The notes under the pieces were generated by a model, which made no database searches, had not been told where the DNA came from, and worked only from the letters and a program-made list of their open reading frames with translations. Positions 1 to 64,000 of a stretch of DNA of 64,000 nucleotides are shown in pieces (positions within the stretch are counted from its first letter, which is position 1; each line of letters begins with the position of its first letter). The translations under genes and the position numbers were made by a program. The stretch comes from Gammaproteobacteria bacterium (GTDB lineage: Bacteria > Pseudomonadota > Gammaproteobacteria > Eutrophobiales > Eutrophobiaceae), in NCBI GenBank assembly GCA_038922795.1, contig JBCKWI010000003.1, positions 5,118 to 69,117 of the forward strand, given 5' to 3'.

Positions 1-2
1 GT

Positions 3-233
3 ACCGCCCCCAAATACACCAACCAGGACAAGGTCAACCCCGGTTCATTATTATTATCGGGTGAAATGATGTTGCGTTATATGGGCTGGGTCGAAGCGGC
101 TGATCTCATCACTGCATCCATGGATAAAACCATTGCCGACAAGACGGTGACCTATGATTTTGCCCGTTTGATGGAAGGCGCCAGGGAAGTGAAGTGCAGT
201 GAATTCGGCGATGCCTTGATCAAGAACCTCTGA
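3..233 (+). CDS. icd: NADP-dependent isocitrate dehydrogenase, C-terminal end (5' part outside the window)
   Basis: Frame-3 translation ...[28 protein letters not shown]...[30 protein letters not shown] matches the conserved Icd C-terminus. Stop TGA at 231-233. Confidence 0.9.
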
Positions 234-274
234 TATGCACATCTAATTTTTAATCTGAGGTAAACTTAAAGAAA

Positions 275-309
275 CACCCTCTCCCTCCGGGAGAGGGTTG
301 GGGTGAGGG
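275..309. repeat. REP-like nested palindrome (family A: CCCTCTCCC-TCCGGGAG-AGGG plus GGGGTGAGGG) in the icd-aceK intergenic region
   Basis: The inverted repeat ccctctccc/gggagaggg is seen directly. The same unit recurs at about 10407, 47041 and 61793. Confidence 0.8.
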
Positions 310-380
310 AAAAAAGTTTGTTTATCTTGCAACAATTGAATTTTCATCAGTAATGATCACTTAGTTCAGGCAACGCCAAT

Positions 381-2144
381 ATGTCAAAAAAGCCGGACAA
401 AGAACTGATTGCTGAGTGTTCTCAGATCATCTACGACAACTTTGTCCGTTATAACAGTGCCTTTCACAAGATGACGCGCCGCGCGCAGACGCGGTTTGAA
501 CAGCGTGACTGGAAAGGACATCAGGAAGATATCGTCGAGCGTGTCTATCTCTATGAAAAATCAGTCCGACGCGTTGTCCTGCTGTTACGCCGGACCATGG
601 GTGCACGGGTCAGTGATCATGCGCTGTGGAATGAGATCCGCACCTATTTCGGCAACCGCCTGAGTAAAGTGCCGGATGCCGGTTTCATCAAGACCTTCTT
701 CAATTCCGTTACCCGCCGCATTTTTGATACGGTTGGGATCGACCCACAACTGGAATTTGTTTCCTCAAGTCTTGAAGAAGACATCGAGATGGCCAAATCC
801 CTGAACTTGCGCCGCTATCCCTACTGGGGATCAGTTGAAAAAATATTCGAAACCATCCTGGAAGAATTCTATTTCCGGGTGCCCTATTCGGATGTCACTG
901 TCAACGCCACCCGCATCGCGGATGAAATTGAAAAATTCATGCAAACACAACCTGATCAACATGACGATGAGTTCCTGCGCTTTGAATTCATAGATACATT
1001 TTTTTATCAGTCCGCGCGTGCCTACATGATCGGCCGCATCATCATGAAGAAAGGGATATTGCCAATCGTGATTGCTTTCAAAAACACCGATAACGGCATC
1101 GATGTCGATGCCGTGTTCCTGGATGAGGATGAAGTCAGCATCGTCTTCAGTTATACCCGTTCCTATTATTTCGCCGATCCGAATTCAGTCGTTGGCACCG
1201 TGCATTTCATCCACTCCATCCTGCCGAGGAAACCGATTGATGAACTCTACACCGTGCTGGGGCGGCTGCGGCAAGGCAAGACCGAACGCTATCGTACATT
1301 TTTCAAACATCTCGAAAAAACCAAAGATAAATTTGTACATGCCGAAGGTGACAAGGGTCTGGTCATGATCGTCTTCACCCTGCCGTCCTACGATCTGGTC
1401 TTCAAGGTCATGCGGGACAAGTTCGGTTATCCCAAAACCATCAGTCATGCCAATGTCGTGGAAAAATACAAAATGGTCTCCAGGCATGACCGGGCCGGCA
1501 GATTGATTGATACCCAGGACTTCCGGAACATGGAATTCCCCATCAACCGCTTCTCCAGGGAACTGCTTGATGAACTCCTGAATGAAGCCGCACAGACAGT
1601 AAGCATCGTTGATGATAACCTGCTTTTCAGCCGCGTTTATGTTGAACGCCGCGTCAGGCCGCTTAACCTTTATATCAACAACGTGGGCCGTAATGAGGCA
1701 CAATTGGCCATTCTCGATTATGGCCAGTGCATCAAGGACCTGGCACAAACCAATATCTTCCCGGGCGATCTGCTGCTGAAGAACTTCGGGGTCACGCGCC
1801 ACCGCCGTGTAATCTTTTATGACTACGATGAAGTCACGCTGGTGACAGAATGTAATTTCAGGGACATTCCGGAAGCAGAAGATGATATAGACGAACTGCG
1901 TTCAGACACCTGGTATTACGTTGGTGAACACGATATCTTCCCGGAAGAATTCATCAAGTTCCTGTCCATGGACCAGGAACTGCAATCGCTATTCCTCGAA
2001 GTCCACGGTGATCTGCTCACCGCCGACTACTGGCGTGATATCCAGGCCAAACACAGGGCGGGCGAAGTTTCGGTAGTCGTCCCCTATTTCCGTCCGGCAT
2101 TGCCGCAGAAGCAATTGTCACAATCCTTAACTAAATCTGCCTGA
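381..2144 (+). CDS. aceK: isocitrate dehydrogenase kinase/phosphatase
   Basis: 587-aa ORF. Motifs throughout match AceK (FEQRDW, SARAYMIGRI, ERYRTFFKHLE, RHDRAGRLIDTQDF, FPGDLLLKNFGVTRH, VIFYDYDE). Confidence 0.93.
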   Translation: MSKKPDKELIAECSQIIYDNFVRYNSAFHKMTRRAQTRFEQRDWKGHQEDIVERVYLYEKSVRRVVLLLRRTMGARVSDHALWNEIRTYFGNRLSKVPDAGFIKTFFNSVTRRIFDTVGIDPQLEFVSSSLEEDIEMAKSLNLRRYPYWGSVEKIFETILEEFYFRVPYSDVTVNATRIADEIEKFMQTQPDQHDDEFLRFEFIDTFFYQSARAYMIGRIIMKKGILPIVIAFKNTDNGIDVDAVFLDEDEVSIVFSYTRSYYFADPNSVVGTVHFIHSILPRKPIDELYTVLGRLRQGKTERYRTFFKHLEKTKDKFVHAEGDKGLVMIVFTLPSYDLVFKVMRDKFGYPKTISHANVVEKYKMVSRHDRAGRLIDTQDFRNMEFPINRFSRELLDELLNEAAQTVSIVDDNLLFSRVYVERRVRPLNLYINNVGRNEAQLAILDYGQCIKDLAQTNIFPGDLLLKNFGVTRHRRVIFYDYDEVTLVTECNFRDIPEAEDDIDELRSDTWYYVGEHDIFPEEFIKFLSMDQELQSLFLEVHGDLLTADYWRDIQAKHRAGEVSVVVPYFRPALPQKQLSQSLTKSA

Positions 2145-2329
2145 TTTTTTTATTAAAAATTGTGTCTGCCGCCGGTTGTTTGCACTGGTCAAAAATTAAG
2201 TACATGGATGTTCAAATGTCGCTGGCGCAGGATGCGCATGAGCGACTAAATCACTCCGGCACTGACGAATCCCCGGAAAACCTGTATATCAATAAAAAAT
2301 GCTTGCGCTATTAAAGCAATAAGTCATTA

Positions 2330-4135
2330 ATGTTTGATTACCGGATAATGAAAATGGCAAAAAAAGAAAAAACATCAAAACAGAACCTCACGGTCAGTCT
2401 GGACAAGAATGATCTGGACGAAATATTCGAAGAAGTCGAAAAAAGTCAACTACGAAAAAAGAATAAAAAGAAAACCGAAAAACAGGAACCGTTGGAGAAA
2501 CAGCTTTGGAAAGCGGCGGGTAAACTGCGCAAGAACATTGACGCCGCCGAATACAAGCATATTGTGCTTGGCCTGATCTTTCTGAAATACATCTCCGACG
2601 CCTTCGAAGAATTATTCAACAAGCTGCAAGCGGGTAAAGGTGACTATGCCGGGGCCGACCCGGAAGACAAGGATGAGTACAAGGCCGAGAATGTCTTCTT
2701 CGTACCACCCACAGCGCGTTGGTCATTTCTGTTATCCAAAGCCAAACAACCTGAGATTGGCAAGTTTGTCGATGAGGCGATGGATGCCATTGAAAAGGAA
2801 AACGCCTCATTAAAAGGAGTGCTGCCAAAAGTCTTTGCACGGCAAAACCTCGATCCCGCCAGTTTGGGTGGATTAATCGATCTGGTCGGTAATATTGCGT
2901 TAGGTGATGCCAAGGCCAGAAGTGCCGATGTACTCGGCCATGTGTTTGAATATTTCCTCGGGGAATTTGCACTGGCTGAAGGCAAACAAGGCGGACAATT
3001 CTATACACCGCGCAGTATTGTTGAATTACTGGTGGAAATGCTGGGACCCTACAAAGGCCGGGTGTTCGATCCCTGTTGCGGCTCCGGCGGTATGTTCGTG
3101 CAATCGGAAAAATTCGTGGCCGAACATCAGGGCAAGATCAATGACATCTCCATCTACGGACAGGAAAGCAACCAGACCACATGGCGGCTGTGCAAAATGA
3201 ACCTTGCCATTCGTGGTCTTGACAGTTCACAGGTGAAATGGAACAACGAGGGATCATTTTTAAATGATGGTCACAAGGATTTGAAAGCCGATTTTGTCAT
3301 TGCCAATCCACCGTTTAATGACAGCGACTGGAGCGGTGAACTCCTGCGCACCGATGGCCGCTGGCAATATGGTGCGCCACCCACGGGCAATGCCAACTTT
3401 GCCTGGTTGCAACATTTTGTTTATCACCTCTCCCCCACCGGCCAGGCCGGTGTAGTGCTGGCAAAAGGGGCTTTAACCTCTAAAACCTCCGGCGAAGGTG
3501 AAATCAGAAGGCGTTTAATCGAAGAAGGCAACCTGATTGATTGCATTGTTAATCTCCCCGCCAAACTGTTTTTAAATACCCAGATCCCGGCAGCGTTGTG
3601 GTTCATGAGCCGTAATCGCAAAGGCACCTCTCCCGCCGGAAGAGGCGGGGGTGAGGGATTCCGTAACCGCAGCAATGAAATCCTCTTTATCGATGCCCGC
3701 AATATGGGTCATTTGATCAATCGCCGTACCCGTGAGCTTTCCCATGAAGATACCAAACACATTGCCAACACCTACCATACATGGAGAAACAACCACTCTC
3801 CCTCCAAAACGCATCGTCATTCCGGCCAAGCGAAGCGTGAGCCGGAATCCAGTAAAAATACCAACACACATCGTCATTCCGCACTTGATGCGGAATCCAG
3901 TCAATTAATCTATCAAGACATTCCCGGCTTCTGCGCTTCAGTCTCCCTGGATCGTGTAAAAGAACTGGACTACGTATTAACTCCAGGCCGTTATGTGGGG
4001 TTACCGGATAATGACGATGATTTTAATTTCAAGGAACGATTCACATCACTCAAAGCCGAGTTTGAACAGCAGTTAAAAGATGAAGCGAAACTCAATAAAA
4101 TTATTGCTGAGAATCTAGCGAGGGTGAAGGTGTGA
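2330..4135 (+). CDS. hsdM: type I restriction-modification system, DNA methyltransferase subunit M
   Basis: It has the HsdM N-terminal domain ([32 protein letters not shown]), the SAM motif ([11 protein letters not shown]) and the catalytic NPPF ([11 protein letters not shown]). The real start is probably ATG 2348 or 2354 (MKMAKK/MAKK). It carries an in-frame 123-nt palindromic repeat insertion near the 3' end. Confidence 0.92.
3813..3901. repeat. Two small palindromic units (catcgtcattccggc...gccggaatccagt and catcgtcattccgca...tgcggaatccagt) inserted in frame inside hsdM
   Basis: Direct reading. Tandem units have ATTCCGG..CCGGAAT / ATTCCGCA..TGCGGAAT stems. Other HsdM proteins run ...YHTWR...YxDIPGFC... 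without the about 41 aa [41 protein letters not shown]. Confidence 0.7.
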
Positions 4136-5268
4136 GTGGGTGGAGAGAATATAAACTTATAGAGATTACTGAGCCAGTAAAGGAAACATACTTACCAACT
4201 GCTTCAGAAGAACTAGATTACATTGGGCTAGAGCATATCGGACAAGAAAGTTTACGATTAATAGCTATAGGTAAATCATCAGATGTGACAAGTAATAAAT
4301 TTCTATTTAGAGAGAACGATGTTCTTTTTGGGAAACTTCGACCTTATTTTAGAAAAATAATTAAGGCAAAATATTTTGGTATATGCTCAACAGATATTTG
4401 GGTTTTCAGGGCAAAAAAAGGATTTTCACAAGATTTTTTATTTTATTTTCTTGCAAACTGGGATTTTGTTGATACTGCTAATGGCGGTGAAGGTGGATCT
4501 CGAATGCCCAGAGCAGATTGGAACTTCCTTAAATCTACATTATGGAATGTTCCAGATCATACTGAGCAAAAAGCCATCGCATCAGTCCTCAGCAGTCTGG
4601 ATGACAAAATCGACCTGCTTCACCGCCAGAATAAAACTCTCGAAGCCATGGCTGAAACCCTGTTCAGACAATGGTTCATCGAAGAAGCAAGAGAAGATTG
4701 GCAGGAAAAACCTCTAAGCAAAATTGCAAATTTTTTGAATGGTCTTGCTTGTCAAAAATATCCTCCAAAAAACGAAATTGATAAATTACCCGTATTAAAA
4801 ATAAAAGAACTAAGCAGTGGTATATCTGATTCATCTGATTGGGCAACAACTGACGTAAAACCTGAATATGTTATTGAGAATAGCGATGTGATTTTTGCGT
4901 GGTCAGCATCCCTTATGGTTAAGATTTGGGATGGAGATAAATGTATCTTGAACCAACATTTATTTAAAGTTAGCTCTACTGAATATCCAAAATGGTTTTA
5001 TTATTGGTGGTGCAAACATCATCTGGAAGAATTCATATCGATATCTGCGAGTCATGCAACAACTATGGGCCATATCAAGCGAGGTGACTTGGATGTGGCT
5101 ATGGTGCTGATTCCAAAGGAAAGCGAGTTCAAATCTATCAATTCACAAATGGAACCATTACTCGATAAGCAAATAGAAAACTCTAAACAAATTCAAATCC
5201 TCGAAAAACTCCGCGATACATTATTACCTAAACTCATGAGCGGCGAAATTAGAGTCAAGATAAATTAA
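4132..5268 (+). CDS. hsdS: type I R-M specificity subunit S
   Basis: Its ATG overlaps the hsdM stop (ATGA). Two AT-rich target-recognition domains flank a GC-richer conserved central region (...[37 protein letters not shown]...), and a C-terminal conserved helix ([17 protein letters not shown]) is present. Confidence 0.88.
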
Positions 5269-5269
5269 C

Positions 5270-6769
5270 ATGGACGGGATATTCATAAATAAAATCAATA
5301 TTAAAAATTACAAATGTTTTGTTGATCAGGATATCAATTTCAGCGTTCCTGACGGTAAAACACTTGGTAGCGGCCTGAACATTTTAATTGGCGAGAACGG
5401 AGTTGGTAAAACAGCTGTGCTTGAAGGATTCAACATGTTGACACAGACATATTTTACTCTTGAAAATCGATTGGATATTCGAGATTTCAACGATTTCAAA
5501 AAAGAAATTCAAATCACGGCCCAGACTGAAGAATTTAGGTGCAAGATGCCTTATCCGGGCAATTATTTTATTTCCAATGGCCTTGAGATAACAGCAAAAA
5601 ATAGAGACAGAAAAGCATCTGGGAAATTATTGTCCTCTTCATTCTCTACATCTTCTTCGTTCATGCCCACAACAGAGTATTACTTCAACTCAAAAGGTGA
5701 ACCATCAAAGAACCTGATTCCCCTTTATACAATGTATAAGGATGACACCATTGAGGGAGACGGAATAAACATTTTTTATTTTGATAAGAACAGAACAAGA
5801 CAATTGTCATCTGGCACTTATAAAACAACGTTTGAACGTATATGCGACGACTTGAATTGGAGATTTAATAAAGAATTAACTCCTGAATTAATAGATACAG
5901 TGCTTGAAAATATATCAGGCGAATATTTTAAAACTGTCAGAGAGAACGCCCAAAAAGGAATTGGACAAAAAATAGCTGATGAATTAGCTAGCTTTTTTAA
6001 TTCAGAATCATACAAAAACCTAAAAATAGAACTTCTAAATCTTTTACACCCTTACACAGATGCGTTTTTTGCAGTAAGAGAGGAATCTGACTTAAAGCAA
6101 ATAAAAACAAAAGATCTTGGTTCAGGAGTCGAGATGATCCTTACTCTTTTACTGCTTAAAAATATAGCAAGCCAATCAAAAGGCAGTATTATTTTCCTAA
6201 TTGATGAACCTGAATTGCATCTCCATCCAAAAGCACAAGATAAATTAATGGAGTTATTGTTGGATGAGTCGATTGATAAACAAATTATATTAAGTTCTCA
6301 TTCGCCTTACATTTTCAGGAATTGTCTTGATAAAGCTGGCTCTATCATAGTAATGAATAAAGCAGCTAATTTTTCTATAAATTTTCATTATGCTCAGAAA
6401 AATGAATGGGGGCTATTCCCTTGGAGTCCCTCTTGGGGAGAAATTAATTTCTTGGCATTGAATTTGCCAACAGTTGAATTTCATAATGAATTATACGGTA
6501 GGTTACAAGAAATATCGGGACAGAATAGAATAGAAAACTTTGATAAGTGGTTGAATGAAAAATTTGGAATCCCATTAATTTCTTCATGGATAAGACTTAA
6601 TAATGGCGTAGCTGGAAATACTGATACCGTATCTCTTCAAACATATATTAGGCATTCTATACATCATCCTGAAAATAATTTAAATAAACCATTTACAGTT
6701 GATGAATTATCTCAATCTATTCAGAAGATGATCCATGTCTTAAGAAAGCTCAATGACCAAAATCACTGA
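5270..6769 (+). CDS. ABC/OLD-like AAA ATPase (AAA_15/AAA_21-type) embedded in the hsd operon; putative anti-phage/Abi accessory protein
   Basis: Walker A is GENGVGKT and Walker B plus D-loop is IIFLIDEPELHLHPKAQ, with H-loop LSSHSP. It is AT-rich. It starts 1 nt after the hsdS stop and overlaps the hsdR start by 17 nt. No TOPRIM or HNH domain was recognised in the C-terminal about 150 aa. Confidence 0.7.
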   Translation: MDGIFINKINIKNYKCFVDQDINFSVPDGKTLGSGLNILIGENGVGKTAVLEGFNMLTQTYFTLENRLDIRDFNDFKKEIQITAQTEEFRCKMPYPGNYFISNGLEITAKNRDRKASGKLLSSSFSTSSSFMPTTEYYFNSKGEPSKNLIPLYTMYKDDTIEGDGINIFYFDKNRTRQLSSGTYKTTFERICDDLNWRFNKELTPELIDTVLENISGEYFKTVRENAQKGIGQKIADELASFFNSESYKNLKIELLNLLHPYTDAFFAVREESDLKQIKTKDLGSGVEMILTLLLLKNIASQSKGSIIFLIDEPELHLHPKAQDKLMELLLDESIDKQIILSSHSPYIFRNCLDKAGSIIVMNKAANFSINFHYAQKNEWGLFPWSPSWGEINFLALNLPTVEFHNELYGRLQEISGQNRIENFDKWLNEKFGIPLISSWIRLNNGVAGNTDTVSLQTYIRHSIHHPENNLNKPFTVDELSQSIQKMIHVLRKLNDQNH

Positions 6770-9700
6770 AAATACTATCGAAGACTTTGCCATCGAGTTA
6801 TTCGAAGCTCTCGGTTATGACTATGTGTATGCACCGGATATCGCGCCTGATGGTGATGAGCCGGAGCGCAAAATTTACGAAGACGTATTACTGATTGGCA
6901 GATTGCAGAACGCCATTCGCCGGATTAACCCTTCCATATCGGGTGATGCCCAACTAGAGGCATTAAAAGAAATTCAACGTATTCATTCCCCGGAATTATT
7001 AACCAACAATGAGACTTTTCATCGGCTTCTGACTGAAGGCGTGAATATCAGCTATCAGCAGGATGGCAACCAACGCGGCGATCTGGTGTGGCTGGTTGAT
7101 TTCAAAAATCCGGAAAACAATGAATTTTTGGTGGCGAATCAATTCACGGTCATTGAAAACGGCCAGAACAAACGCCCGGACATCATCCTGTTTGTGAATG
7201 GTATTCCTTTGGTGGTGATCGAGTTAAAGAATGCCGCCGATGAAAATACAACTATCCTTTCCGCCTTCAAACAATTGCAAACCTATAAGGAAACGATCTC
7301 CAGCCTGTTTACCTACAATGGCTTGATGGTGATTTCTGATGGGCTGGAAGCCAAGGCAGGTTCATTGTCTGCGGGCTTCAGCCGGTTTATGACCTGGAAA
7401 TCAGCCGATGGGAAGGCCGAAGCCTCGCCCTTGATCAGCCAACTGGAAACCCTAATCAAGGGCATGTTGAACAAGCACACCTTGCTGGATTTGATTCGTC
7501 ATTTTATCGTTTTTGAAAAGTCCAAAAAGGAAGATCTCAAAACCGGTGTCACCACCATTTCCACCGTCAAAAAGCTGGCTGCTTATCATCAATACTATGC
7601 CGTGAACCGTGCAGTAGAATCAACTTTGCGTGCCGCTGGTTATATTTGTGAAGATACTGGCGGAAAGAACATCATGGAGTCGCCGGAAAGTTATGGTTTA
7701 CCGGGGGTAAAAGCCCAACCCGCAGGCGACAAGAAAGGTGGTGTGGTCTGGCATACACAAGGCAGTGGCAAGTCTCTATCCATGGTGTTTTATACCGGCA
7801 AGATTGTATTGATGATGGATAACCCCACCGTGGTGATGATTACCGACCGTAATGATCTGGATGATCAGCTTTTCGATACCTTTGCCGCCTCCGCGCAATT
7901 ATTAAGACAGGAACCGAAACAGGTTGAAGATCGGAAACAACTCAAGGAATTATTAAAAGTGGCCTCCGGCGGCGTGATCTTTACCACCATCCAGAAATTC
8001 CAGCCTGAAGAAGGCAATATCTACGAAGAACTCTCTGCACGTAAAAACATAGTGGTTATCGCGGATGAAGCACACCGCACCCAATATGGTTTCAAGGCAA
8101 AGACCATCGACGAGAAAAATAAGCAGGGTGATGTGGTTGGCAAGAAGATTGTTTATGGTTTTGCCAAGTACATGCGCGATGCCCTGCCCAATGCGACTTA
8201 TTTAGGGTTTACCGGCACTCCGATTGAAAAAACGGATATCAACACGCCCGCCGTGTTCGGCAATTACATTGATATTTACGATATTGCCCAGGCGGTGGAA
8301 GACGGCGCCACGGTACGCATTTATTATGAAAGCCGGTTGGCCAAGGTCAATCTCAGTGAGGAAGGTAAAAAGCTGATCGCTACGCTGGATGAAGAACTGG
8401 ATCAGGATGAGCTCACCGAGACCCAGAAGGCCAAGTCGAAATGGACGCAACTTGAGGCATTGGTTGGCAGTGAAAACCGCATCAAAAAGATTGCTCAGGA
8501 TATCGTCACTCACTTTGAACAACGTCAGGCCGTGTTTGAAGGCAAAGTTATGATCGTCGCTATGTCGCGCAGGATTGCCGTGGATTTGTATGAAGCGATT
8601 ATCAAGCTGAAACCTGACTGGCATTCTGATGATTTGAGTAAAGGGAAAATCAAGGTAGTGATGACAGCGGCTTCATCTGATGGCCCGAAGATGGCCAAAC
8701 ATCACACCACCAAAGAGCAACGCAAGGCACTGGCCGAGCGCATGAAGGCCAATGATGATGAGTTAAAGCTGGTGATTGTGCGGGATATGTGGCTGACGGG
8801 GTTTGACGCGCCAAGTATGCACACGCTTTATATCGACAAACCCATGAAAGGACACAACCTGATGCAGGCGATTGCACGGGTCAACCGTGTTTACATAGAC
8901 AAACCCGGTGGGTTGGTTGTGGATTATTTAGGAATCGCGGCTGATCTTAAAGAGGCTTTGTCATTTTATTCCGATGCAGGTGGCAAGGGTGATCCAACTA
9001 TTCTTCAGGAACAGGCAGTGCAATTGATGCTGGAAAAACTGGAAGTGGTTGCAGGTATGTATCATGGTTTTCCTTATGAGGAATATTTTGAGGCAGATAC
9101 TTCCAGAAAGCTCTCGCTGATTCTTGCCGCAGAGGAACATATTCTAGGTATTGAAGATGGCAAGAAGCGTTATATCAATGAAGTCACTGCGTTGTCGCAG
9201 GCATTTGCAATTGCCATTCCCCATGCACAAGCCATGGACGTTAAGGATGAAGTGGCATTCTTTCAGGCTGTTAAAGCGCGATTGGTGAAGTTTGACAGTA
9301 CCGGATCAGGAAAAACAGATGAAGCGATAGAAACCACCATTCGCCAGGTGATTGATCAGGCATTGGTGTCTGAACAGGTCATTGATGTGTTTGATGCTGC
9401 CGGTATCAAAAAGCCGGACATTTCGATTCTTTCAGAAGAATTCCTGTTGGAATTGAAAGGAATGAAACACAAAAATATCGCGCTGGAGGTGTTAAAGAAA
9501 CTGCTCAATGATGAAATCAGGGCGCGGGCCAAGAAGAATCTGGTAAAGAGCAAATCCTTAATGGAAATGCTGGAAACCGCAATCAAAAAATACCATAACA
9601 AGATATTGACGGCTGCGGAAGTAATCAATGAGCTTATTATACTGAGCAAGGAAATTGTAAAGATGGACAGCGAAGCCGCGGCTCTGGGCCTGTCTGATTT

Positions 9701-9986
9701 TGAATATGCTTTTTATACTGCTGTTGCCGATAATGACAGCGCTAGAGAATTAATGGCGGTAGCCAAACTCAGGGAATTGGCGGTTGTGCTCACAGAAAGA
9801 GTCCGGCAAAACGCTTCAATTGACTGGACAATTAAAGAAAGCGTGAAGGCCAAACTGAAAGTAATTGTAAAGAGAACTCTACGGCAATACGGTTATCCGC
9901 CTGATATGCAAAAACTCGCGACTGAAACTGTACTAAAACAAGCGGAAATGATTGCGGATGAACTGGCACATACAGAATCAATCTAG
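6753..9986 (+). CDS. hsdR: type I restriction enzyme R subunit (helicase/endonuclease)
   Basis: 1077 aa. It has the HsdR N-terminal nuclease region (MTKITENTIEDFAIELFEALGYDY...), DEAD-box helicase motifs (VVWHTQGSGKS; VVIADEAHRTQ; LGFTGTPI) and a C-terminal HsdR domain. Confidence 0.93.
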   Translation: MTKITENTIEDFAIELFEALGYDYVYAPDIAPDGDEPERKIYEDVLLIGRLQNAIRRINPSISGDAQLEALKEIQRIHSPELLTNNETFHRLLTEGVNISYQQDGNQRGDLVWLVDFKNPENNEFLVANQFTVIENGQNKRPDIILFVNGIPLVVIELKNAADENTTILSAFKQLQTYKETISSLFTYNGLMVISDGLEAKAGSLSAGFSRFMTWKSADGKAEASPLISQLETLIKGMLNKHTLLDLIRHFIVFEKSKKEDLKTGVTTISTVKKLAAYHQYYAVNRAVESTLRAAGYICEDTGGKNIMESPESYGLPGVKAQPAGDKKGGVVWHTQGSGKSLSMVFYTGKIVLMMDNPTVVMITDRNDLDDQLFDTFAASAQLLRQEPKQVEDRKQLKELLKVASGGVIFTTIQKFQPEEGNIYEELSARKNIVVIADEAHRTQYGFKAKTIDEKNKQGDVVGKKIVYGFAKYMRDALPNATYLGFTGTPIEKTDINTPAVFGNYIDIYDIAQAVEDGATVRIYYESRLAKVNLSEEGKKLIATLDEELDQDELTETQKAKSKWTQLEALVGSENRIKKIAQDIVTHFEQRQAVFEGKVMIVAMSRRIAVDLYEAIIKLKPDWHSDDLSKGKIKVVMTAASSDGPKMAKHHTTKEQRKALAERMKANDDELKLVIVRDMWLTGFDAPSMHTLYIDKPMKGHNLMQAIARVNRVYIDKPGGLVVDYLGIAADLKEALSFYSDAGGKGDPTILQEQAVQLMLEKLEVVAGMYHGFPYEEYFEADTSRKLSLILAAEEHILGIEDGKKRYINEVTALSQAFAIAIPHAQAMDVKDEVAFFQAVKARLVKFDSTGSGKTDEAIETTIRQVIDQALVSEQVIDVFDAAGIKKPDISILSEEFLLELKGMKHKNIALEVLKKLLNDEIRARAKKNLVKSKSLMEMLETAIKKYHNKILTAAEVINELIILSKEIVKMDSEAAALGLSDFEYAFYTAVADNDSARELMAVAKLRELAVVLTERVRQNASIDWTIKESVKAKLKVIVKRTLRQYGYPPDMQKLATETVLKQAEMIADELAHTESI

Positions 9987-10153
9987 AAATTTTCGATTAA
10001 TTTCAGTTGTTGCCATAACCATTTTTTACAGGCTATTATCAATCTGTGCAGTGTATGTGAGCGATACAGGGAAGTGAGGCTCCCTAAGAAACAACCACTT
10101 TACAGAGGGGTTTTTATTATCCAACATTGGCGTTAGCCCGAGAGATAACGGAA

Positions 10154-10307
10154 GATGAAGAAAAAAATCAAATATACTGACGATCCACCAGATGGAGAAC
10201 CAATCGGAGAACTTATTCCAATCCCGGATTTTCTTCCTCCCCCTGAAAAACTGGTATTCAAGAAAGACCCTTCATTGAAGAAGCCCAGTCCTTCCAGGAA
10301 AAAGTAA
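10154..10307 (+). pseudogene. 51-codon ORF resembling the N-terminus of a BrnA/CopG-family antitoxin, apparently truncated by the downstream repeat cluster
   Basis: MKKKIKYTDDPPDGEPIGELIPIPDFLPPPEKLVF... resembles my memory of BrnA-like antitoxin N-termini, and then runs into repeats. No partner toxin is present upstream. It is below the 60-aa ORF cutoff. Confidence 0.25.
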
Positions 10308-10404
10308 GCAGAACATTTAGTGTCCCCTTCGGGGATGGTGGAAACCCCTCGCCTTCAGGCGAAGCAAGCTAGTGCGACATGTTCGCGTAGCGAACCTGAG
10401 CGTA

Positions 10405-10560
10405 AAACCCTCTCCCCTCGGGAGAGGGCACGATTACAGGATGTAATCGGTAGAGTCGAGCCGGGAGCGGAGACCGAGGGTGAGGGAAAAGCGATCAGGA
10501 TCATGCTGAGGTACAGCTTCCCTCATCCCCTGCCCTTCTCCCGGAGGGAGAAGGGGGTGT
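10405..10560. repeat. Composite REP cluster (family A units interleaved with a family B unit gattacaggatgtaatcggtagagtcgagccgggagcggagaccgag)
   Basis: Direct reading. ccctctcccctcgggagaggg, gggtgaggg and ccctcatcccc...ctcccggagggagaaggggg are present. The predicted ORF 10320-10640 lies wholly in repeats and is spurious. Confidence 0.8.
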
Positions 10561-10677
10561 TAGCCAGGTTTGAAGCCACCGGCTTGCAGCCGGTGGTAGT
10601 TCACTGGTTACGCAAAAAACCCCTGTCACATTTGATATGACAGAGGTGTGAGGAGAAGGTGAAATTTCCGGTCAGGT

Positions 10678-11952
10678 TTATTCAATATCGAAATCCTTTT
10701 TATAACCTTTTTTATTATCCACCAGCAGTTCATCTGTAAAAGGTGTTTTACCGAGACTGATCCTGAAGGATGGTACGGTAATATCTTCACAGTTGGGTTG
10801 TTTTGCTGACGGCATGGCTGCCCTGGCCTTTTCTATCAGGTCCTGATGATACCATTTCAACTCGGCAATAAATTCTTCCCTGATAACGGGTGTTACCGGA
10901 ATCACGTTCATGCCGAATTTCAGCCGTTGTATCAGATTTGGCATGACCGGCTCCAGGTTCAGTTTGTCGTTAACTGAAGTCTCTTTGCCTATGCAATTCA
11001 CCAGGTCATCAACCACATCTATGGCATGTGCCCAGGCTTTGGACTCAACACCTTCCTTGATGTAGATTTTCAAAAGCAGTTTGCTCCAGTGATTAAAAAG
11101 AAAATCCCTGGCAAACTCCGGCATGGTGATATTGCCAAGATGTTGCGTGATCTCGTTTCTGATGATGCGATTGGCAATGATAAAATAATTCTTGTCCTTG
11201 ATAATGCCGGAATTGTGCAGTGTGTGGTTTTGCTGATTTTCGGCTGCGTCTGTCTGCAGGTAAGTGTTAGAGCCCGACCTGGTCTGCGTGCTGATCTTTT
11301 TCTCACTCAGTAATGTATCAATGTCCACATAGGCAGCGGGCAGACTTGAGGTCACATATTTCTCAAACAACTTGAACAGGATGAGTTTTATTTCAATCCC
11401 GGATTCAATATTCTGACACGCCTCCTGAAAAGCGGTGCAGACTGTTTCCGGCCGGACTGGGTTCAGGCGTTTTTCTACTTTCACGCTGCTGAGTAATTCA
11501 CCCATGCGCTGGTCCAGGGTAAACAATGCCTCGTGGCAATCATGCCGGACCTTTCCAACCATAGCATTTAATGCGATGGATTCCTCAATATCAATTTCCT
11601 TGTCAGTGCTTTTTTCCGTTACAGGTCCATCACTGTTTTCATTCGTGCGAATAGAACTGTTAAACAGTTTTGAAAAATTCTCTTTGAAGTCAGCTTCAAT
11701 GGATGTCCTTTTCAGGCGTACTTCGCGCATGGCATTGAAGTAATAATGATGTTCAGACGGGCCGCTTTTCTGCACCAGATCAAACAGGATATCGTCTGCC
11801 ATATTCAGCATGACGGACAATCCATGTGACAGGCGATCTGTCATCAAGTCGTGGCATTCATTCAGTAGTTCCAGTGAACCTGTATTTAATGTATTCATAT
11901 GGGTTTTGTAGCTCACCATTCTGACGATGTTTTCAGAATTCTTATCATTCAT
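10678..11952 (-). CDS. hypothetical protein (AT-rich; N-terminus faintly DUF1631-like)
   Basis: 424-aa ORF with no internal stops and AT-rich codon usage distinct from its neighbours. The family assignment is tentative. Confidence 0.55.
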   Translation of the reverse strand: MNDKNSENIVRMVSYKTHMNTLNTGSLELLNECHDLMTDRLSHGLSVMLNMADDILFDLVQKSGPSEHHYYFNAMREVRLKRTSIEADFKENFSKLFNSSIRTNENSDGPVTEKSTDKEIDIEESIALNAMVGKVRHDCHEALFTLDQRMGELLSSVKVEKRLNPVRPETVCTAFQEACQNIESGIEIKLILFKLFEKYVTSSLPAAYVDIDTLLSEKKISTQTRSGSNTYLQTDAAENQQNHTLHNSGIIKDKNYFIIANRIIRNEITQHLGNITMPEFARDFLFNHWSKLLLKIYIKEGVESKAWAHAIDVVDDLVNCIGKETSVNDKLNLEPVMPNLIQRLKFGMNVIPVTPVIREEFIAELKWYHQDLIEKARAAMPSAKQPNCEDITVPSFRISLGKTPFTDELLVDNKKGYKKDFDIE

Positions 11953-12335
11953 GGCAATGACTTTCCCTCGTTAATAATTATGTCCGCTATTTGCGGGCGT
12001 TGTTTCAGTCTTAGAGCATTAATAGTGGATACATCCACTGTCTTCAAGGGGGAATACTCTTTACTGCTAGGGAAATCACATACGGATTTCAATTATTTGT
12101 GAGTGATATCACAATCGTGTATCAAGATCCGGGCGGTAGATGGTGGGCGGTGTACCAATGCAACATCATCAATGCAGGCAATGGCTACAACTGTCTTTTT
12201 CGTCGTTAAAAGCAGACGTCATAACAGTTATCCGGTATGGCCTGACATTTATAACCTATTGATTAATATTGATTATCAAGACAGGTATAAACCTTGCTTG
12301 ACATTATTCATCCGTGACTAAAGCAAGGAAATACC

Positions 12336-12653
12336 ATGAAAAACACAGCGCTTGAACTTGTCGATATCAAAAACAAGGAAATTGAATTGCAATCACTCGT
12401 GAATGATTGTGGCAAACCTGAACTGGTTCATTGCGTCAGGCTGTTGTCCATGTATGTTGCGCTTTATAAAAAGGCATTTGGTGACCTGCCTCCGGCAAGT
12501 TTTGAAAAAATACTGGCTTCTGATAATGTTGATGCGGACACCGCTAGAATCTTTGAGAATGGCATGCTGGAAGCAATAACCATTCTGGAGATGGTATTGC
12601 AATCACAGGCGCCTGCGCAAAGCTATCAATATGCGGGAGTAACCATCAACTAA
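12336..12653 (+). CDS. hypothetical small protein (105 aa)
   Basis: ORF with a plausible RBS (aggaaatacc ATG). No recognisable domain. Confidence 0.4.
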   Translation: MKNTALELVDIKNKEIELQSLVNDCGKPELVHCVRLLSMYVALYKKAFGDLPPASFEKILASDNVDADTARIFENGMLEAITILEMVLQSQAPAQSYQYAGVTIN

Positions 12654-12669
12654 CGGATTGACAATCCGT

Positions 12670-14181
12670 TCAAACGTTGTTTGACAGATCATTCAGGTTT
12701 TCTTCGGTCCCTTCCAGTCTGGATTTGGCGCCGTCATTGCGCATCTGATCAATATGGTTCAGATAATCCTGGTTGATATCACCCGTGACGTATTTTCCGT
12801 TGAAACAGGACAAATCAAATTCCCTGATGTCCGGATTACCGGCACTGACGGCTTCTATTAATTCATCAAGGTCCTGATAGATTAACCAGTCAGCGCCAAT
12901 CAGTTTCGCAACTTCTTCTTCAGTCCTGTTATGTGCAATCAGTTCGTTGACCGATGGCATGTCTATACCATAGACATTCGGATAACATACCGGGGGGGCC
13001 GCGGAGGCAAAATAAACTTTACTGGCTCCTGCATCTCTTGCCATCTGAATGATCTCGCTTGAAGTATTTCCACGCACAATGGAGTCATCAACGAGAAGGA
13101 CATTCTTGTCCTTGAATTCGAGGCCGATGGCATTCAGTTTCTGCCGTACCGATTTTTTCCGTACTGCCTGGCCGGGCATGATGAAGGTGCGCGGGATATA
13201 ACGGTTCCTGATGAAACCTTCCCGGTATTTCAATCCGAGGTTATAGGCCAGTGGCAATGCTGAAGTGCGTCCAGTATCGGGAATAGGGATAACAACATCG
13301 ATATCATGGTCCGGTCGCAATCTCATTATCTTCTTTGCCAGCGTTTCACCCATGCGCAACCTGGCCTTGTACACCGAAATATTGTCAATAATGGAATCCG
13401 GTCTGGCCAGATAGACATACTCAAAGATGCAGGGTGAATATCTTGGATGCTCGGTGCATTGCCGGGTGAATAACTTGCCATCAGTGGTGATGAATACAGC
13501 CTCGCCTGGCGCAATATCCCTGATCAAACTGAAATCCAGTGCGTCAATGGCGACGCTTTCAGAAGCGATAATATATTCCTTGCCCTTATCCGTATCACGT
13601 TCACCGAAGGCAACGGGCCGTATGCCGTTGGGATCGCGGAAACCGAGTACACCAAAGCCTGTGATCATGGCCACAGCGGCATAACCGCCACGGCAGCGCT
13701 GGTGCAGTTTGCTGACGGCATCAAACACATCATCGACCTCAAGGCGGACCTTGCCGAGACGTTCCAGTTCCCTGGCCAGGACATTCAGCAAAACCTCTGA
13801 ATCGGAATCGGTGTTCAGATGGCGCAGGTCTTCTATGAACAGATCTTGTTTCAATTCCTCACCATTGGTGAGATTGCCATTGTGTGCAAGCGTAATGCCG
13901 TAAGGAGAATTCACATAGAATGGTTGCGCCTCAGCCGAAGATGAGCAACCGGCGGTGGGATAACGCACATGGCCGATACCCATGTTGCCCTTGAGGTTCA
14001 GCATGTGGCGGGTGTGGAAGACATCCCGGACCATACCGTTATCCTTGCGCAGATAGAGCCTGCCCTGATCATAAGTCACCATGCCGGCCGCATCCTGGCC
14101 ACGGTGTTGCAGAACAGTCAAACCATCGTAGATGGCCTGATTGACGTAACTTTTAGCGACTATTCCGATAATCCCGCACAT
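12670..14181 (-). CDS. purF: amidophosphoribosyltransferase
   Basis: It has the N-terminal MCGIIGI nucleophile motif and the PRTase motif ([14 protein letters not shown]). Length is 503 aa. Confidence 0.95.
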
Positions 14182-14191
14182 CGCATTTTAC

Positions 14192-14734
14192 CTATGCATC
14201 AGTCTCTGGTCCAGGTTGATAGTCTTCCAGTACAGGCTCTATCTTTTCATAACTGTGATATTTTGCCATCGATTCCGGCAGATACTGCTGTGCCCAGACG
14301 GAAACCCGCTCAAACGGTTTCAGGAGTAATGATTTTCCCCATCCTTCTTCCGTGGGGACCGCCGTAAACCCCGCCAGGAATACCACGACCAGGACAATCA
14401 TCGCACCCAGACCCGTACCGAATAAAAGACCGAGGATACGATCAGTTGCGGTTAGCCCGGTCCTGCCCAGTAATTTTACAACCAGAAAACCGATACCCGT
14501 CAGGATCACCAGGCTGATAATAAATATTCCTGCAAAGGCAATGATAAGCCTGAGTATAGGTGTTTCTATCGAGGCTTCCAGCATGGGAGAGAACCATGGG
14601 GTAAATTTGGCCGCAATACCCAGTGCCAGTGCCCAGGCCAGCAGGGAAAAAACGATGTTCAGAAATCCATAGATCACACCGGCCAGGGCCGGTATTGCAA
14701 TGACAACCAGTATGATTATATCGGCTGTTTGCAT
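14192..14734 (-). CDS. cvpA: colicin V production protein CvpA (membrane)
   Basis: Multi-TM small protein immediately upstream of purF, the conserved cvpA-purF arrangement. Confidence 0.8.
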   Translation of the reverse strand: MQTADIIILVVIAIPALAGVIYGFLNIVFSLLAWALALGIAAKFTPWFSPMLEASIETPILRLIIAFAGIFIISLVILTGIGFLVVKLLGRTGLTATDRILGLLFGTGLGAMIVLVVVFLAGFTAVPTEEGWGKSLLLKPFERVSVWAQQYLPESMAKYHSYEKIEPVLEDYQPGPETDA

Positions 14735-14763
14735 GTCTTAATCATCAGTGAGCAAAGATTGAT

Positions 14764-15396
14764 TCAGGGATACTGAACAATGATGCCTTCAATCTGCATG
14801 TTGTTCTTCAGCTTTTCCTTGATTGCCTGTGCATCAGAACGTCTCAGTTCGGGGCCAACACGCACACGATATGAGGTAGTCTTATTCTGCTTGAGTGGTT
14901 CCACAAAAGATCGGAAACCTGCCTGTTTAAGCTTCTGATTGAGTTCCTGGGCATTTTTTTCACTGGAAAAACTGCCCAGTTGCACTACCCATGCGGGCAT
15001 ACCCACGTTGGTTGCAGGCTCATCACTTTTGCTGACTGCCGCGGCGGATTTTTGTCCGGTGGTTTGTGCAGGTTGTGGCGCCGTCGTTTCTTTTTTTGCA
15101 GCTGGCGGGACAGCCTCTTCTGTTTTCTGAATGACTGGTTCAGGTTCTTCTGCTTCTTCAACGGCAGGTCCTTCCTGCACCGGTATGATGCGCGAACTGA
15201 AATGACTGTCTGCCGGGATTATGCGTTCATCTGCCGAAGGTGGTAAGGGCATGTTCTCCGGTTTGGGCGGGATATTGGTTTCAGTGATCACAATTTCCTG
15301 ATCTTCAGTATCATCCAGCAGCATGGGGATGAAGATCACCGCAAGTACAACAATGACTGCTGCGCCAACCAGACGTTCTTTCAGACCTTGTTCCAT
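14764..15396 (-). CDS. dedD: SPOR-domain cell-division protein (DedD-like)
   Basis: N-terminal TM anchor, Pro/Ala/Glu-rich linker and C-terminal SPOR domain (WVVQLGSFSSEKNAQEL...YRVRVGP). Conserved position between folC and cvpA. Confidence 0.8.
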   Translation of the reverse strand: MEQGLKERLVGAAVIVVLAVIFIPMLLDDTEDQEIVITETNIPPKPENMPLPPSADERIIPADSHFSSRIIPVQEGPAVEEAEEPEPVIQKTEEAVPPAAKKETTAPQPAQTTGQKSAAAVSKSDEPATNVGMPAWVVQLGSFSSEKNAQELNQKLKQAGFRSFVEPLKQNKTTSYRVRVGPELRRSDAQAIKEKLKNNMQIEGIIVQYP

Positions 15397-15402
15397 TCGT
15401 GA

Positions 15403-16716
15403 TTAATGTTGTAACTTGAGATGTATGATGGCCGCCCCTACTGTGAGGAACGAACCGGTAATTACTATGCGATCCTGCGGTGCTACAATTTCGCGGACAC
15501 TGTTCAGGGCATCAGCGACTGAATTGTAACAGCTTATATTCTGGTTTAAACCCATTCCTGCCAGTACTTCACTCAGCATATGACAATCAGCACCTCGCGG
15601 ATTTTCCAGGGTGACAATATGCCAGAAATCCGCAACCTCGGACATCTCCCGGAAAATGGCATGATGATCCTTGTCTTTCAGCATGCCGATCAATACATGC
15701 GACTTGCCCTGCAGCGGTAACGCCTTCAGGTTCCGCACCAGAAGTGCAGCGGACTGGCAGTTATGCGCCACATCCAGTATCAACTGCGCCTTGTCCGGGA
15801 CAATCTGGAAGCGCCCGGCCAGGTTGAACTCCTGCAACCCTTTCCGGATGGCTTGAATGTCCACGGGAAAGCGGTCCGATAATACTGTTAATGCCATCAA
15901 CACACCAGCAGCATTCGCCATCTGCGTCGGGTTATACAACGAGGGCCGCGGCAAGTCAGTATAACTTACGGAACCCCACTGCCATTGCCAGGTATCGCTG
16001 ATGACCTTATGCCGGTAATCCCGGCCTGGTATATACAGTATTGTTCCCAGTTGACCGGCATGATCAAATATTGCAGCCGGGGGATTCGGGTCAGAACAAA
16101 CTGCAGGCGCATGACTGCGCATGATACCCGCCTTTTCCCTGCCGATGGATTCGCGGTCCGGTCCCAGCCAGTTTTGATGGTCAAGATCGATTGCGGTGAT
16201 CAATGCCACATCCGCATCTACACAATTAACAGCATCCAGGCGTCCGCCCAACCCGACTTCCAGTACGGCGATACCAATCCCTGCATGCTTGAAGATATCC
16301 AGTGCAGCCAGTGTGCCAAATTCGAAATACGTCAGTGAGATATCACCACGGGCACGGTCGATCCGGTCAAAAGACGCGCACAGCATCTCATCTGTCACCT
16401 CTACACCATTCAGACAGATGCGTTCGTTATAACGGATAAGGTGCGGTGAAGTATAACTCCCCGTGTTATAACCCGCATTGGTCAGTATGCCTTTCAACAT
16501 ATTGACGCTTGATCCCTTGCCGTTGGTACCGGCGACACTGATAACAGTATAATCCGGTTGCAGCAATCCCATCCTTTCCGCAACGGCCATGCATCGATCC
16601 AGTCCGAGGTCAATCGATGTGAAATGCAGGCCCTCCTGCCAAGTGAGCCACTCCTGCAAGGTATTAAAACGCATGGTTCCAACGGCGGGGATAATATTTG
16701 GTTTACTGGCTTGCAT
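15403..16716 (-). CDS. folC: bifunctional folylpolyglutamate synthase / dihydrofolate synthase
   Basis: Mur-ligase-family motifs (VAGTNGKGS P-loop; DVAHNCQSA). 437 aa. Confidence 0.9.
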   Translation of the reverse strand: MQASKPNIIPAVGTMRFNTLQEWLTWQEGLHFTSIDLGLDRCMAVAERMGLLQPDYTVISVAGTNGKGSSVNMLKGILTNAGYNTGSYTSPHLIRYNERICLNGVEVTDEMLCASFDRIDRARGDISLTYFEFGTLAALDIFKHAGIGIAVLEVGLGGRLDAVNCVDADVALITAIDLDHQNWLGPDRESIGREKAGIMRSHAPAVCSDPNPPAAIFDHAGQLGTILYIPGRDYRHKVISDTWQWQWGSVSYTDLPRPSLYNPTQMANAAGVLMALTVLSDRFPVDIQAIRKGLQEFNLAGRFQIVPDKAQLILDVAHNCQSAALLVRNLKALPLQGKSHVLIGMLKDKDHHAIFREMSEVADFWHIVTLENPRGADCHMLSEVLAGMGLNQNISCYNSVADALNSVREIVAPQDRIVITGSFLTVGAAIIHLKLQH

Positions 16717-16725
16717 GTTTGCAGT

Positions 16726-17598
16726 TTATTGTGCGGTAACAGGTTCGGGACGGTGTGTCAGTTTGGCCAGCAAGGAAGCGACTCGATCGCGCATTTCGCG
16801 CCGGTCTACAATCATATCAATAACACCATGTTCCAGCAGGAATTCACTGCGCTGAAACCCTTCAGGCAAGGTTTCCCTGACTGTCTGTTCAATCACACGC
16901 GGTCCGGCAAAACCTATCAGGGCGCCTGGTTCAGCAAGATTGATATCACCCAGAGTAGCCAGGCTCGCCGAGACACCGCCCATGGTCGGGTCAGTCATGA
17001 CGGATATATAAGGTATATTCTTTTCACTCAATAACCCCAGTGCCGCACTGGTCTTGGCCATCTGCATCAGTGACAGGATAGCTTCCTGCATCCTGGCGCC
17101 ACCACTCGCGGAAAAACACACCAGCGGAATATGATGCTCAATGGCAGCTTCAACTGCGCGGACAAAGCGTTCACCAACCACGGAACCCATGGATCCGCCC
17201 ATGAATTCAAATTCAAAGGCACAGACCACCAGCGGGATGTCCTTCAACTGCCCCATCATGACGATCAATGCATCCTGTTCGCCTGTTTGTTTCTGGGCCT
17301 GACTCAACCGGTCTTTGTATTTTTTGGTGTCACGGAATTTCAACTTGTCTACCGGTGTGATCCCGGCGCCTATCTCAACGCGTGGTTCCGGATCAAGAAA
17401 ATATTCCAGCCTGGCACGCGCCCGTATACGCATGTGATACGAACATTTTGGACAGACTTCCAGATTACGGTTGAGTTCTGCCCGGTACAATACGGCATTA
17501 CATTTAACACATTTGCTCCACACACCCTCAGGCACCGTCCTCTTCGAGGTAGTGGTCGTCTTAATGCGGGATGGAATAAGCTTTCTGAACCAACTCAT
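16726..17598 (-). CDS. accD: acetyl-CoA carboxylase carboxyltransferase beta subunit
   Basis: N-terminal Zn-ribbon ([26 protein letters not shown]) and carboxyltransferase domain ([11 protein letters not shown]). Confidence 0.95.
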
Positions 17599-17628
17599 AG
17601 TATCAATTCCGTCAAGTTTTCCGGATGA

Positions 17629-18435
17629 TCAGGGTGCATCGATCGCCGTACGTAATTCAGTAAGATAAGCAGTGACATCCTGAATCAGTTTTTCCTTGTG
17701 TTCACCCAACTGCGCGATACGCTCCACCAGGGCGCTGCCCACAATGACTGCGTCACTGAAACCGGCCACTGCCTTTGCAGTTGCTGCATCCTTGATCCCG
17801 AAACCTACACCAACCGGGAGGCCCGTTTTACTCCGTATATGTGCGATCTTTTCGGCAACATCATCAACATTCAAACGGTTGCTGCCGGTAACTCCCTTGA
17901 GCGAGACATAATACAGGAAACCACTCGCTTTGGAGCAGATCAGTGCCAGCCGTTCATCACTGGTAGTCGGTGATAACAGAAAAACCTGATTGAGATCATA
18001 ACGATTCAGTTCTGATTGCAATTCATCTGACTCTTCGGGTGGCAGATCAACCAACAGCACCCCGTCTACACCGGCCTCACTTGCCCGTTTGGCAAACACC
18101 TGATAACCCATCACCTCTATCGGATTGAGATAACCCATCAGGATGACCGGTGTTTTTTGATTTTCCTTGCGAAAGCCTGCAACGATACGCAGTACATCAT
18201 TCAGACTGGTAGCATGTTTCAAGGCACGTTCGCTGGATCGTTGAATAACCGGACCATCCGCCATCGGATCAGAAAACGGGACACCCAGCTCTATGATGTC
18301 CGCGCCACCCCTGACCAGGGCTTGCATCAATGGCAGGGTCACTTCCAGATCCGGATCACCGGCGGTGATAAAAGGAACCAGTGCCTTGCCACCGCACTTG
18401 TGCAGATTGTCAAAACAATCTTTTATTCGACCCAT
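17629..18435 (-). CDS. trpA: tryptophan synthase alpha subunit
   Basis: 268 aa. TrpA motifs (ELGVPFSDPMADGP; GFGI). Confidence 0.95.
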   Translation of the reverse strand: MGRIKDCFDNLHKCGGKALVPFITAGDPDLEVTLPLMQALVRGGADIIELGVPFSDPMADGPVIQRSSERALKHATSLNDVLRIVAGFRKENQKTPVILMGYLNPIEVMGYQVFAKRASEAGVDGVLLVDLPPEESDELQSELNRYDLNQVFLLSPTTSDERLALICSKASGFLYYVSLKGVTGSNRLNVDDVAEKIAHIRSKTGLPVGVGFGIKDAATAKAVAGFSDAVIVGSALVERIAQLGEHKEKLIQDVTAYLTELRTAIDAP

Positions 18436-18569
18436 AATGTTTTGCCTGTCGTTCCAACGATAAAGAAGATATTAAAAGGAATACCAGAGATCAGATAACC
18501 AGATGATTACTTGAGATTAATACTAAGGAACCTCTGATTAAGTGTCTTTGCCGTCATGCTGGTGAAAAC

Positions 18570-18898
18570 GACCTACACGAAGTAGGAAATGCCGCAAGAC
18601 GCCTATAGGGATATAGGCGGTAGAGCAACGCACGACTCCAGGGATGGATGAGGTAGAATCGCGTCGGGAACAGCGATCGAGGAGCCAAAGCCGAGGACAC
18701 GACGACATGGATGTAGGAGGTACGATTACAGGGAAGTAATCGGTAGAGTCGAGCCGGGAGCGGAGACCGAGAGTAACGTCGGGAACAGTTACCGAGGAAG
18801 TCCATAGCGGCCAGCATCCAGTAAATAATTGTTTTGACTGGGTTCTGGCCTGCGCCAGAATGACAGCTTGTAGCCACTGGTGACTTGATCAGAACATC
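18570..18898. repeat. Mosaic cluster of short palindromic units (family B) ending in the family C terminal module agaatgacag...cttgatcagaac, lying inside the trpB-trpA intercistronic space
   Basis: Direct reading. The same units (gtagagtcgagccgggagcggagaccgag; catggatgtaggaggtacgattacagggaagtaatcgg) are seen at 10430, 28130, 55610 and 56830. Confidence 0.8.
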
Positions 18899-18909
18899 CC
18901 TAAGTTTTC

Positions 18910-19107
18910 TCATGATGGCGGTATTTGCCTGAGTTTCAGTTCAAGCAATTCAATCGCCATATCGGGTATTTCTTCATGATTTTTTGATTCATTCGATGTC
19001 AGCCAGTGGTCTACCATTTCGCGTTTGACACTGACCAGTTCGGCGACCTGTCTGCGATCCAGTTTATAGTCTGCTATCAGTTCTATTAATCTTTCCCGGT
19101 TATTCAT
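18910..19107 (-). CDS. small putative HTH protein (65 aa) between trpB and trpA
   Basis: The ORF begins 7 nt after the trpB stop on the same strand. A helix-turn-helix-like segment (RQVAELVSVKREMVDHWL) is present. It could be a repeat-associated artefact. Confidence 0.35.
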   Translation of the reverse strand: MNNRERLIELIADYKLDRRQVAELVSVKREMVDHWLTSNESKNHEEIPDMAIELLELKLRQIPPS

Positions 19108-19116
19108 GTTAATACC

Positions 19117-20358
19117 TCACAAATTGATACCTTCACGGGTCGCAACGGTCTGTATGTCCTTGTCACCACGCCCGGATAGATTGACAACAATAATCTCGTC
19201 TCTGGACATTTGCGGCGCAAGTTTTTCCGTATAGGCCAGGGCATGACTGGATTCCAGCGCCGGCATGATCCCTTCGGTGCGGGTCAGGTTATGAAATGCG
19301 GCCAGCGCTTCATCATCATTTATCGCTACATATCGGGCGCGGCCGGTGTCCTTCAGCCAGGCATGTTCCGGGCCCACACCGGGATAATCCAGCCCTGCGG
19401 ATATTGAATGTGTCTCTATGATCTGACCATTTTTATCTTCCATCAGGTAAGTCCGGTTACCATGTAATACCCCCGGACTCCCTGCACTCAGTGGTGCGGC
19501 ATGACGGCCGGTTTCTATGCCGTCACCACCGGCCTCAACTCCGTACATCTGGACATTTTTATCATTTAAAAATGGATAAAATAATCCGATGGCATTGGAA
19601 CCGCCGCCCACACAGGCCACCAGCGCATCGGGCAGGCGGCCAGTCATATCAAAACATTGCTGTCTGGCCTCACGGCCGATAATCGCCTGGAAATCACGCA
19701 CCATCGCCGGGTAGGGATGTGGACCGGCAACGGTACCGATAATATAAAATGTATCATCGACATTCGTGACCCAGTCACGCATGGCTTCATTCAAGGCATC
19801 TTTCAGGGTTTTCGATCCGGCCTCGACTGCAACCACTCTTGCGCCCAGCAGTTTCATCCTGAACACATTGACGGATTGCCGTTTGATGTCTTTTGAACCC
19901 ATGTATACAACACATTCGAGTCCCAGTTTGGCTGCAACAGTGGCACTGGCGACACCATGCTGGCCAGCGCCAGTCTCCGCGATGATCCGGGTTTTGCCCA
20001 TACGGTGTGCCAGCAGTGCCTGACCAACAGTATTGTTGATCTTGTGCGCACCGGTATGATTAAGGTCCTCACGTTTAAGATAGATCTGCGCGCCACCCAG
20101 TCTTTTCGACCAGCGTTGCGCATGATAAAGAGGTGAAGGCCGGCCGACGTAGTGTTTTAATTCACTGTCAAGCTCGGCAAGAAATTCCGGATCCTTGAGG
20201 TAACGTTCATAAGCACAGGTCAATTCATCGAGAGGGCCCATTAATGTCTCTGCGACAAATCTTCCACCATAGGGTCCAAAATGGCCCCTGGCATCAGGCA
20301 GTCTGATTTCTTCATTTGCCGTGACTGCCACGGCTTTAACCGGACCGGATTTTTGCAT
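19117..20358 (-). CDS. trpB: tryptophan synthase beta subunit
   Basis: PLP lysine motif (HTGAHKINN) and GGGSNA. 413 aa. Confidence 0.95.
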
Positions 20359-20998
20359 TTCTGACCTCTCGAATAAATTCTGCGATTTTCCCTGCGTCCT
20401 TGATACCTTTGGCTGATTCTACACCACCGCTGACATCCACCGCATACGGTTTGGTCTGCTCAATTGCGGCAGCAACATTTGCCGGAGTAAGACCACCTGC
20501 CAGGATCAACGGTTTGCCGGGATGTGCCGGTATCCTGGACCAGTCAAACGCCTGGCCGGTCCCGCCGTGCAGACCTTCAACATAGGTATCCAGTAATAAT
20601 GCAGAGGCATCAGCGTAACGGATTGCGGCAGCTTTCAGATTCACATTATCCTGCATTCTGACTGCCTTGATAAATGGTTTTGAGTAACGCGAGCATAGCT
20701 CCGGTTCCTCATCGCCATGGAACTGGAGGGCATCCAGGTCAACCGCTTCCAGTACCCTGGTGATTTCATCAGGTGCTGCATTAACGAATAAACCCACCTT
20801 GCATACAAACGGGGGTAAAACATCAACAATTGCACAAGCTGCCTGGGTAGTGACAGCCCGCGGGCTGGCCGGATAAAAAACCAGACCGATGGCATCAACC
20901 CCCAGATATGCGGCTGCCAGGGCATCCCGCGGACGGGTAATGCCGCAGATCTTTACCCTTACCCTTGCATATTCAGGACTTTCAGATAACTTCTTCAC
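20336..20998 (-). CDS. trpF: N-(5'-phosphoribosyl)anthranilate isomerase
   Basis: TrpF TIM-barrel motifs (VKICGIT; GLVF). Overlaps the trpB start by 23 nt. Confidence 0.9.
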
Positions 20999-21046
20999 CG
21001 GATAAACCTGTTTAATTAAAAAATAATTTTACCAGATTTGATGGTA

Positions 21047-21835
21047 TTACCGTGTAACCACCAGAGGGTTAAATTCCGCCAGAACAGGAATATTGAATTT
21101 TTCCGGATAAGTGACATTCATAAGATATAAACCGTCCGGTGCTGCTGTGACACCCCCCAGCGTCCTGTCCCTGGCCGCCAATACCTGCTGCGACCATTCA
21201 ACGGGCGCCTTGCCCGTTCCGATTTCCATCAAAACGCCCGCAATATTCCTGACCATATGATGCAGAAAGGCATTGGCCTCTATATTAATAACCACAGTGT
21301 CGCCCTGTCTGTTCACATCCAGTTGCCGCACTCTGCGCACTGGACTGTTGGACTGGCAATCAACCGCACGGTATGAGGTGAAATCATGTTCCCCGATAAG
21401 ACAATCCGCGGCCTGCTGCATTCTGTGTTCATCCAGCGATCGGCACTCCCAGGTCACTCTGTGATTGTATATGCCCGGCCGCGCAGACCGGTTCAGAATA
21501 ATATAACGATAGCTGCGGCCCGTAGCCGAGAAGCGGGCATGAAAATCATCAGCGGCAGGTTGCACCCACAGGATGCTGATATCCTGCGGAAGGTTCACAT
21601 TACCTCCTAACACCCAGGAACGCATTTCACGCACGGCATCCGTTTCAAAATGTATAACCTGATGCAGCGCATGTACCCCGGTGTCCGTGCGTCCGGCGCA
21701 TTGGACTATTACTGTCTGATCCGCAACCCTGGACAATGCCTCTTCAACATGTTGTTGAATTGATCTGGCATGTTTCTGCCGTTGCCAGCCTGAATATTGT
21801 GTACCGGAGTATTCCAGACCCAGGACAATTTTCAT
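21047..21835 (-). CDS. truA: tRNA pseudouridine(38-40) synthase
   Basis: Catalytic Asp motif (GRTDTGVHA). 262 aa. Conserved position next to fimV and trpF. Confidence 0.92.
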   Translation of the reverse strand: MKIVLGLEYSGTQYSGWQRQKHARSIQQHVEEALSRVADQTVIVQCAGRTDTGVHALHQVIHFETDAVREMRSWVLGGNVNLPQDISILWVQPAADDFHARFSATGRSYRYIILNRSARPGIYNHRVTWECRSLDEHRMQQAADCLIGEHDFTSYRAVDCQSNSPVRRVRQLDVNRQGDTVVINIEANAFLHHMVRNIAGVLMEIGTGKAPVEWSQQVLAARDRTLGGVTAAPDGLYLMNVTYPEKFNIPVLAEFNPLVVTR

Positions 21836-21944
21836 ATATGAACACCTGACAGAATGAAAACACCTTTGCGTAATCCGCTGGTGATGGTTGAATAATGATG
21901 TTGAGCTTTGTTATCGATGTAACAAGATGTGGATATTGACAGAA

Positions 21945-24900
21945 TTAAATCTGACCCAGTAACTCCTGGGCTTGCTGACGTTGTTCATCATTTCCAGCAG
22001 CTATGATTTCATTCAGTATGGTCTTTGCATTATCTGAATCTCCAAGTTCAACATAGGCCTTGGCCAGATCCAGCTGACTGGCAATTTCATCTTCTTCGGT
22101 TTGCTGGGCAGTACCGGCGGAACGTGGCACCATAATAGTATGATCAGCGTCATCATCCTGTTCGTCTATCACGAATTCAAATTCATTCCCCGATGGTGCT
22201 TCGTCCTCTGTCTCTATATCTGAATCCAGCGCAGCACGCTTTGGTATCTGCATGGTACCTTCCATATCGATTTCAGGCAGTACATCAGGCGCGTCATCAG
22301 TATCAAGATTAAAATCAATCCCGAGGTTCGAGCTGTCCTGGCCTGATGTAATATCAAAACCTGCAAAGGTCATATCTTGCTCATTCACATCATTCTCACT
22401 GGCATCATCTGGTGACAATTCAAAATCAAGCAGATTATCATCTGCATCTCTTACTACGCCGGCTTTGGTGTTATCGAGCAACTCGTCCGCATCCATACTG
22501 GCACTCGTTGCGGCGGTAACATCAAGAAGATCCGCATCACTATCCGGCTCAAAGTTCCTGGTCTTTGTAACATCAAGCAAATCATCGCCGGACTGCTCTT
22601 TTGTACCAGTTTCAATCTCCAGAGATTCATCTTCATCATAAAGACTGATGCCTGAAGTGACATCAAGCAGATCAGCAGTCCCGGTTTTTTCATCATCAGT
22701 GACATTAAATGACGTATCCAGGACATCGGGGGCAGATTCATGTTTCTTTTCGTCTTGCTCCAGATCAAACGAGAAATCCAGTGCGTTGTCATCAGTCACC
22801 GCGCCCTCATCTTCTGCCTGCGATATATCCAGTGAAATGTCCAGCGCGTCCGCGGAGGGTTCTTCCGGCTTTTTGTCTTCTTCCAGGTCAAACGAGAAAT
22901 CCAGTGCGTTGTCATCTGCCACTGCGCCCACATCTTCTGCCTGCGATATATCCAGTGAGATGTCCAGTGCGTCCACAGAGGATTTTTCCGGCTTCTCGTC
23001 TTCCTCCAGGTCAAATGAAAAGTCGAGCGAATTATCATCCGCGGATTTGGATTCTGCCAGGGCGACTTCGTCCCCGGCACTTTCATCATCAGTCGCGGCA
23101 GTCACATCAAGTGCTGCTTCATCGTCCATATCAATCGCAGCAGTGACATCCAGTATGTCTCCGTCTCCACTGTCATCAACAGCGGCCATATCAAGAACAT
23201 CGGCACCACTGGAGGTTGTATCCAGATCGAAATCCAGACCAGCAGTGGTTGCACTTTCATCACCGGCAATATTGACTATGCCTCCACCGCTGGCGGCGGC
23301 ACCGGTATCCTGTTCATCACCTTCAGATTCCGCAAATAATGCGCGGTTTGGAGAAATTTCCCGCCACATGGCAACAGCCATCTTCCAGTAGTCACCCTTC
23401 CCGCGAACCTTATCGTGCAGAACCCGCGCAGCCTTTTCGTATCCTTTTTTGTTGTTGGCTGCATAATATACCTCGAGTAACTTGGTATGGTTTTCAAGAT
23501 TATCAGGATCTTTTGCGATTATTTTCTTGACCAGTTCTTCGGCCTGATCATATTGCTCATAGGCCAGGAAATAATTGATCTCAGTAAATGGATCTTCTTC
23601 CTCTTCAGGCGCAGGCGCCTGTTTTACTACCTGCGGTGATATAACCTTCGTGGCGTCCTGTTTTTCAAATTCCAGCTCACCTGTTTCATCTTCTGAACCG
23701 GGCAGAATTGTTATGGCCTCGGAATCCACCAGCGCCGTGCTGAGATCGGTTGCATCTTCCAAATGAGAATCCCGTGGCTGATCCGCAAAATCGTCGAAAT
23801 TGGGGAAGGCGTTTTGCGGGATCTCTATTGCAGACTCACTCTGACGGCGTTTGACAAAAGCAACCCCCAGGCCAACCAGCAGCAATCCTCCCAGAACTGC
23901 GCCCACATAGGTGAGATTGCTCCTGATAATGTCAATTATTCCCGTCAGGGCAGAAGGGATAAATGAAGTAGCGGCGGTATCTACTGTTGTATCAACTGCC
24001 TCTCCTGCAACTGTTTCATCCTCTTCCTGTACCGGTGACTCCTCCGCAGTTGTTACTTCAGCTTCCGCTACTTGCACAGGTTCTTCCGGTTCTGGCGCTT
24101 CAGCCACAGCTGCCTGTTCCTCTGCAATAGCAGCTTTCGCTGCTTCTTCAGCCGCTATCTGTTGTTGCAGGGCTGCCAGTTCACTTTCCTTGAGCACAAT
24201 CAGACGCTTCAGGTCATCAACGATCGCCTCTGTTTCGGAAAGTTTGTCCTTAAGTTCGGCGTTTTCCAGTGTTAATGCTTCAAGCGATTCACTAACCAGC
24301 GCCAGTTCGTTTGCCAGTTGTTCACTACTGGGCTCAGTGGCTCCTGCTATACCCCCACCTTCTTCAGCCGGTGCTACCAGGCGTAGTTCCGGTTCTCCTT
24401 CCGGAGGAACAACAACCGGGGCAATTTCAGGAGTGACTACGATTTCCGGAGTTGCCACCTCCTCGCTGATCACAGTTTCTGGTCTTGGTGTGACAGCTGT
24501 AGCCAGGGCACCACGTGCCTCTTCCCATAATCTGTTTTGCAGTAGGGCCTGTGCAAATGCCTCATCCCTGGTGAGTGAACGTAGCTCGGATGGGTCCGGT
24601 AAATTCAGAATTTGTCCACGTTTTAGTCCGTTGATATTGCCATTAATAAAGGCCTCGGGGTTTGCCCGCAGCAGGGCAATCATTATCTGCTGCACACTCA
24701 CAGAGCTGTCTGGACGCATAGCGCTTGCGATTGACCAAAGGGTATCTCCTGTCACTGTGGGACCATAATCCCCACCATCGTAAGCGATAGGTCTTGATAT
24801 TGGCGGCGCGGCAGATGGAACACTTCTGGCTGGTTTATATTCAGGAGCATAAACAACCTGATTGTCTTTTATGTCCCGGACAATTGTGCCTGTTGTGCTT

Positions 24901-25337
24901 TCTACCGGGGCAGACTGTGTCAGTCTTTTCTGTTTTTCGGGGCTGGCATAGATGGGTGGGTCCAGTAACACGGTATATTCCCGGTACAGGCGGCCTTTGG
25001 ACCAGCTCACTTCCAGCAGAAAATTCAGGAAGGGTTCACGAATGGGCTCATTACTGTAAATACGGATATAATCTGAGCCTGAATCCGTCTCTTTTAGAAC
25101 AAAATTCAGATCTCTGAGGATATTTAATCTGGGGATACCGGCACGGCTGAATGCAGCCTCATCAGCCAGTCTTACATTCAGGCTGTCAAGTTCTTCTATA
25201 GTTGCTGAAAGCAGTTCAATCCGGGCTTCAAAGGGTTCATTAAGTGCGGAATCAAGATCCAGCTTACCCAGTCCCAAAGCGTGTACAAGCGCAGGAGCAA
25301 ATGTAATCAGTAAAAATAACTGCAGTCTCAATCTCAT
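21945..25337 (-). CDS. fimV: FimV-like peptidoglycan-binding pilus/motility assembly protein
   Basis: Signal peptide, FimV N-terminal domain, LysM (TVTGDTLWSIAS...GQILNLP), a TM segment, a very acidic tandem-repeat region, TPR, and the FimV C-terminal motif (LDLAKAYVELGDSDNAKTILNEI). Confidence 0.9.
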   Translation of the reverse strand: MRLRLQLFLLITFAPALVHALGLGKLDLDSALNEPFEARIELLSATIEELDSLNVRLADEAAFSRAGIPRLNILRDLNFVLKETDSGSDYIRIYSNEPIREPFLNFLLEVSWSKGRLYREYTVLLDPPIYASPEKQKRLTQSAPVESTTGTIVRDIKDNQVVYAPEYKPARSVPSAAPPISRPIAYDGGDYGPTVTGDTLWSIASAMRPDSSVSVQQIMIALLRANPEAFINGNINGLKRGQILNLPDPSELRSLTRDEAFAQALLQNRLWEEARGALATAVTPRPETVISEEVATPEIVVTPEIAPVVVPPEGEPELRLVAPAEEGGGIAGATEPSSEQLANELALVSESLEALTLENAELKDKLSETEAIVDDLKRLIVLKESELAALQQQIAAEEAAKAAIAEEQAAVAEAPEPEEPVQVAEAEVTTAEESPVQEEDETVAGEAVDTTVDTAATSFIPSALTGIIDIIRSNLTYVGAVLGGLLLVGLGVAFVKRRQSESAIEIPQNAFPNFDDFADQPRDSHLEDATDLSTALVDSEAITILPGSEDETGELEFEKQDATKVISPQVVKQAPAPEEEEDPFTEINYFLAYEQYDQAEELVKKIIAKDPDNLENHTKLLEVYYAANNKKGYEKAARVLHDKVRGKGDYWKMAVAMWREISPNRALFAESEGDEQDTGAAASGGGIVNIAGDESATTAGLDFDLDTTSSGADVLDMAAVDDSGDGDILDVTAAIDMDDEAALDVTAATDDESAGDEVALAESKSADDNSLDFSFDLEEDEKPEKSSVDALDISLDISQAEDVGAVADDNALDFSFDLEEDKKPEEPSADALDISLDISQAEDEGAVTDDNALDFSFDLEQDEKKHESAPDVLDTSFNVTDDEKTGTADLLDVTSGISLYDEDESLEIETGTKEQSGDDLLDVTKTRNFEPDSDADLLDVTAATSASMDADELLDNTKAGVVRDADDNLLDFELSPDDASENDVNEQDMTFAGFDITSGQDSSNLGIDFNLDTDDAPDVLPEIDMEGTMQIPKRAALDSDIETEDEAPSGNEFEFVIDEQDDDADHTIMVPRSAGTAQQTEEDEIASQLDLAKAYVELGDSDNAKTILNEIIAAGNDEQRQQAQELLGQI
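22748..23125. repeat. 126-bp tandem repeat (about 3 copies) encoding 42-aa acidic repeats (DNALDFSFDLEEDEKPE...ADALDISLDISQAED) inside fimV
   Basis: Direct reading. The first two units are near-identical and the third is diverged. This explains the long antisense ORFs predicted here. Confidence 0.85.
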
Positions 25338-25367
25338 TCCTTAAATCCCCGGCCGAAACGTCTACTC

Positions 25368-25754
25368 TTATAAATGCGGATTAATTAACAAAGAATATTC
25401 ACGCTTTAAGTGGCCTGTGGCCCATTTCAGTTCCAGTAAAAAATTCAGAACAGGTTCACGGATTGAATTCTTACTGGTTAACCTCAGATAGCTTTTACCG
25501 TCATCTACACGCACAAGTTCGATCTGTACCTCTGGCCAGTGATACAAACCAGCAGCCTGCCCGGACAACCTTGACACTGAAACATTCAAACTATTCAACT
25601 CCTCAAGCGTGGCAGAGAGGACCTCGACTGTTGCATCAAGTGATTGATTTAACGACGAATTAAGCTTTATTTCTGAAATACCCAGGGCATAAGCTGCTGG
25701 ATGGGCGGCAGATAAAAGCATCCCAAGAGTCATAATCAACAGTTTTTTATTCAT
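25368..25754 (-). CDS. stand-alone secreted paralog of the FimV N-terminal domain (128 aa)
   Basis: Signal peptide plus a domain that aligns to FimV residues about 20-128 (LGISEIKLNSSLNQSLDATVEVLSATLEELNSLNV...REPVLNFLLELKWATGHLKREYSLLI versus FimV LGLGKLDLDSALNEPFEARIELLSATIEELDSLNV...REPFLNFLLEVSWSKGRLYREYTVLL). Confidence 0.7.
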   Translation of the reverse strand: MNKKLLIMTLGMLLSAAHPAAYALGISEIKLNSSLNQSLDATVEVLSATLEELNSLNVSVSRLSGQAAGLYHWPEVQIELVRVDDGKSYLRLTSKNSIREPVLNFLLELKWATGHLKREYSLLINPHL

Positions 25755-25941
25755 GTTGCATCCAGAAAACTTTAATTTTCAATTAGTTAGTAGTTGCAGC
25801 ACTATAAATAACGCTTAAGGTATATCCCGACTCAATTGAACTCTAATGCATTAAAGATCGGCCAATTTTGGGCCAAACTACGCCACTTTGGTTATGTTAA
25901 AAACCTGCGAATGTTCTTTACAATATCTCTTTAACTATAGT

Positions 25942-26964
25942 TTATAAGTAGTCTTTTACCAAAATTTCAGCGATTTGAACACTATTTAATGCGGCCCCTT
26001 TACGGACATTATCGGACACCACCCACAGGTTAAGACCCCTGGGATGAGAGATATCCTCCCGGATCCGGCCCACAAAGACCGGATCCTGCCCGGCGGCCTC
26101 GGTCACTGCAGTCGGATAACCACCATTGGCACGCTCGTCAACCACAATTACCCCACTGGCCTTTTCAAGCAATTTTCTGGCCTGATCAGCGCCCAGTTTT
26201 TCCCTCGTTTCAATGTGCAATGCCTCTGAGTGGCCATAGAACACCGGGACCCTCACCGCTGTCGGATTAACCAGGATATTATCGTCTTCAAGGATCTTCC
26301 GTGTCTCCCACACCATCTTCATCTCTTCCTTGGTATAACCGTTATCCTGGAAAACATCGATGTGGGGCAAGGCGTTGAAGGCAATCTGTTTGGGGTAAAC
26401 CTTAATCTCAACCGGCTTGCCATTCAGCAGTGCCGCTGTCTGTTGAGCAAGTTCATTAACAGCCTTCATGCCGGTGCCGGACACCGCCTGGTAGGTACAG
26501 ACATTAATCCGCTCAATTCCCACCGCATCGTAAATGGGCTTCAATGCCACCACCATCTGGATGGTGGAACAGTTCGGATTGGCGATGATGCCTCTGTTTT
26601 TGTATTGCGCGATGGCATGTGGATTGACCTCCGGGACGACCAGCGGGATATCAGCGTCATAACGGAAACGTGAGGTATTATCGATCACAATACAGCCTGC
26701 CGCTGCCGCACGCGGGGCGTGAATGTCAGACACCGAGGCACCGGCCGAAAACAGGCCAATATGAACATCCTTGAAATCAAAGGACTCGAGTTCTTCTACA
26801 GCGATTTCCTTGTTACCAAATTGTACGGTCTTGCCGACAGACCGGCTGCTGGCCAGGGCATAGATTCTGTCTACGGGAAATTTCCGTTGTGCCAATATGG
26901 ACAACATGGTTTTACCAACAGCACCGGTGGCACCAGCCACTGCTACATTGAATTTTCTACTCAT
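25942..26964 (-). CDS. asd: aspartate-semialdehyde dehydrogenase
   Basis: VAVAGATGAVG NAD motif and catalytic Cys (NPNCSTI). 340 aa. Confidence 0.95.
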   Translation of the reverse strand: MSRKFNVAVAGATGAVGKTMLSILAQRKFPVDRIYALASSRSVGKTVQFGNKEIAVEELESFDFKDVHIGLFSAGASVSDIHAPRAAAAGCIVIDNTSRFRYDADIPLVVPEVNPHAIAQYKNRGIIANPNCSTIQMVVALKPIYDAVGIERINVCTYQAVSGTGMKAVNELAQQTAALLNGKPVEIKVYPKQIAFNALPHIDVFQDNGYTKEEMKMVWETRKILEDDNILVNPTAVRVPVFYGHSEALHIETREKLGADQARKLLEKASGVIVVDERANGGYPTAVTEAAGQDPVFVGRIREDISHPRGLNLWVVSDNVRKGAALNSVQIAEILVKDYL

Positions 26965-27022
26965 ATTTCTCCAGATTTGTAAATTTCAATTTCATCAACA
27001 ATGATTCACTATGACTAAATTA

Positions 27023-28099
27023 CTAACTGAGTGCCGCAAGAACCGCATCACCCATCTCAGAGGTCGATACACTGCGCATACCCGGCGTACAGATGTCCGC
27101 CGTTCTTACCCCATCTTTCAAAACTTTTCTCACCGCAGTTTCAACACGTGCCGCTTGTTCCGGTTGGTTGAGCGAATAACGCAACATCATTGCCACAGAC
27201 AAAATAGTGGCGAGCGGGTTGGCCTTGTTCTGTCCGGCGATATCCGGTGCAGAACCATGTATGGGCTCATAGATACCCTGCCCGGTCTCATTGATCGAGG
27301 CAGAAGGCAACATACCAATCGAACCTGTCAGCATGGATGCCAGATCAGACAGGATATCGCCAAACATGTTCTCGGTAACAATAACATCAAACTGTTTTGG
27401 TTGACGCACCAGTTGCATGGCGGCGTTATCAACGTACATATGCTGAAGTGAGACATCCGGATAATCTGCAGCCACTTTTGTTACCACTTCCCGCCAGAGT
27501 TCCGTCGCCTCAAGCACGTTCGCCTTGTCGACAGAACACACCTTGCGGTTGCGTTTTTGAGCAATAGTAAATGCCACACGGGCAATCCGTTCGATCTCGG
27601 ATTCACTGTAGACCAGCGTATTAAACCCTTCTCTCTGTCCGTCTTCTCTTGTCTTGATCCCGCGCGGTTGACCAAAATAAATACCCCCGGTCAGCTCACG
27701 CACAATCATGATATCCAGACCGGAGACAACCTCCGGTTTTAATGTCGACGCATCCGCCAGTTCCTCGTAAAGCAATGCCGGCCTGAGATTCGCATACAAA
27801 CCCAGACCAGCGCGGATAGCCAGCAGACCACGTTCCGGCCTGAGGGCCCGTTCGATGTTTTCCCATTTCGGGCCACCGACTGCTCCAAGTAATATTGCAT
27901 CACTGGCTTTTGCTTTTTCCAAAGTTTCAGCAGGCAAAGGTGAACCCGCGGCATCCACAGCACTGCCACCAATAAGACCATGTTCGATCGCAAGATCAAG
28001 ATCATGCCTCTGGATTAATGCATGCAGTATTTTTTCAGCCTCGGCAACGATCTCAGGGCCGATACCATCACCGGGCAGAATCAGGATTTTTTTGCTCAC
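27023..28099 (-). CDS. leuB: 3-isopropylmalate dehydrogenase
   Basis: [10 protein letters not shown] and the IDH/IMDH signature (NLFGDILSD). The ORF track begins at a TTG (28126). GTG 28099 ([12 protein letters not shown]) is the more likely start. Confidence 0.93.
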
Positions 28100-28129
28100 C
28101 GGGTATTTCCACTTCCAGAAAAACAATTA

Positions 28130-28690
28130 ATCTACCGCCGCTCGACAACTTGTTCCAGACGTTGTCCCGGTCTCTGTTCCAGACGCGACTCTCGACCGCT
28201 GTTCCCGACGCGGTTCTACCTCCCCCGTCCATGGGGTCGTACCGATTCCATCCATGGAATCGTACCACCTCGACAATTGCTCCAGGCATTGTTCTACCTC
28301 CCACGTCCATGTGGTCGTACTTCCCTGTAGGCGTCCCGCGCAGTCGCTATCAGCATCCCGCTTCATGCGACACTAATACATCCCTGTATGTCGTCCTGCA
28401 CCCGCGGAATACGACCGCCATGGATGGCGGAAGTGTCGAAAATGTAAGGAACAATTTTTCGACCCGTACCTCCTGTACATAAATGTCAGGAACAATTTTT
28501 CGACCATTACGTCCATGTAAATCGCCGCTCCTCGGCTTTGGCTTCCTGCGTCGCCCTACCTCCTGCATCCTTGCAGTCGTGTGCAGTCGCTGTCAGCATC
28601 CTGCTTTACGCGACACTAATACATCCCTGTATGTCGTCCTGCACCTGCGGCATACCGTACTTCCTGTACATAAAAAGGCTGCACAGCATA
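28130..28690. repeat. About 560-bp mosaic array of short palindromic units (family B), including a pair of 68-bp direct repeats (28338-28405 and 28583-28650)
   Basis: Direct reading. Units such as gtcgtaccgattccatccatggaatcgtacc, tccctgtaggcgtccc, tacctcctgcatccttgcagtcgtg and aggaacaatttttcgacc x2 are present. There are no uniform spacers. Confidence 0.85.
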
Positions 28691-28692
28691 CC

Positions 28693-29598
28693 TCAACTTG
28701 AGGACTTGTTCGAGGAGGCAACCGGTTGTAAAGAATCCATTGCCGTTATCCATGCTGCCAGCACCACCAGCAATCCACCTGCCCATTCCCTGATAGTCAC
28801 AATTTCGTTCGTTAACAAGGCTGCTGATACAGCACCGGCTACGATTTCAAACAAAAATATCACCGCTGATCGATGCACCGGCAGATGCGTCACACCATAT
28901 TGGGCAGTGTAGGTCATGACCAGCATACCGATACTACCAACACCCATGGCAAAACCCAGTGTCGCAGGGGTGAACACCGGTGCAGGCGGTTGCATGACAA
29001 AAATACCGATAGCGGCCAGGAAAAGTACACCCAGGCAGGCCGGGCCCATTTTCAGCACTATCGGGATAGCGCCGGTCTTGCGTACCAGGACATTCATAAT
29101 GGCAAAGGCAAAACCGGCAGTAATGGCCAGGATATCAGCCACATTGGTTGGCAGCAGAATTCCGGAACCGGGCTGCCACAGCATAATACCGGCCCCGGAC
29201 ATCGCCATGGCTATCGAGAGCCATGCCAGGTTTGACAAGTGTTCTTTTAACAGGAATTTACCCAGCAACACTGTCCAGATAGGTGAGAGATAAAACAGCA
29301 AGAGCACCCGGACGACATTGCCCTCGAGCAGGGCCAGTATAAACCCGAGGTTTGCCCAGCCGGCTGTGATACCAATCAGGAGCAGGGCCAGTGGCTGCTG
29401 CATGATTCCGGAACGGTTTATCCAGAGCACTGGCAACAGGGGTATTAACGTGGCAGTGTATATCAACACTGAAGTCCAAAGACCCGATACACCCATCTCT
29501 TCCATGAGCCGCAAGGGATACCAGAGTAATCCCCATAAGGTAGCTGCAATCAGGCAACTGATAACAGGGAGAAAAGCATGAGGATTTTTGGTTGGCAT
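28693..29598 (-). CDS. EamA/DMT-family membrane transporter
   Basis: 10-TM profile with two EamA-like halves. The verified ATG at 29598 gives MPTKNPHAFL. The longer track ORF to 30024 overlaps dapC and is spurious. Confidence 0.8.
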   Translation of the reverse strand: MPTKNPHAFLPVISCLIAATLWGLLWYPLRLMEEMGVSGLWTSVLIYTATLIPLLPVLWINRSGIMQQPLALLLIGITAGWANLGFILALLEGNVVRVLLLFYLSPIWTVLLGKFLLKEHLSNLAWLSIAMAMSGAGIMLWQPGSGILLPTNVADILAITAGFAFAIMNVLVRKTGAIPIVLKMGPACLGVLFLAAIGIFVMQPPAPVFTPATLGFAMGVGSIGMLVMTYTAQYGVTHLPVHRSAVIFLFEIVAGAVSAALLTNEIVTIREWAGGLLVVLAAWITAMDSLQPVASSNKSSS

Positions 29599-29647
29599 AA
29601 ACAGATGGCCTATACTAGCGGTTTCCCTGAAAGAATAATTAAAAAAG

Positions 29648-30859
29648 ATGAATCCTGGTCTTGCCTCTTTACAACCGTACCCATTTGAAAAGCTGGCCCA
29701 ACTCAAACAGGGTTTATCACCACCGGCAGGCAAATCAGCAATAGACCTCTCCATCGGTGAACCCAAACACAAAACGCCGGATTTTATACTGGATGAAATC
29801 ATGACGCATTTGTCATCAACGGCTGTATATCCGAAAACCCGTGGCCAGGAAAAATTACGGGGGGCCATAGCTGGCTGGCTGTGTAAACGCTTCAGACTGC
29901 CTGAAAACAGCATACATCCGGACAAACATATCCTGCCGGTAAATGGCACCCGCGAGGCCTTGTTTGCCTTTGCCCAATGCATTGTTGATCCGAGAAAGTC
30001 CAATCCGGTTGTGATCTCACCCAATCCGTTCTATCAAATCTATGAAGGCGCTGCCCTGCTCGCCGGGGCGCGACCTGTTTTTGTAAACTGTACTGCTGAA
30101 AATAATTTTGTCCCGGATTTTGCCTCTGTCACGGCGGACACATGGAACGATTGTCAGTTGGTCTATATCTGCACACCGGGCAATCCTACCGGGACCGTAC
30201 TGGATCGGGCAACGCTTGCACAACTGCTGGATCTTGCGGACAAACATGATTTCATCATTGCCTCGGATGAATGTTATTCCGAGATATACCTTGATGAAGA
30301 CCGTCCTCCAATCGGATTGCTTCAGGCCGCTGCTGAAGCAGGCCGTGATGATTTCCGCCGTTGCATCGTTTTTCACAGCCTGTCCAAACGGTCCAATGTC
30401 CCGGGACTGCGTTCCGGTTTTGTTGCCGGTGATCAGGCGCTGATAGCGTCATTTTTCAAATACCGCACTTATCACGGTTGTGCCATGCCGGGTTTTACAC
30501 AGGCGGCCAGCATTGCAGCCTGGCGGGATGAGCCCCACGTGGTACTCAACAGAAAATTATATCGTGAAAAATTTGCTGCAGTATTTGAGATTCTTGCCCC
30601 GGTGATGAACGTGCAATGCCCTGAAGCCGGGTTCTATCTGTGGCCTGAAGTACCAATCTCTGATCAGATGTTTACACAACAACTGTTTTCCAAGCACAAT
30701 GTGACCGTACTGCCGGGCAGTTTTCTTTCACGCACGGCCAATGATATAAACCCGGGAGATAACAGATTACGGATTGCCCTGGTGGCATCCCTGGAGGAAT
30801 GTGTTGAGGCGGCTGTCAGGATTCGTGACCAAATCCATACTCTATCAACAGGAAATTAA
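29648..30859 (+). CDS. dapC: N-succinyldiaminopimelate aminotransferase (class I PLP aminotransferase)
   Basis: The N-terminus ([20 protein letters not shown]...DLSIGEPKH) matches the DapC family. PLP Lys context is SLSKRSN. It sits immediately upstream of dapD. Confidence 0.85.
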
Positions 30860-30860
30860 A

Positions 30861-31682
30861 ATGAACAAGTTTGAAGCCATCATCAATGAAGGATATGAAA
30901 ACAGGAAAAACCTGACCTTGGCGACTGCCAGTTGGGAATTAAAAGATGCCGTACAGCAAGTATTAACCGGCCTGGATCTGGGCAAGGTGCGGGTCGCGGA
31001 AAAGATAGATGGTAACTGGGTTGTTCATCAATGGCTGAAAAAAGCCGTACTGCTCTCCTTTATTCTGGAATCCAACAAGGTAATAGAAGGCGGCCACACC
31101 AATTATTTCGACAAGGTGCCCAGCAAATTTTCCGGCCGTGGCAAGGTGGATTTTGAAAAGTTCGGCGTCCGTGTCGTGCCACCCGCCACTGCCAGACGTG
31201 GGTGTTATATCGCGCCGAATGTCGTGCTGATGCCAAGTTTTGTGAATATCGGCGCCTATGTGGACTCGGGCACCATGGTCGATACCTGGGTGACTGTCGG
31301 TTCCTGCGCGCAGATCGGCAAAAATGTACATCTTTCCGGTGGCGTGGGTATTGGTGGCGTGCTGGAGCCACTGCAGGCCAACCCGACTATTATTGAAGAT
31401 AATTGTTTTATCGGCGCCCGCTCGGAAGTTGTTGAAGGTGTTATTGTCGGTGAAGGTTCCGTGATCTCCATGGGTGTGTATATCGGCCAGAGCACGCGCA
31501 TTTATAATCGTGAGACGGGGGAAATCAGTTATGGAAAAATTCCGCCTGGTTCTGTCGTTGTTTCCGGCAACCTGCCCTCCAGTGACGGCAAATACAGTCT
31601 ATACTGTGCGGTCATCGTCAAACAGGTCGATGAAAAGACCCGCGGCAAGGTCGGGATCAATGAGCTTTTGCGTGATCTCTAG
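30861..31682 (+). CDS. dapD: 2,3,4,5-tetrahydropyridine-2,6-dicarboxylate N-succinyltransferase
   Basis: Left-handed beta-helix hexapeptide repeats and the DapD N-terminus ([18 protein letters not shown]). The ATG at 30861 follows a good RBS (caggaaattaaaATG). Confidence 0.92.
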
Positions 31683-31786
31683 GTTTTCTGTGGTCTGCTA
31701 TCCGGATATAACGTGATGAAAATAAAAAACAATCTTTCAGGCAATCCCTGATAAATATCTTCGGGAAAATCGATGTTGCCGGCCAG

Positions 31787-32824
31787 ATGAATGTCGAGCA
31801 ACTTGAACTCAAGGGTTTCTCGCGCAGTGTTGCAGAGCTTGAGTGGTTATTGCTGATTCTCGTAATTCTCTACGCCGTTGTCCCCGGTAATTACATAGAA
31901 GATAAATGGCTGGTTATCAAATCCTGTCTGTTCTTTGCCGGCTTTGTGCTGGCCTTCCGATACCTGAACTTTTATGAACGGGAAACCCGCTGGAAACTGG
32001 CCATTGAAATCTGGGTAATGATCGGCTTCATTACTTTCGTCCTCTGGCATACCGGGAAAATAGACAGTCCTCTACTGAATCTTTATCTGCTGGTCATCAT
32101 TACCAGTGGCCTTGCCATGGGGAAACTCACGACCCTGTTGATCCTTGTGCTGATCACCTCTGTCTATATTTATCTGGGCCATCCGGTTTATTCGGATATA
32201 ACCTTTTCCTTGCAGAACTTCGGACGGCTGATGACGATATTTTCTCCATACCTACTGATCGCCTATCTCACAACCATGCTGTCCGCGGACTTGCAATACG
32301 CCAGAAAGATGTTCAAACATCTGTCTGAAACAGATGAACTGACCGGCCTGGATAACATCAGGGCATTCAACAATACCCTGGCACTGGAGATCAAAAAATC
32401 AATCCGCTATCAACGTGTATTTTCCATGCTCATGATAGATGCGGATAACCTCAAGGCGATTAATGACAAGTATGGCCATGAAGCTGGGGATCGTCTTATC
32501 CGGGCCATGGCAACCACCATCCAGACATGCCTCAGGGAATCAGATACCCTGGCCAGATACGGGGGTGATGAATTTATTGCCTTGCTGCCCGAAACAGGCC
32601 AGGACAAGGCTATGGAGGCCGGTGAGCGGATAAGAAAAGCAGTAGACAATACTGCGTTCGATATGGACGGCCAGCAAATCAGGTCTACTGTCAGTATCGG
32701 CATAGCCAGCTTTCCGCAACAGGCGGATAACAGTATGGAACTCCTGCGCAAGACAGATCAGGCGTTGTATGCAAGCAAACATGCAGGGCGTAACAGGGTT
32801 ACACTCTTTACCGGAGACTCATAA
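31787..32824 (+). CDS. membrane-anchored diguanylate cyclase (GGDEF domain)
   Basis: 5-6 N-terminal TM helices followed by GGDEF (RYGGDEFIALLP). Confidence 0.85.
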   Translation: MNVEQLELKGFSRSVAELEWLLLILVILYAVVPGNYIEDKWLVIKSCLFFAGFVLAFRYLNFYERETRWKLAIEIWVMIGFITFVLWHTGKIDSPLLNLYLLVIITSGLAMGKLTTLLILVLITSVYIYLGHPVYSDITFSLQNFGRLMTIFSPYLLIAYLTTMLSADLQYARKMFKHLSETDELTGLDNIRAFNNTLALEIKKSIRYQRVFSMLMIDADNLKAINDKYGHEAGDRLIRAMATTIQTCLRESDTLARYGGDEFIALLPETGQDKAMEAGERIRKAVDNTAFDMDGQQIRSTVSIGIASFPQQADNSMELLRKTDQALYASKHAGRNRVTLFTGDS

Positions 32825-32845
32825 TCCAGACTATCGGAATTTGCT

Positions 32846-34192
32846 TCAGGCAGCCCTTGCCACGGCAGTTTCAATCTCATCAGCAAGTTGCCTGACTATT
32901 TGACTGACCTGTGATTCATCCGGCCCTTCAACCATGACCCGGATGACGGGTTCTGTTCCGGAAGTCCTGATCAGGACACGTCCATGCTCACCGAGTTGGT
33001 CCTCGGCGTTCCCGATCACATCCGGAATCCCGTCCAACTGCAATGGATCGATACGCCTGTGCATGCTCACGTTAATCATCTTCTGCGGGTATTTCACTAA
33101 ACCGGCTTTAAGTTCATGCAGGGATTTGCCACTTCTGATCATCGCTTCCAGCACCTGTAACGCGGAAATAATCCCGTCACCGGTGGTGGTTTTATGCAGA
33201 TTGATGATATGTCCGGAGGTTTCACCGCCCAGAATGAGATTATCCTGATAGAGTTTTTCCATGACGTAACGATCACCCACACTGGTCCGCAGAAATCCCA
33301 GGTTTAATGCGTGTATGGCTTCTTCAAGTCCGAGGTTGCTCATAACGGTCCCAACGATTGCGCCATTCAGTACGTTGGGTCTAGCGCGCGCGATGATATA
33401 CAGAATTTCATCACCATCAATGATCTCACCTTGATGGTCCACCATAATCAGCCTGTCACCATCACCATCGAAGGCTATGCCCGCATCTGCACCTGTGTTT
33501 ATGACCTGTTGCCTTAATTTTTCCGGGCTGGTTGCACCAACCTCATGATTGATATTAAATCCGTCAGGATTGATACCTATCGTGCTGATATTTGCCCCAA
33601 GTTCTTCAAACACATTCGGTGCTATATGGTAGGTTGCTCCGTGAGCACAATCGATAACCAGCTTGAGTCCACCGAGATTTAACAGTGGCTCGATCCGGGT
33701 CTTGCAGAATTCAATATAGCGCCTGGGGGCATCGTTCATGCGCCTGACCTTGCCCAACTGATCGGAGTTGACCACCTTGAATGGTTGATCGAGTTCTTTT
33801 TCAATAGCAAGCTCAATTTCATCGGCCAGTTTTTTGCCGTCACCTGAAAAAAACTTTATGCCATTATCCTGATAGGGGTTATGTGATGCGCTGATGACAA
33901 TACCGGCCTGGGCGCGGGTATTCTGTGCAAGAAAGGCGATGCCCGGTGTGGGCATGGGACCCAGCAAACGAATATCCACACCGGCAGCGGAAAGACCGGC
34001 TTCCAGTGCGGATTCAAACATATAGCCGGAGACGCGAGTGTCCTTCCCGATCAGTACCGGACCCTTGCCCATACTGGCCAGGATGCGGCCTGCGGCCCAG
34101 CCCAGCTTCATGACAAAATCAGGTGTGATGGGCGGTTCACCGACACGCCCACGAATACCATCAGTGCCGAAGTATTTACGTTCTTTAGTCAT
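32846..34192 (-). CDS. glmM: phosphoglucosamine mutase
   Basis: MTKERKYFGTDGIRG N-terminus and active-site Ser loop (SASHNPYQDNGIK). ATG verified at 34192. Confidence 0.95.
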   Translation of the reverse strand: MTKERKYFGTDGIRGRVGEPPITPDFVMKLGWAAGRILASMGKGPVLIGKDTRVSGYMFESALEAGLSAAGVDIRLLGPMPTPGIAFLAQNTRAQAGIVISASHNPYQDNGIKFFSGDGKKLADEIELAIEKELDQPFKVVNSDQLGKVRRMNDAPRRYIEFCKTRIEPLLNLGGLKLVIDCAHGATYHIAPNVFEELGANISTIGINPDGFNINHEVGATSPEKLRQQVINTGADAGIAFDGDGDRLIMVDHQGEIIDGDEILYIIARARPNVLNGAIVGTVMSNLGLEEAIHALNLGFLRTSVGDRYVMEKLYQDNLILGGETSGHIINLHKTTTGDGIISALQVLEAMIRSGKSLHELKAGLVKYPQKMINVSMHRRIDPLQLDGIPDVIGNAEDQLGEHGRVLIRTSGTEPVIRVMVEGPDESQVSQIVRQLADEIETAVARAA

Positions 34193-34273
34193 GATGCGTG
34201 CAGCGTATCTGGTATCCCGCATCTCGCTAAACGATTATCGGGAGTCGCTTCACGAGATACGAATAACGGCAGA

Positions 34274-36187
34274 TTACGCCGGTTTTGCTGGTGGTTCGCC
34301 CCGGGGGGCATCTGCCCGCTTTGCCGTATCGGAATCATTGACCTTGGCCACGGTACCGGAGTCGCCGTCATCCCAATCCGCTGGTGGAGACGGTATCTTC
34401 CCCTGCATGATTTCATTGATCTGATCAGCATTGATGGTCTCATACTTGATCAACGCCTCTGCCATCATGTGCAATTTATCCAGATTGTCTTTCAATAATT
34501 TCTCGGCACGCTTGTAGTTGCGATCAATGATGTGTTTGATTTCCTCATCGATCATATGGGCAGTCTCATCCGAAACGGCCTTGTGCTTGGTCACCGAATG
34601 TCCGAGGAAGACTTCCTCCTGCTCTTCACTGTAAGTGAGCGGTCCGAGTTTTTCCGACAGGCCCCAGCGTGTGACCATATTGCGCGCAATCAGGGTCGCA
34701 CGTTCAATATCATTACTGGCACCGGTGGTGACATGGTCCTTGCCGAAAATCAATTGCTCCGCGATACGCCCGCCAAACATGGACGAGATCATACTCTCCA
34801 GTTGTTCCTTGCTCTGACTGTATCGGTCTTCTTCAGGCAGAAACATGGTGACACCCAATGCCCGGCCACGCGGGATAATCGTGACCTTGTAGACCGGATC
34901 GTGGGACGGAACCAGCCGGCCAATAATCGCATGGCCTGCTTCGTGGTAAGCGGTCAGTTTTTTATCTTTCTCGCTCATGACCATGGAACGGCGTTCAGCA
35001 CCCATCATGATCTTGTCCTTGGCCCGTTCGAAATCATCCATATCAACATGTTTCTTATTGCTGCGGGCAGCAAACAGTGCTGCTTCATTCACCAGGTTGG
35101 AAAGATCGGCGCCTGAAAAACCCGGGGTACCACGGGCGATAATCGCAGGCTTCACATCATCAGAAAGCGGGACTTTGCGCATGTGCACCTTGAGGATTTG
35201 CTCACGGCCACGGATGTCCGGTAATGGCACGACCACCTGCCGGTCAAAACGGCCCGGCCGTAATAACGCCGGATCCAGCACATCCGGACGGTTGGTTGCG
35301 GCAATGATGATGACACCTTCATTACCTTCAAAGCCATCCATTTCTACCAACAGCTGATTTAATGTTTGTTCGCGTTCATCATGGCCACCGCCGAGACCGG
35401 CGCCACGATGCCGGCCTACCGCGTCAATCTCGTCGATGAAGATAATGCACGGCGCGTGTTTCTTGGCCTGCTCGAACATATCACGCACACGGGACGCACC
35501 AACACCCACAAACATCTCGACAAAATCAGAACCGGATATAGTAAAGAACGGGACCTTGGCTTCGCCGGCGATGGCCTTGGCCAGGAGTGTTTTGCCGGTA
35601 CCGGGTAAACCCACCATCAATACACCACGCGGGATCTTGCCGCCGAGTTTCTGAAATTTACCCGGGTCACGCAGGAATTCGACAAGTTCACCGACCTCTG
35701 CCTTGGCTTCTTCCACACCGGCGACATCATTAAACGTCACCTTGACCTGATCTTCTCCTACCAGGCGCGCGCGGCTTTTGCCGAAAGAAAGTGCGCCACG
35801 GCCGCCACCGCCCTGCATCTGGCGCATGAAATAGATCCAGATGCCGAGCAGCAATAAAATGGGGAACCACGAGATCAGCGCATGCGCCCAGAGTGAGTTG
35901 CGCGGCTCTGCCCCTTCAATCTCGACCTTATGCTCCAGCAAGGTGCCGATAAGCGCATCATTACTGGTCTCCGGGTTATACGTCTTGAACCGTGAGTCAT
36001 CAGTGCGTTTTCCGGTGATGGTATTACCCTCCATGGTCACTTTTTTCACGGTACCGCTCTTCACTTCACTGATGAACGTTGAATAGGCGATAGGACTGAC
36101 CATGGGCGTGGACATGTTCTTGAACACCAGCATTAATACCAGTGTAATGACCACCATCAGGATCAGGGTTCTTGCGGTTTCGTTCAA
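34274..36187 (-). CDS. ftsH: ATP-dependent zinc metalloprotease FtsH
   Basis: Two TM segments, AAA module (GPPGTGKT-type: [14 protein letters not shown]; DEIDAV), second-region-of-homology, and Zn motif HEAGHA. Confidence 0.95.
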
Positions 36188-36248
36188 TTCAAATACCTCG
36201 TTTAAATTGCATAATCATTATGTTCACTATAGCACTAACTCTTATCAT

Positions 36249-36869
36249 CTAGCACCTGAAGGAACGTGCCAGAATGTAAAATTCACGTGAATTGTTACGG
36301 GAGGCCCTAGGTTTTCGAGTCAGAATCTGCCGGAAATGTTCCTTCAGGCCCTGCCGGAATTCAGTAACACCCTCACCTTCAAAAATCTTGATCAGTAAAT
36401 CACCACCGGGGCGTAGCACCTGGCAGGCAAGATCCCTGGCTGTTTCGGCAAGAGTCATGCTGCGGGCCAGATCGCTGGACTTGATACCGGATATATTGGG
36501 GGCCATATCGGAGATTACAAGGTCTGCCTTGTTTCCGTCCAGGCTATGCAGGCACTGTCCATAAATTGCCTGCTCTGTGAAATCTCCCATGATAAACAAT
36601 ACGTTATCCATACTATCCACAGGCAGGATATCGATCGCAATCACTTTCCCCTGTGGTCCTACACGCTGGGCAACATATTGTGACCAACTCCCGGGCGCTG
36701 CACCCAGATCAATGACAGTCTGGCCTTTATGGAAAAGGTGGTCTTTTGCATCGATCTCCTTAAGCTTGTAAACGGCACGGGAGCGGTAATCAGACTGCCG
36801 CGCCTGCTTGACGTAGGGATCTCTTTGCTGCCGTTGTAACCAGCGGGTGCTGCCGGGACGTTTGGCCAT
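36249..36869 (-). CDS. rlmE: 23S rRNA (uridine2552-2'-O)-methyltransferase RlmE/FtsJ
   Basis: SAM-binding motif (VIDLGAAPGSWSQ) and the conserved position upstream of ftsH. Confidence 0.92.
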   Translation of the reverse strand: MAKRPGSTRWLQRQQRDPYVKQARQSDYRSRAVYKLKEIDAKDHLFHKGQTVIDLGAAPGSWSQYVAQRVGPQGKVIAIDILPVDSMDNVLFIMGDFTEQAIYGQCLHSLDGNKADLVISDMAPNISGIKSSDLARSMTLAETARDLACQVLRPGGDLLIKIFEGEGVTEFRQGLKEHFRQILTRKPRASRNNSREFYILARSFRC

Positions 36870-36964
36870 TGGTATCCAGAAGTCAGGAGACAGAAGTCAG
36901 AATACCAACTCCTAAACTCTTATTATTGTATTTTGAATTCTGGATTCTGAATTCCGGGAATGGA

Positions 36965-37441
36965 TTATTCATAGCGTACTTCCAGTATCTCATATTCCAC
37001 CGTGCCACCCGGCGCCTTGACTTCAACCACATCACCCTCCTGTTTGCCAATGAGTGCTCGCGCAATTGGAGAAGTAATGGAGATCAACATTTTTTCAATA
37101 TCTGCTTCCATTTCACCAACGATCTGATAGGTCACTTCCTCATTATTGGCGAGATTCGTCAAGCCTATGGTGGCACCAAATACCACCTTGCCATCAGTAT
37201 TCAGTGAGGAGATATCAATAATCTGGGCATCGGCCAGTGCGGTTTCTATCGCTGCAATGCGGCCTTCAAGAAAACTCTGTTGTTCACGCGCTGCATGGTA
37301 TTCGGCGTTTTCACTCAAATCACCATGGGCCCGGGCCTCGGCAATCGCCTTTGTAATACGCGGCCGATCAACGGACTTCAGTTCCTTCAGTTGTTCACGC
37401 AGACGCTGTGCGCCCCTGGCCGTGATGGGTGGTTTGCTCAT
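36965..37441 (-). CDS. greA: transcription elongation factor GreA
   Basis: 158 aa. GreA N-terminal coiled coil ([16 protein letters not shown]) and C-terminal FKBP-like domain. Overlaps the carB stop. Confidence 0.95.
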
Positions 37442-40400
37442 GATATTTCCCCGTGTAAATCCTGTAACCGGTTAACTTCTCCGGAATCATTCTGCTTCAA
37501 GGCCAGTACCGTCGCAGTCGCGCCGGCCATGGTGGTAGTATAAAACACCTTGTGTTGCAGAGCCGTGCGGCGGATGGAATAGGAATCCGCAATCGCCTGT
37601 TTATCTTCTGTCGTATTCACTATGAGATCAATTTCATCATTTTTCAACATATCTACAATATGCGGTTGGCCTTCCCGCACCTTGTTTACCCTCTGACACT
37701 CCAGCCCGGCTTCCCTTAAGGTCTTCGCTGTACCATCTGTCGCACACAACGAAAATCCCAACCGTAATAACTCACGCCCAATCATAACCGCCTGTTTCTT
37801 GTCTTCATCGCGCACACTGATAAAAACCAGTCCGGAACGGGGAATGATCTCGCCGGCACCAAACTGTGCCTTGGCAAAGGCCTCGGCAAAGCTGCGCCCG
37901 ACACCCATCACTTCTCCAGTTGATTTCATTTCCGGTCCCAGCAAGGAATCAACTCCGGGGAATTTGATAAAGGGAAACACAGATTCCTTGACTGAGAAAT
38001 AAGGCGGGACCTTCACGGTGATTATACCCTGCTCAGCCAGACTCCGGCCCACCATACAGTTTGCAGCGACCCACGCCAGCGAAACACCAGTCGCCTTGGA
38101 CACAAACGGCACGGTCCTTGAAGCCCTGGGATTGACTTCCAGTACAAAGATATCATTTCCCTGGATAGCAAATTGCGTATTCATCAGGCCAACTACATTC
38201 AGCTTCTTCGCCAAGGCGCTTACCTGATCAGCAATACGCCGCTGGATGTCCATACTGAGACTGTAAGGCGGTAAAGAGCAGGCGGAATCACCCGAGTGCA
38301 CCCCGGCCTGTTCGATATGTTCCATGATGCCGCCAATGACAACGTCAGTGCCGTCGGCGATCGCATCGACATCGACTTCAATTGCATCGCGCAAAAACCG
38401 GTCCAGCAAAACCGGCGATTCATTGGAAACAGCGACGGCATACCGCATATAGGTGCGTAATTCCTCCTTGTCATAAACGATCTCCATGGCGCGGCCACCC
38501 AGCACATAAGATGGCCTGACTACCAATGGATAACCAATTTCACCGGCGAGTCTTACCGCCTGTTCCGGATCCCGTGCAGTACGGTTCGGCGGTTGTTTCA
38601 GATTAAGCTCCACCAACAATTTCTGGAAACGTTCGCGGTCTTCAGCCATATCGATCGAATCCGGTGTAGTCCCGATGATCGGCGCCCCGGCGGCCTCCAA
38701 TGGCCGCGCGAGTTTTAACGGTGTCTGTCCGCCATATTGAACAATCACGCCAAAGGGTTTTTCAAGGTCGATAATTTCCAGCACATCTTCCAGTGTGAGT
38801 GGTTCAAAATACAGACGATCAGAAGTATCGTAATCCGTGGAGACTGTTTCCGGGTTACAGTTGACCATGATGGTTTCATAACCCGCCGCACGCATGGCCA
38901 GTGCCGCCTGCACGCAGCAATAGTCAAACTCAATGCCCTGGCCGATCCGGTTGGGACCGCCGCCCAGCACCATAATCTTCTTTTTGTCTGTTGGTTTCGC
39001 CTCGCATTCCTCTTCATAGGTGGAATACATATAAGCGGTGGTCGCCGCAAACTCGGCAGCACAGGAATCGACCCGCTTGTATACCGGGCGGATTTTGAGT
39101 TTATGCCGGAGCTGGCGGATATCTTTTTCAGATGTTCCAACCAGGGTTGCCAGCCTGCTGTCGGAAAAACCCTTGCGCTTGAGTTCACGCAACCGATCTT
39201 TTGTCAGTGCTGGTAAACCATGTTGTTTGATCAGTTTCTCTTCATCCACGAGATCTGCAATCTGCGCGAGGAACCACGGATCGATATGTGAATACTGATG
39301 CACCTCATCGATACTCATACCGTAACGAAAGGCCTCGGCCATATACCAGAGCCGGTCAGCGCGTGGCACACGCAGTTCACGCTGAATCAATTCAACAGCA
39401 TCTTCGTGACTCATACCGGCAGGTATACATTCATTCAGGCCATCACGCCCGATCTCAAGCCCACGTATCGCCTTCTGCAGTGATTCCTGGAAGGTGCGGC
39501 CGATTGCCATCACTTCGCCAACTGATTTCATCTGTGTGGTCAGGCGATCGTCGGCCTTGGGGAATTTCTCAAAGGTAAATCTAGGAATCTTGGTGACGAT
39601 GTAATCAATGGTTGGCTCAAACGACGCCGGTGTGGCGCCGCCGGTGATCTCATTTGCCAGTTCATCCAGTGTGTACCCCACAGCGAGTTTGGCCGCCACT
39701 TTTGCAATCGGGAAACCGGTCGCCTTGGAGGCGAGGGCGGAAGAACGGGATACACGCGGATTCATCTCGATAACGAACAATTCACCATTGTCCGGGTTCA
39801 CGGCAAACTGCACATTGGAACCACCGGTATCCACGCCGATCTCGCGCAATACAGCGATGGAGGCATTACGCATGATCTGGTATTCCTTGTCAGTCAGCGT
39901 CAATGCGGGCACAATGGTAATGGAATCACCGGTATGCACACCCATCGGATCAAAATTCTCAATTGAGCAGATAATGATGCAATTATCTTTATGATCACGC
40001 ACCACTTCCATTTCATATTCCTTCCAGCCAAGCACCGACTGCTCCAGCAATATCTCACTGGTCGGCGAGGCATCGAGTCCGCGTTCACAGATCTCGATAA
40101 ATTCTTCGCGGTTATAGGCTATCCCGCCACCACTGCCACCCAGTGTAAATGATGGCCGGATAATGATCGGGAAGGCGATCTCATTCTGGGCTTCTTTCGC
40201 CTGTTCCATGTTATGTGCCAGTACAGAATACGGCATCTTGAGTCCGATCTTTTTCATGGCCTCGCGAAAACGTCCGCGGTCTTCGGCCTTGTCGATGGCA
40301 TCTACCGAGGCGCCGATCAGTTCGACACCGTACTTCTCAAGCACACCCTCACGTGCCAGATCCAACGCGCAATTCAAACCGGTCTGCCCACCCATGGTCG

Positions 40401-40662
40401 GCAGGATGGCGTCCGGACGTTCCTTCGCAATGATCTTTTCCACCACCCGCCAGTGCACTGGTTCAATATAAGTGGCATCGGCCATGCCCGGATCGGTCAT
40501 GATCGTGGCCGGATTGGAATTCACCAGAATGACGCGATAGCCTTCCTCGCGCAGTGCCTTGCAGGCCTGCGCACCGGAATAATCAAACTCACAAGCCTGG
40601 CCAATCACGATGGGACCGGCGCCGATGATGAGTATGGACTTTATGTCAGTGCGTTTTGGCAT
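37438..40662 (-). CDS. carB: carbamoyl-phosphate synthase large subunit
   Basis: 1074 aa with two ATP-grasp halves and an MGS-like C-terminal domain. Confidence 0.97.
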
Positions 40663-40720
40663 TTACCCATTCCACGCTGCACGAGTGATAATTCACATGT
40701 CAAAAAATATTCTTGAATCA

Positions 40721-41854
40721 TCATTTTTTGTTATTACCCATCAATTCTATAAAGTGTTCAAACAACGGCCTGACATCATGCGGACCGGGACTGGCTTCCG
40801 GGTGTCCCTGAAAACTGAACGCAGGCAGATGAGTATGGTGCACGCCCTGCAATGTGCCATCGAACAGCGAGCGGTGTGTCGCCTTCAGCGTTGCCGGCAG
40901 TGTATTTTCCTCCACGGCAAAACCATGATTCTGACTGGTAATCATGACCTGGCCTGTGGCGAGGTCCTGCACCGGGTGATTAGCACCGTGATGACCGAAC
41001 TTCATCTTGGTGGTCTTTGCGCCAGCAGCCAGTGACAACAACTGATGGCCGAGACAGATACCGAATACGGGTATTTTCGTGGGGAGGATCTCCTGTATTG
41101 CTGCTATTGCATAATCACAAGGATCAGGATCGCCAGGACCATTAGAGAGAAAAATTCCGTCCGGTTTTTCCTTGAGTATTTCCTGTGCCGGTGTTTTGGC
41201 CGGGACTACTGTCAATCGGCATCCGCTGTCCGCCAGGATGCGCAGAATGTTCCGCTTTATCCCGTAGTCATAGGCAATGACGTGAAAACGCTGTTCAACC
41301 CTGGCTGCTGCCTGATCATTTAGTTGCCAGCTTCCTTCTGCCCAGTCGTAACTTTTTGCGGTGGTTACCTCTTGGGCCAGATCGGCCCCCTTCAGACCAG
41401 GGAATGCGCGTGCAGCAGCAATGGCTGTATTTTGATCAATCGTATGCCCCGCAACAATACACCCGTTCTGTGCCCCCTTGTCCCGCAATAACCGGGTCAG
41501 GCGCCGTGTATCAACATCGGCAATCGCCACCACCTTCTGGCGCTTGAGATAATTCTGCAAGGGTTCTTTGGCCCGCCAGTTGCTGACTGCAAAGGACAGA
41601 TCACGGATAACCAGTCCGCTGGCATAGGCAGCGGTGGACTCTTCATCTTCAGGATTGACGCCCACATTACCGATATGTGGCTGGGTGAGTGTAACGATTT
41701 GTTTGAAATAAGAAGGGTCGGTGAGAATTTCCTGGTATCCGGTGATGGCCGTATTAAAAACAACTTCCCCTACCGCCTGACCCGCGATCCCGATAGAACT
41801 GCCATGCAATACAGTCCCGTCTTCCAGTGCCAACAACGCCGGTTGTTTCAACAA
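40721..41854 (-). CDS. carA: carbamoyl-phosphate synthase small (glutaminase) subunit
   Basis: 377 aa. Class-I GATase triad context (GICLGHQ). Confidence 0.95.
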
Positions 41855-41990
41855 ACTCTCCGAAATACAGACTACACACGTACAAAACGGGAGTACCGTA
41901 TGGCTACTCCCGTCAGATTTTCAGTGTGTGAATTTTACTGGCATGTCCCGGCAATGTCTATGCATCATCCATTAACACTGCAAAGATTTC

Positions 41991-42848
41991 TCAGGCTGCG
42001 CGCTTTTGGTGCAATTCACCGCAGGGGATCAGGACCGGCGACCGGCTACGGCTCAATATTATCAGATGATTGGGCGGCACCGGTTGCCAGCCGGGATCAT
42101 TCGTCAACCTCTCAGAACTGACAACCACCTCATCGTATATCTGTTGTTCTTTGCCACCGGACTCATACAAATCCCCGCAATAATAATAAAGTGACTCCGG
42201 CGGGTGTTCCCGGTCATTGTTGTAACGTGAAATGACTGCATTTTCCCCATCGGTAACCGCTACATTCAGATAACTGGGCACGTTATCGCCAAATTGCTCT
42301 ACTATTGCGACAACCCGTTGAATGGCGCTGTCGAGTGCAGCGGCGAGCTCCAGCGCCCCAATCACCTGTTTTTTCAGTAATTCATCTATGATGACAGCAA
42401 AAAAGTTCTCTGAATCCGTGCTGCCAAAAATGTTGCTGAAGGCTTCGTCACAAACAGTTTCAAGTAACTTGCGCCGTATCTTCTGGAAATTGCCCACATC
42501 ACCATTATGCATGCAGAGATATTTGCCAAACCGGAAGGGATGGCAGTTGGCTTCATTGACACCACTCGACTGGGTTGCGGCACGGACATGCGCAAGCACA
42601 CAGGAACTGGCAACGACACGGGACAGGTTATGCAGGTTACGGTTATTCCAGGCCGGAGTAATAGAACGGAATACGGCGGGGTCATTGGAAAATTCCGGGG
42701 CATACCAGCCAACACCGAAACCATCACCATTCAAGGGCTCTTCCCTTTCGTGACTATTGGAACTCTGCCGGATCAGGGAATGAGCAGGTTCAAGCAGAAG
42801 TGAACTCAATCGTACCGGTGGCCCCAGATAGAGTGTGAATCGACACAT
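41991..42848 (-). CDS. class-II (Ntn) glutamine amidotransferase, YafJ-type
   Basis: With the ATG at 42848 the protein starts MCRFTLYLG, the Cys-2 nucleophile typical of Ntn amidotransferases. The fold motifs HVRAATQSS...NCHPF and HNGDVGNF are present. It is divergent from the downstream ligase operon. Confidence 0.8.
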   Translation of the reverse strand: MCRFTLYLGPPVRLSSLLLEPAHSLIRQSSNSHEREEPLNGDGFGVGWYAPEFSNDPAVFRSITPAWNNRNLHNLSRVVASSCVLAHVRAATQSSGVNEANCHPFRFGKYLCMHNGDVGNFQKIRRKLLETVCDEAFSNIFGSTDSENFFAVIIDELLKKQVIGALELAAALDSAIQRVVAIVEQFGDNVPSYLNVAVTDGENAVISRYNNDREHPPESLYYYCGDLYESGGKEQQIYDEVVVSSERLTNDPGWQPVPPNHLIILSRSRSPVLIPCGELHQKRAA

Positions 42849-43072
42849 AACAAACTCCTGAATGGCAGAAGGACAACACAACCCGTTTCGCCAGGACAAC
42901 ACGATACGATCACACTAATTATTGTACGTTTTTCCGGGTTTGCAAATAAAACTCCAGCAAACCGGCACTATCATCAACCATAAAGTCAGCGTAGTATAAT
43001 TAAAAATCAATATTGAATGCATAGACACTGCCCTGTACCCTGTGATTTCATTCTGCTGATCCAGATTTGCTG

Positions 43073-43789
43073 ATGGACATCGAATTACCCATACCCATAC
43101 TGCCCCAACCAGATGATACAACCTGTGGGCCGACCTGTTTGCATGCCGTATACAATTACTATAATGACAATATCCCGCTGGCGGAGGTAATTGCAGATAC
43201 ACAGATGCTGGATGCCGGTGGCACCCTGGATGTTTTTCTGGCCTGCTCGGCATTACGGCGCGGTTACCAGGCGACTATTTATACCTACAGCCTGCAGATG
43301 TTCGATCCAAGCTGGTTCAGTTCACCTGACATTAATATTGCCGAACGCCTGCAACGTCAGGCAGAGTTAAAACATGATAAAAAACTGCAACATGCCACAC
43401 GGGGTTATCTGGAGTTTCTGGAACTTGGCGGCAAAATACGATTCACAGATCTGAATACCCGCCTGTTGCGCAGTATTATCCGTAGAAAAATGCCGATTTT
43501 GACGGGCCTGAGTTCAACCTACCTTTATCGCAGCATACGTGAATTTGGGCCAACGGACGATCCGGATGATATTCGCGGACTGCCGGGCGGGCACTTTGTG
43601 ATCCTGAGTGGTTACCACAGACAGGACCGTACCATATTGATCGCTGATCCCTATCTGAAAAACCCGGTTGCACCGGGTCAATTGTACCCGGTGAACATCG
43701 ATCGTGTTATCTGTGCCATTTTACTGGGTGTATTGACTTATGATGCCAACCTGTTGGTGATCCATCCTCGACGAGAAAAAATTATATGA
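43073..43789 (+). CDS. papain-like cysteine peptidase of the C39 type (standalone)
   Basis: QPDDTTCGPTCLHAV matches the C39 Q/Cys motif (QxxxxDCGxACL) and the downstream His motif is GGHFVILSGY. The track start is TTG 43067. The ATG at 43073 (MDIELPIP...) is more likely. Confidence 0.65.
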   Translation: MDIELPIPILPQPDDTTCGPTCLHAVYNYYNDNIPLAEVIADTQMLDAGGTLDVFLACSALRRGYQATIYTYSLQMFDPSWFSSPDINIAERLQRQAELKHDKKLQHATRGYLEFLELGGKIRFTDLNTRLLRSIIRRKMPILTGLSSTYLYRSIREFGPTDDPDDIRGLPGGHFVILSGYHRQDRTILIADPYLKNPVAPGQLYPVNIDRVICAILLGVLTYDANLLVIHPRREKII

Positions 43790-45258
43790 CAATCCTGTTG
43801 GTCGTAACCAACCCGAATAACTGGCCACTGCATATTCCGGGGGTAGTCGTGACCTCGGCCCGTTCCTACCTGACCGATCCTGCATTCAGCGAGGACCGCT
43901 CAACCAAGGTATTCAATCTGTGCCGTTCCTATGCTTATCAAAGCACTGGTTATTATGTTTCACTACTGGCCGCCGCACGGGGACATAAACCGTTGCCGGA
44001 CATCAACACCATTCAGGACCTGAAATCACAGTACGTAATCCGCGCATTGTCAGAAGAAATAGAAGAACAGATCCAGACCGCATTCAAGCGGTTGCAATCC
44101 AAAAAATTTACTTTGAGTATCTATTTTGGCAGGAATACCGCCAAACAATACAACAGTATAAGTTTACGTTTATTTGATATCTTCAAAGCCCCGTTATTGC
44201 GCGCGCAATTCGTCAGGGGCAAAATCTGGCAACTGGATTCCATTCGCACGATAACCGTGAGCGATATTCCGGAAAACCACCGTAAATTTGTAATTGAATG
44301 TGCAACGGATTATTTTTCGGGCAGAAAGCGGCGTGTCAGAAAACGTACTACACCAAGATTCGATTTGGCGCTTCTGTATAACCCCGATGAAAAAGAGCCC
44401 CCCTCAAACAGCAAGGCAATAAAAAAATTCCAGAAGGCAGCCGAAGCGGTAGGTCTTGATCTGGAATTAATAACACGAAATGACATGCATCGTCTTGCTG
44501 AATTCGATGCACTGTTTATTCGCGAGACTACAGCGGTCAACCACCATACTTTTCGAATCGCGCAACGCGCAATTGCAGAAGGACTGGTTGTAATGGATGA
44601 CCCGGACTCCATACTGAAATGTTCCAACAAGGTATATCTGGCTGAATTATTTACACGGCATTCCATACCTATTCCTAAAACCCTGGTTATTCATCGAAAC
44701 AATATTGATGAAATTCAAAAAATACTGGGTCTGCCATGCATACTCAAACAACCGGACAGCGCTTTCTCAATGGGGGTCACCAAGGTTGAAACTGTGGATG
44801 AACTAAATCAGCAAGTCACGCGCCTGTTATCCAAATCTGATCTAATCGTTGCACAGGAATTTCTGCCTACAAGTTTCGACTGGCGGATTGGTATTTGTGA
44901 CAGGCGTCCGTTATATGTTTGCCGTTACTATATGGCACGGCGACACTGGCAAGTTTATAAACGTGATGAATCCGGTAATGCTCATAGTGAAGGTGAATCC
45001 AACACGATATCAGTCGGCGAAGCACCGGATGAGGTCATTAAAACAGCACTCAAGGCAGCAAATCTGATTGGCGATAGTCTTTATGGCGTGGATTTGAAAC
45101 AGATCGGTAACAAGTGTTATATCATTGAGGTCAACGATAACCCAAATATTTACACAGGGACTGAGGATGCTGTTTTGAAAGATGCCCTATACCGGGAGAT
45201 TATGGGAATCTTTTTAAAACGCATCGAAGCACGTAAACGCGGCCCATCACCGGTATGA
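43786..45258 (+). CDS. RimK-like ATP-grasp ligase with an N-terminal extra domain of about 220 aa
   Basis: C-terminal ATP-grasp fold motifs are present (CILKQPDSAFSMGV; LIVAQEFLPTSFDWRIG; YGVDLKQ...YIIEVNDNPNI). Start overlaps the upstream stop (ATGA). Confidence 0.85.
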   Translation: MTILLVVTNPNNWPLHIPGVVVTSARSYLTDPAFSEDRSTKVFNLCRSYAYQSTGYYVSLLAAARGHKPLPDINTIQDLKSQYVIRALSEEIEEQIQTAFKRLQSKKFTLSIYFGRNTAKQYNSISLRLFDIFKAPLLRAQFVRGKIWQLDSIRTITVSDIPENHRKFVIECATDYFSGRKRRVRKRTTPRFDLALLYNPDEKEPPSNSKAIKKFQKAAEAVGLDLELITRNDMHRLAEFDALFIRETTAVNHHTFRIAQRAIAEGLVVMDDPDSILKCSNKVYLAELFTRHSIPIPKTLVIHRNNIDEIQKILGLPCILKQPDSAFSMGVTKVETVDELNQQVTRLLSKSDLIVAQEFLPTSFDWRIGICDRRPLYVCRYYMARRHWQVYKRDESGNAHSEGESNTISVGEAPDEVIKTALKAANLIGDSLYGVDLKQIGNKCYIIEVNDNPNIYTGTEDAVLKDALYREIMGIFLKRIEARKRGPSPV

Positions 45259-46508
45259 CAGAGACCATTGCCACGCTCCCGCTGTTTGCGGGTTATGGTA
45301 TTGAACTCGAATATATTATTGTTGATCGCGATCATCACAATGTTCTGCCTGTTACCGATCAGTTACTCAAAGCCGCCACAGGTGACTATGTCAGTGATTA
45401 TGAGGAAGGATCCATTGCCTGGTCGAATGAACTGGTACTGCATGTCATTGAATTAAAGACCAACGGGCCGGTCAGCATGCTTACCGGTTTACCGGATCAT
45501 TTTTTATCCAATATCCACCGTATCAACAAAATCCTTGAAAACATGAACGGCAGGCTGATGCCAGCAGCTATGCATCCCTGGATGGATCCTTTTAAAGAAA
45601 CCCGATTGTGGCCGCATGAGTCTTCCGAGATCTATGAAAGCTACAATCGTATCTTCAATTGCCAGGGACATGGCTGGTCGAACCTGCAAAGCATGCATAT
45701 CAATCTGCCGTTTGCAGATGATCATGAGTTTGCGCTTTTACATGCTGCCATCCGTATATTGTTACCGATTATGCCGGCACTCGCCGCGAGTTCACCGATC
45801 ATGGATGGTCAATATACCGGCCTGCTGGATACGCGGCTGGAAGTCTACCGGCGCAATGCCGAAAAAATCCCCAGCATCACCGGCCTGGTGATTCCGGAAC
45901 CGGTGCATCATTATCTCGATTATCAAAACATGATCCTGCAGCCCATGTATGCTGCCATTGCCCCGCATGATCCGGAGGGCATTTTGCAATATGAATGGTT
46001 GAATTCCAGGGGAGCCATTGCCCGCTTCGACCGTAACGCCATTGAGATACGCGTGCTGGATACACAGGAGACGCCGCAGGCCGATATCGCCATTGCCGCC
46101 ATGATCATATCCATCCTCAAGAAGCTGGCGGCTGCGATATGGTCTGATGTTACAGAACAAAACCAGCTCGACACAGAAACTCTGGCAGAGCTCTTGATGT
46201 TGACCATCAAAGAAGGTGAACTGGCTACAATTAAAAATAAGTCCTATCTTGAATTATTCGGTTTTCCGGATCGCAAAGGCCTGGTACAGGAACTCTGGCA
46301 ACACTTGCTTGAATCAATATCAGCAGATGATACGGATTTAATCCCGGAACTCAGAAAAACAATAGAATACATCATTCATTGCGGGCCACTGGCACGCCGC
46401 ATCAAGCTGTCGATCGGCAAGGAGTGCAAACGTTCTCACATGCAAGAGTCTTATCGCCAGCTCTGCGATTGTTTAAATAACGGACAGCTCTTTGAAGGCA
46501 TCGACTAG
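45255..46508 (+). CDS. GCS2/YbdK-type carboxylate-amine ligase (glutamate-cysteine-ligase family 2)
   Basis: The N-terminal GYGIELEYIIVD pattern is characteristic of GCS2 (GxExEhxxVD). About 417 aa. Start overlaps the upstream stop (ATGA). Confidence 0.7.
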   Translation: MTETIATLPLFAGYGIELEYIIVDRDHHNVLPVTDQLLKAATGDYVSDYEEGSIAWSNELVLHVIELKTNGPVSMLTGLPDHFLSNIHRINKILENMNGRLMPAAMHPWMDPFKETRLWPHESSEIYESYNRIFNCQGHGWSNLQSMHINLPFADDHEFALLHAAIRILLPIMPALAASSPIMDGQYTGLLDTRLEVYRRNAEKIPSITGLVIPEPVHHYLDYQNMILQPMYAAIAPHDPEGILQYEWLNSRGAIARFDRNAIEIRVLDTQETPQADIAIAAMIISILKKLAAAIWSDVTEQNQLDTETLAELLMLTIKEGELATIKNKSYLELFGFPDRKGLVQELWQHLLESISADDTDLIPELRKTIEYIIHCGPLARRIKLSIGKECKRSHMQESYRQLCDCLNNGQLFEGID

Positions 46509-47367
46509 AAAAATAATAATAACCTGTGAACATGGCGGTCATCATGTGCCATTGGAATATCGCCACCTGTTTAACAAACAGCAGTCCGTCCTGGGTTCTC
46601 ACCGCGCCTGGGATGCAGGGGCACTGCTACTTGCCAGAGAGCTTGCCAAAAAATTAAATGCGCCGCTCATAGTTTCTGAAATAACCCGGTTACTGATCGA
46701 TCTCAACCGTTCCCTGCACCATCGTGTTCTCTTTTCAGAATTCACCAGAGATTGTGATAAAGAAACCAGAAATCAAATTCTTCAGGAGTATTATTTTCCA
46801 TACCGGAACCGTGTCGAGAATGAAATTACAAAAGCATCGAAAGGGGGGAAACCAGTAGTCCATTTTTCTATCCATTCGTTCACGCCCAGACTTGGTAGTG
46901 AAATACGTAAAGCCGATATCGGATTGCTGTATGACCCGACCAGGAAAGGCGAACGTGATCTCTGCATCCAGCTACAGGCTATTCTGCAGGGAATTAACCA
47001 TCTCCGTAAGGAACATAGTTCCCTCACCCGTGCTTCGCACGGCCTCTCCCGGAGGGAGAGGCTAATACACCCTCTCCCTCCGGGAGACGACTGCATGGAT
47101 GCAGGAGGTAGAATAACGCTTGGAGCAGTTATCGAGGGTTGGGGTGAGGGTGCCGTGGATGGTAATGCAAACCAGCCTATCGTCCGGCGTAATTATCCCT
47201 ATCGCGGTAATGCAGATGGTTTTACAACTTATTTAAGAAAAAAATATCCGGGATCAAAATACATTGGTATAGAGATCGAAATCAACCAGAAGCAGGTCAA
47301 TCATGCTGATCACTGGAAAAGTTTACGCGAGCATATAATCAATTCTGTTATCAGACTAACAATCTGA
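46492..47367 (+). CDS. N-formylglutamate-amidohydrolase-family (FGase-like) hydrolase carrying an in-frame REP insertion
   Basis: ITCEHGGHHVP, SIHSFTP and ...RRNYPYRGN...YIGIEIEINQ fit the FGase family. A 120-nt REP element (47041-47160) is translated in frame as GLSRRERLIHPLPPGDDCMDAGGRITLGAVIEGWGEGAVDG. Confidence 0.7.
   Translation: MKASTRKIIITCEHGGHHVPLEYRHLFNKQQSVLGSHRAWDAGALLLARELAKKLNAPLIVSEITRLLIDLNRSLHHRVLFSEFTRDCDKETRNQILQEYYFPYRNRVENEITKASKGGKPVVHFSIHSFTPRLGSEIRKADIGLLYDPTRKGERDLCIQLQAILQGINHLRKEHSSLTRASHGLSRRERLIHPLPPGDDCMDAGGRITLGAVIEGWGEGAVDGNANQPIVRRNYPYRGNADGFTTYLRKKYPGSKYIGIEIEINQKQVNHADHWKSLREHIINSVIRLTI
47041..47160. repeat. REP family-A element (ggcctctcccggagggagaggc / ccctctccctccgggag ... 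ggttggggtgaggg) located inside a coding sequence
   Basis: Direct reading. Same family as 275-309, 10405-10560 and 61793-61912. Its length of 120 nt preserves the reading frame. Confidence 0.8.
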
Positions 47368-47473
47368 AAATATTCTTATGGAGCGATTAACCCGGCCAGA
47401 AGCTGCCTGCGTTGCTACCCGATATCTATGCCTCTCAGGTTTTGGAGAGCTGGGTACACATACAACATAAACC

Positions 47474-47815
47474 ATGCCTGCAATTCATGATCTTTGTGCG
47501 CTGAATGATATTCCGGACCAGAAGGCAAAAGGATTTACACTGGAGACTGAAGGTAGCAAGCTTGAATTTTTCATCGTGCGCAAGGGTGATCAGGTCTATG
47601 GTTACATCAACCGCTGCCCGCATACCGGCGTGAACCTCGACTGGCAGCCGGACCAGTTCCTGGATTTGACCGGTTACCAGATACAATGCTCCATGCATGG
47701 CGCAATATTCAGGATCAGGGATGGTTTTTGTGTTTATGGCCCCTGCCAGGGCCGGCATCTGACTCCAGTCAATCTGTTACTGGATAACCACCGGATACAA
47801 CTTGTTATGGAATAA
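47474..47815 (+). CDS. Rieske [2Fe-2S] domain protein (small ferredoxin-like)
   Basis: CPHTGVNL...(17 aa)...CSMHGAIF matches CxH...CxxH. 113 aa. Confidence 0.85.
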   Translation: MPAIHDLCALNDIPDQKAKGFTLETEGSKLEFFIVRKGDQVYGYINRCPHTGVNLDWQPDQFLDLTGYQIQCSMHGAIFRIRDGFCVYGPCQGRHLTPVNLLLDNHRIQLVME

Positions 47816-49052
47816 ACTGCCGATGGCCGTAGGGTTTCCAGGCGGGCGCGATCACATTGGGCATGGAAGAACGGTTAAGTAATTGCGCGGGCGCCAGCGC
47901 AAATTCACCGTAGCGCATATTTACTGCATCCATCACGGCATTGATATGCTGTTGTTTGTTTGCCTTGACCGGATCATCCACAAACATTTCCATCTGCTGC
48001 TGCGCCGGCATCGGATCCAGCGCCGTGACCTGCACACCGTGTACACCTTCCCCTTGCCAGTAATCAGCGATCAGCCGTTCACACAGATCGATGATGACAT
48101 GGCTGTCGCTGGTGGGGATGGCACAACTGAAATGATCGCCCAGCCAACCGTCGTTGACACGCAATGTTATGGAAAAATGCTTGGCCTGCAGGTGATGCCG
48201 CCGGAGCCGCGCCGCGAGTTTCTCGCTCATGTGCATGAGATAAGTGAGAATGACTTCTGTATCACGGGTATTCGGTGGCATGACCTTGCCGTGGCCCATC
48301 GACTTCGGCGCAGCAATACGGGTCTGCACCGGCTCCGGATCCAGTCCCTGGCACATGTGCCAGATGCGCCGTCCCGGATTACCAAAACGCTGCGCCAGAA
48401 TACTGATCGGCAGTTTTGCCATATCACCGCAGGTGTGCACACCGTATTCCGCAAGAAATACACCAATCCCACGGCCGATGCCGCATAACTGTGTTACCGG
48501 GACTTCGCGCAATGCCTCCCGCGCCTCCCACGGCGGGATCACATTAAAACCATCGGGTTTGACCTGCTTCGCCGCGAACTTGGCCGTGGTCTTGTCACCA
48601 CTCAGGCCAGCGGTGCAGGTGACTCCCGCAGCGGCGTATACACGCTCCTTCGCGAGCCGTGCGATATATTCCGGCCCTTTTTTCCAGAACCGCTGGCAAT
48701 GCGTAACATCAATGAATGCTTCATCAACGGAAAATACCTCCACATCCGGACTGATGTCCTGCAATGCAGTCATGATCGCGGTGGAAACTTCGGCATAACG
48801 CTGCGGCCGGGCCGGACGCTGAATAATATCCGGGCACAATTTCCTGGCTTCCTTAAGCCGCATGCCGGTGTGTATGCCGTAGGCACGTGCTTCGTAGGAA
48901 GATGTGATCAGACAGGTGCCCTGCATGCCATTGGTGACGCCGACAGGTCTTCCGCGCAATTCAGGATGATCCATCTGTTCGATCGATGCAAAAAAAGCAT
49001 CCATGTCAATAAAGACAATCGCCCGGGGCCAGTGTTGAGTTTGCTGTATCAT
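47805..49052 (-). CDS. dinB: Y-family (DinB/UmuC-like) translesion DNA polymerase
   Basis: Catalytic motifs FIDMDAFFASIE and SVDEAFIDVT are present. ATG 49052 (MIQQTQHW) is the likely start, because the track start at 49088 is TTG. About 415 aa. No umuD neighbour. Confidence 0.8.
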   Translation of the reverse strand: MIQQTQHWPRAIVFIDMDAFFASIEQMDHPELRGRPVGVTNGMQGTCLITSSYEARAYGIHTGMRLKEARKLCPDIIQRPARPQRYAEVSTAIMTALQDISPDVEVFSVDEAFIDVTHCQRFWKKGPEYIARLAKERVYAAAGVTCTAGLSGDKTTAKFAAKQVKPDGFNVIPPWEAREALREVPVTQLCGIGRGIGVFLAEYGVHTCGDMAKLPISILAQRFGNPGRRIWHMCQGLDPEPVQTRIAAPKSMGHGKVMPPNTRDTEVILTYLMHMSEKLAARLRRHHLQAKHFSITLRVNDGWLGDHFSCAIPTSDSHVIIDLCERLIADYWQGEGVHGVQVTALDPMPAQQQMEMFVDDPVKANKQQHINAVMDAVNMRYGEFALAPAQLLNRSSMPNVIAPAWKPYGHRQFIP

Positions 49053-49457
49053 GATCAAAATATTAAGCCTGGAACGGGCCTGCACCAAATAAAATAAAAA
49101 CCCCTGTTAACAATGGGTTAAAGCCATGCATTGGCCAACAGACTGATCTGTCTGAAAAAATTTATTCGACTTTTGCGAACCGGCCTGTATTTATTATTTC
49201 AACCAAAAACTGAGCAGAAAATTCTGTCAGGTTCACTCGGTAAAATATAACAATACTAAAAATCGACCTGCACAGGGGCTACTCATTAATTTAACCGTAA
49301 TGAAACCTTACAATCGAATATCCATTCAAATCCTTCATGAATTTATTCAATAATAATCTGAATATAAAATCCGGTATTTTCAGCCGGTCCCGGAGAATTC
49401 CCAATTCTGTTGCACGTTTATACATCGGAATATTTTCAATTATTTTATAATTGTTGT

Positions 49458-49817
49458 TTATAAATATTGCATCTGGTTTATCCGGCCGCGGAGCAAACCG
49501 GCCACCAGCAGTGACAAGCTTTGAATGAATTCTCTAGCCAGACGATAGGGGCGAGTATCAAAACCGGCACCAATTGTAATCACATTAATGTTTTTATTTT
49601 TTCTTATTTCCCCGTTTAAAAAGTCATCGATGATGCGGCGGCGGGTTATGTTGCTGATATTCGGCATGGTTTCAGATGTGAATGGCTCAAATATTTTCAT
49701 CCCTCTCTCATCCATAAATCTCTTTGCATAATGGTCATTACACACTGACCTGTTTCTCTCTGCATCTTCCATACGCACACCGCAACAATAGAAGGCAGTA
49801 TTGGATATTGTGTTCAT
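49458..49817 (-). pseudogene. remnant of an LCM/TcmP-family SAM-dependent O-methyltransferase
   Basis: The N-terminal region (TAFYCCGVRMEDAERNRSVCNDHYAKRFM...) and the SAM-binding motif NVITIGAGFDTRPYRL are followed by a stop only 26 codons later, so the rest of the Rossmann fold is missing. The downstream about 370 bp is AT-rich and non-coding. Confidence 0.4.
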
Positions 49818-49854
49818 TCGTGTAAACTGTTTTCTACAAATGAGATAACTGGTT

Positions 49855-50166
49855 TTATTTTCCTTTTTCTTCCACCGGCAATGACGGCACCACATTCTCA
49901 TCGCTGCGGAATTGCAGGGCTTCATATTTGATACCTGCCCCGGGTGGCCGGTCGGAGATCTGCCATTGTCCGTTGGCATCCCGCCATTTATACATCTGTG
50001 TTACCGCGGGTGCTGGCTCCAGTGGCGTCCCTTTAACCCATTTGCTCCATATTTCAGGATTCATATAAAGATATGCGCCTGCCACAACCAGAATCACGAG
50101 CACAAACAGGATAGTCTTGAGTGCCTTCCATACCGGATGTTGTGCCCTGCCGGTAACATATGCCAT
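49855..50166 (-). CDS. DUF4124-family small exported protein
   Basis: Signal-anchor (ILFVLVILVVAGAYLY) followed by MYKWRDANGQWQISDRPP, the characteristic DUF4124 motif. The start is taken at the internal Met (MAYVTGRA). Confidence 0.55.
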   Translation of the reverse strand: MAYVTGRAQHPVWKALKTILFVLVILVVAGAYLYMNPEIWSKWVKGTPLEPAPAVTQMYKWRDANGQWQISDRPPGAGIKYEALQFRSDENVVPSLPVEEKGK

Positions 50167-50403
50167 CAGATCACCTCGCTTTGTACGTATTAATTTAAAA
50201 TTATTAAACCCGCCTTGACCCGTCAATTTTGGGGGAAAACAGTAATATTCAGGGTAATTTTCCGCCACTTCATTAGATATTTACGTCAATTATCTTGTAA
50301 TTCTTCTAAATAACGTAAAAGATAAGTATATCAGTGGATTACCTTAATTCAGTAAAACTATAAAAAATGGCTGTACCCTTAAATTATCTACCTGTGCTGA
50401 TAC

Positions 50404-52092
50404 ATGGCAATTAACAAAAAACACAGGCACCTGAATGCACTCAAGCCTGGTCATAAAATACACTGGTACGAGATCAGTGATATTCTGGGGCTGGGTGGTT
50501 TCGGCATCACCTACCTTGCACACGACCTCAACCTGGATCATCAGGTGGCCATCAAGGAATATCTCCCGGTGGATCTTTCCACGCGCGACAATGCGGGCAA
50601 TGTACAACCTGTCTCGTCCGAACATGCTGATAGATATCTTTGGGGTCTCAGCCGCTTTCTTGACGAAGCACGCACCATCGGGCAATTTAAACACCTGAAT
50701 ATTGTCCGGGTCCGGAATGTATTTGAGGCAAACAATACTGCCTACATGGTGATGGATTATGAGTTGGGGGAAAGCCTGCAGGAGATTCTGAGCCGCCGCA
50801 AGACACTGAGCGAGGAAGATATTAAAAGTGTCATCCTGCCTATTATTGATGGTATGCGGCATGTCCACGCTGCCGGATTTATTCACCGGGATGTCAAGCC
50901 CGCAAATATCTTTATCCGTGTTGATGGTGATCCCGTGCTTCTTGATTTTGGTTCGGCCCGCAAATCCCTGGAAGATTCAAACAAATCACTGACCAGTATT
51001 TTTTCACGCGGCTATGCGCCGATTGAACAGTACAACACTTCGGAGGACACCCAGGGTCCATGGACCGATATTTATTCGCTGGGGGCCACACTGTACCGGG
51101 CCATAGCCGGAGTACCACCCACAGATGCTGTTGATCGAAGTGCTGCTATCAGTCATACCTCGAGAGATACCTATGTTCCTGCTGTCGTGATTGGCAAGGA
51201 CAAATATTCTCTGCCCCTGCTTGAGGCCATCGATCATGCACTGCAATTCAGACAACAGGAGAGACCATCATCCATATCAGACTGGAAACTGGAATTCAGT
51301 GACCCAAGGAAAGAAACTGCTCTGCCACCTGAACAATTTGATCTTGATACCACAGCAGAGAAGAAAACAGGTTTTCAATTGGCCAGGGAAGCAGCCGAAA
51401 AAGGGGATGTCATTGCCATATCCAATCTGGCTTTCATGTACGCAAAAGGCAGTGGGGTAGAAAAAGACGAAAAGCTGGCCATGCAGTGGTATAAAAATGC
51501 GGCGGAAAAAGGCCATCTCAATTCCCAGTATAACCTTGGTGTTATTTATGCCAAGGGCCGCGGGGTAACACAGGATTACACCGAATCATTCAGGTGGTAC
51601 AAAATGGCGGCAGAACAAGGTGATGTCTTTGCCCAATCAACAGTAGCGATGATGTTTGCCAAAGGGATCGGCACCGCTAAAAATGAAAAGGAGGCCGTGA
51701 ACTGGTATCACCGCGCTGCTATGCAGGATCATACCAATGCACAGTATATCCTCGCCAATATGTTTCTGAAGGGGCGTGGTGTCCCCCAGGATGAATTGGA
51801 AGCCTTTGAATGGTTTCAGAAGGCCGCTGAAAAAGATCACATTAATGCGCAGGTTACTCTGGGATATATGTATGGAAAAGGAAAAGGAACGAAGCGTAAT
51901 GATGTTGAAGCATTTAACTGGTATCTGAAAGCGGCGGAACAAGGGCATCCCAATGCACAATATAATCTTGGGGTCATTTATGCCAAGGGCAGAGGCATAA
52001 AACGTGATTTGGATGCGGCAAAAAAATGGTATCGTAAGGCGGCTGATCAGGGTGATGAAAATGCCCTCAAGTCGCTGGAGCGGCTTAATTAA
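50404..52092 (+). CDS. eukaryotic-type Ser/Thr protein kinase fused to C-terminal Sel1 (SLR) repeats
   Basis: Kinase motifs are Gly loop LGLGGFGITY, VAIK, HRDVKPANIF, DFGSA and APE-like YAPIEQ. At least 6 Sel1 repeats follow (A/GxxxLGxxYxxGxGVxxDxxxAxxWYxKAAEQG). Confidence 0.85.
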   Translation: MAINKKHRHLNALKPGHKIHWYEISDILGLGGFGITYLAHDLNLDHQVAIKEYLPVDLSTRDNAGNVQPVSSEHADRYLWGLSRFLDEARTIGQFKHLNIVRVRNVFEANNTAYMVMDYELGESLQEILSRRKTLSEEDIKSVILPIIDGMRHVHAAGFIHRDVKPANIFIRVDGDPVLLDFGSARKSLEDSNKSLTSIFSRGYAPIEQYNTSEDTQGPWTDIYSLGATLYRAIAGVPPTDAVDRSAAISHTSRDTYVPAVVIGKDKYSLPLLEAIDHALQFRQQERPSSISDWKLEFSDPRKETALPPEQFDLDTTAEKKTGFQLAREAAEKGDVIAISNLAFMYAKGSGVEKDEKLAMQWYKNAAEKGHLNSQYNLGVIYAKGRGVTQDYTESFRWYKMAAEQGDVFAQSTVAMMFAKGIGTAKNEKEAVNWYHRAAMQDHTNAQYILANMFLKGRGVPQDELEAFEWFQKAAEKDHINAQVTLGYMYGKGKGTKRNDVEAFNWYLKAAEQGHPNAQYNLGVIYAKGRGIKRDLDAAKKWYRKAADQGDENALKSLERLN

Positions 52093-52489
52093 GCACCCGG
52101 CATGATGCGTGACCCGCTACTGTGGTCTTCAAGTTTGTATATTTAATGTATACAACCACACAATAATCATTAATGTTTTTTAAAATTTTTAAACTGGTCT
52201 ATATTAACCAAAAAAGTGGTTGTAACTGCTTATAAACAACCAAGACCTGGTCTAGTTTTATTTCAAATCTAAAAAGCACGTCTTAATCAATTAACCGATG
52301 GCAATAATAATCCATCTTTTACACATGACTTGAGTCAAAAAATCACTCTGCATACTGAATTATTTAAAATTAGTTTGATCTAGATCAAATAATTCCCGAT
52401 CTCTGATTTGTCTACCTGTCACATGGCATAATAGTTGCGGCCAAATGCTTTGAATCTATGAGTTAAACATCTAAGGAAGCTCTGAATAA

Positions 52490-52660
52490 GGTGTCATTTC
52501 GGGCAAAGCGAGAAATCTGTAGTTAAAAATGTCAAACAAAATCAAATAACCGCGAGATTTCTCGACCACTGTTCCAGACGTGGTTCTACCGCCTGCTTCC
52601 ATGCAGGCGTCCCTACGGTCGAAATGACAATAACAACTTAATCAGAGGTTCTCTGAATAA
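52490..52660. repeat. Composite palindromic repeat cluster (family C gtcatttcg-gcaaagcgagaaatctg / cgcgagatttctcgacc plus a family B unit plus the terminal module gaaatgacaa...cttaatcagag)
   Basis: Direct reading. Related copies at 54917-55020 and 60583-60648. Confidence 0.8.
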
Positions 52661-52697
52661 AACCGGAAATATCACTTAAATCAGCAGGGGGAAAGTA

Positions 52698-54878
52698 GTG
52701 AAATCATCAATCATTTATACAATATTAACAGCCACAGGCTTATTAATCTTCCCATACAGTCATATCGTCTCCGCGGAAGAAATCGCGGCTGATGAGGCTT
52801 CCACTAAGAAAACCGCCAAACAAGCGGAAAAACTCGAAGACATTACCGTACAGGCGACCCGTGTCGATAAATCACTTTATGAGATCCCGGCCTCCGTCGG
52901 GTACGTCGGCAAGGATGATATCCAGTTTGGCCGCCAGCAGCTTGGCCTGGATGAATCGCTTATCAAGATCCCCGGTCTGTGGATGCCTAACCGTTATAAC
53001 TTCAACCAGGATCTGAGTATCTCTATCCGGGGGTTCGGGAAACGATCCACTTTCGGGATCCGTGGTGTCAAAATTTATGTGGATGGTATCCCGAATACTC
53101 TGCCTGACGGCCAGGGGGGTATTGATACTATAGATATTGGATCAACCGATCGTATGGAAGTCATCCGTGGCCCCGCCTCTTCACTCTATGGCGCGGCTGC
53201 AGGTGGCGTGATCAACATCTATACTGAAGATGGCCCGGTGGATACGCCGTTTATTGAAGGCCGTGCGACCATGGGTTCCCATGACTTCAGTAAATTCCAG
53301 CTTAAAACCGGCGGGCAGAAAGACCGGCTGAACTATCTGGTGAATCTGTCCCGGTTTAATCTTGATGGTTATCGGGACCACAGCAAAATTGAGAATACCT
53401 TATTAAATTCAAAATTTCGCTACGATATCGATGCCACCTCCGATTTTACATTAACGGTCTCTGTCCTGGATAAACCCATTGCCGATGATCCGGGCGGATT
53501 ATGTAAAACCAGTACTGTAGGGTCTATCTGCACCGGCGTTACTCCGGATCGCACAGCTGCTCAGCGTAATAATACCGGTGCCAGATTCGATGCCGGCGAG
53601 ACGGTGGAACAGCAACAATTCGGGCTCCTCTACCGGAAAAGCATCGGCGCCAAACATGAACTTACCGCGCGTAACTATTATCAGTTTCGTGATTTTCATG
53701 CAAAATTACCAAATGGTCCTCCTGTAACACCAAGCGGTGGAATGATCGAACTGGATCGTTTTTTTCTGGGCGGGGGATTGCAAAATGCCTACACGGACAC
53801 CTTTTTCGGTCACCAAAACCGCCTCACCGTGGGCGTTGATGTGGACTCGCAAATGGATGAACGTAAAAATTTCGATAATCTGCTTGGCGCGATGGGACCA
53901 TTAGCCCTGGATCAGGATGAAGATGTATTCAGCTGGGGGGTTTTTCTCCAGAACGAATTCAGCATCACGGACAACCTGGAATTGACTCTTGGTGTGCGCT
54001 ATGACGAAGTTGAATTCGAGTTTACGGATTATTTCCTGACGGATTTTGATCAATCGGGTGCGGCGAAATTCAGTGAATGGAGCCCACAGGCCGGTCTGCT
54101 GTGGAAGGCGCACGCAGCCATCAATCTTTTCGGCAACGTCTCGACTTCATTCGAAACACCCAGTACCCGTGAATTTGCAGCGCCGGCCGGGCCCGGAGGT
54201 TTTAACACAGCGCTCACTGCGCAAACCTCGATCAATTATGAAATCGGCGTGAAAGGATTATTGCCCGGCAGGACCAGTTATGAATTATCCATCTTCAGGA
54301 TTGATACCCAGGATGAGTTGCTTCCGGCAGGAACTAATGACGGTGGATCGGTGTTTTTTACCAATACCGGAGAAACGGAACGCAATGGTGTTGAGGCGGG
54401 GTTGATCTTCCGGCCGTTACCCGGTCTGGATGTTACCCTCAACTACACCTACTCTGATTTTGAATTCACGAAGCTGGTTGTCCCTGGTCTAGGTGGTGGA
54501 TCATTTGCCGGTGAAAAAATACCGGGTATCCCTGAGCAAATGGGTTTCGCCGAGATCGCCTATTTTGCGCCTTCCGGTTTTTATGGAATTCTGGATTTTC
54601 AATATGTAGACAAGGTATACACCAACAATGCATACAGGAGAAATTCCGGTGCGTTGGTTCCCCAGGGCGATGCCGCTGATGACTATACCCTGCTGAATTT
54701 CAGGATGGGCTATACCACGAATATTGGTGATACTGTATTCACGCCATTTTTCGGGATTAATAATATTACCAATCAGAAATATATCGGGAATATCCGGGTC
54801 AATGAGGGCAATGTGCGCTTTTTCGAGCCCGCACCGGAACTGAATGTGTTTGCAGGGATATCGCTGACTTTCCGCTAA
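52698..54878 (+). CDS. TonB-dependent outer-membrane receptor
   Basis: Signal peptide, TonB box (EDITVQATR), plug domain and a long beta-barrel. GTG start with an RBS (aggggga). 726 aa. Confidence 0.88.
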   Translation: MKSSIIYTILTATGLLIFPYSHIVSAEEIAADEASTKKTAKQAEKLEDITVQATRVDKSLYEIPASVGYVGKDDIQFGRQQLGLDESLIKIPGLWMPNRYNFNQDLSISIRGFGKRSTFGIRGVKIYVDGIPNTLPDGQGGIDTIDIGSTDRMEVIRGPASSLYGAAAGGVINIYTEDGPVDTPFIEGRATMGSHDFSKFQLKTGGQKDRLNYLVNLSRFNLDGYRDHSKIENTLLNSKFRYDIDATSDFTLTVSVLDKPIADDPGGLCKTSTVGSICTGVTPDRTAAQRNNTGARFDAGETVEQQQFGLLYRKSIGAKHELTARNYYQFRDFHAKLPNGPPVTPSGGMIELDRFFLGGGLQNAYTDTFFGHQNRLTVGVDVDSQMDERKNFDNLLGAMGPLALDQDEDVFSWGVFLQNEFSITDNLELTLGVRYDEVEFEFTDYFLTDFDQSGAAKFSEWSPQAGLLWKAHAAINLFGNVSTSFETPSTREFAAPAGPGGFNTALTAQTSINYEIGVKGLLPGRTSYELSIFRIDTQDELLPAGTNDGGSVFFTNTGETERNGVEAGLIFRPLPGLDVTLNYTYSDFEFTKLVVPGLGGGSFAGEKIPGIPEQMGFAEIAYFAPSGFYGILDFQYVDKVYTNNAYRRNSGALVPQGDAADDYTLLNFRMGYTTNIGDTVFTPFFGINNITNQKYIGNIRVNEGNVRFFEPAPELNVFAGISLTFR

Positions 54879-54916
54879 AAGCTGCAATTTCTGGATAAGG
54901 AAAATTCTGATTAAGC

Positions 54917-55020
54917 TGTCATTCCGAACGTATGTGAGGAATCTTTGAGTTGCTTGTTTTTTTTGTAATAAGAACTACAGATTTCTCGCTACGCTCGAAA
55001 TGACAACTTATTCAGAGACT
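54917..55020. repeat. family C long-arm inverted repeat (ctgtcattccgaacg ... cgctcgaaatgacaa) with the terminal module cttattcagagac
   Basis: Direct reading. Confidence 0.75.
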
Positions 55021-55038
55021 CCTTAATATCAGCCGGTT

Positions 55039-55539
55039 CTAGCCATATCTGAAACCAAGAATTTCCAGTTCCTGATCACCGGCAGGTTTTTTCCAGACTA
55101 CAATATCTCCCGTTTGTTTACCGATCAGTTCGCGTGCCAACGGTGACACCCAACTGAGCAGACCCCGGTCAGGATCTGCCTCATCTTCACCGACTATTGT
55201 ATAGGAGTACTGTTGATCATTTTCATCCAGCAGATTCACCGTGGCGCCAAAACGGATATCAATTGCAGTCTGTGATGTAACCTCTACCGGAATGGCACAC
55301 TGGATACGTTTTTCCAGATAGCGCAGATCCGCTTCAATTTTTTTCAACCGGTTTTTGGAAGCGAGCTCATCTTCATTTAATTTCAGCTCCCGGTAATACT
55401 TTCTCAATACCTCAAGGTTGTCTTTTAACCTCTTGAGGCCTGCACTGGTAATATAATTAGGATACTCGCTCTGCGGCCGTTCAATGGCATCATCATCTGC
55501 CTGGTCACCATCCAGTTCTTTTACAAATGCACGGCTCAT
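55039..55539 (-). CDS. GreA/GreB-family transcription factor paralog (divergent, Rnk/GreB-like)
   Basis: The C-terminal FKBP-like Gre domain is present (NLLDENDQQYSYTIVGEDEADPDRGLLSWVSPLARELIGKQTGDIVV), as is an N-terminal coiled coil. The start is taken at MSRAFVKELDG, because the upstream extension lies in the repeat cluster. Confidence 0.7.
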   Translation of the reverse strand: MSRAFVKELDGDQADDDAIERPQSEYPNYITSAGLKRLKDNLEVLRKYYRELKLNEDELASKNRLKKIEADLRYLEKRIQCAIPVEVTSQTAIDIRFGATVNLLDENDQQYSYTIVGEDEADPDRGLLSWVSPLARELIGKQTGDIVVWKKPAGDQELEILGFRYG

Positions 55540-55609
55540 AAAATGATTCCTCTGAATATTATTAGAACCTGTCTCAAAATTAGTTTCCCGCTCTTTTGAC
55601 GGAAGCAAT

Positions 55610-55750
55610 AACCCACTGCGCCTTCCCCCTGGCAGGGGGAACGACTCCATGGATGGAGTCGGTAGAGCAACGCAGGACGCCTACAGGGAGCGTGATGAAC
55701 TTGAACTCTACCTGAGGTTCCGGGCCTGTGCAGGAGATAAAGTCTCACGC
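55610..55750. repeat. family B palindromic repeat cluster flanking the IS remnant (left side)
   Basis: Units ccccctggcagggggaacgactccatggatggagtcggtagagcaacgcaggacgcctacagggagcg are read directly. Confidence 0.75.
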
Positions 55751-55810
55751 TTCAATATTTCTCAACAGACTGAATGATATCCAAGTCCTTCCCCAGGGGA
55801 AAGAGGCTGA

Positions 55811-56825
55811 ATGAGCAAGGGGGGTCACGAGATGATGACAATAATTGGTATTGATGTAGGCAAGGCGAAACTGGACTGCCTGTGGTTAAAAGACCCGGCC
55901 ACTGGCAAAGTGAAGACCAAGGTCTTTGCCAACACGCCGGACGGCCGCCTGGCGTTAATGGGGTGGACTGAACAACAGACACCAGTAGCACTGAATGCGG
56001 TCCATTTTATGATGGGGGCGACCGGGGTCTATCATGAGGCCTTGGCCTATACGCTGTACCGGGCGGGGGCGAAGGTGTCCGTGGTGGATCCGGCACAGGG
56101 GCGGGATGATGCCAAGGGCCTGGGGTCACGCACCAGGACCGACAAGAAGGACAGCTGGGTACTGGCCCGCTTGGGTGCGACACAAGGGACCCGGTTATGG
56201 CAGCCTGAACCTGACGAGGTGCGTAAGCTTGCGCCTCCGCGCCCGCATTGAGGCGGTAGAACAGGCTATTCGGCGCGAGATGAATCGTTTGGAGAAAGCG
56301 GCGATCGCACCGGTGTCCGAAGAGATATTAACCTCGATTCATACGGTTCTGGAACAACTTGAAAAAGAGAAAAAACGGCTGGAAGGGTTAATCAACCGGC
56401 ACATTGATCAACACCCCGGCCTGAAACGTGATCAGCAATGACTGGAGGGCATCCCCGGGGCCGGGCCGGTGATTGCCCGCGACCTGATGGCCGTGATCCG
56501 CAGCCGGTCATTGACTTCGGCGTCGCAGTGTGCGGCCACCTTGGGACGGGTCCCGATCCAGCATGAATCCGGTTCTAGTGTGCGCGGCAGACCGCCTATG
56601 TCCAAAGCCGGGAGTGCGACGATACGGGCCAAATTATAGATGGCGGCAGTCGTGTCCATTCAGCACAACCCGGATATTAAACGGCCCTATCAACGCTTGC
56701 TGAAAAAAGGAAAAGTTAAAATGAGTGCACTGGGTGCAGCCATGCGCAAGCGGGTGCATATTTGTTTTGGTGTATTAAAACACCAGACACCCTGTCAAGC
56801 ACAAACCCTGTCAATGGATTTGTGA
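55811..56825 (+). pseudogene. IS110-family transposase, disrupted by at least 3 frameshifts
   Basis: The N-terminal DEDD domain is MMTIIGIDVGKAKLD...GATGVYHEALAYTLYRAGAKVSVVDPAQ. The continuation lies in other frames: 56034-56441 (...LEKEKKRLEGLINRHIDQHPGLK), 56440-56640 (LEGIPGAGPVIARDLMAVI...) and 56640-56825 (...YQRLLKKGKVKMSALGAAMRKRVHICFGVLKHQTP). Confidence 0.8.
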
Positions 56826-56829
56826 TAGA

Positions 56830-57200
56830 TGGAGGAAGATGGTATCTCCTGCATCCTTGTAGTCGTGTCCTCGGCTTTGGCCTCCTCGATCGCTGTTCGA
56901 AAACCTGTTCCTGACGTTTTCTCGGTCTCTGTTCCAGACTCGACTCTACCGATTCCTTCCATGGAATCGTACCGCCTACATTCCCTGTAGGCGTCCCGAC
57001 GCGATTCTACCTCCTCCATCCCTGGAGTCGTGCGTTGCTCTCGGTCTCCGCTCCCGGCTCGACTCTACCGATTACATCCTTGTAATCGTACCGCCTATGT
57101 CCCTATAGGCGTCTCGCGACTTTTCCCACTTCCTGTGGGTCGCCTACGCCAGAATGACAGCATGTAGAAACTTGTAACTTAATCAGAACATCTTTAATTA
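56830..57200. repeat. family B palindromic repeat cluster with the terminal module agaatgacagcatgtagaaacttgtaacttaatcagaac (right side of the IS remnant)
   Basis: Direct reading. It contains ctcggtctccgctcccggctcgactctaccgatta, the reverse complement of the unit at 10450 and 18750. Confidence 0.8.
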
Positions 57201-57280
57201 GTACCACCTTTCCATATATAATTTCTTATATATTCTATCAATCATCTCTATCACCTATCTGTAGAGTTAAGCTACATGTC

Positions 57281-57538
57281 ATGAAACGGCAACGCGCAAC
57301 AAAAACTCCAATCATCCGGAAATCTACAGGTAATGTTTTCGAAGATATAGGTTTCGCCAAACCAGAAGCGGGACGTCTCGCCATGCTTTCCACACTAGCG
57401 ATCGAAGTCGAAAAGTACATCAAAGACCATAATCTTACGCAGGCAGAAGCGGCTGCACGATTTGGCGTTACCCAACCACGCATCAGCAATCTTTTAAACG
57501 GCAAGTTCCATTTGTTCAGCATTGATATGCTGATATAA
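57281..57538 (+). CDS. XRE-family HTH antitoxin (HigA-like), apparently orphan
   Basis: SGNVFEDIGF...LTQAEAAARFGVTQPRISNLLNGKFHLFSIDML is the typical HigA/XRE antidote pattern. No RelE/HigB-like ORF is present upstream, where the repeat cluster lies instead. Confidence 0.7.
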   Translation: MKRQRATKTPIIRKSTGNVFEDIGFAKPEAGRLAMLSTLAIEVEKYIKDHNLTQAEAAARFGVTQPRISNLLNGKFHLFSIDMLI

Positions 57539-57632
57539 ATGTTGCTGCGCGTGGGTATCCAGGTAAAGATAGGTGTCAAAAAAGCGGCGTGATTTATCCC
57601 TAACGATATTAATTTGCTGAGATAACTCTCCT

Positions 57633-58160
57633 ATGAACAAGAAACACAGTCAGTTAAAAAGCATCGTAATCTCGATCCTTGCTGCAGTCCTTTATGTGAA
57701 TTATGCCATTGCCCATCCAGTCGACGAACATCGTCAACCGGACAAGGTGCAGATCATCCTGCTGGCCGATAACACACCACCTCCGGTCAATGATGATGGC
57801 ATGGTAACAATGGGTGGGTTGAGCGGGCCGAAGGAGAGTAAAGGCATCGCTTCGATAGATCCGATGGGTATAATTGATCTGGGTGCAGAATTTCCGGCCA
57901 TGAGTGGCCGCCAGTTACGCGCAAGAATATTCACCATTGAACCCGGCGGTATCGTCGGCATTCACACGCACGAACAACGACCGGGTTATGCCTTCATTAT
58001 CAGCGGCAGCATTGTGGAACATCGTAATGATAACCCGGAGCCGCTTGTTCGCACCGCCGGTGATATTGCTATAGAGAAAGACGGTGTCACCCACTGGTGG
58101 GAAAATACCTTCGAAGAACCGGTGAAAGCGCTGGTCGTGGATATCTTCACACCGGAATAG
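57633..58160 (+). CDS. secreted cupin-domain protein
   Basis: Signal peptide plus a cupin motif (GIHTHEQRPGYAFIISG...G). 175 aa. Confidence 0.7.
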   Translation: MNKKHSQLKSIVISILAAVLYVNYAIAHPVDEHRQPDKVQIILLADNTPPPVNDDGMVTMGGLSGPKESKGIASIDPMGIIDLGAEFPAMSGRQLRARIFTIEPGGIVGIHTHEQRPGYAFIISGSIVEHRNDNPEPLVRTAGDIAIEKDGVTHWWENTFEEPVKALVVDIFTPE

Positions 58161-58234
58161 CTTTTTAGAAACCAGAAAACTTAATTAATAAGTGTGAATC
58201 TGATACCTGCCAGTTTATTGGAGAATACTGCGAT

Positions 58235-58507
58235 ATGGATTTTGAGTGGGATTCGTTAAAAGCCCGTACTAATGAAAGCAAGCACGGGGTCTCCTTCTTT
58301 GAGGCATGCGAAGTATTTGATGATAAGCTTTCCTCAACAGTTAGAGATCCTGATAATTCACTGGATGAGGATAGATATCTGATTTTTGGAATATCAAAAA
58401 GTGGCAATTATCTGGTTGTATCCTAGACTGAACGTGTTGACCGAATTAGACTGAGTTCAGCCCGGCAGATGACCCTGCGAGAACGCAAAGCCTATGAACA
58501 GCGATAA
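58235..58507 (+). pseudogene. brnT: BrnT-like (DUF497) toxin with an in-frame amber stop at 58427-58429
   Basis: MDFEWDSLKARTNESKHGVSFFEACEVFDD...LIFGISKSGNYLVVS-TAG-TERVDRIRLSSARQMTLRERKAYEQR*. The BrnT C-terminus continues in the same frame after the stop. Confidence 0.65.
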
Positions 58508-58697
58508 AGATACCCTTAGAGATGAATATCCGGAAGAACTGATCAAATCAGGTGTCCGTGGAAAATACACAGAGAGCTACCGCAAAAGTACAAACATCGT
58601 TCTGATTGATCCGGATCTGTACAAACTATTCCCCGATTCGGAAGCCGTTAACCGTGCACTTCGCGAGTATGCTTCAACAAGACGAACGGCAACTTAA
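58494..58697 (+). CDS. brnA: BrnA-like (CopG/RHH) antitoxin
   Basis: The start overlaps the brnT 3' end. The C-terminal ...PDSEAVNRALREYAS resembles BrnA. Confidence 0.6.
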   Translation: MNSDKDTLRDEYPEELIKSGVRGKYTESYRKSTNIVLIDPDLYKLFPDSEAVNRALREYASTRRTAT

Positions 58698-58794
58698 TAT
58701 CGCCATCGAGAAAGCCGGTATCACCCACTGTTGGGAAAATACCTTCGATGAACCGGTGAAGGCGTTAGTAGTGGATATCTTCAAACCGGAGTAA
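58693..58794 (+). pseudogene. diverged duplicate of the last about 32 codons of the cupin gene
   Basis: IAIEKAGITHCWENTFDEPVKALVVDIFKPE* versus the cupin C-terminus IAIEKDGVTHWWENTFEEPVKALVVDIFTPE*. About 85% nt identity with 58063-58160. Confidence 0.6.
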
Positions 58795-58850
58795 CCAGAG
58801 TCAATTGGTCTTGATTCTTTTATTTTGTTTGATCAAAGAGGTAGATTTAC

Positions 58851-60056
58851 ATGTCTGAAAGCTGGGCAGAAAGGCAAAGACACACGAACCGTTTAGCTAG
58901 GCGTCTTGCTGATTATTTGTTTTCGAGACATAAAATTACTGCTCGTCAGATTTACGGATTATCAAAAATTGCTTGGATAACGAATAGTTATGAAGGAGAA
59001 GCAGCAGCATATATTGCTAGCACAAAAATACCCGCTTTAGGTGATGTGTTCGGAAAAGATTTTACAAACAAATCGTTGGAGGAAGTAGCTAGCATAATTG
59101 CTTCAGAAACAGATGATGAATCTCTGATTGATTTGATAAAAGGTCATTCTGGTTTTACGAATTTTTACAAGGCATACAGAAATAGCGTCTTTGCTTGGAT
59201 TGAGAATAATCATTCAGTGCTATTACCTTTATATAAAGCTGCATTTAGTTCTGAGAGCGATGAAGCAAGATTAAAAATAGTTTCAACTATAGCCAAATTA
59301 CCAGGTATTCCAAAGGCTAATCATCCTGAGCAACAAATGAGGCCAGAATACTTTCTAACACCAGCATTTTTTATGCTTGACCCTGAAATTCGTTTCCCAC
59401 TTATAAACGGGAACGAATGGGTACACAATCTTCTCAGCGATCTGAACGTGGCGGATTCAGATCTTATCTCACAATATAAAGCAATGGTGCAATTGTATGG
59501 AAATGGAGGAATTACAGATGCAGCAGATCTCGATCAAGCGGGAAGAGATATGCCAGATTTCTTAAATACAAATGAACGAACGGCAACAAAAGGACTCCTT
59601 GAGAAAAAGAACTCTACAGAAAATGGAGCACTTCCATTAAAGGATGAAGCAGACGTTGAGGCCATAAGGGAAGCCGGAACAGTAACTCATCGGCGAATAC
59701 ATAATCATCTCACTAATAATTTAAAGAAATCACTCAAAAAATATACTCTCCTAGAGGGCAATAATCATTCTTGCATGTTTGATGTATTGGTGAAGCAATA
59801 CGATAATAATAGAAATGATTTGCTAATTGAGGTAAAAAGTTCTATCGATTCCCCTCAGATTAGAATGGCTGTAGGTCAGCTATTTGACTATTGGTTTTCC
59901 TTGAAAGGAGACGAAGAACCCCATATGGCTGTGTTATTACCTAATCGGCCAAGCAAAGATGTTGCAGACTTTCTTAAATGGATGGATATTGGATTAATGT
60001 GGTTTGATAACTATCAACTTTGTACGGATGATAATTGGCTTAAACATCTTGCTTGA
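58851..60056 (+). CDS. hypothetical protein with a C-terminal RecB-type PD-(D/E)xK nuclease motif set; candidate single-gene defence nuclease
   Basis: AT-rich 401-aa ORF. The C-terminus reads ...HSCMFDVLV(K)...NDLLIEVKSS...VGQLFDYW, which fits D / ExK / QxxxY. The N-terminal about 280 aa is unrecognised. Confidence 0.55.
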   Translation: MSESWAERQRHTNRLARRLADYLFSRHKITARQIYGLSKIAWITNSYEGEAAAYIASTKIPALGDVFGKDFTNKSLEEVASIIASETDDESLIDLIKGHSGFTNFYKAYRNSVFAWIENNHSVLLPLYKAAFSSESDEARLKIVSTIAKLPGIPKANHPEQQMRPEYFLTPAFFMLDPEIRFPLINGNEWVHNLLSDLNVADSDLISQYKAMVQLYGNGGITDAADLDQAGRDMPDFLNTNERTATKGLLEKKNSTENGALPLKDEADVEAIREAGTVTHRRIHNHLTNNLKKSLKKYTLLEGNNHSCMFDVLVKQYDNNRNDLLIEVKSSIDSPQIRMAVGQLFDYWFSLKGDEEPHMAVLLPNRPSKDVADFLKWMDIGLMWFDNYQLCTDDNWLKHLA

Positions 60057-60546
60057 ATTTATATTCAATCTCTATCACGAAATAACGACTCACCTGTCCT
60101 TCAGCTTTTACAACAATTTCATCTTTCCGTGATTTGCCCAATAGCGCTTTACTCATCGGCGAATCAATACTGATGTAATTCCTGTCCGGATCAATTTCAT
60201 CTGCTCCGACAATACGATAAGTGTTCTCTACACCTTCTTCGTTTTCGAGGGTAACGATGGCGCCGAAATACACTCGGCTGGTATCGCCAACTTCGGAAAC
60301 AATCTTTAACTTCGGCATCCTCTGTTGCAAATAACGAATACGCCTGTCGATCTCGCGCAATTCTTTTTTGCGGTAGATGTATTCGGCATTCTCGGATCGA
60401 TCGCCTTCCGCTGCGGCTGCTGTCAAAGCTTTGGTCACATCTCTGCGTCGAACCCACAGACCACTCAGTTCATTTTCCAGGTGTTGATAACCTTCAGGAG
60501 TTATGTAGGGTGATGAAGCAGTTGGAGGTGGACGCCAGCGTGTCAT
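60040..60546 (-). CDS. greB: transcription elongation factor GreB
   Basis: ITPEGYQHLENEL...GDRSENAEYIYRKKELREIDRRIRYLQQRM matches GreB closely. Start taken at MTRWRPP (ATG 60546). Confidence 0.85.
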   Translation of the reverse strand: MTRWRPPPTASSPYITPEGYQHLENELSGLWVRRRDVTKALTAAAAEGDRSENAEYIYRKKELREIDRRIRYLQQRMPKLKIVSEVGDTSRVYFGAIVTLENEEGVENTYRIVGADEIDPDRNYISIDSPMSKALLGKSRKDEIVVKAEGQVSRYFVIEIEYKFKQDV

Positions 60547-60582
60547 ACAAATATTAAAGAGATACAAGATAAATTAAATGTG

Positions 60583-60648
60583 TCATTTCGAGCGAAGCGA
60601 GAAATCTGAAGTTAAAACCATGAGATTTCTCGCTTCGCTCGAAATGAC
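60583..60648. repeat. perfect long-arm inverted repeat (tgtcatttcgagcgaagcgagaaatct ... agatttctcgcttcgctcgaaatgaca), family C; probable bidirectional terminator / MITE-like element
   Basis: Direct reading. Arms are about 27 nt and the loop about 12 nt. Confidence 0.85.
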
Positions 60649-60672
60649 AAATCACTACCCTGAAGAGTTTAC

Positions 60673-61740
60673 TTATTCCAATCCCAGTGGATTTTCCGGA
60701 TCGATGCCGTCGCGGAACGGTTTGCGTCGATCGATGTGGGTGAGCTGATAGACCTTGCCGATCCAGTTGTTGATGACAGCCTCGGCGCTGTCATGCCAGG
60801 TATTGTCCAATGCTGGCACAATAATATCTTCCGGAAATTCCGGCGGTTGCTTGCCTGACTTGCGCGCAGCGATGTTCCATTCCTGGTATTCCTCAAAAAT
60901 CGCAGTAGACCGCAGGCTGAGATAATTTTCCGGCACAGGCGGATAATCATTGATCTCGCCACGGATGTAGCGGCCGACTTCGCGTTTGTATTCCTTCAGC
61001 AGACTGATGGCATCATATTCCGGGTGGCCCTGGAAAAAGACAATGCGAAAACCGTCTTCACTGGTCGCAAGGTGTACGCCAGCTACATCACTCTCCACCA
61101 GGATTTTCAATTTTGCTGCTTCAAACTGTTGCCTGCTGATCTCATTAAAGCGTGAATGCGGCACATCAAAGCGGGTATTCACACCGGAGATCAATGGATG
61201 ATATTGATTGACCACTTTATGCGAATAGACACCCCAACGCTTGGCCGGCATGGGTTTGCGTTTCTGCTGATAACGAAACTGCAACACGGCGTGTGTTGCC
61301 AGACACGAACATAAAGTCGATGTCACGTTTTCATACGCCCAGTTAATGATCTCGATCAGCGGGTTCCAGAATAACTGTTCAGACAGTTCCGGACTGGTCA
61401 CATTAGCGCCGGTAATGATGAGCGCATCGAGTCCCTCTTCCTTGATCTGCTCGAAGGTCTTGTAATATTGTCCAATATGCGTCTGGGCTTCGGGACCGCG
61501 CTCCAGTTCCTTGAGTGAAAACGGATGCACATAGAATTGCGCGATCTGATTGCTCTCTCCGACCAGCCGGAAAAATTGCCGTTCGGTCGCTTCCAGCGCG
61601 GCATCCGGCATCATGTTCAAAAGCCCGATGTGCAGTTCGCGGATGTCCTGATGCAAGGCGTGATCACGCCCGATGATGGTCTCACCCTCTTCCTGAAGCC
61701 GCACAAAACTCGGCAACGATGTATTGGCAACCAGTGGCAT
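60673..61740 (-). CDS. metA: homoserine O-succinyl/acetyl-transferase (MetA family)
   Basis: It aligns to the MetA family along its length (LLNMMPD; IITGA; VTSTLCSCLA catalytic Cys; FQGHPEYD). Confidence 0.88.
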   Translation of the reverse strand: MPLVANTSLPSFVRLQEEGETIIGRDHALHQDIRELHIGLLNMMPDAALEATERQFFRLVGESNQIAQFYVHPFSLKELERGPEAQTHIGQYYKTFEQIKEEGLDALIITGANVTSPELSEQLFWNPLIEIINWAYENVTSTLCSCLATHAVLQFRYQQKRKPMPAKRWGVYSHKVVNQYHPLISGVNTRFDVPHSRFNEISRQQFEAAKLKILVESDVAGVHLATSEDGFRIVFFQGHPEYDAISLLKEYKREVGRYIRGEINDYPPVPENYLSLRSTAIFEEYQEWNIAARKSGKQPPEFPEDIIVPALDNTWHDSAEAVINNWIGKVYQLTHIDRRKPFRDGIDPENPLGLE

Positions 61741-61792
61741 TTGAAATTAACTCTCTATTACTTTCAATACACTAAATTTTATGATTACTTTA

Positions 61793-61950
61793 CTCCCCCT
61801 TCCCCCTCCGGGAGAAGGGATGGGGATGAGGGAAGGTTTTGATCCATTCACTGCCATTTCACAAAAATCATTCCCTCACCCGTACCCTCTCCCGGAGGGA
61901 GAGGGTTGATATCCTGTGTCCACATCCGAACCTCTCCGGTGGGAGTGGGT
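61793..61950. repeat. REP family-A cluster (two nested palindromes plus a partial unit) between metA and the P-loop gene
   Basis: ccccctccgggagaagggatggggatgaggg ... ccctcacccgtaccctctcccggagggagaggg is read directly. Confidence 0.8.
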
Positions 61951-61958
61951 TAATAGAG

Positions 61959-62804
61959 CTATTTTCCTCTGTTCAGAACTTTCTCGGCCAATTTCAGAAA
62001 ATCCCCTTCACAGTCGATAGCAGCAGTCTCTTTCGTTGTGATGGCATAACCATATTGTTTAACTATCGCCTCATAGCGCGGGATGCGTGAATTAAACAGA
62101 CGCGGGAACACCCAACGCACAAAATCATCCGGATCAATTAACGCGACAAATCGCAGTTTTCTCTCCTTCATATAAACAGCCAGCTGCTCATCCAGGAACG
62201 CTTCCCGGTAATAAAGTGGTTTTGGCGCATCTTCGGCACGCCGGATCAATTCCTTCTCATCTTCTTTCGAAGCCTTGATATAGAGAATCAATGTATGTGC
62301 AGCGAGTGTTTCGAGCACCTGAGTATTATCAAGTTCACACAGACTGCCACCGGCATCATTGATGAAATTATCGTAGCCGAAAATGTAGTTGGCCTTTTCA
62401 ATAAATTCAGGCACATCTTTCATGGCAGCGATCTCTGCCTGCCGGTGTAAATCCTGGCGATACTTGAATTCCGTCAGGCCCAGCCCACCCTGTTCCGGAT
62501 TACCCAGCTTGCCGAGAAAGGTGGAAACCGGACTCAGATTATCCACACTGAGGTTGTTCCGTATCTGGATCGAATCCGAGCGCAACAGTTCGCGCATGAT
62601 CGGGACCTGCATCAGTTCTTTCTTGATATGGTCCAGGATCGGTTCATCCAGATAGCGGGTGCCGATACGGTAATCACCGGAAAAATGAAACCAGTGGTCC
62701 TTGCGCAGGGTACAGGCGAGCCGCGTCTTGCCCACACCGGACATACCGAGCAGGGTGATGGCTTTACGATCCCATTTCCTGAATTCTTCTGCACTGAGTT
62801 TCAC
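61959..62804 (-). CDS. P-loop NTPase / small-molecule-kinase-like protein
   Basis: Walker A ITLLGMSGVGKTRLA. 281 aa. No confident family assignment. Confidence 0.5.
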   Translation of the reverse strand: MKLSAEEFRKWDRKAITLLGMSGVGKTRLACTLRKDHWFHFSGDYRIGTRYLDEPILDHIKKELMQVPIMRELLRSDSIQIRNNLSVDNLSPVSTFLGKLGNPEQGGLGLTEFKYRQDLHRQAEIAAMKDVPEFIEKANYIFGYDNFINDAGGSLCELDNTQVLETLAAHTLILYIKASKEDEKELIRRAEDAPKPLYYREAFLDEQLAVYMKERKLRFVALIDPDDFVRWVFPRLFNSRIPRYEAIVKQYGYAITTKETAAIDCEGDFLKLAEKVLNRGK

Positions 62805-63005
62805 TGTGGCTTACCTGGTTAATATTAATTTGCTGCGAGATTATAAGGTACTATTAAATTTATATTTAGTTGTTTTTACTGCTTTTTTGAGACGACATGT
62901 GAATATAAACAATGGTCATGGAGGCTCATTGCCAACTCAGTATTCTTGACTAAGTTACTTAGCTAACCTAGCATACTGTTGTCAGAAAAATATTGGCCGG
63001 GACCT

Positions 63006-63275
63006 ATGACCACAGTTAATGTACATGAAGCAAAAACCAATTTGTCACGTTTGCTGGACGCTGCCGCCAAAGGCGAAGAGATCATCATTGCCAAAGCGGG
63101 GAAACCTGTTGCCCGCCTGATCCCCATAGGGAAACCACAACGCACTCCAGGGTCTATGCAAGGGACCTTTGTGTCTGACGAGACGTTTTTTGATCCGTTG
63201 CCAGAAAATGAACTGGATTTATGGAATGGTGAGATAACCTCAAGATCAGATCCTCTGAATCCCAAAAAGCGTTGA
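63006..63275 (+). CDS. vapB: Phd/YefM-family antitoxin (VapB-like)
   Basis: MTTVNVHEAKTNLSRLLDAAAKGEEIIIAKAGKPVARLIP matches the Phd/YefM antitoxin N-terminus. The track ORF starts 27 nt earlier. Confidence 0.8.
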   Translation: MTTVNVHEAKTNLSRLLDAAAKGEEIIIAKAGKPVARLIPIGKPQRTPGSMQGTFVSDETFFDPLPENELDLWNGEITSRSDPLNPKKR

Positions 63276-63279
63276 TTGC

Positions 63280-63663
63280 ATGAATCTGCTGCTGGATACC
63301 CATGTGCTGATCTGGTGGGCTGAAGGCCATCCGAAGTTATCCAGCCGTGCCGTGAGTGCCATCCAAAATGCGGAGCATGTGCTCTTCAGTGCAGCAAGTG
63401 TCTGGGAAATTGCCACCAAAGTAAGGCTTGGCAAACTGATAATGACTCGATCTCTGGCGGATGTCGTCAATGATTTTGTGCAGCGCCTGCATTTTGAACC
63501 TCTGCCGATCACACCTGATCATGCCCGGCTGGCAGGTGAATTAACGGGTAACCATAAAGACCCTTTTGACCGGATGCTGATCGTGCAGGCACAGCATGAA
63601 AATTTAACTGTGATTACTTCAGATAAGGTATTCAAACATTACCATGTGAAGGTGATGTGGTGA
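63280..63663 (+). CDS. vapC: PIN-domain toxin VapC
   Basis: LLDTHVLIWW...SAASVWEIATKV...DPFDRMLIVQAQ carries the PIN acidic residues. It starts 4 nt after vapB. Confidence 0.85.
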   Translation: MNLLLDTHVLIWWAEGHPKLSSRAVSAIQNAEHVLFSAASVWEIATKVRLGKLIMTRSLADVVNDFVQRLHFEPLPITPDHARLAGELTGNHKDPFDRMLIVQAQHENLTVITSDKVFKHYHVKVMW

Positions 63664-63696
63664 TGAAACAACCATCATTCTGGATTTCCTGAAAAA

Positions 63697-64000
63697 ATGT
63701 CCACAAAAGATTTACAGCATTGCCTTGGAAATATCAGGAAGCTCAAATCAGAAATTGAGAAATTCTTTCCCGTAGACAAACTTGATATTCAATACATTAA
63801 ACAGAGCGTAAATAAGGATCATCTGTGCAAAATTATCAGCTCGCTTGCTAGCAGCATGGATGATGCTTTTAGACTGCTATCTGAAACAGGTGGACGTGAA
63901 ACGGTATCATTAAAATCAATAACTGATAATGATTACCGGTTTTTTAGGGATTTTATAGAACCGAATAGGGATCATACCAAAGATCTCGGTGAATACTGTT
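63697..64000 (+). CDS. hypothetical protein, 5' part only (continues beyond the window), AT-rich
   Basis: Open frame from ATG 63697 to the window end. No recognisable domain. Confidence 0.35.
   Translation, partial: MSTKDLQHCLGNIRKLKSEIEKFFPVDKLDIQYIKQSVNKDHLCKIISSLASSMDDAFRLLSETGGRETVSLKSITDNDYRFFRDFIEPNRDHTKDLGEYC

Follow-up and report, generated by a model that had tools for sequence, protein, structure and literature searches.

PrrC is composed of an ABC-type NTPase and a C-terminal HEPN RNase, and a suicidal role as a second line of defence has been proposed for it in cells whose restriction has been disabled (PMC3632139; PMC3710099). In the prr locus of Escherichia coli, its gene is wedged between hsdS and hsdR of the type I restriction–modification (R-M) system EcoprrI (hsdM-hsdS-prrC-hsdR). 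Further fusions of ABC and HEPN domains were noted in an earlier survey (Anantharaman et al., 2013; PMC3710099), including the ERFG_01251 group with the prototype gi 422781011. A second class of related systems is of the OLD type, in which an ABC ATPase sensor is combined with a nuclease effector; these systems are often triggered by anti-restriction proteins and are often embedded in other immune systems (10.1101/2024.01.29.577857). More generally, defence genes are found nested in multi-gene immune systems, and ABC ATPases are the commonest embedded family (Payne et al., 2024).

In this study, a type I R-M operon was analyzed in a stretch of 64,000 nucleotides from a gammaproteobacterium (hereafter, the window). 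As with prrC, a single gene lies between hsdS and hsdR, and its product (the window protein) likewise combines an N-terminal ABC NTPase with a C-terminal HEPN-like Rx4H domain, as in PrrC, RloC and APECO1_4465; this likeness is one of analogy and not of homology.

Layout of the operon

The order hsdM, hsdS, a 499-residue ATPase gene and hsdR was confirmed from the open reading frames (Table 1). The product of hsdM also corresponds to PADLOC MTase_I (2e-185), and its true start may be located further downstream because the HsdM_N domain begins only at residue 55. HsdS contains both target-recognition repeats and matches PADLOC Specificity_I (8.7e-76) in an alignment spanning residues 1–377. HsdR carries an N-terminal nuclease, an SF2 motor and a C-terminal helical domain, as expected of a type I enzyme (Pfam HSDR_N, 2.6e-56; SWI2_SNF2, 2e-76; T1RH-like_C, 7.8e-127); it matches TIGR00348 above the NCBIfam cutoff (1.4e-184), and its best solved relative is the HsdR of EcoR124I (2.4e-35).

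Table 1. Features of the locus, in window coordinates.
Feature	Position	Strand	Details
hsdM, methyltransferase subunit	2330..4135	+	601 aa as called; Pfam N6_Mtase 4.5e-100, HsdM_N 1.3e-25
Low-GC block (0.32-0.38)	4000..6800		Coincides with hsdS and the ATPase gene
hsdS, specificity subunit	4132..5268	+	378 aa, GTG start; Pfam Methylase_S 4.1e-24, two stretches
ATPase gene, HEPN-like C-terminal domain	5270..6769	+	499 aa; ORF and translation; GC 33%
OLD-type ABC ATPase module	5270..6382	+	aa 1-371; helical insert at aa ~174-266 poorly modelled
Walker A / P-loop GENGVGKT	5390..5413	+	aa 41-48; translation
Walker B and D-loop IFLIDEPELHLHP	6191..6229	+	aa 308-320; translation
HEPN-like helical domain, predicted RNase effector	6422..6766	+	aa ~385-499
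EFHNELYG, second core helix	6476..6499	+	aa 403-410; translation
RHSIHHPEN with Rx4H motif (R461...H466)	6650..6676	+	aa 461-469; end of third core helix
hsdR, restriction subunit	6753..9986	+	1077 aa; Pfam HSDR_N, SWI2_SNF2, T1R_D3-like, T1RH-like_C

As read from the sequence, the GTG codon of hsdS at 4132 overlaps the TGA codon of hsdM by 4 nt, the ATG codon of the ATPase gene at 5270 follows the TAA codon of hsdS after a gap of 1 nt, and the ATG codon of hsdR at 6753 lies inside the end of the ATPase ORF, giving an overlap of 17 nt. The 1-nt and 17-nt junctions are identical in locus L055, which encodes a 75%-identical homologue, and overlapping or abutting ORFs were also found in L056, L059, L096, L106, L107 and L135. 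Promoter-like and terminator-like sites within the operon block occurred at chance level only, and neither an integrase nor a tRNA nor convincing repeats on the flanks marked island boundaries around 2150–10680. The four-gene layout with its tight junctions, as described in the original prediction, was reproduced in ORFs, domains and junctions. That prediction had further proposed co-translation of all four genes; the geometry holds, and the coupling itself is suggested by this geometry. The ATPase gene is probably co-transcribed with the R-M genes and translationally coupled to them, judging from the junctions.

The ATPase module and the C-terminal domain

The window protein matches AAA_15 (2.6e-26) and AAA_21 of Pfam and has the ABC head fold of the OLD-like clade; the models and structures closest to its ATPase module are those of OLD, AriA, PtuA and GajA. 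Across 30 homologues, the residues G41, E42, N43, G46, K47 and T48 of Walker A are invariant and D312–P320 is almost fully so; a signature-like LGSGVE and an H-loop SSHSP are also present, and these two stretches, together with GENGVGKT and LIDEPELHLHP, are mostly invariant in the same set. The DEPELHLHP stretch had been recognized as a D-loop signature common to AriA, PtuA, GajA and OLD, and this was borne out by alignment, in which it matches the equivalent region of the four structures. The HMM searches that had been proposed gave, besides AAA_15 and AAA_21, OLD-type defence ATPases as the best PADLOC and NCBIfam matches, all of which end at about residues 350–378.

The window protein thus has its ATPase class and Walker B/D-loop signature in common with PARIS (AriA/AriB), GajA, PtuA of Septu and retrons, and P2 OLD, as well as the logic of an ABC ATPase sensor with a nuclease effector. 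However, OLD, GajA and AriB use TOPRIM and PtuB uses HNH, whereas the window protein has neither and carries a fused HEPN-like domain instead. No C-terminal TOPRIM of the OLD/GajA type was matched in the protein (the OLD and GajA alignments end at residues ~350–376), and neither a DUF4435/TOPRIM AriB neighbour nor an HNH PtuB neighbour was present at the locus, where only hsdS and hsdR adjoin the gene; no conserved partner of either kind was found in 86 homologous loci. The partner nucleases are therefore missing from the operon, as had been predicted. The NCBIfam PtuA score was 53 against a cutoff of 500. Membership of PARIS, Septu, Gabija or OLD was rejected because TOPRIM, HNH and DUF4435 are absent from both the protein and its neighbours. 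The ATPase region also matches HEC-01A (1.2e-16); however, the ATPases of HEC-01 to HEC-04 pair with TOPRIM, NERD or PIN, HEC-08 is a DUF3644 HEPN protein without an ATPase, and an ATPase–HEPN fusion is not among the candidates tested by Payne et al. (2024).

The original prediction had regarded the ATPase as lacking an effector and had suggested a structure prediction of its C-terminus. The AF2 model of the C-terminal domain (pLDDT 90.9) is all-helical apart from one hairpin, and the view of an effector-less protein did not survive: the last ~115 residues probably make up a conserved HEPN-like domain in which the Rx4H motif is invariant, so that the nuclease would be fused to the ATPase and is probably an RNase. 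HEPN domains are defined by Rx4–6H at the end of helix 3, with a polar residue after the arginine, an acidic residue in helix 2 and helices 2 and 3 separated by an insert (PMC3710099). As modelled, H2 comprises residues 402–416 in the whole protein (residues 31–45 of the C-terminal model), H3 comprises residues 456–465 and is followed by a loop, H4 comprises residues 477–498, and the insert at 421–454 consists of one helix and the hairpin; the motif is located at the end of H3, and E407 in H2 is a candidate for the conserved acidic residue. Conservation was assessed in ~266 members, of which 150 represent separate 50%-identity clusters: R461 is conserved in 100%, position 462 is N in 79% and H in 19% (98% together), H465 is conserved in 99% and H466 in ~100%, and in 269 aligned members H405 and E407 are conserved in 96 and 97%, respectively. 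A signature can be defined for the domain, PWSPSWGEIN ... EFHNELYG ... R[NH]xIHHPEN.

With the C-terminal model as query, Foldseek returned no significant match in the PDB (best E 0.75), PDB sequences searched with the C-terminal profile (hmmsearch) gave only spurious gp41 matches (E>0.2), no Pfam HEPN model exceeded the threshold (best E 0.0028–0.03), and the domain has no model in Pfam, NCBIfam or PADLOC 2.0. In several members, the only marginal Pfam or PADLOC matches are to HEPN models, namely Ribonuc_2-5A, HEPN_Apea, Csm6_HEPN, Csx20, Cas13a and RTasHEPN. The domain is predicted to be a metal-independent RNase, but the cluster of H405, E407, H465 and H466 could instead bind a metal in an enzyme of another kind or sense a ligand.

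Unlike PrrC and RloC, which belong to AAA_13 of Pfam, the window ATPase belongs to the OLD/AAA_15 group and shows no sequence relationship to them beyond the P-loop; furthermore, its HEPN-like domain, unlike that of PrrC, resembles the MNT-associated and AbiA types. No AAA_13 match was obtained in the window protein at E<=0.01. An AAA_13 protein (2e-111), probably APECO1_4465, that is encoded in a P2-like prophage of E. coli APEC O1 was not significantly similar to the window protein (best BLASTP E 0.008 over 29 residues; hhalign probability 0.2), and membership of the PrrC/RloC/APECO1_4465 group was rejected on these grounds. From its descriptive features, the family is probably the ERFG_01251 ABC–HEPN group named in 2013; that paper (PMC3710099) contains no experiments and does not describe embedding between hsdS and hsdR for this group.

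The explanation favoured here, with moderate confidence, is that an OLD-type ABC sensor is fused to a HEPN RNase effector, forming an autonomous abortive-infection module that is embedded in immune operons. In uninfected cells, the ATPase module would keep the HEPN domain inactive. On infection, a cue such as a phage protein that inhibits restriction or mimics DNA, or else aberrant DNA, would be sensed via the variable helical insert of the ATPase, and ATP-dependent engagement of the heads would pair two HEPN domains into a composite Rx4H active site. The activated enzyme may then cut tRNA or other translation RNAs, thereby aborting the infection. The gene would be mobile as a single-gene module, inserting itself time and again into immune operons, and in the co-transcribed hsdS–hsdR slot it would back up restriction. 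We infer the RNase activity, its target, the trigger, activation by dimerization and whatever physical link to HsdMSR there may be; coupling of the protein to the R-M enzyme is possible.

Genomic contexts and the possible link to restriction

More than 1,200 homologues of the window protein were found, and the 120 listed are mostly similar in length. At 50% identity, the C-terminal domain is spread over at least 1,000 clusters from many phyla, and it is present in E. coli prophages. Fusion to the ATPase is obligate in the family: AAA_15/AAA_21 lies upstream in 10/10 scanned proteins from the C-terminal-domain search, including forms of 650–770 residues. A genome-contig scan using whole-protein patterns returned mostly generic P-loop and Walker B matches, with five true loci.

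Embedding in immune operons is recurrent and not obligatory. Type I genes adjoin the ATPase gene in 21 of 86 non-identical homologous loci by a strict count. Among full-length members with a readable context, about 40% are located in type I R-M operons (at least ten separate lineages) and about 18% in type I-C CRISPR–Cas loci, where the gene sits between cas3 and cas5d (about ten loci), and the others stand alone in islands, prophages or plasmids; these proportions are rough because only the 80 best of 421 metagenome matches were counted and the detection of type I genes relied on BLAST with three reference systems. Copies were also found in a type IIG R-M island beside a DUF3644-HEPN and an AAA_13 protein, in an integrase island with a KAP NTPase and SIR2, next to an integrase in an E. 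coli prophage and next to a TIR gene on a Klebsiella plasmid. The family is also present on seven IMG/VR contigs, and stand-alone copies flanked by IS elements exist. All-against-all clustering of neighbours across the 86 loci gave no conserved partner gene beyond Hsd, and cas in one clade. Type I genes are absent from the vicinity of more than half of the homologues with a readable context, so that the protein has to be capable of acting by itself. Of the earlier suggestions, an abortive-infection back-up is supported as a general idea, but use of the type I enzyme is not.

A broader claim, which can be made only tentatively, is that the PrrC principle has been re-invented independently, with an OLD-type ATPase and an MNT/AbiA-like HEPN domain, as a portable guard for several immune operons. 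The guarded slots would be hsdS–hsdR, cas3–cas5 of type I-C systems and type IIG islands, and, by analogy with the sensing of Ocr by AriA, phage inhibitors would be sensed and would elicit cleavage of tRNA or mRNA by the HEPN domain.

A strict guard of the PrrC type, in which HsdMSR holds the protein latent until it is released by an anti-restriction factor from a phage (Stp, Ocr or ArdA type) and the ATPase depends for its function on the surrounding R-M genes, is rather unlikely. It would account for the slot, which is the same as that of prrC in EcoprrI (PMC3632139; 10.1101/2024.01.29.577857), for the tight junctions here and in the seven other loci, for the very large type I enrichment and for embedding in no fewer than two divergent families of type I systems (HsdR 22–27% or 54–84% identical to that of the window); OLD-type ATPases such as AriA are, moreover, known to sense Ocr. 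However, the flanks of 21 full-length members (2.5 kb upstream and 3.5 kb downstream) contain no type I genes, and other members are found in CRISPR–Cas, prophage and plasmid settings. In the family tree, the embedded members are polyphyletic, scattered among stand-alone ones in at least ten lineages, and linkage to R-M is facultative, whereas prrC is reportedly always linked and rloC rarely (PMC3458546). The gene order also varies, with other genes separating the ATPase gene from hsdR in L048 and L138 and the hsdM–hsdS slot being occupied in L104 and L145.

It is improbable that the C-terminal domain is no nuclease and that the protein is an accessory ATPase (a DNA-end sensor, an anti-restriction sensor as in the original prediction, or a regulator of restriction alleviation) acting via HsdR or a partner elsewhere in the genome. 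Such a role would fit the absence of significant HEPN confirmation by Foldseek and sequence profiles, the lack of a separate nuclease gene in the operon and the many OLD-type ATPases that act with a separately encoded partner. However, R461, H465, H466, N469, H405 and E407 are near-invariant across separate 50%-identity clusters, which points to a catalytic site; the only conserved neighbours are Hsd or Cas, each in a subset of loci; and the stand-alone copies beside IS elements or an integrase suggest that one gene makes up the complete unit.

The low-GC block and implications

The segment comprising hsdS and the ATPase gene had been described as AT-rich relative to hsdM and hsdR, and this is the case (33–36% versus about 47% GC). 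By gene, the GC content is 36.3% for hsdS, 33.3% for the ATPase gene, 47.8% for hsdM and 46.0% for hsdR; the block is the minimum of the window (47.9% overall, sd 4.0 in 1.5-kb windows), and GC3 is 29% in the block versus 51%. Between L096 and the window, HsdM and HsdR are 70 and 73% identical, but HsdS and the ATPase only 36 and 33%. This divergence and the GC dip are compatible with a swapped-in cassette, as originally proposed. However, a dip of 5–14 points is present in 13/13 homologous type I loci examined, so that low GC is a trait of these genes and was downgraded as proof of recent horizontal acquisition here. If the protein is a portable guard, hsdS and the ATPase gene would be exchanged as one cassette, and DNA specificity and back-up toxin would thereby diversify together.

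The low GC, the cassette-like pattern and the accumulation of such genes in defence islands, as discussed in 10.1101/2024.01.29.577857, would also suit a selfish or decaying passenger in the R-M operon (a `genomic sink') with no benefit to the host, but this is very improbable given an intact, full-length ORF with every ATPase and C-terminal motif kept, the same junctions in the 75%-identical L055 and a precise coupling geometry that is not expected to outlast decay.

The design itself, a PrrC-like back-up, is already known and is assembled here from different parts, in a family that is widespread and whose RNase function is predicted. If the fusion of an OLD-type sensor to a HEPN effector is as proposed, it would constitute a widespread single-gene abortive-infection system in which the PrrC design has evolved a second time, independently, and the TOPRIM, HNH, REase and PIN effectors of OLD-type ATPases would be joined by a fused HEPN domain. 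It would also permit a direct test of whether embedding in R-M and CRISPR operons reflects functional guarding or mere co-transfer. For annotation, the gain is a definable signature for the C-terminal domain. Members of the family are currently labelled only as `AAA family ATPase' or `ATP-dependent nuclease'.

The ATPase and its C-terminal domain

The best-supported reading of the protein encoded between hsdS and hsdR (the window protein) is that of an OLD-type ABC ATPase sensor joined to a predicted HEPN RNase effector, which together would act as an abortive-infection toxin. The ATPase class assigned in the original prediction was correct, as indicated by matches to AAA_15/AAA_21 and by the Walker A (GENGVGKT), signature-like (LGSGVE), Walker B/D-loop (IFLIDEPELHLHP) and H-loop (SSHSP) motifs, the residues of which are mostly invariant among 30 homologues. 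The accompanying claim that TOPRIM, HNH and DUF4435 are lacking also holds, neither gene nor domain being present. However, that interpretation was incomplete: there is no partner nuclease gene, but a predicted effector is present as a fused HEPN-like domain. A helical insert in the ATPase (residues ∼174–266) is variable and poorly modelled.

More than 1,200 homologues of the window protein were found in a search of 5.8 billion proteins. The 120 that were listed are mostly 480–520 residues in length with 47–75% identity and align over 95–100% of the query, which shows that the conserved unit includes the C-terminus. Its last 115–130 residues contain three blocks: PWSPSWGEIN, (T)vEFHNELYG and R[N/H]sIHHPEN. 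In a pooled set of 150 representatives of 50%-identity clusters and the 120 first hits, R461 is conserved in 100% of sequences, H466 in ∼100%, H465 in 99%, E407 in 97%, and N469 and H405 in 96% each, while position 462 is occupied by N (79%) or H (19%). This R461-x4-H466 arrangement, in which the arginine is followed by a polar residue (N/H), fits the definition that Anantharaman et al. (2013; PMC3710099) gave for the Rx4-6H signature of HEPN RNases.

Structure prediction of the C-terminus, which had been proposed as a check, gave a confident helical model (AlphaFold, residues 372–499; pLDDT 90.9, pTM 0.85) in which the Rx4H motif is placed as in HEPN. Helices at 389–397, 402–416 and 421–432 are followed by a β-hairpin (438–454) and helices at 456–465 and 477–498. 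The motif occupies the last part of the penultimate core helix and extends into the loop that leads to the final long helix, and the invariant Glu407 is located in the core helix before the motif helix, with an extra helix and the hairpin inserted between the two.

Individual family members gave marginal Pfam matches to Ribonuc_2-5A (0.0028), HEPN_Apea (0.03) and Cas_Csm6_HEPN (0.033), and three of the four marginal PADLOC matches were to HEPN-containing models (Csx20, Cas13a and RTasHEPN). The lower entries in the comparison list for the domain were 1wwp, Csm6, 5yep, 1ylm, Cas13bt3 and Csx1. The assignment as HEPN is regarded as well supported but not proven, since a Foldseek search of the PDB with the C-terminal model gave no significant match (best E 0.75), a profile search of PDB sequences with the domain gave nothing relevant and none of the Pfam HEPN models reached threshold. 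In principle, the cluster of His and Glu residues might instead form a metal site. A non-catalytic role for the domain is unlikely given its invariant polar residues.

When the C-terminal profile was used in an exhaustive HMMER search, 1,047 cluster representatives were recovered at E ≤ 1e-3, and 586 at the stricter cutoff of E ≤ 1e-10; most are of 430–510 residues with the domain at the C-terminus. Since AAA_15/AAA_21 was located upstream in all ten representatives scanned, in long forms (536–769 residues) as well as short forms, the domain behaves as the effector end of the ATPase. The shorter entries resemble fragments of the same architecture, and from these sequences the fusion appears to be obligatory.

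The type I operon and its low-GC block

The four-gene layout originally described was confirmed by co-directional ORFs, domain matches and the junction sequences. The hsdM and hsdS genes overlap at GTGA, the TAA of hsdS is followed by a single base and then the ATG of the ATPase gene, and the ATPase ORF ends 17 nt past the ATG of hsdR. Within the R-M block, promoter-like and terminator-like sites do not exceed their frequency in shuffled sequence. Owing to the tight junctions and the lack of an excess of such internal sites, an operon with translational coupling is the natural reading of this geometry. It is unlikely that the ATPase gene is a mere hitch-hiker in this operon, because its motifs are intact and the junctions are conserved.

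Coordinates of the R-M block, its neighbours and two E. coli prophage genes
Feature	Sequence	Coordinates	Strand	Description
aceK	window	381–2144		neighbour of R-M block
hsdM	window	2330–4135	+	601 aa; N6_Mtase and HsdM_N matches (Pfam, PADLOC and NCBIfam scans)
hsdS	window	4132–5268	+	378 aa; GTG start; Methylase_S in two stretches
ATPase gene	window	5270–6769	+	499 aa; AAA_15/AAA_21
hsdR	window	6753–9986	+	1077 aa; HSDR_N, SWI2_SNF2, T1R_D3-like, T1RH-like_C; TIGR00348 1.4e-184
DUF1631 gene	window	10678–11952	-	other neighbour of R-M block
Family member	E. coli SCU-316 chromosome (L148)	6998–8446		482 aa; directly after integrase
AAA_13 protein	E. coli APEC O1 (L147)	45932–48148		737 aa; P2-like hotspot between replication endonuclease and portal genes

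The called start of hsdM places ∼54 residues before HsdM_N, and the stretch 2330–2490 is A-rich with internal ATGs; the true start may be located further downstream. No integrase, tRNA or convincing flanking repeats were found around the R-M block (window ∼2150–10680). The DUF1631 ORF encodes 424 residues compared with 741 positions in the Pfam model, the better of its two matching stretches covering profile positions 8–222, and a terminator-like hairpin with a 13-bp stem (10619–10647) lies 30 nt beyond its end. This ORF, at the border of the inserted block, may be truncated or represent a short form of the gene.

The GC contents of hsdS (36.3%) and the ATPase gene (33.3%) are below those of hsdM (47.8%), hsdR (46.0%) and the window (47.9%), and the two genes form the lowest-GC stretch in the 64 kb. 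This stretch was previously proposed to be a horizontally acquired cassette. The AT-rich block is real, and a related type I locus (L096) is consistent with exchange: its HsdM and HsdR are 70 and 73% identical to those of the window, yet its HsdS and ATPase share only 36 and 33%, which suggests that the hsdS–ATPase block may be exchanged, or may diverge rapidly as a unit, in between hsdM and hsdR, which are conserved. However, the GC content of hsdS and of the ATPase gene is 5–14 points below that of hsdM/hsdR in all 13 type I loci compared, at any host GC (L048, L055, L056, L059, L074, L096, L104, L106, L107, L127, L135, L138 and L145). The dip is a systematic trait of these genes that is not particular to this genome, and by itself it is therefore no evidence of recent transfer. 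The sole other part of the window under 40% GC is a patch at ∼58200–60500 (0.38–0.40 in 1.5-kb windows) around an ORF at 58851–60056 (+, 401 aa).

Genomic contexts of the family

Loci carrying homologues were gathered by exact-protein lookup, a genome scan, and metagenome and viral scans using patterns specific to the C-terminal domain, and neighbouring genes were labelled using BLAST and Pfam; the metagenome part comprises the best 80 of 421 matches, so that proportions are rough. Type I genes adjoin the homologue in 21 of the 86 non-identical loci. The usual order is hsdS–ATPase–hsdR with overlapping or abutting ORFs (L055, L056, L059, L096, L106, L107 and L135), while the order is hsdM–ATPase–hsdS–hsdR in L104 and L145, and extra cargo (Fic, ORF6N, NOV_C and an NB-ARC-like protein) is located between the genes in L048. 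In about ten loci belonging to one clade (L063, L067, L068, L073, L075, L097, L099, L101, L108 and L131), the homologue is found inside type I-C CRISPR-Cas, between cas3 and cas5d/csd1. This clade matches the 2013 description of the ERFG_01251 group of ABC–HEPN proteins.

Stand-alone copies were found adjoining HicA (with two different left flanks), in an integrase island with AlpA, a primase, a KAP NTPase and SIR2, in an element adjoining an Eco57I-like methylase and a T5orf172/ResIII protein, and adjoining DUF2726 and RelE. A copy on a Klebsiella IncFIB plasmid lies between IS elements near a TIR gene. In E. coli prophages, a copy directly after the integrase occurs in 10 of 5,426 complete genomes, annotated as 'ATP-dependent nuclease', and its C-terminal domain gives an hhalign E of 5e-43. 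Seven IMG/VR contigs carry a family member. In locus L003, a defence island (676–10802) has, in a row, genes for a type IIG Eco57I/MmeI-like methylase-nuclease, DUF3644 (HEPN), AAA_13 (RloC/PrrC-type), a member of the ATPase–HEPN family, a 23S_rRNA_IVP-like protein (weak, below the Pfam cutoff) and DUF2851; three different proteins of HEPN-bearing families thus lie side by side.

A neighbour-joining tree was constructed from 79 full-length sequences (78 loci and the window's own), of which 20 are type-I-linked (window included), nine are CRISPR-linked, 21 have neither system in the 2.5 kb upstream or the 3.5 kb downstream, and in 29 the flanks are too short to judge. Type-I-embedded members occur in at least ten lineages interspersed with stand-alone ones, and among the 86 loci the family as a whole has no conserved partner gene. 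Given these varied contexts, the scattered lineages and the lack of a conserved partner, the ATPase gene is mobile and forms a complete unit by itself. Its affinity for immune operons, and for the hsdS–hsdR slot in particular, is strong but facultative, and its product must be able to regulate itself.

Proposed mechanism and related systems

Head engagement in ABC ATPases and dimerization of HEPN enzymes are established features of these families and underlie the proposed pairing, in which ATP-driven engagement of the heads would bring two HEPN domains together and switch on RNA cleavage. The cue would probably be sensed by the variable helical insert; the differences between the E. coli relative and the window protein are mostly upstream of residue ∼280, and the insert lies within that part of the protein. 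Attractive candidates for the trigger are anti-restriction proteins, because Ocr and Stp activate PARIS and PrrC (10.1101/2024.01.29.577857) and because proteins of this kind inhibit the systems in which the gene is found. This trigger is our inference, as are the target RNA and any interaction with HsdMSR.

PrrC and RloC each combine an ABC NTPase with a C-terminal HEPN anticodon nuclease that it controls, and in EcoprrI the prrC gene is located between hsdS and hsdR (PMC3632139; PMC3710099). The window protein is similar in design, and its gene occupies the same slot as prrC. However, the many stand-alone and CRISPR-embedded copies make strict dependence on the R-M enzyme, of the PrrC type, less likely. 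Membership of the PrrC/RloC family was ruled out, as the window protein has no AAA_13 match. It also shows no significant similarity to the AAA_13 protein of a P2-like prophage of E. coli APEC O1, which is probably the APECO1_4465 prototype. OLD, GajA, AriA and PtuA share their ATPase clade with the window protein, but have TOPRIM or HNH effectors that it lacks.

ABC-ATPase defences embedded in other immune systems have been documented (10.1101/2024.01.29.577857; PMC12839542), and no paper testing an ATPase–HEPN fusion of this type was found in a literature search. The window protein is a well-delimited new predicted ABC ATPase–HEPN abortive-infection toxin in a type I R-M operon, and the kind of system is already known. 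The family is widespread and unannotated, and would make it possible to test cleanly whether embedded genes serve as guards. Two unrelated genes of ABC–HEPN type occur in E. coli prophages, namely the family member in SCU-316 and the AAA_13 gene in APEC O1.

What the first reader, a model, noticed from the sequence alone, without database searches (positions are those of the whole stretch)
3813..3901. Small palindromic repeat pair inserted in frame inside hsdM
Two tandem about 40-bp palindromic units sit between the conserved HsdM segments ...YHTWR and [11 protein letters not shown]. They add about 41 residues (123 nt, a multiple of 3) without breaking the frame.

In-frame survival of intragenic palindromic elements is known from Rickettsia RPEs and Neisseria Correia/dRS3 elements. 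Here it implies either selection for frame-preserving insertions or a tolerant surface loop in the methyltransferase.
Basis: partly seen in the sequence, partly recalled or inferred. Interest (0 to 1): 0.6.

Follow-up and report, generated by a model that had tools for sequence, protein, structure and literature searches.

The report
In-frame REP hairpin repeats inside hsdM
Two copies of a widespread selfish bacterial hairpin repeat (a CGTC-type REP) sit in frame in a disordered linker of a restriction-system methylase gene, at a spot where many related genes have independently picked up other such repeats; this is a known kind of event, here unusually recurrent.

Summary
Window 3815-3852 and 3872-3900 are two same-strand hairpin units, CGTC + 8-bp stem starting AT + loop + CCA tail. 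They lie in frame in hsdM (2330-4135) between TYHTWR and YQDIPGF. They fit the published CGTC-tagged REP class, the class of Neisseria dRS3 and Rickettsia RPE-4/-6.

The closest HsdM relatives carry only a 6-residue loop here, so the query has gained 36 residues (108 nt), not 41. The segment is predicted to be disordered coil.

- A second in-frame REP of another family lies at 3628-3657, with intergenic copies in the same window.
- These two loops are the only indel hot spots in this HsdM clade. About half of 120 close homologues carry in-frame hairpin inserts there, of about a dozen families and on unrelated branches.
- A Methylotenera hsdM that is 71% identical carries a 29/29-identical REP core at the same site, with unrelated flanks.
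- A second gene in the window (46492-47367) also holds an in-frame REP cluster.

Best reading: selfish REP insertions filtered by selection, so that only in-frame, stop-free copies in permissive loops survive. This is a new member of a known kind. The recurrent hot spot, and hairpin-flanked DUF559 endonuclease cassettes inserted in frame in HsdM and HsdR of related loci, are the more interesting by-products.

The parts
2330..4135 (+). hsdM, the type I restriction-modification methyltransferase subunit. It is an intact ORF of 601 aa, or 593 aa from the ATG at 2354.
   Evidence: Pfam finds HsdM_N plus N6_Mtase. The best solved relative is 3KHK at E=2.3e-128. Foldseek also ranks 3KHK first. The stop codon overlaps the hsdS start at 4132.
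3785..3910 (+). Hot-spot-1 loop, residues R486-I527. It is 42 residues against 6 in the minimal form.
   Evidence: Alignment of 120 homologues. AF2 predicts coil with pLDDT below 50 at 492-501 and 510-524, between helix 472-486 and strand 535-539.
3815..3852 (+). CGTC-tagged REP unit 1: CGTC head, 8-bp stem ATTCCGGC/GCCGGAAT, 14-nt loop containing GCGAAGC, CCA(G) tail. It encodes [12 protein letters not shown].
   Evidence: DNA hairpin of -11 kcal/mol, z = -4.1. The same stem is the commonest variant in other genomes.
3872..3900 (+). CGTC-tagged REP unit 2: CGTC head, 8-bp stem ATTCCGCA/TGCGGAAT, 5-nt loop CTTGA, CCA(G) tail. It encodes RHSALDAES.
   Evidence: Hairpin of -8.2 kcal/mol, z = -3.7. 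It is 29/29 identical to the REP at the same site of Methylotenera hsdM L204. The inner stem pairs covary across variants.
3804..3814 (+). 5' flank of unit 1 (CCAAAACGCAT). It is repeated at 3861-3871 (CCAACACACAT) in front of unit 2.
   Evidence: Direct repeat D2, 21 nt at 90% including the head. Such flanks are not conserved in the family at large. This points to a local 57-nt in-frame duplication.
3861..3871 (+). 5' flank of unit 2, the second copy of the shared flank.
3794..3805 (+). Possible remnant of a family-A left arm (CACTCTCCCTCC). This is speculative.
   Evidence: It resembles CTCTCCCTCC of the family-A copies at 279 and 61873. Other homologues carry PSP...GEG family-A inserts at this position. 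This is inference only.
3628..3657 (+). Second in-frame REP, at hot spot 2. It is a family-A element, CTCTCCCGCCGGAAGAGGCGGGGGTGAGGG, encoding [10 protein letters not shown].
   Evidence: The pattern has 3 matches in the window (279-309, 3628-3657, 61873-61903) against 0 expected. It is absent from the nearest relatives and from 3KHK. pLDDT is below 50 at residues 436-441.
4132..5268 (+). hsdS, given as context. It is translationally coupled to hsdM.
   Evidence: Pfam Methylase_S.
6753..9986 (+). hsdR, given as context. It is intact and has no insert at the site used by DUF559 cassettes in related loci.
   Evidence: Pfam HSDR_N, SWI2_SNF2 and T1RH-like_C. Translation.

Best explanation
The two units are copies of a CGTC-tagged REP (repetitive extragenic palindrome), a class of short selfish hairpin repeats spread over many bacterial phyla. 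One unit landed in the short linker that joins the last helix of the HsdM catalytic domain to the C-terminal strand and helix. That linker is 6 residues in the ancestral form.

The second unit most likely arose by an in-frame 57-nt local duplication, followed by divergence or conversion of the inner stem and loop.

The copies persist because three conditions hold:
- Their total length keeps the reading frame.
- The frame used has no stop codon.
- The linker is a disordered, insertion-tolerant loop, so the methylase and the coupled hsdS and hsdR genes stay intact.

The same filter explains a second REP of another family at 3628-3657. It also explains why these two loops are the only indel hot spots in an otherwise highly conserved, horizontally mobile HsdM clade.

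Shown: the identity of the repeats, their absence from the nearest relatives, recurrent independent gains at the two loops, predicted disorder, and intact ORFs.

Inferred: neutrality, the duplication step, and the insertion mechanism. No transposase is known for CGTC REPs.
For: - Anatomy matches the published CGTC-REP definition: CGTC head, 8-9 bp stem beginning AT, 4-5 nt loop, CCA tail.
- The inner stem pairs covary and 100% of cells are paired.
- 59 of 120 sequences have a 6-residue loop. The others carry about a dozen different hairpin-derived peptides at the same place. DNA of 10 of them folds as hairpins.
- In a neighbour-joining tree with the loops masked, the query sits among minimal-loop sequences. 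At least 19 insert/no-insert changes are needed on that tree.
- The Methylotenera L204 REP core is 29/29 identical although the genes are 71% identical and the flanks differ.
- Only two internal positions in the alignment collect insertions of 5 residues or more.
- AF2 gives coil with pLDDT below 50 at both inserts.
- Family-A copies at 279-309 and 61873-61903 match the copy in hsdM.
- A second gene in the window, FGase-like at 46492-47367, has about 60 extra in-frame residues made of REPs.
- Di Nocera et al. 2013 list intragenic REPs, including one in an N-6 DNA methylase.
Against: - No other exact CGTC-headed copy of this subfamily lies in the 64-kb window. There are only 5 TGTC-headed relatives. 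Acquisition in this genome is therefore not shown, and the insert could have arrived with the gene.
- Unit 1 has a 14-nt loop, outside the published 4-5 nt.
- Head-to-tail pairs are described as negligible in CGTC families.
- Tolerance of the protein to the insert is inferred from ORF integrity and a moderate-quality model (mean pLDDT 69). It has not been measured.
- The tree has no support values, and recombination could mimic independent gains.
Confidence: 0.8

Rival explanations
1. Targeted integration. The HsdM linker, and a loop in HsdR, are preferred landing sites for hairpin elements and their endonuclease-bearing parents. The recurrence would then reflect homing rather than only a tolerance filter.
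For: - About a dozen element families plus DUF559 cassettes all sit in the same 6-residue loop.
- In L135 and L201 the hairpin family in the hsdM loop is the same family that flanks a DUF559 cassette inserted in frame in the neighbouring hsdR.
- The minimal-loop DNA often reads CG(G/A)AATCC(A)GA, which resembles the REP 3' arm and tail GGAATCCAG.
Against: - Insert positions vary by several codons within the loop, and the frames differ: RHS..., VIP....
- The elements belong to unrelated families that are unlikely to share a target.
- The rest of the protein is 78-86% conserved, so selection alone can confine the survivors to two loops.
- An unrelated FGase-like gene in the window also carries in-frame REPs.
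Confidence: 0.15
2. The pair is two independent REP insertions rather than one insertion followed by a local duplication.
For: - The stems differ by compensatory changes (GC/GC against CA/TG) and the loops differ (14 against 5 nt). The two units look like members of two subfamilies that both exist elsewhere.
- REPs are known to attract further insertions. Nested inserts are seen in L001.
Against: - The 11-nt 5' flanks (9 of 11 identical) and the 3' T-AA are shared by the two units but are not conserved in 140 other copies.
- The period is exactly 19 codons.
- Head-to-tail dimers are reported as negligible for CGTC REPs.
Confidence: 0.3
3. Exaptation. The inserts are kept because they do something. 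They might act as RNA hairpins that tune the stability or translation of the hsdM-hsdS message. They might instead act as variable surface peptides that help the methylase escape phage anti-restriction proteins.
For: - The hairpin is maintained by compensatory changes between variants at the same site.
- The REP core is identical in genes that are 71% identical.
- REPs are reported to act as RNA elements downstream of genes.
Against: - Covariation and identity are equally expected if each copy is a fresh member of a homogeneous genomic family.
- There is no terminator-like site and no Rfam match.
- Half of the close homologues work with the 6-residue loop.
- The inserted peptides are unrelated to one another and are predicted to be disordered.
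Confidence: 0.05
4. Native variable linker that is palindromic by chance, or an assembly artefact of a metagenome-assembled genome.
For: The source is an uncultured gammaproteobacterial MAG contig. Repeats can mislead assemblers.
Against: - Two matches against 0.02 expected.
- The identical core occurs in intergenic DNA of many genomes.
- The coding sequence is continuous and in frame on both sides, with conserved HsdM motifs.
- An NCBI record holds exactly this protein.
Confidence: 0.02

Closest known systems
CGTC-tagged REPs (Di Nocera, De Gregorio and Rocco 2013, BMC Genomics 14:522; PMC3733652)
   Same: CGTC head, 8-bp stem beginning AT, 5-nt loop in unit 2, CCA tail. The class occurs in many phyla, intragenic in-frame copies are documented, and no dedicated transposase is known. 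The window holds no RAYT.
   Different: Unit 1 has a 14-nt loop. The pair is head-to-tail, whereas head-to-head dimers predominate in the published families. The host is an uncultured gammaproteobacterium, whereas most described CGTC families are alphaproteobacterial.
Rickettsia palindromic elements (RPE; Ogata et al. 2000, cited from my own knowledge). RPE-4/-6 are classed as CGTC-4/-1 in PMC3733652.
   Same: Short palindromic repeats inserted in frame in conserved proteins. They are thought to sit in surface loops and to be compatible with function.
   Different: RPE-1 is about 100-150 bp. RPEs are confined to Rickettsia and form different sequence families. Here the same loop of one protein family is hit repeatedly in many lineages.
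Neisseria dRS3 / RS3 repeats (ATTCCC-N8-GGGAAT)
   Same: Same superfamily, CGTC-1 in PMC3733652. The head GTCATTCC and the tail GGAATCCAG are shared.
   Different: The query stems are ATTCCGGC and ATTCCGCA, not ATTCCCGC. True dRS3-like cores (CGTCATTCCCGCGCAGGCGGGAATCCAG) occur at the same hot spots of other homologues (L132, L134, L002), not in the query.
REPINs and GTAG-type REPs mobilised by RAYT transposases
   Same: Short hairpin repeats dispersed in genomes. The window has GTAG-type arrays (family C), and locus L001 has a RAYT flanked by GTAG REPs inside the R-M operon.
   Different: The hsdM units carry a CGTC tag rather than GTAG. They are in direct rather than inverted orientation. 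No RAYT lies in the window.
Neisseria Correia elements and other MITEs
   Same: Small non-autonomous repeats that can lie inside genes.
   Different: Correia elements are about 100-155 bp, with 26-bp terminal inverted repeats and a TA duplication. None of that is present here.

Membership tests
CGTC-tagged REP | CGTC tetranucleotide at one end of the hairpin | tested here: met
   Both units start with CGTC, at 3815 and 3872.
CGTC-tagged REP | Stem of 8-9 bp whose first two pairs are A-T | tested here: met
   ATTCCGGC/GCCGGAAT and ATTCCGCA/TGCGGAAT, each 8 perfect pairs.
CGTC-tagged REP | Loop of 4-5 nt | tested here: inconclusive
   Unit 2 has CTTGA (5 nt), which meets the criterion. Unit 1 has 14 nt, which does not. 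Longer loops occur in alphaproteobacterial copies found.
CGTC-tagged REP | Short unpaired 3' tail, consensus CCA | tested here: met
   Both units end in CCAGT.
CGTC-tagged REP | Multi-copy and dispersed, mostly intergenic, in the host genome | tested here: inconclusive
   No further exact copy lies in the 64-kb window. Five TGTC-headed relatives lie in intergenic DNA (52492, 54917, 54979, 60581, 60623). The rest of the genome could not be retrieved. In other genomes there are at least 143 copies in 120 loci.
REPIN / RAYT-mobilised REP | Two REPs in inverted orientation, GTAG tag, and a cognate RAYT gene flanked by the same REPs | tested here: not met
   The units are in direct orientation with a CGTC tag. 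There is no RAYT in the window by tblastn. The RAYT in L001 is flanked by GTAG REPs of another sequence.
Neisseria dRS3 | ATTCCC-N8-GGGAAT core | tested here: not met
   The cores are ATTCCGGC... and ATTCCGCA....
Correia element / MITE | Element of about 100-155 bp with long terminal inverted repeats and a target-site duplication | tested here: not met
   The units are 29-38 nt simple hairpins. No TIR or duplication was found.
Rickettsia palindromic elements | Membership of one of the RPE sequence families of Rickettsia | not tested
   No RPE consensus was compared. The link is only through the shared CGTC class.
Type I R-M HsdM | HsdM_N plus the N6_Mtase domain with SAM-binding and NPPF motifs, next to hsdS and hsdR | tested here: met
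   Pfam. DPCCGSGG and IANPPFN are present in the translation. hsdS and hsdR are adjacent.

The most novel reading that the evidence does not exclude
The HsdM linker and a pre-Walker-A loop of HsdR may be preferred integration sites for a class of hairpin-bounded mobile cassettes. The autonomous form would encode a DUF559/Vsr-like endonuclease. The hairpin-only derivatives would be the 'REPs' seen in these loops. These would be in-frame, non-splicing elements that colonise type I restriction genes without inactivating them. The CGTC units in the query would be one more passenger at the same landing pad.
Probability: 0.12. Interest if true: 0.7.

Novelty: new member of a known kind. Interest (0 to 1): 0.4.

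Why it matters
In-frame REPs have been known since the Rickettsia RPEs, so this single case adds little by itself.

What is useful is the comparative picture. One highly conserved, horizontally mobile HsdM clade shows two loops that have absorbed about a dozen unrelated hairpin families, and even a whole endonuclease domain, in many lineages.

This has three uses:
- It gives a natural map of insertion-tolerant sites in a type I methylase, which could guide tagging or engineering.
- It warns annotators that 30-140-residue "inserts" in R-M proteins are often repeat DNA rather than new domains.
- It offers a clean system for asking whether REP-type elements are merely filtered by selection or are targeted.

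The association of family-A hairpins with both ends of DUF559 genes hints at a mobilising enzyme for a very common repeat family that has none assigned.

Tried and rejected
- I tried to identify the source genome so that copies could be counted genome-wide. The exact proteins are in NCBI on a 73,303-bp contig, but the contig could not be fetched. FtsH homologues only place it as an uncultured Gammaproteobacteria MAG lineage.
It gives taxonomic breadth, not abundance.
- I looked for a RAYT or DUF559 gene in the window and found none.
- I looked for a terminator or a known RNA family at the units and found none.
- P0001 looked like the closest homologue, but it is a chimeric, duplicated ORF and was dropped.
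- I considered that the Y1_Tnp gene in L001 might mobilise the CGTC units. Its flanking REPs are GTAG-type with an unrelated sequence.
- A full-text literature search (PubMed Central open-access papers and bioRxiv preprints) for REPs in hsdM found no dedicated description. There is only a table entry for an Opitutus N-6 DNA methylase, and I could not verify its position.
- The estimate that 30 of 143 copies lie in long open frames is an upper bound, because GC-rich genomes have many spurious open frames. I do not rely on it.
Full report
**1. What is there**

The window carries a type I restriction-modification operon:
- hsdM at 2330-4135
- hsdS at 4132-5268
- an AAA_15 ATPase at 5270-6769
- hsdR at 6753-9986

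Inside hsdM, between the conserved segments ...ANTYHTWR and [11 protein letters not shown], lie two hairpin units on the coding strand:
- Unit 1, 3815-3852: CGTC-ATTCCGGC-caagcgaagcgtga-GCCGGAAT-CCAG
- Unit 2, 3872-3900: CGTC-ATTCCGCA-cttga-TGCGGAAT-CCAG

A head/tail pattern finds exactly these two copies against 0.02 expected. As single-stranded DNA they fold at -11.0 and -8.2 kcal/mol, z = -4.1 and -3.7. Both are read in the same frame, [12 protein letters not shown] and RHSALDAES. The period is 57 nt, which is 19 codons.

**2. What the units are**

Their anatomy matches point by point the CGTC-tagged REP class of Di Nocera et al. 2013 (PMC3733652). That definition is:
- a CGTC head, sometimes TGTC
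- a stem of 8-9 bp whose first pairs are A-T
- a loop of 4-5 nt
- a CCA tail
- no dedicated transposase
- occasional intragenic copies

That paper places Neisseria dRS3 and Rickettsia RPE-4/-6 in the same class. Unit 2 fits completely. Unit 1 fits except for its 14-nt loop.

The loci come from Proteobacteria, Chloroflexota, Desulfobacterota, Patescibacteria and others, and hold 143 copies. The commonest copy, CGTCATTCCGGCGAAAGCCGGAATCCAG, has the same stem as unit 1. Many copies form inverted doublets.

Among the 29-nt CTTGA-loop variants, the two inner stem pairs change in a compensatory way and every cell is paired. The six outer pairs were fixed by the search pattern, so only the inner two are informative.

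**3. The insertion is lineage-specific**

In 120 best HsdM homologues (76-86% identical), 59 have a 6-residue loop after TYHxW, either RTGEGx or RNPDGN. The query has 42 residues, a net gain of 36 residues or 108 nt.

In a neighbour-joining tree built with the variable loops masked, the query groups with minimal-loop sequences P0095, P0019, P0044 and P0039. DNA of P0095 and P0044 confirms minimal loops at both variable sites.

It is not met. No homologue shares the 42-residue loop.

A group of Methylotenera genes carries RHS(V/A)LD(T/A)ESS at the same place. In L204 the REP core is 29/29 identical to unit 2, although the genes are only 71% identical at the DNA level and the sequence on both sides of the core is unrelated. 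L205 differs by a compensatory pair (GCA/TGC to GTA/TAC).

This pattern is what independent arrivals of members of a homogeneous repeat family would give. It is not what a segment inherited with the gene would give.

**4. A hot spot, and a second one**

Relative to a minimal reference, only two internal positions collect insertions of 5 residues or more.

*Hot spot 1*
- This is the loop discussed above.
- 60 of the 120 homologues carry inserts here, of about a dozen kinds.
- Two kinds are the two reading frames of the dRS3-like GTCATTCCCGCGCAGGCGGGAATCCAG, giving VIPAQAGIQ and RHSRAGGNP.
- Other kinds are PRHCEEQSDAAIQ, PSPxGRGxGEG, VGADCIRP...AHAMRP, DAQGSANVAG, FPSSGGV...GRRGG and CHSELVSES...EMLKQVQHD.
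- A whole DUF559 endonuclease domain also occurs here.
- On the tree at least 19 gain/loss steps are needed for presence or absence, and 46 for insert type.

*Hot spot 2*
- This lies between IPAxLWF and ILFIDA.
- The loop is minimal, 14-17 residues, in 64 sequences and longer in the rest. The longer loops again carry REP-like peptides.

*Other samples*
- In a more distant metagenomic sample of 80 loci, about 10 have inserts at hot spot 1, and all are in frame.
- For the ten inserts examined at the DNA level, each folds as a hairpin.
- In L135 and L201 further copies of the same family lie elsewhere in the locus.

*Published precedent*
- The Di Nocera supplement lists an Opitutus terrae N-6 DNA methylase of 563 aa with a REP dimer at residues 444-496.
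- This is probably the same site, but I could not check it.

**5. The query uses both hot spots**

At 3628-3657 the gene contains CTCTCCCGCCGGAAGAGGCGGGGGTGAGGG, encoding [11 protein letters not shown] pattern for this "family A" element finds three copies in the window against none expected. The other two, at 279-309 and 61873-61903, are intergenic. The nearest relatives and the archaeal structure 3KHK lack it.

The window as a whole is rich in repeats:
- family A
- a TGTC-headed family B, TGTCATTTCGAGCGAAGCGAGAAATCT, at 52492, 54979, 60581 and 60623, plus a closer relative at 54917
- large arrays of a GTAG-type family C

No further exact CGTC-headed copy of the hsdM subfamily is present in the 64 kb. 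I therefore cannot say whether units 1 and 2 were acquired in this genome or came in with the gene.

**6. Structural context**

An AlphaFold2 model built with 83 sequences has mean pLDDT 69, which is moderate:
- Residues 487-530 are coil, with pLDDT below 50 at 492-501 and 510-524.
- They lie between helix 472-486 and strand 535-539.
- A long C-terminal helix follows at 567-598.
- The family-A insert, residues 436-441, is also below 50.

The fold matches HsdM structures, with 3KHK best. In 3KHK the insert falls between chain residues 500 and 505.

From general knowledge of type I methylases, the C-terminal helix packs against the HsdS coiled coil. A linker in front of it is therefore a plausible permissive site. 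That last point is inference.

The ORF is intact, the catalytic motifs are present, and the hsdM stop overlaps the hsdS start. There is no terminator-like site and no Rfam match at the units.

**7. Origin of the pair**

The two units share 11-nt 5' flanks (9 of 11 identical) and a 3' T-AA. In 140 other copies of the family the flanks are not conserved. Together with the exact 19-codon period, this favours one insertion followed by a local in-frame duplication.

The different inner stem pairs and loops argue the other way, or require later conversion. Head-to-tail dimers are described as negligible for CGTC REPs, which also fits a local duplication better than a canonical dimer.

I put duplication at about 0.6-0.7.

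A short stretch at 3794-3805, CACTCTCCCTCC, looks like a leftover family-A arm. This hints at an older insert overwritten by the present one, and it is speculative.

**8. Mechanism and rivals**

The best-supported reading is selfish repeat DNA filtered by selection. Insertions anywhere else in this very conserved protein, or in a frame with a stop, are lost. In-frame copies in two disordered loops survive.

For unit 2, four of the six frames are open, as read from the sequence.

Support from the same window comes from the FGase-family gene at 46492-47367. It carries about 60 extra in-frame residues made of family A with a nested family-C element. The solved homologue 2ODF aligns on both sides of the insert.

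The main rival is targeting of these loops. The coincidence of many element families at one 6-residue loop keeps it alive, as does the resemblance of minimal-loop DNA (CGRAATCCAGA) to the REP tail. However, insert positions and frames vary, and the element families are unrelated.

Functional exaptation, chance and assembly artefact are all unlikely, for the reasons given under rivals.

**9. Comparison and novelty**

This is a new member of a known kind: intragenic, in-frame REPs of the CGTC class. It is not a REPIN, because the units are in direct orientation, carry no GTAG tag, and no RAYT is present. It is not dRS3 in the strict sense, because the stem differs. It is not a Correia element.

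I found no description in the library searched of the recurrent two-loop hot spot in HsdM. It does not, however, change the category.

**10. By-product worth following**

DUF559/Vsr-like endonuclease cassettes bounded on both sides by short hairpins are inserted in frame in two proteins:
- In HsdM hot spot 1: P0004, P0007, P0017, P0085, and independently L195 with a divergent DUF559 and different hairpins.
- In HsdR, between STLRATGY and the Walker A motif: L201 and L135.

In both of those HsdR loci, the hairpin family that flanks the cassette is the family found as a hairpin-only insert in the neighbouring hsdM.

Most close DUF559 homologues are small stand-alone ORFs. At least 26 of 120 include hairpin-encoded peptides at their ends, SPSGRGQGEG upstream and LSQRERE downstream.

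This suggests that family-A-type hairpins are the ends of DUF559 cassettes. I did not test mobility.

Noticed in passing
window 46492-47367 (insert about 47020-47150): An FGase-family gene carries about 60 extra in-frame residues. They are encoded by a composite repeat cluster: two family-A hairpins with a nested GTAG-type family-C element. The solved homologue 2ODF aligns on both sides of the insert.
   Followed up: yes
L201 about 16160-16760; L135 about 11825-12300; L195 1631-2056; proteins P0004, P0007, P0017, P0085: DUF559/Vsr-like endonuclease cassettes flanked by short hairpins are inserted in frame in HsdM hot spot 1 and in HsdR, between STLRATGY and the Walker A motif. In L201 and L135 the flanking hairpin family equals the hairpin-only insert in the neighbouring hsdM. 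Of 120 stand-alone DUF559 ORFs, 26 include hairpin-encoded peptides at their ends. This may be a mobile cassette with MITE-like derivatives.
   Followed up: partly
window 276-321, 10406-10560, 18550-18800, 28130-28660, 47042-47139, 52472-52630, 54917-55025, 55641-55693, 56840-57200, 60578-60652, 61792-61908: The window is packed with at least three repeat families: family A (CCCTCTCCC..GGGAGAGGG+GGTGAGGG), TGTC-headed family B, and GTAG-type family-C arrays. ORFs 10320-10640, 18554-18913, 28018-28482 and 57238-57579 run through these arrays, have no Pfam match, and are probably spurious.
   Followed up: partly
L001 7100-7840: A RAYT (Y1 transposase) gene flanked on both sides by GTAG-type REPs (GTAGGTTGGGC...GCCCAAC) sits inside a Methylotenera type I R-M operon, between hsdS-associated genes and hsdR. 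It is a REPtron unrelated to the CGTC units.
   Followed up: partly
L001 4519-4626 and the L001 hot-spot-2 loop: There are nested insertions. The CGTC REP at hot spot 1 has a 23-nt hairpin inserted in its own loop. The family-A-like element at hot spot 2 is split by about 60 nt. REPs appear to attract further inserts.
   Followed up: no
window 5270-6769 (and 4000-7000): An AAA_15/AAA_21 ATPase gene lies between hsdS and hsdR, in a stretch of 34-37% GC against 48% for the window. Related loci carry other cargo at this position: KwaAB, Abi_C, DUF3644, PIN/HTH and AbiEii.
   Followed up: no
window 2372-2476: HsdM has a 35-residue Lys/Glu-rich N-terminal segment (TSKQNL...KKNKKKT) after MAKKEK that most homologues lack. 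It is not palindromic. The model gives a low-confidence helix.
   Followed up: partly
minimal-loop homologues, e.g. L173, L145, L166: DNA encoding the minimal loop WRNPDG often reads TGGCG(G/A)AATCCAGACGG, which contains the REP 3' arm and tail motif GGAATCCAG. This may be coincidence or microhomology relevant to insertion.
   Followed up: no
P0001: The top-scoring HsdM hit is a 639-aa ORF with an internal duplication of about 135 residues of the catalytic domain. It is probably an assembly or gene-call chimera.
   Followed up: yes

Follow-up and report, generated by a model that had tools for sequence, protein, structure and literature searches.

The locus lies in a window of 64 kb, the whole stretch of DNA that was analysed. 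Here truA, trpF, trpB, a 65-aa ORF, trpA, accD and folC follow one another in that order, all on the minus strand. Five of these genes and the leader of trpA have the following coordinates.

21047-21835, minus strand: truA
20336-20998, minus strand: trpF
19117-20358, minus strand: trpB, 413 aa (ORF call), overlapping trpF by 23 nt
18910-19107, minus strand: predicted XRE-type helix-turn-helix (HTH) gene, 65 aa (at least 202 homologues, predicted fold, fixed context)
18436..18522, minus strand: conserved, undisturbed trpA leader adjoining trpA (near base-for-base alignment with related loci L001, L082 and L084)
17629-18435, minus strand: trpA, 268 aa, intact (ORF call)

The trpB gene is 95% identical to trpB of L001, TrpA is 94% identical to L001 TrpA, and orthologous trpB genes match Pfam PALP. 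The spacer between trpB and trpA (18436-19116) is 681 bp long, in agreement with the initial annotation, which described trpA as displaced by about 680 bp while trpF and trpB remained overlapped. The same annotation held that trpB and trpA are normally adjacent, and this is borne out by 78 related loci having both genes: the most common gap is -4, with stop and start codons overlapping (32 of 78), and the largest gap at any other locus of this set is 320 bp.

The 65-aa ORF begins 9 nt after the trpB stop codon, not 7 nt as first reported, and its GAGG Shine-Dalgarno sequence overlaps that stop. It has at least 202 homologues of 62-80 aa, and all contexts examined place the small gene between trpB and trpA (L001, L002, L082-L094 and L216-L219; 63-92% identity). 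An AlphaFold2 model of the protein has a mean pLDDT of 86. The top Foldseek matches of the protein are Aca1, C.AhdI, HigA and 434 Cro (TM 0.6-0.77), with Aca1 reaching a TM of 0.74-0.77 and a probability of up to 1.0; owing to the short length of the protein, Foldseek E-values do not fall below 0.05. There is weak profile similarity to PHROG 14341, a repressor family (E=7e-7). A Pfam search with the ORF returned no family at E<=10, HTH_3 and HTH_XRE included, its homologues carry no Pfam domain, and an NCBIfam search with the ORF returned spurious matches only. The confident model, the fold matches and the weak profile matches support the prediction that the ORF encodes an XRE-type HTH protein with a lambda-repressor/Cro fold, as the description of a small HTH ORF in the initial annotation had suggested. 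The predicted four-helix fold is common to small XRE/Cro regulators such as Aca1, the C-proteins of restriction-modification systems and HigA antitoxins. Unlike those regulators, the 65-aa gene has no toxin, restriction-modification or phage partner and no Pfam or NCBIfam family, and it occupies a fixed site within the tryptophan-synthase gene pair throughout its clade. In a clade of uncultured Gammaproteobacteria it is a fixed member of the cluster truA-trpF-trpB-X-trpA-accD-folC. The ancestral spacer in this clade is therefore already about 305 bp long, without translational coupling of trpB and trpA, and the small HTH gene set between the two throughout the clade is the unusual conserved feature of this trp locus.

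Between the small gene and the trpA leader lies an insertion with the following features.

18900..18903: target-site duplication CTAA, small-ORF side
18527-18899: predicted IS5-type MITE, 373 bp, a lineage-specific insertion (empty site in relatives, inverted repeats, target duplication)
18523..18526: target-site duplication CTAA, trpA side
18527..18543, plus strand: left terminal inverted repeat GGAACCTCTGATTAAGT (11/17 identical to E. coli IS5A ends)
18883..18899, minus strand: right terminal inverted repeat GGATGTTCTGATCAAGT (10-12/17 identical to IS5A ends)

The element lies 6 nt past the stop codon of the small gene and leaves the 87-nt trpA-proximal leader untouched. Its terminal inverted repeats are 17 nt long and imperfect; the E. 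coli IS5A ends with which they were compared are GGAAGGTGCGAATAAGC and GGAAGGTGCGAACAAGT (10-12/17 identical to GGAACCTCTGATTAAGT/GGATGTTCTGATCAAGT). The sole ORF across the element is a spurious one of 119 aa on the pyrimidine-rich strand. The element is missing from the contigs of 13 close relatives, and the spacer between the ORF and trpA is 98 nt in the contigs of 12 relatives. When the locus is aligned with L001, L082 and L084, these three show one clean gap of 373 bp, with a single TTAA at the empty site versus CTAA/CTAA here. Complete members of the same MITE family are present at L098, L112, L130, L151 and L199. Complete copies at L098, L130 and L151 are 110-295 bp long with TTAA/TTAA duplications, three further copies have target duplications that match at 3/4 bases, and an empty backbone of 131 bp is found at L130:5269-5399. 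A BLAST search with the element found no match among plasmids or phages.

IS5 target sites have the sequence YTAR. With IS5-like ends, a YTAR-type duplication, a small non-coding body and an empty site in relatives, the insert is, judged by its sequence, an IS5-type MITE. Such MITEs are non-autonomous, with IS5-like ends (E. coli IS5 GGAAGGTGCGAAyAAGy) and a 4-bp YTAR target duplication, and the family of the trp element resembles them in its size (110-373 bp), its lack of a transposase, its presence/absence polymorphism and its CTAA/TTAA duplications. It differs from them in that nested within its backbone lies an array of unrelated hairpin repeats, which varies in length and entered independently at two positions, and in that a cognate autonomous IS was not found in the fetched loci, where no transposase ORF adjoins any solitary terminal repeat. 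The spacer is thus composed of the small gene and a mobile insert that is absent from relatives. The array within this insert has the following features.

18570-18812, plus strand: array of co-oriented GGA-loop hairpins, nested in the loop of backbone hairpin GCTGGTGAAAAC...CAGC (as seen against the empty backbone)
18697..18797, plus strand: canonical four-unit module of two ANGGAX hairpins, a 30-mer unit and one 9-nt-loop hairpin (covariance model R1)
18597..18696, plus strand: second, more degenerate module (R1, 37 bits, E=1.5e-8)
18723..18742, plus strand: hairpin CGAUUAC[AGGGAA]GUAAUCG, an ANGGAX hexaloop on a 7-bp C-G-closed stem (-8 kcal/mol, z = -5.2)
18600..18619, plus strand: hairpin CGCCUAUA[GGGA]UAUAGGCG (-12.1 kcal/mol, z = -5.1)
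18742..18771, plus strand: 30-mer unit GGTAGAGTCGAGCCGGGAGCGGAGACCGAG (3 exact copies in the window, 0 expected)
18572..18586, minus strand (trp-sense): weak terminator-like hairpin, 5 bp followed by UCGUUUUCAC (about -6 kcal/mol)

About nine co-oriented hairpins make up the array; its U2 hairpin is CGAUUACAGGGAAGUAAUCG. The plus strand of the array carries 14 GGA and 2 TCC, and these 14 GGA in 240 nt, compared with a window mean of 3.7, make it the top plus-strand interval of the whole window. The canonical module scores 106 bits with R1 (E=4e-28) and is row 1 of alignment A3. The position of the array in the MITE backbone varies: here it occupies a hairpin loop, and in L112, L130 and L199 it follows CAGCATCCA. 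Neither of these two insertion points is at a GGA. Purine content proved too crude for defining the ends of the array. A palindromic cluster of 330 bp had initially been placed at 18570-18898; its palindromic units are real and go well beyond what chance would give, and its bounds are replaced by those of the 373-bp element at 18527-18899 and of the array at 18570-18812. Overall, the displaced trpA, the palindromic cluster and the small HTH gene of that first description stand, and what it overlooked is the ancestral spacer of about 305 bp and the identity of the insert as a MITE.

Model R1 gave 11 matches at 7 places in the 64-kb window (E 4e-28 to 6e-5) and none in 704 kb of DNA from other genomes. 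Exact matches to a degenerate pattern covering the 30-mer occur in at least 120 metagenome loci (36-63% GC), and copies of the family also lie between convergent genes and even within ORFs. In the window, arrays are found in both orientations, with no visible replication-strand bias. By strand, 156 hairpins lie on the seed strand versus 27 on the other, and mismatches show a wobble signature (G.T 31 vs A.C 8), with G.U enriched on the GGA strand. In a test of about 118 non-redundant metagenome arrays, which used crude longest-ORF gene calls, arrays between co-directional genes were 19 sense and 11 antisense, with no significant orientation bias; the "inside antisense" class of this test consists mostly of spurious ORFs on the pyrimidine-rich strand. 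Literature searches on CsrA with MITE or REP, and on the repeat sequences themselves, returned nothing relevant, and the family is widespread and apparently undescribed. The hairpins belong to a mosaic repeat family of very high abundance; its members insert into hairpin loops, or recombine there, in many cases immediately 3' of GGA. The window shows a layered repeat ecology, with units in arrays, arrays in MITEs, and MITEs in operons and ORFs; such layered repeats break assemblies and produce spurious ORFs. The BOX elements of Streptococcus pneumoniae (boxA-boxB(n)-boxC) likewise combine constant end modules with internal repeats that vary in number, and are scattered in intergenic regions and within operons. 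They are unrelated in sequence and host, and they have no IS5-type ends, target duplications or GGA-loop code.

In a 64-copy alignment that was built independently of the loop, the loop has the form C[A-N-G-G-A-X]G, with the closing C-G pair and the first A present in 64/64 copies and the loop G, G and A in 64, 63 and 63 of 64, respectively; N is any base or absent, and X is U or A. The same loop type occurs on 86 different stems, and compensatory changes are seen in three stem pairs. The high-affinity RsmE consensus is an ANGGAX hexaloop directly on a C-G-closed stem, with N and X looped out (PMC4005645), and both the hairpin at 18723..18742 and the 64-copy loop pattern match it. We tentatively suggest that the family consists of mobile nested modules in uncultured Gammaproteobacteria whose loops may be kept by selection as high-affinity CsrA/RsmA sites, hitch-hiking on IS5-type MITEs. 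If this were true, the modules, present in hundreds of copies in each genome, could together form a distributed CsrA sponge or could place neighbouring transcripts under Csr control when read in the GGA orientation, and hitch-hiking on MITEs would be the route by which one array reached the trp operon. Should the loops reflect protein binding, mobile DNA would be disseminating the binding sites of a global regulator that acts post-transcriptionally.

A different origin for the same pattern, possible and to our minds rather doubtful, is that the array belongs to the REP/REPIN-like or IS200/IS605-type (PATE) elements that move as single strands. An HUH tyrosine transposase (RAYT-like) would insert it in one fixed orientation 3' of GGA/GGGA, and the IS5-type MITE would be only its current carrier. 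Fixed-orientation insertion at such sites would explain why the nested arrays are co-oriented and why GGA is invariant. Consistent with this, a nested insertion lies directly after GGA/GGGA near position 57000 of the window (GAATCGCGTCGGGA / CGCC...TTTTCGA / ACAGCGATCGAG), further insertions after GGA/GGGA occur in L133, L095, L109 and L112, and the array of L210 splits a RAYT ORF exactly at TGGGA^ACAT. The strong co-orientation of units (156 vs 27), the single-strand folding signature (G.T 31 vs A.C 8) and the independent entry of the array into the MITE backbone at two sites point the same way. So do GGTAG and GGTAC sequences, which recur between hairpins but do not precede every hairpin when checked against the 5' GTAG/GTGG of REP elements. 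However, the two backbone insertion points are not at a GGA, and arrays are mixed in orientation within 64 kb with no visible replication-strand bias. The GGA target preference rests on about six hand-checked cases; a systematic regex census of split units was too noisy to quantify it.

As a candidate mobiliser, RAYT was considered and rejected: the two RAYT genes seen near arrays, in L170 and L210, have another class of repeat at their flanks. In this the arrays differ from RAYT-associated REPs, and at L210 the array interrupts the RAYT gene. The REP/BIME elements of enterobacteria (e.g. at malE-malF) are, like the present units, short imperfect palindromes in mosaic clusters with a high intergenic copy number, operons included; a GTAG-like tetranucleotide that recurs by hairpins, though not before each of them, and the use of hairpin loops as insertion targets add to the likeness. 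Unlike REP/BIME, the array units are co-oriented and not alternating, their loops carry an invariant A-N-GGA-X, and the family is common to genomes of 36-63% GC, in contrast to species-specific REP/BIME.

The suggestion that selection maintains the loops as CsrA/RsmA sites is distinct from a stronger claim, namely that the array is or encodes a CsrA/RsmA-binding RNA, in which tandem ANGGAX hairpins of the plus strand sequester CsrA dimers as a CsrB/RsmZ-like sponge and the family spreads such modules. We consider this improbable. The near-invariant loop with its match to the RsmE consensus (PMC4005645), its recurrence on 86 stems with three compensatory stem pairs, and the enrichment of G.U wobbles on the GGA strand are all consistent with it, as is a full-length, sub-threshold RsmY match in the L103 array (29.5 bits vs a 57-bit gathering score). 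Moreover, CsrB/RsmY/RsmZ sponges (Rfam clan CL00106) are built, as the array is, of tandem C-G-closed ANGGAX hexaloop hairpins spaced tens of nt apart on one strand. In contrast, Rfam Csr/Rsm and TwoAYGGAY models gave no match over the window at gathering scores, nor over 18300-19250 and 28000-28850 at E<=10, and the TwoAYGGAY model gave none at E<=1 on ten array loci; the Weinberg 2010 text gives no detail on TwoAYGGAY. Because there is no Rfam match at threshold, the array is not filed as a Csr/Rsm or TwoAYGGAY member. No GacA/UvrY box (TGTAAGN6CTTACA) occurs within 3 mismatches near any array, with fewer matches than in shuffles, and the plus strand flanking the array has no promoter-like or proper terminator-like site; the known sponge genes differ from the arrays in both respects. 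No csrA gene is present in the window or in any of the fetched loci. About 7 places per 64 kb are far too many for classical sponge genes, and the arrays, mobile and nested, have no preferred orientation with respect to host transcription. The trp copy has just two perfect hairpins, with several others degenerate, and its GGA strand is antisense to the only transcription evident at the locus. The loop conservation could also reflect a transposition target, given the insertions 3' of GGA.

With respect to the trp operon itself, the insertion is a recent 373-bp non-autonomous transposon carrying a nested array, which the trp mRNA would read in antisense as about 370 nt of additional untranslated, C-rich and highly structured RNA. 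Taken as one joint reading, a spacer made of two unrelated parts, an ancestral small gene and an inserted MITE, with the MITE a tolerated selfish passenger, is in our judgement probably correct. This composite accounts for the long trp gap, with the repeats as a recent passenger. The MITE would exert at most mild polarity on trpA and would not be an evolved attenuator; any effect would be incidental, for instance polarity of that mild kind or protection of the 3' end lying upstream. Co-transcription of trpA, its own initiation region and its level we infer. The hairpin loops are under strong selection for a motif identical to the CsrA/RsmE binding code, and "purely selfish" may therefore be too simple a description for the family as a whole.

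The initial annotation suggested that the stem-loop cluster could act in the operon as an mRNA-stabilising or attenuating element. Taken as an adaptive cis element, it would stabilise the trpFB message upstream of it or attenuate trpA, and by analogy with the REP/BIME of malE-malF such a role is conceivable. The sense strand also forms many stable hairpins (minus-strand folding z = -3.9), a weak hairpin with a U-tract lies at the trpA-proximal end, and in a sister lineage the site is likewise occupied by a MITE; with a sense RNA that is C-rich and not translated, Rho-dependent polarity could be envisaged. Nevertheless, an adaptive role of this kind seems very improbable. The 13 close relatives whose contigs lack the element have the same operon and show essentially this spacer free of repeats, an outcome that the initial annotation had named as counting against it, and the element is a recent insertion, one of many copies of a genome-wide family found also in convergent regions and ORFs. 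The strand that conserves the hairpins is antisense to trp, and the trp-sense strand has only the one weak terminator-like hairpin at 18572..18586, which is no better than shuffled sequence (17/200 shuffles fold equally well). A separate trpA promoter had also been raised, and a promoter scan found no promoter-like site facing trpA.

A short palindromic, probably chimeric contig of the same assembly breaks inside the element, but an assembly artefact or a chance low-complexity stretch is exceedingly unlikely, given that this contig, an independent one from the genome, has precisely the same ORF-MITE junction, the target duplication and terminal repeats are clean, many complete family members occur in unrelated metagenomes, and covariance-model E-values reach 4e-28.

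The sister-lineage insertion, at L215, is of a different MITE of the same family and is independent of the one described here. Its position at the same trpB-trpA site could reflect either a target hot spot or a place where insertions are tolerated or even favoured.

In the window, the trp genes and their neighbors lie on the minus strand as follows:

21047-21835, minus strand, truA
20336-20998, minus strand, trpF
19117-20358, minus strand, trpB, overlapping trpF by 23 nt
18910-19107, minus strand, 65-aa ORF between trpB and trpA
17629-18435, minus strand, trpA, followed by accD and folC, also on the minus strand

The initial annotation had described a trpF-trpB overlap and a trpB-trpA spacer of about 680 bp; the overlap is 23 nt and the spacer, 18436-19116, measures 681 bp. 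The 65-aa ORF, which had been placed 7 nt past trpB, actually starts 9 nt from the trpB stop, and a GAGG upstream of it overlaps that stop. That trpB and trpA are usually adjacent or overlapping is borne out by 78 related loci that were fetched via TrpA and have both genes. A gap of -4 (stop/start overlap) is the commonest arrangement (32 of 78), and the largest gap apart from that of the window is 320 bp, so the spacer in the window is unusual. In a Gallionellales MAG (L067:3677-4001), a HicB-like antitoxin ORF fills the gap, and the gaps of two further loci (L005 and L019; Thiohalomonas and Chromatiales MAGs) hold other short repeats. The junction seems to be generally permissive after loss of translational coupling.

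Part of the spacer is due to the small ORF, which is a conserved gene. At least 202 homologues of its product, 62-80 aa long, share the invariant pattern MNNR...W-L...P-MA-ELLE. In every genomic context fetched, the ORF (X; 63-100% identity) lies between trpB and trpA in the order truA-trpF-trpB-X-trpA-accD-folC, with 9-60 nt before it and 36-98 nt after it in relatives; in the closest relatives, 9 nt, the ORF, and 98 nt total about 305 bp. Since this conserved gene is there, the spacer pre-existed. Searches of Pfam and NCBIfam assigned the protein to no Pfam family and to no meaningful NCBIfam family. The earlier label of a small HTH ORF is nevertheless supported by an AlphaFold2 model (44 homologues; mean pLDDT 86; four helices), whose best structural neighbors are the XRE/Cro-type HTH proteins Aca1, C.AhdI, HigA2, and 434 Cro (TM 0.6-0.77), and by weak profile matches to a PHROG repressor family (E=7e-7) and PDB 3op9 (E=0.003). 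The protein is thus a predicted XRE/Cro-type helix-turn-helix. No toxin, restriction-modification, or phage partner was found near the gene.

When the spacer is aligned with those of three relatives (L001, L082, and L084), it is shared almost base for base except for 18527-18899. This extra 373-bp segment, which contains an array of co-oriented GGA-loop hairpins (18570-18812), is flanked on both ends by CTAA (18523-18526 and 18900-18903) where the relatives have one TTAA, and it is closed by imperfect inverted repeats, GGAACCTCTGATTAAGT and GGATGTTCTGATCAAGT. IS5 insertions typically show 4-bp YTAR duplications. The terminal repeats are identical to the E. coli IS5A ends, taken directly from the E. 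coli K-12 record, at 10-12 of 17 positions. These sequence features define the repeat cluster as an inserted element with clear bounds, an IS5-type MITE; the carrier resembles IS5-family MITEs in all respects tested except for an autonomous partner IS, which was not found in the DNA examined. On its pyrimidine-rich strand, the MITE is traversed by a 119-aa ORF (18554-18913, minus). Array-spanning ORFs of this kind occur in 16 metagenome loci and are almost certainly spurious, a trap for gene callers.

We compared the junction with those of relatives, as the initial annotation had proposed. Twelve close-relative contigs, with small ORFs 91-92% identical to that of the window, have a 98-nt ORF-trpA spacer and therefore no room for the MITE, and the site in L001 (ORF 89% identical) is also empty by alignment. 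The closest other relative, L215 (ORF 94% identical), carries at 2698-2734, past the small ORF and at the identical CTTA(G) site, a different MITE of the same family with the end GGAAGCTCTGATTAAAT. Its contig stops 26 nt into this MITE, which entered the same target independently. The ORF-MITE junction is reproduced in a second contig, L081 (GCA_038922735.1, JBCKWJ010000091.1), counted as part of the window's assembly. This 2285-bp contig is an inverted duplication of trpB'-small ORF with both arms stopping inside the MITE; the repeat probably led to its chimeric assembly. Given the empty sites, the L215 insertion, and the L081 junction, the insertion is both real and recent, and its site seems to be a hot spot or, failing that, a tolerant one.

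At the trp locus, the folded GGA strand is the plus strand, antisense to trp, so trp mRNA would carry the complement, which is C-rich and well structured (z = -3.9) and lacks CsrA-type loops. A separate trpA promoter had been suggested as something to look for; our scan found no promoter-like site facing trpA. The only terminator-like hairpin that the scan found on the sense strand, at 18572-18586, is weak (about -6 kcal/mol; 17 of 200 shuffles equal it), and both the conserved 87-nt leader adjoining trpA and trpA itself (94% identity to relatives) are intact. From these observations we infer that trpA would still be co-transcribed and translated from its own start, with the insert tolerated; mild Rho-dependent or structural polarity, or upstream 3'-end protection, may occur as side effects. 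For the trp operon, then, the finding is for the most part unremarkable, a tolerant spacer having received a mobile repeat. Worth pursuing are the HTH gene, found clade-wide between trpB and trpA, and most of all the repeat family with its CsrA-type loop code.

The repeat cluster reported initially is real and far from chance, with 14 GGA per 240 nt on the plus strand versus a window mean of 3.7, making it the richest plus-strand GGA interval of the window. Three copies of the 30-mer GGTAGAGTCGAGCCGGGAGCGGAGACCGAG lie in the window, where none is expected. A covariance model of the array module, built from 64 copies, matches 11 modules at seven places in the window (10.4, 18.6-18.8, 28.2-28.6, 47.1, 52.6, 55.6, and 56.9-57.1 kb). 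It matches nothing in 89 loci of other genomes (704 kb in all), among them the trp regions of the relatives. Groundwater, marine sediment, and ocean metagenomes contain at least 120 loci (G+C 36 to 63%) that match a degenerate pattern over the 30-mer unit exactly. Stem variants are G+C-richer in G+C-rich hosts, which suggests that the arrays are long resident in those genomes rather than products of a single recent spread. No copy was found in plasmid and phage collections, and we found no paper with these sequences or linking CsrA to MITEs or REPs. Occurrences in the window outside the spacer include:

28140-28680, minus strand, GGA array (about 540 bp) that separates an EamA-type transporter gene from leuB
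47040-47165, repeat units within an N-formylglutamate amidohydrolase (FGase) ORF
52475-52652, MITE family copy with only two GGA hairpins
54896-55022, MITE family copy of 127 bp with almost no array
56840-57192, minus strand, large array adjoining an IS110 transposase fragment

Both MITE copies are complete and have in common the backbone motifs TGTCATTTCG and CTACAGATTTCTCGC...GAAATGACA. Complete copies on metagenome contigs (L098, L112, L130 (two), L151, and L199) measure 110-295 bp, and the TTAA/TTAA duplications of three are perfect. One 131-bp backbone (L130:5269-5399) is "empty" and consists of a terminal repeat, GTCATGCTGGTGAATACCAGCATCCAGTAAATTATTGTTTTGACTGG..., and a terminal repeat. 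The spacer array lies within the loop of the backbone hairpin GCTGGTGAAAAC^...^CAGC, and those of L112, L130b, and L199 follow CAGCATCCA^. Arrays have thus entered one and the same backbone on at least two occasions, at different points.

Units recur in the order of two ANGGAX hairpins, the 30-mer unit, and a hairpin with a 9-nt GGA loop. Hand-checked examples show that they are often nested, one unit being split directly 3' of its loop GGA. Within array 56840-57192, near 57000, CGCC...TTTTCGA clearly divides GAATCGCGTCGGGA from ACAGCGATCGAG; further cases are in L133, L095, L109, and L112, and another is the array that splits a RAYT gene in L210 (see below). At array 56840-57192, one MITE end is recognizable (AGATGTTCTGATTAAGT, preceded by TTAA), and its partner is missing; the IS110-family (DEDD) fragment (55811-56251), lying between two arrays and only 146 aa long, is probably truncated or frameshifted. 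Array 28140-28680 shares the orientation of both neighboring genes, stops about 45 nt short of the leuB start, and contains a tandem duplication (TATGTACAGGArGTACGG...GCAGGACGACATACAGGGATGTATTAGTGTCGC twice) and three covariance-model matches.

The hairpins show a loop code. In 64 non-identical copies, chosen by the neighboring 30-mer and not by the hairpin, the second ANGGAX hairpin is always closed by C-G (64/64). Its first loop base is always A, the G, G, and A are present in 64, 63, and 63 copies, N is any base (absent in 6), and X is U or A. Three stem pairs show compensatory changes (in 12, 8, and 31 sequences), and 86 different stems bear an ANGGAX-type loop across arrays. Such hairpins number 156 on the array strand versus 27 on the other, and non-Watson-Crick positions are mostly G.T and much less often A.C (31 versus 8, p = 3e-4), so the GGA strand is the one that folds, as RNA or single-stranded DNA. 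The structurally defined high-affinity RsmE/CsrA consensus is an ANGGAX hexaloop directly on a C-G-closed stem; N and X are looped out, and of these N is dispensable (PMC4005645). As read from the aligned copies, the loop code of the arrays is precisely this consensus.

Alternatively, a strand-specific (HUH-type) transposition system could use the invariant GGA as its target or cleavage motif, which would also account for the co-oriented nesting; however, the two RAYT (REP-associated tyrosine transposase) genes found beside arrays have repeats of another class on their flanks. One of these, L210:725-1354 (43% identical to E. coli RayT), is flanked by its own GTAGGTTGGATTAGCGAAGCGTTATCCGACA-type repeats. 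A GGA array (about 125 nt) splits this gene precisely at TGGGA^ACAT, and the gene carries an additional premature stop. The arrays resemble REP/BIME clusters in abundance, mosaic structure, and location, but lack their alternating orientation and a cognate RAYT; the modular layout recalls pneumococcal BOX elements. A classical Csr/Rsm sponge gene shares the hairpin code, but the arrays fail as a gene-like unit: no promoter, GacA box, or terminator was found for the array, copy number is very high, and arrays between co-directional genes show no orientation bias (19 sense versus 11 antisense). Rfam gave no Csr/Rsm or TwoAYGGAY match for the arrays in the window; one metagenome array (L103:6628-6747) has a full-length sub-threshold RsmY match (29.5 bits against a gathering score of 57, E=0.0015).

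The repeats in the FGase ORF (46492-47367), a CCCTCTCCC-type hairpin plus GGA hairpins encoding roughly aa 183-225, leave the frame unbroken; the Pfam match spans aa 8-148 only. They are reminiscent of in-frame Rickettsia palindromic elements. The intergenic region 9987-10677, convergent and filled with repeats, follows hsdR (6753-9986, confirmed by Pfam), which belongs to a type I restriction-modification gene cluster (2330-9986). A second dispersed hairpin family, CCCTCTCCC-NNNN-GGGAGAGGG, occurs at 276-298, 10415-10428, 10533-10555, 47041-47063, 61796-61820, and 61884-61906. It often flanks or hosts GGA arrays, which appear to be inserted after its GGGAGA.

Follow-up and report, generated by a model that had tools for sequence, protein, structure and literature searches.

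A gammaproteobacterial operon as a probable member of a widespread four-enzyme amidoligase module with an RLAN-containing RimK-like ligase

In a 64,000-nt stretch of DNA from a gammaproteobacterium (contig JBCKWI010000003.1; hereafter the window), positions 43073-47367 very probably hold one copy of a four-enzyme amidoligase module that is widespread, self-contained, and cytoplasmic. The module consists of a C39-like peptidase, a RimK-like ATP-grasp ligase with an N-terminal RLAN domain, a GCS2-family ligase, and an FGase-family amidohydrolase. In a survey of the neighborhoods of 100 related loci that span six phyla or more, partners being counted over testable loci only, the ligase gene is adjoined by the C39 gene in 75 of 88 loci, by the GCS2 gene in 64 of 75, and by the FGase gene in 42 of 65. 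The same four-gene order is found in Gammaproteobacteria, a Thiobacillus MAG, Acidobacteriota, Bdellovibrionales, Spirochaetes, Krumholzibacteriia, and Legionella, and the flanks of the module are unrelated between loci. This arrangement is far beyond chance, and conserved catalytic residues are seen in all four core enzymes. Recurrence of the gene set in other genomes, which the initial annotation had named as a check, is thus established by the survey. The six-gene unit that it had described shrinks to four, as few testable loci have either of the other two genes adjacent: 7 of 73 for the putative amidotransferase gene and 5 of 61 for the Rieske gene.

Organization of the locus

All six open reading frames proposed earlier are present (Table 1), and the family call for each is borne out by Pfam. 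The core genes overlap by 4-17 nt as had been described, namely by 4 nt between the C39 and ligase genes (43786-43789), 4 nt between the ligase and GCS2 genes (45255-45258), and 17 nt between the GCS2 and FGase genes (46492-46508), the last of which starts with TTG. They are probably translationally coupled. No signal peptides are evident in the N-termini of the core proteins as read from the sequence. The likely start of the C39-like gene is the ATG at 43073, because orthologues have 234-238 aa; a TTG at 43067 is an alternative.

Table 1. Features of the amidoligase locus (positions within the window)
Feature	Position	Strand	Basis
EgtC-like class-II (Ntn, Cys-2) amidohydrolase, accessory	41991..42848	-	Pfam GATase_4
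Divergent intergenic region	42849..43072	.	sequence read
C39-like papain-fold Cys peptidase, core gene 1 (predicted)	43073..43789	+	Pfam Peptidase_C39_2
RLAN domain, ligase residues 1 to ~190	43786..44355	+	Pfam PF14401
RimK-like ATP-grasp domain, C-terminal half of core gene 2	44362..45258	+	Pfam RimK
GCS2-family carboxylate-amine ligase, core gene 3	45255..46508	+	Pfam GCS2
FGase-family metallo-amidohydrolase, core gene 4	46492..47367	+	Pfam FGase
In-frame 171-nt repeat insertion within FGase gene	~46993..47163	+	palindromic modules, missing in L001
Small Rieske [2Fe-2S] protein, accessory	47474..47815	+	Pfam Rieske

The divergent intergenic region, previously given as 160 bp, measures 218-224 bp when the Cys-2 start of the EgtC-like gene is used (42849 to 43067 or 43073). 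It is AT-rich and presumably holds both promoters; promoter-like matches within it are no commoner than in shuffled sequences, and Rfam returned nothing at E < 0.09. It contains no conserved small ORF, the small-ORF clusters being shadows of the flanking coding sequences.

The core enzymes

The first core gene matches Pfam Peptidase_C39_2 (2.4e-09). Its product is a stand-alone, cytoplasmic protein with the predicted catalytic set Gln12/Cys18/His174/Asp192, and its fold is closest to that of PCAT leader peptidases.

The N-terminal domain of the ligase, formerly described as unassigned and 220 aa long, spans ~190 aa and belongs to the Pfam family RLAN (PF14401, 1.2e-48), named in full "RimK-like ATPgrasp N-terminal domain". 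For RLAN, a stripped-down ATP-grasp-like module without the catalytic Lys, Asp, and E-x-N is predicted, a likeness that rests on one AF2 model; a profile-profile comparison was not significant (probability ~1%, P = 0.05). The distant structural matches of RLAN include MdnB/C, PsnB, and CdnC. To our knowledge, the description of the family does not mention an ATP-grasp-like fold and calls RLAN an uncharacterized alpha+beta domain. RLAN is followed by a basic, disordered linker (residues ~180-193, GRKRRVRKRTTPR) whose basic nature is conserved. Fusions of the type GNAT(RimI-like)-RLAN-ATP-grasp exist, and solo RLAN ligases occur in Pseudomonas, Azospirillum, and ~10 metagenomic loci. Anecdotally, the P. 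aeruginosa ligase gene PA1345 clusters with ribosomal-protein genes in one transcriptome.

The C-terminal half of the ligase matches Pfam RimK (1e-10) and reaches 58 bits with NCBIfam rimK_fam against a cut-off of 143. Its best profiles are those of alpha-L-glutamate ligases and glutathione synthetase (rimK_fam, LysX, MptN, CofF, PRK12458). When the domain is aligned to the RimK structures 7qys, 5zct, and 4iwx, residues R246, K321, Q357-E358, D436, and E448-x-N450 are kept, and the same residues are invariant in the ligase-family alignments; the domain looks catalytically competent. The RimK loop "NLHRGG" reads "NAHSEG" in this ligase.

The GCS2 protein covers profile positions 2-283 of 291 (Pfam GCS2, 2.4e-27) and has the YbdK family as its best NCBIfam match, with 59 bits against a cut-off of 176; phmmer found no relatives in the PDB. 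Residues conserved to 95% or more across 58 orthologues include E17, E19, E59, H63, E66, H139, N143, H148, N150, R252, R257, R260, E264, R266, D269, and E272. The enzyme represents a subfamily distinct from YbdK, EgtA, and GshA.

The FGase protein matches its Pfam family (3.8e-23) only over residues 8-148 because of an insert. It has 291 aa and is ~55 aa longer than all 119 other best homologues owing to an in-frame 171-nt (57-codon) repeat insertion, which the initial annotation had not mentioned. The insertion is missing in L001, whose flanking genes are ~95% identical, and among the 120 best homologues it occurs only in the window's own protein; it is private to this genome. It contains a perfect 17-nt inverted repeat (47045-47061 / 47071-47087), and its core palindrome occurs 13 times in the window, where 0.03 matches would be expected. 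Modules of the insertion recur at ~10 other, mostly intergenic sites as dispersed palindromic repeats. The open reading frame is intact, as are, on either side of the insertion, the motifs CEHGG12, DLNRS70, HSFTP128, RRNYPY232, and EIEINQ261; the corresponding residues reach 95% conservation or more in 23 orthologues. The insert-free orthologue of L001 matches PDB 2odf (Atu2144) at 2.1e-17.

The initial annotation had asked whether the ligases are housekeeping enzymes. Neither is: all NCBIfam equivalog scores lie far below their cut-offs (RimK, 31.9 against 331; GshB, 21 against 272; cyanobacterial GshA, 44 against 249), and the same holds for the FGase protein and HutG (20.5 against 279).

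Neighboring genes

The divergent gene encodes a 285-aa protein that begins with Met-Cys and matches Pfam GATase_4 (2.1e-15), the PDB entry 3mdn (2.4e-39), and EgtC 4zfj (3.5e-18); with the NCBIfam model for EgtC it scores 203.5 bits against a cut-off of 218.65. It is a stand-alone Ntn domain without a synthase or acceptor domain. The role of ammonia donor assigned to it earlier does not fit, and the protein is better read as a putative third hydrolase, because a synthase domain is missing and EgtC, the named protein nearest to it, is an amidohydrolase. Six of the seven loci with an adjacent gene of this type have it in divergent orientation (L001, L013, L014, L017, L018, L021); in the seventh, L063, it is co-directional and occupies the FGase slot. 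This type has joined the module twice independently.

The Rieske gene (Pfam Rieske, 2e-10) starts 106 nt after the FGase stop. Its five loci are L001 and L013-L016; in L013 its distance from the FGase stop is 3 nt, and in L015 the two genes overlap. L015 and L016 have the Rieske gene without the GATase gene, and L017, with differing outer flanks, has the GATase gene without the Rieske gene. Both genes are lineage-specific extras of essentially one gammaproteobacterial clade.

The 122 neighboring genes fall into 114 Pfam families, of which GATase_4 is the most frequent (5 of 122), and no recurrent transporter, regulator, or target was found among them. The core is accompanied by no matches to defense models and by no RNA families known to Rfam. 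In ~60 non-redundant loci, no conserved ORF for a precursor or tag lies next to the core, and this small-ORF comparison agrees with the earlier remark that no precursor-peptide gene is obvious.

Possible functions of the module

The reading that we tentatively prefer, with a probability somewhat short of even, is that the module makes and hydrolytically turns over a small glutamate-containing peptide of the gamma-glutamyl type, from free amino acids in the cytoplasm and with a glutathione-like two-ligase logic. The GCS2 enzyme would form the first amide, probably a gamma-glutamyl bond, and the ATP-grasp domain would add at least one acidic residue to an alpha-carboxylate by way of an acyl-phosphate. 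RLAN, taken to be a catalytically dead ATP-grasp-like module, may hold the acceptor or growing product, or mediate complex assembly. The two hydrolases would be paired "erasers" or maturases: a C-terminal or N-acylated glutamate would be removed by the FGase-type enzyme, and the gamma-glutamyl/isopeptide bond cleaved or transpeptidated by the papain-fold enzyme. The gammaproteobacterial clade would have recruited the EgtC-like Ntn amidohydrolase and the small Rieske protein as accessories. We infer each of these chemical steps from family membership.

A small acidic peptide would be favored by the best profiles of the ligase, and the twofold recruitment of an EgtC-like gamma-glutamyl-amide hydrolase type points to it as well. 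So do the combination of GCS2 with ATP-grasp, which is the pairing of GshA and GshB, and the substrate of FGase, whose only characterized activity known to us is on small N-acyl-glutamate. Against the peptide model, RimK and LysX, the nearest characterized relatives of the ligase, act on proteins, the ligase can function in the absence of a GCS2 product, as the solo RLAN ligases show, and 23 of 65 testable loci have no adjacent FGase match.

The main rival, which we regard as somewhat less likely, is a reversible protein or peptide modification, in which an unlinked housekeeping protein would receive an acidic tail from the RimK-like ligase, either at its C-terminus or at a branch point. RLAN would recognize the target, GCS2 would install an initiating isopeptide-linked residue, and the C39-like and FGase enzymes would be erasers or trimmers, in parallel to RimK/RimB on S6 or TTLL/CCP on tubulin. 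It draws on the protein substrates of RimK and LysX/ArgX, on the solo ligases, the GNAT fusions, and the anecdotal PA1345 clustering, and on the conserved non-catalytic RLAN with its basic disordered linker, which would suit macromolecular recognition. It also draws on the pairing of RimK with a trimming protease, RimB, as described in PMC11957791. It is at odds with the lack of any candidate target or tag gene conserved beside the module in 100 loci, with the altered substrate loop of the ligase, and with the small molecule that is the only known substrate of the FGase family.

A poly-amino-acid reserve or polyanion, similar to cyanophycin or poly-glutamate, is improbable. RLAN would anchor the growing chain in the way that the cyanophycin synthetase N domain presumably does, and the two hydrolases would depolymerize it. 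Two ligases of differing bond specificity and two hydrolases fit a make-and-break cycle, the basic linker could bind a polyanion, and the lack of a conserved exporter would keep the product intracellular. In its favor, too, RimK makes poly-alpha-glutamate in vitro, according to PMC10375531. The Pfam and NCBIfam scans, however, gave no similarity to cyanophycin synthetase, cyanophycinase, or Pgs/Cap poly-gamma-glutamate genes.

Even more doubtful is the six-gene unit of the initial annotation, in which a class-II glutamine amidotransferase feeds ammonia to a ligase so that the product is amidated, with the Rieske protein also involved. The GATase_4 gene does stay by the core in six gammaproteobacterial loci, even with differing outer flanks, appears independently in L063, and leads the neighboring families, and in close relatives the Rieske and FGase genes abut or overlap. 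Yet both genes are rare beside the module and occur without each other, the Ntn domain stands alone and resembles an amidohydrolase, and we know of no glutaminase partner for either ligase family.

A RiPP (graspetide-like) or other exported natural product, with the C39-like enzyme removing a double-glycine leader, is very improbable: the PCAT-like C39 fold, the occurrence of ATP-grasp ligases in graspetide clusters, and the distant RLAN matches to such ligases are set against a RimK-family rather than microviridin-type ligase profile, no conserved small ORF in ~60 non-redundant loci, no fused or recurrent ABC or other exporter, and flanks that are housekeeping-like and not a biosynthetic island. 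Accidental adjacency of a genuine RimK (S6), GshA/GshB, and HutG, suggested by public annotations of the ligase as "glutathione synthase" or as "RimK family" and of the hydrolase as "N-formylglutamate amidohydrolase", is effectively refuted by the equivalog scores and by a gene order with overlapping stop/start codons kept across phyla, while RimK and GshB lack the RLAN architecture and no hut genes are nearby.

Relationship to known systems

RimK/RimB (and RimA), the system of S6 poly-alpha-glutamylation, shares with the module a RimK-family ATP-grasp enzyme with conserved ATP/Mg residues and a ligase paired with hydrolases that could trim the product. In contrast to the window's ligase, RimK has no RLAN domain and no GCS2 or FGase partner, and RimB is a retropepsin, not a C39-like peptidase. 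Also among the closest systems are GshA and GshB with phytochelatin-synthase-like cleavage (Nostoc Alr0975), from which the module differs by its ligase scores and by the addition of RLAN and FGase. As in ergothioneine synthesis, where EgtA puts on a gamma-glutamyl group and EgtC later removes it, a GCS2-family ligase adjoins an EgtC-like Ntn hydrolase; however, the EgtC score falls just below the cut-off, the vicinity lacks egtB, egtD, and egtE, and most members of the four-enzyme module lack the EgtC-like gene. LysW/LysX/LysK differs in that the module has no adjacent LysW-like carrier, no linked lysine or arginine biosynthesis genes, and an FGase-type instead of an M20 hydrolase. Tubulin TTLL/CCP is a functional analogy only, the ATP-grasp fold being all that is homologous: acidic tails are written by an ATP-grasp enzyme and erased by a metallo-hydrolase, and a possible initiator/elongator split would fit the two ligases of the module. 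FGase is supposedly related in fold to M14 carboxypeptidases. Unlike the C39 domains of PCAT/ComA, the window's peptidase is stand-alone and cytoplasmic, has ~100 extra residues, and lacks both an ABC transporter fusion and an adjacent GG-leader substrate.

The closest match is the RLAN-type RimK-like amidoligase system, which was reportedly defined as a prediction by Iyer, Abhiman, Burroughs and Aravind in Mol Biosyst in 2009, and which likewise joins RLAN with a RimK-like ATP-grasp, the two being linked in operons to a GCS2 COOH-NH2 ligase as well as to amidohydrolases or peptidases. No biochemical characterization of the module was found in the literature consulted, in line with the initial annotation, and a P. 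aeruginosa relative still carries the label "hypothetical". The window's copy adds the EgtC-like and Rieske neighbors and the FGase repeat insertion. The system itself is already catalogued by comparative genomics and its RLAN domain is already a Pfam family; the window's operon is a straightforward member of it, in which nothing essential differs.

A four-gene module of invariant order

The operon in the window belongs to the RLAN-type amidoligase system catalogued by Pfam. Its core consists of four genes encoding a C39-like cysteine peptidase, a ligase with an N-terminal RLAN domain joined to a RimK-like ATP-grasp half, a GCS2 ligase, and an FGase-family amidohydrolase. These genes overlap at successive junctions by 4, 4, and 17 nt and are probably translationally coupled. 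The ORF map agrees exactly with the gene positions and order of the initial annotation, and a Pfam scan of the six proteins confirmed its family calls (GATase_4/GATase_6, Peptidase_C39_2/C39, RimK-type ATP-grasp, GCS2, FGase, and Rieske). The N-terminal domain of the ligase, which had been left unassigned, matches RLAN (PF14401) at 1.2e-48 with 165 bits against a cut-off of 25, and RimK is matched at 1e-10. At about 490 aa, the ligase is similar in length to more than 100 homologues. No signal peptide was seen on inspection of the N-termini. The divergent intergenic region, previously put at 160 bp, measures 218-224 bp if the Cys-2 start of the EgtC-like gene is used, the range being set by the choice of the C39 start. 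Rfam gave no credible riboswitch or sRNA match in this region, two weak matches falling in a palindromic insert (see below), and promoter and terminator motifs were no more frequent than in shuffles.

Features of the window and of related loci; positions refer to the window unless a locus is named
Feature	Position	Strand	Remarks
Type I restriction-modification locus	2330-9986		hsdM, hsdS, hsdR; GC 0.36-0.41
hsdM	2330-4135		
Palindromic-repeat mini-copy in hsdM	3615-3650		~33 nt, in frame
AAA_15/AbiEii-like ATPase gene	5270-6769		between hsdS and hsdR
EgtC-like GATase_4 gene	41991-42848	-	285 aa, Met-Cys start, divergent from core
C39-like peptidase gene	43067/43073-43789	+	two candidate starts; stand-alone, 238 aa
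RLAN + RimK-like ligase gene	43786-45258	+	about 490 aa
GCS2 ligase gene	45255-46508	+	core gene 3
FGase-family gene	46492-47367	+	core gene 4
Insertion in FGase gene	about 46993-47163		171 nt, in frame, stop-free
Indel between FGase stop and Rieske start	47392-47461		about 66 nt, relative to L001
Rieske gene	47474-47815	+	113 aa
dinB (Y-family polymerase gene)	47805-49088	-	
Convergent overlap of Rieske and dinB 3' ends	47805-47815		11 nt
Kinase-Sel1 fusion gene	50404-52092		562 aa
Second low-GC stretch	58001-60000		GC 0.40
ORF without Pfam match	58851-60056		401 aa
Dispersed short repeats	278-309, 3627-3645, 10409-10427, 10535-10565, 61799-61817, 61871-61906		
Dispersed short repeats, further	18632-18722, 28268-28318, 28556-28580, 52561-52611, 55637-55673, 56843-56870, 57004-57031		
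Upstream partner gene of solo RLAN ligase	L067, 3073-4695		
Upstream partner gene of solo RLAN ligase	L071, 347-1825		
Upstream partner gene of solo RLAN ligase	L079, 166-1338		
Upstream partner gene of solo RLAN ligase	L083, 173-1318		
Solo RLAN ligase gene	L102 (P. aeruginosa pZYPA1927, 32456-45925), 5905-7494		529 aa, 41% identity

For comparison, 100 loci with ligases 52-96% identical to that of the window were collected by a genome scan, by look-ups of 62-86% identical homologues, and by a metagenome scan that used a diverse alignment. Each count covers the loci whose contigs extend far enough for the gene in question to be detected. The ligase gene is adjoined by the C39-like peptidase gene in 75 of 88 testable loci, by the GCS2 gene in 64 of 75, and by the FGase gene in 42 of 65; the core genes thus co-occur across genomes. 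The EgtC-like GATase_4 gene (7 of 73) and the Rieske gene (5 of 61) are rare companions, and the conserved unit therefore comprises four genes and not the six that the initial annotation had listed together. Within the 100 loci, the core order is invariably C39, ligase, GCS2, FGase on a single strand. Titles of the genome-derived loci name Gammaproteobacteria, Acidobacteriota, Bdellovibrionales, Spirochaetes, and Krumholzibacteriia, plus a Thiobacillus MAG. A Legionella adelaidensis record lists a 'RimK family protein', a 'glutamate-cysteine ligase family protein', and an 'N-formylglutamate amidohydrolase' as adjacent entries.

When all flanking ORFs were clustered de novo, no additional family turned up in more than 10 loci. 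The 122 immediate neighbours fall into 114 different Pfam families, the commonest being GATase_4 (5) and Rieske (3), and include no recurrent transporter or regulator. Nor did neighbours of thiol, glyoxalase, or ribosome-related function give a usable signal of enrichment, as glyoxalase, DksA-type zinc finger, and S4/pseudouridine synthase proteins each account for 2 of the 122. The varied, unshared neighbours together with the fixed core order indicate that the module is self-contained and resides in varied housekeeping-like contexts. Its genes are inherited together without a linked substrate gene or exporter.

Accessory EgtC-like and Rieske genes

In the window, the EgtC-like gene lies between carA and the C39-like gene. 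A GATase_4 gene is divergently adjacent to the core in six related loci (L001, L013, L014, L017, L018, and L021; 77-96% ligase identity), and this adjacency is kept in L017, where the outer flanks differ. Loci L015 and L016 (82%) lack it and retain carAB and the Rieske gene. More distant loci are also devoid of GATase_4, with the exception of L063 (58%), in which such a gene (1.2e-26, 9853-10806) follows GCS2 co-directionally where the FGase gene, here absent, would lie. This independent second case of association is a hint of a functional link, and the arrangement suggests that an Ntn amidohydrolase is able to substitute for the FGase-type hydrolase. The EgtC-like protein of the window begins with Met-Cys-Arg-Phe, providing an N-terminal Cys nucleophile, and is matched by both GATase_4 and GATase_6. 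The Ntn domain alone covers the protein, which carries no fused synthase or acceptor domain, and it is most closely related to the stand-alone protein 3mdn and to the amidohydrolase EgtC. This stand-alone architecture and these relatives suggest that it acts as another amide hydrolase.

The Rieske gene abuts or overlaps the FGase gene in close relatives and is therefore probably co-transcribed with it, in the clade of the window only. The gap between the two genes is 0-3 nt in the relatives L013 and L015 and is wider in the window through an indel, the sequence of which has no other copy in the window. The 3' end of the Rieske gene overlaps convergently with that of dinB, and no terminator-like site was detected between these genes.

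Catalytic residues and the fold of the RLAN domain

Sequence alignments show that catalytic residues are retained in all four core enzymes. In an alignment to RimK structures, the ligase half keeps R246, K321, Q357-E358, D436, and E448-x-N450, whereas the 'NLHRGG' substrate loop of RimK reads 'NAHSEG' in the window ligase. In GCS2, clusters of Glu, His, and Arg are conserved among orthologues, and the FGase motifs CEHGG, DLNRS, HSFTP, RRNYPY, and EIEINQ are all present. The module is thus predicted from its sequences to encode four competent enzymes, two ATP-dependent makers and two breakers of amide bonds.

The structural model of the RLAN domain (residues 1-194) has a pLDDT of 83.7 and a pTM of 0.75. 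All 50 Foldseek matches listed are ATP-grasp-fold proteins, with query TM-scores of 0.41-0.57 across the matches listed; ten of them have E <= 1e-3 and probabilities of 0.96-1.00. On this model, RLAN appears to adopt an ATP-grasp-like three-dimensional fold. A sequence-detectable internal duplication of the ligase half is not supported, as hhalign comparison of RLAN with its own ligase half was not significant (probability 0.3-1.1%; 0.3% with a shallow alignment of Neff 2.1, P = 0.05 with a more diverse one of Neff 4.3), and structural similarity alone remains. A greedy alignment of both halves is collinear and stops before the ligase strands 'GVDLK...IEVNDNP' (D/E-x-N), and the position of the ATP-binding Lys is not conserved in RLAN. 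By structure prediction, RLAN is probably a degenerate, catalytically dead ATP-grasp-like module.

Proposed function of the module

The reading that we tentatively favour is that the module makes and turns over a small intracellular glutamate-containing peptide. The combination of GCS2 and ATP-grasp ligases would follow the logic of glutathione formation by GshA and GshB, and the best profiles of the RLAN ligase are alpha-L-glutamate ligases. The hydrolases would supply matching reverse chemistry: by analogy, FGase-type enzymes free glutamate from an N-acyl group, which would reverse a RimK-type addition, and papain-fold and EgtC-type enzymes cut gamma-glutamyl or isopeptide bonds, which would reverse a GCS2-type ligation. 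In such a small-peptide pathway, the role of RLAN would be that of a scaffold or holder.

Reversible modification of an unlinked protein, the chief rival, is possible although somewhat unlikely. Points in its favour are the C39-like protein's relatives that process polypeptides, the precedent of RimK and LysX, and the extra recognition-type domain of the ligase. A further reading, which we regard as rather doubtful, is a bacterial 'write-and-erase' code on an unlinked protein such as a ribosomal or translation factor. GCS2 would initiate an isopeptide-linked branch, and the RLAN ligase would lengthen an acidic tail while its dead ATP-grasp-like RLAN half docks the target. Erasure, at branch points and by chain shortening, would fall to the C39-like and FGase-type enzymes. 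Such a code would be a prokaryotic counterpart, across many phyla, of the glutamylation of tubulin by TTLL and CCP enzymes. Failing such a code, the module would make a widespread, previously undescribed gamma-glutamyl cofactor resembling glutathione, a reading that shares the same doubt.

Use of the module for polymer storage is improbable. A six-gene amidation scheme, in which the amidotransferase had been proposed to donate ammonia, is a quite improbable alternative, since this protein has no synthase domain, has EgtC and 3mdn as relatives, and is missing from 66 of 73 module loci. Synthesis of a RiPP or of an exported natural product is very unlikely. The initial annotation had already noted that no precursor gene was obvious, and clustering of the small ORFs (18-90 aa) found up to 500 bp from the core in about 60 non-redundant loci corroborated this absence. 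No precursor or tag peptide emerged, and the clusters that recurred were all shadows, antisense or out of frame, of the C39, FGase, or GATase coding sequences, which argues against a graspetide or other RiPP cluster. The C39-like protein resembles PCAT-type bacteriocin peptidases in its C39 fold and its Gln/Cys/His/Asp catalytic set but has no ABC exporter fusion, no gene for a double-glycine leader, and no recurrent transporter nearby.

That the module consists of housekeeping enzymes is extremely unlikely, as the proteins score far under the curated NCBIfam equivalog cut-offs by which such identity was judged, so that the ligases do not belong to the known families initially considered as an alternative. 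The EgtC-like amidotransferase is the only protein near the cut-off of a named function.

Scores of the window proteins against models of named enzymes
Model	Score (bits)	Cut-off (bits)
RimK, NF007764	31.9	331
LysX	54	276
GshB, PRK05246	21	272
PRK12458	47.5	408
YbdK family	59	176
Cyanobacterial GshA (gshA_cyano)	44	249
HutG, TIGR02017	20.5	278.75
EgtC, TIGR03442	203.5	218.65

A genuine S6 ligase RimK is also dismissed by architecture, which is a 300-aa single module in RimK versus the longer RLAN-bearing ligase here, and in phmmer searches the ligase half reaches just 35-44 bits with the sequences of RimK crystal structures. GshA and GshB are rejected on their scores, and the name 'glutathione synthase' or 'glutathione synthase/RimK-type ligase' used for the RLAN ligase in public records (cluster P0512: OGT65941.1 and others) is unsupported by these scores and misleading. 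phmmer finds no PDB relative of GCS2, and the best PDB relative of the FGase protein is the uncharacterised Atu2144 (2odf). HutG is rejected by its score and by the lack of flanking hut genes. An ergothioneine pathway (EgtA-E) is rejected by the EgtC score and by the absence of EgtB and EgtD domains among the neighbours of the 100 loci. Fusions of a RimI-like GNAT domain (under cut-off) with RLAN and ATP-grasp in the homologues P0383 (646 aa), P0339, P0382, P0299, and P0366 raised the idea of kinship with the NAGGN synthetase Ngg; this idea was rejected, as P0383 has no TIGR03103 match and a tblastn search of plasmids gave no match on S. meliloti pSymB. None of the six proteins has a PADLOC match that would indicate an anti-phage defence system.

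Repeat insertions and other loci in the window

The FGase gene of the window carries an insertion that is lacking in L001, a relative with flanking genes about 95% identical. This insertion is composed of palindromic modules, among which is a perfect 17-nt inverted repeat. It lies between HSFTP and RRNYPY, where alignments of distant orthologues break. Among the best 120 homologues from a database of 5.8 billion proteins, the insert is private to the window's protein and missing in the other 119. It recalls the palindromic elements found inserted in coding genes of Rickettsia. Its modules recur at about a dozen sites of the window, mostly intergenic as in REP/MITE elements. The core palindrome CCTCTCCCGGAGGGAGAGG has 13 matches in the window versus 0.03 expected, and a second module of ~50 nt reads GACTGCATGGATGCAGGAGG... 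A mini-copy within a normally variable loop of hsdM, whose N6_Mtase match takes up 366 residues against a profile of 311 positions, is possibly a second intragenic insertion.

The restriction-modification locus that contains hsdM probably represents a horizontally acquired defence islet because of its low GC content, compared with about 0.49 for the window. Elsewhere, a Ser/Thr protein kinase domain is fused to a long Sel1 repeat array, and an ORF without Pfam match is located in a second low-GC stretch.

Distribution and significance of the RLAN ligase family

When clustered at 90% identity, the ligase family falls into at least 8,000 clusters, all generically named, and RLAN alone has 802 representatives at the 50% level. 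Carriers include Proteobacteria (among them Legionella, Pseudomonas, and Azospirillum), Acidobacteriota, Bdellovibrionota, Spirochaetes, and Krumholzibacteriia. In about 13 loci, C39, ligase, and GCS2 are present but no FGase gene adjoins them, and about 10 loci contain a solo ligase. In four of the latter, which lack C39, GCS2, and FGase, a conserved co-directional gene for a protein of 390-540 aa without Pfam match is located upstream and may represent an alternative partner system for solo RLAN ligases. The RLAN-type amidoligase system was reportedly predicted in silico by Iyer and colleagues in 2009, seventeen years ago.

Cultured carriers include Azospirillum and P. aeruginosa, both with the solo form, Legionella with the full form, and also Tistrella and Aeromonas. 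The P. aeruginosa ligase gene of L102 sits between genes for an SDR and a PLP aminotransferase, with a glutamate/aspartate ABC transporter and ggt nearby; the 'plasmid' record pZYPA1927 resembles a stretch of chromosome. The gene order in Pseudomonas is ggt, aatPMQJ, pagP, SDR, and then the ligase, which by this order and by PAO1 numbering probably corresponds to PA1345. In a 2025 paper, PA1345 is still a 'hypothetical ATP-binding protein' with a putative CpxR-binding site. PA1345 appears in the literature in gene lists only, and a search of the searchable literature found nothing on this operon, neither a product nor a phenotype.

To this picture, the present analysis adds a four-gene definition with statistics, the accessory status of the amidotransferase and Rieske genes, the absence of precursor and exporter, the predicted RLAN fold, and a list of culturable hosts. 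Biochemical work becomes more tractable with a minimal unit of four genes from which the amidotransferase and Rieske genes are dispensable, no precursor or exporter to supply, and culturable hosts identified. RLAN as a degenerate ATP-grasp module would suggest a pseudo-enzyme scaffold within a ligase. The finding would be ordinary if the product is a minor variant of known peptide metabolism; a real gap would be filled by a new protein modification or by a new metabolite of thiol or gamma-glutamyl type.
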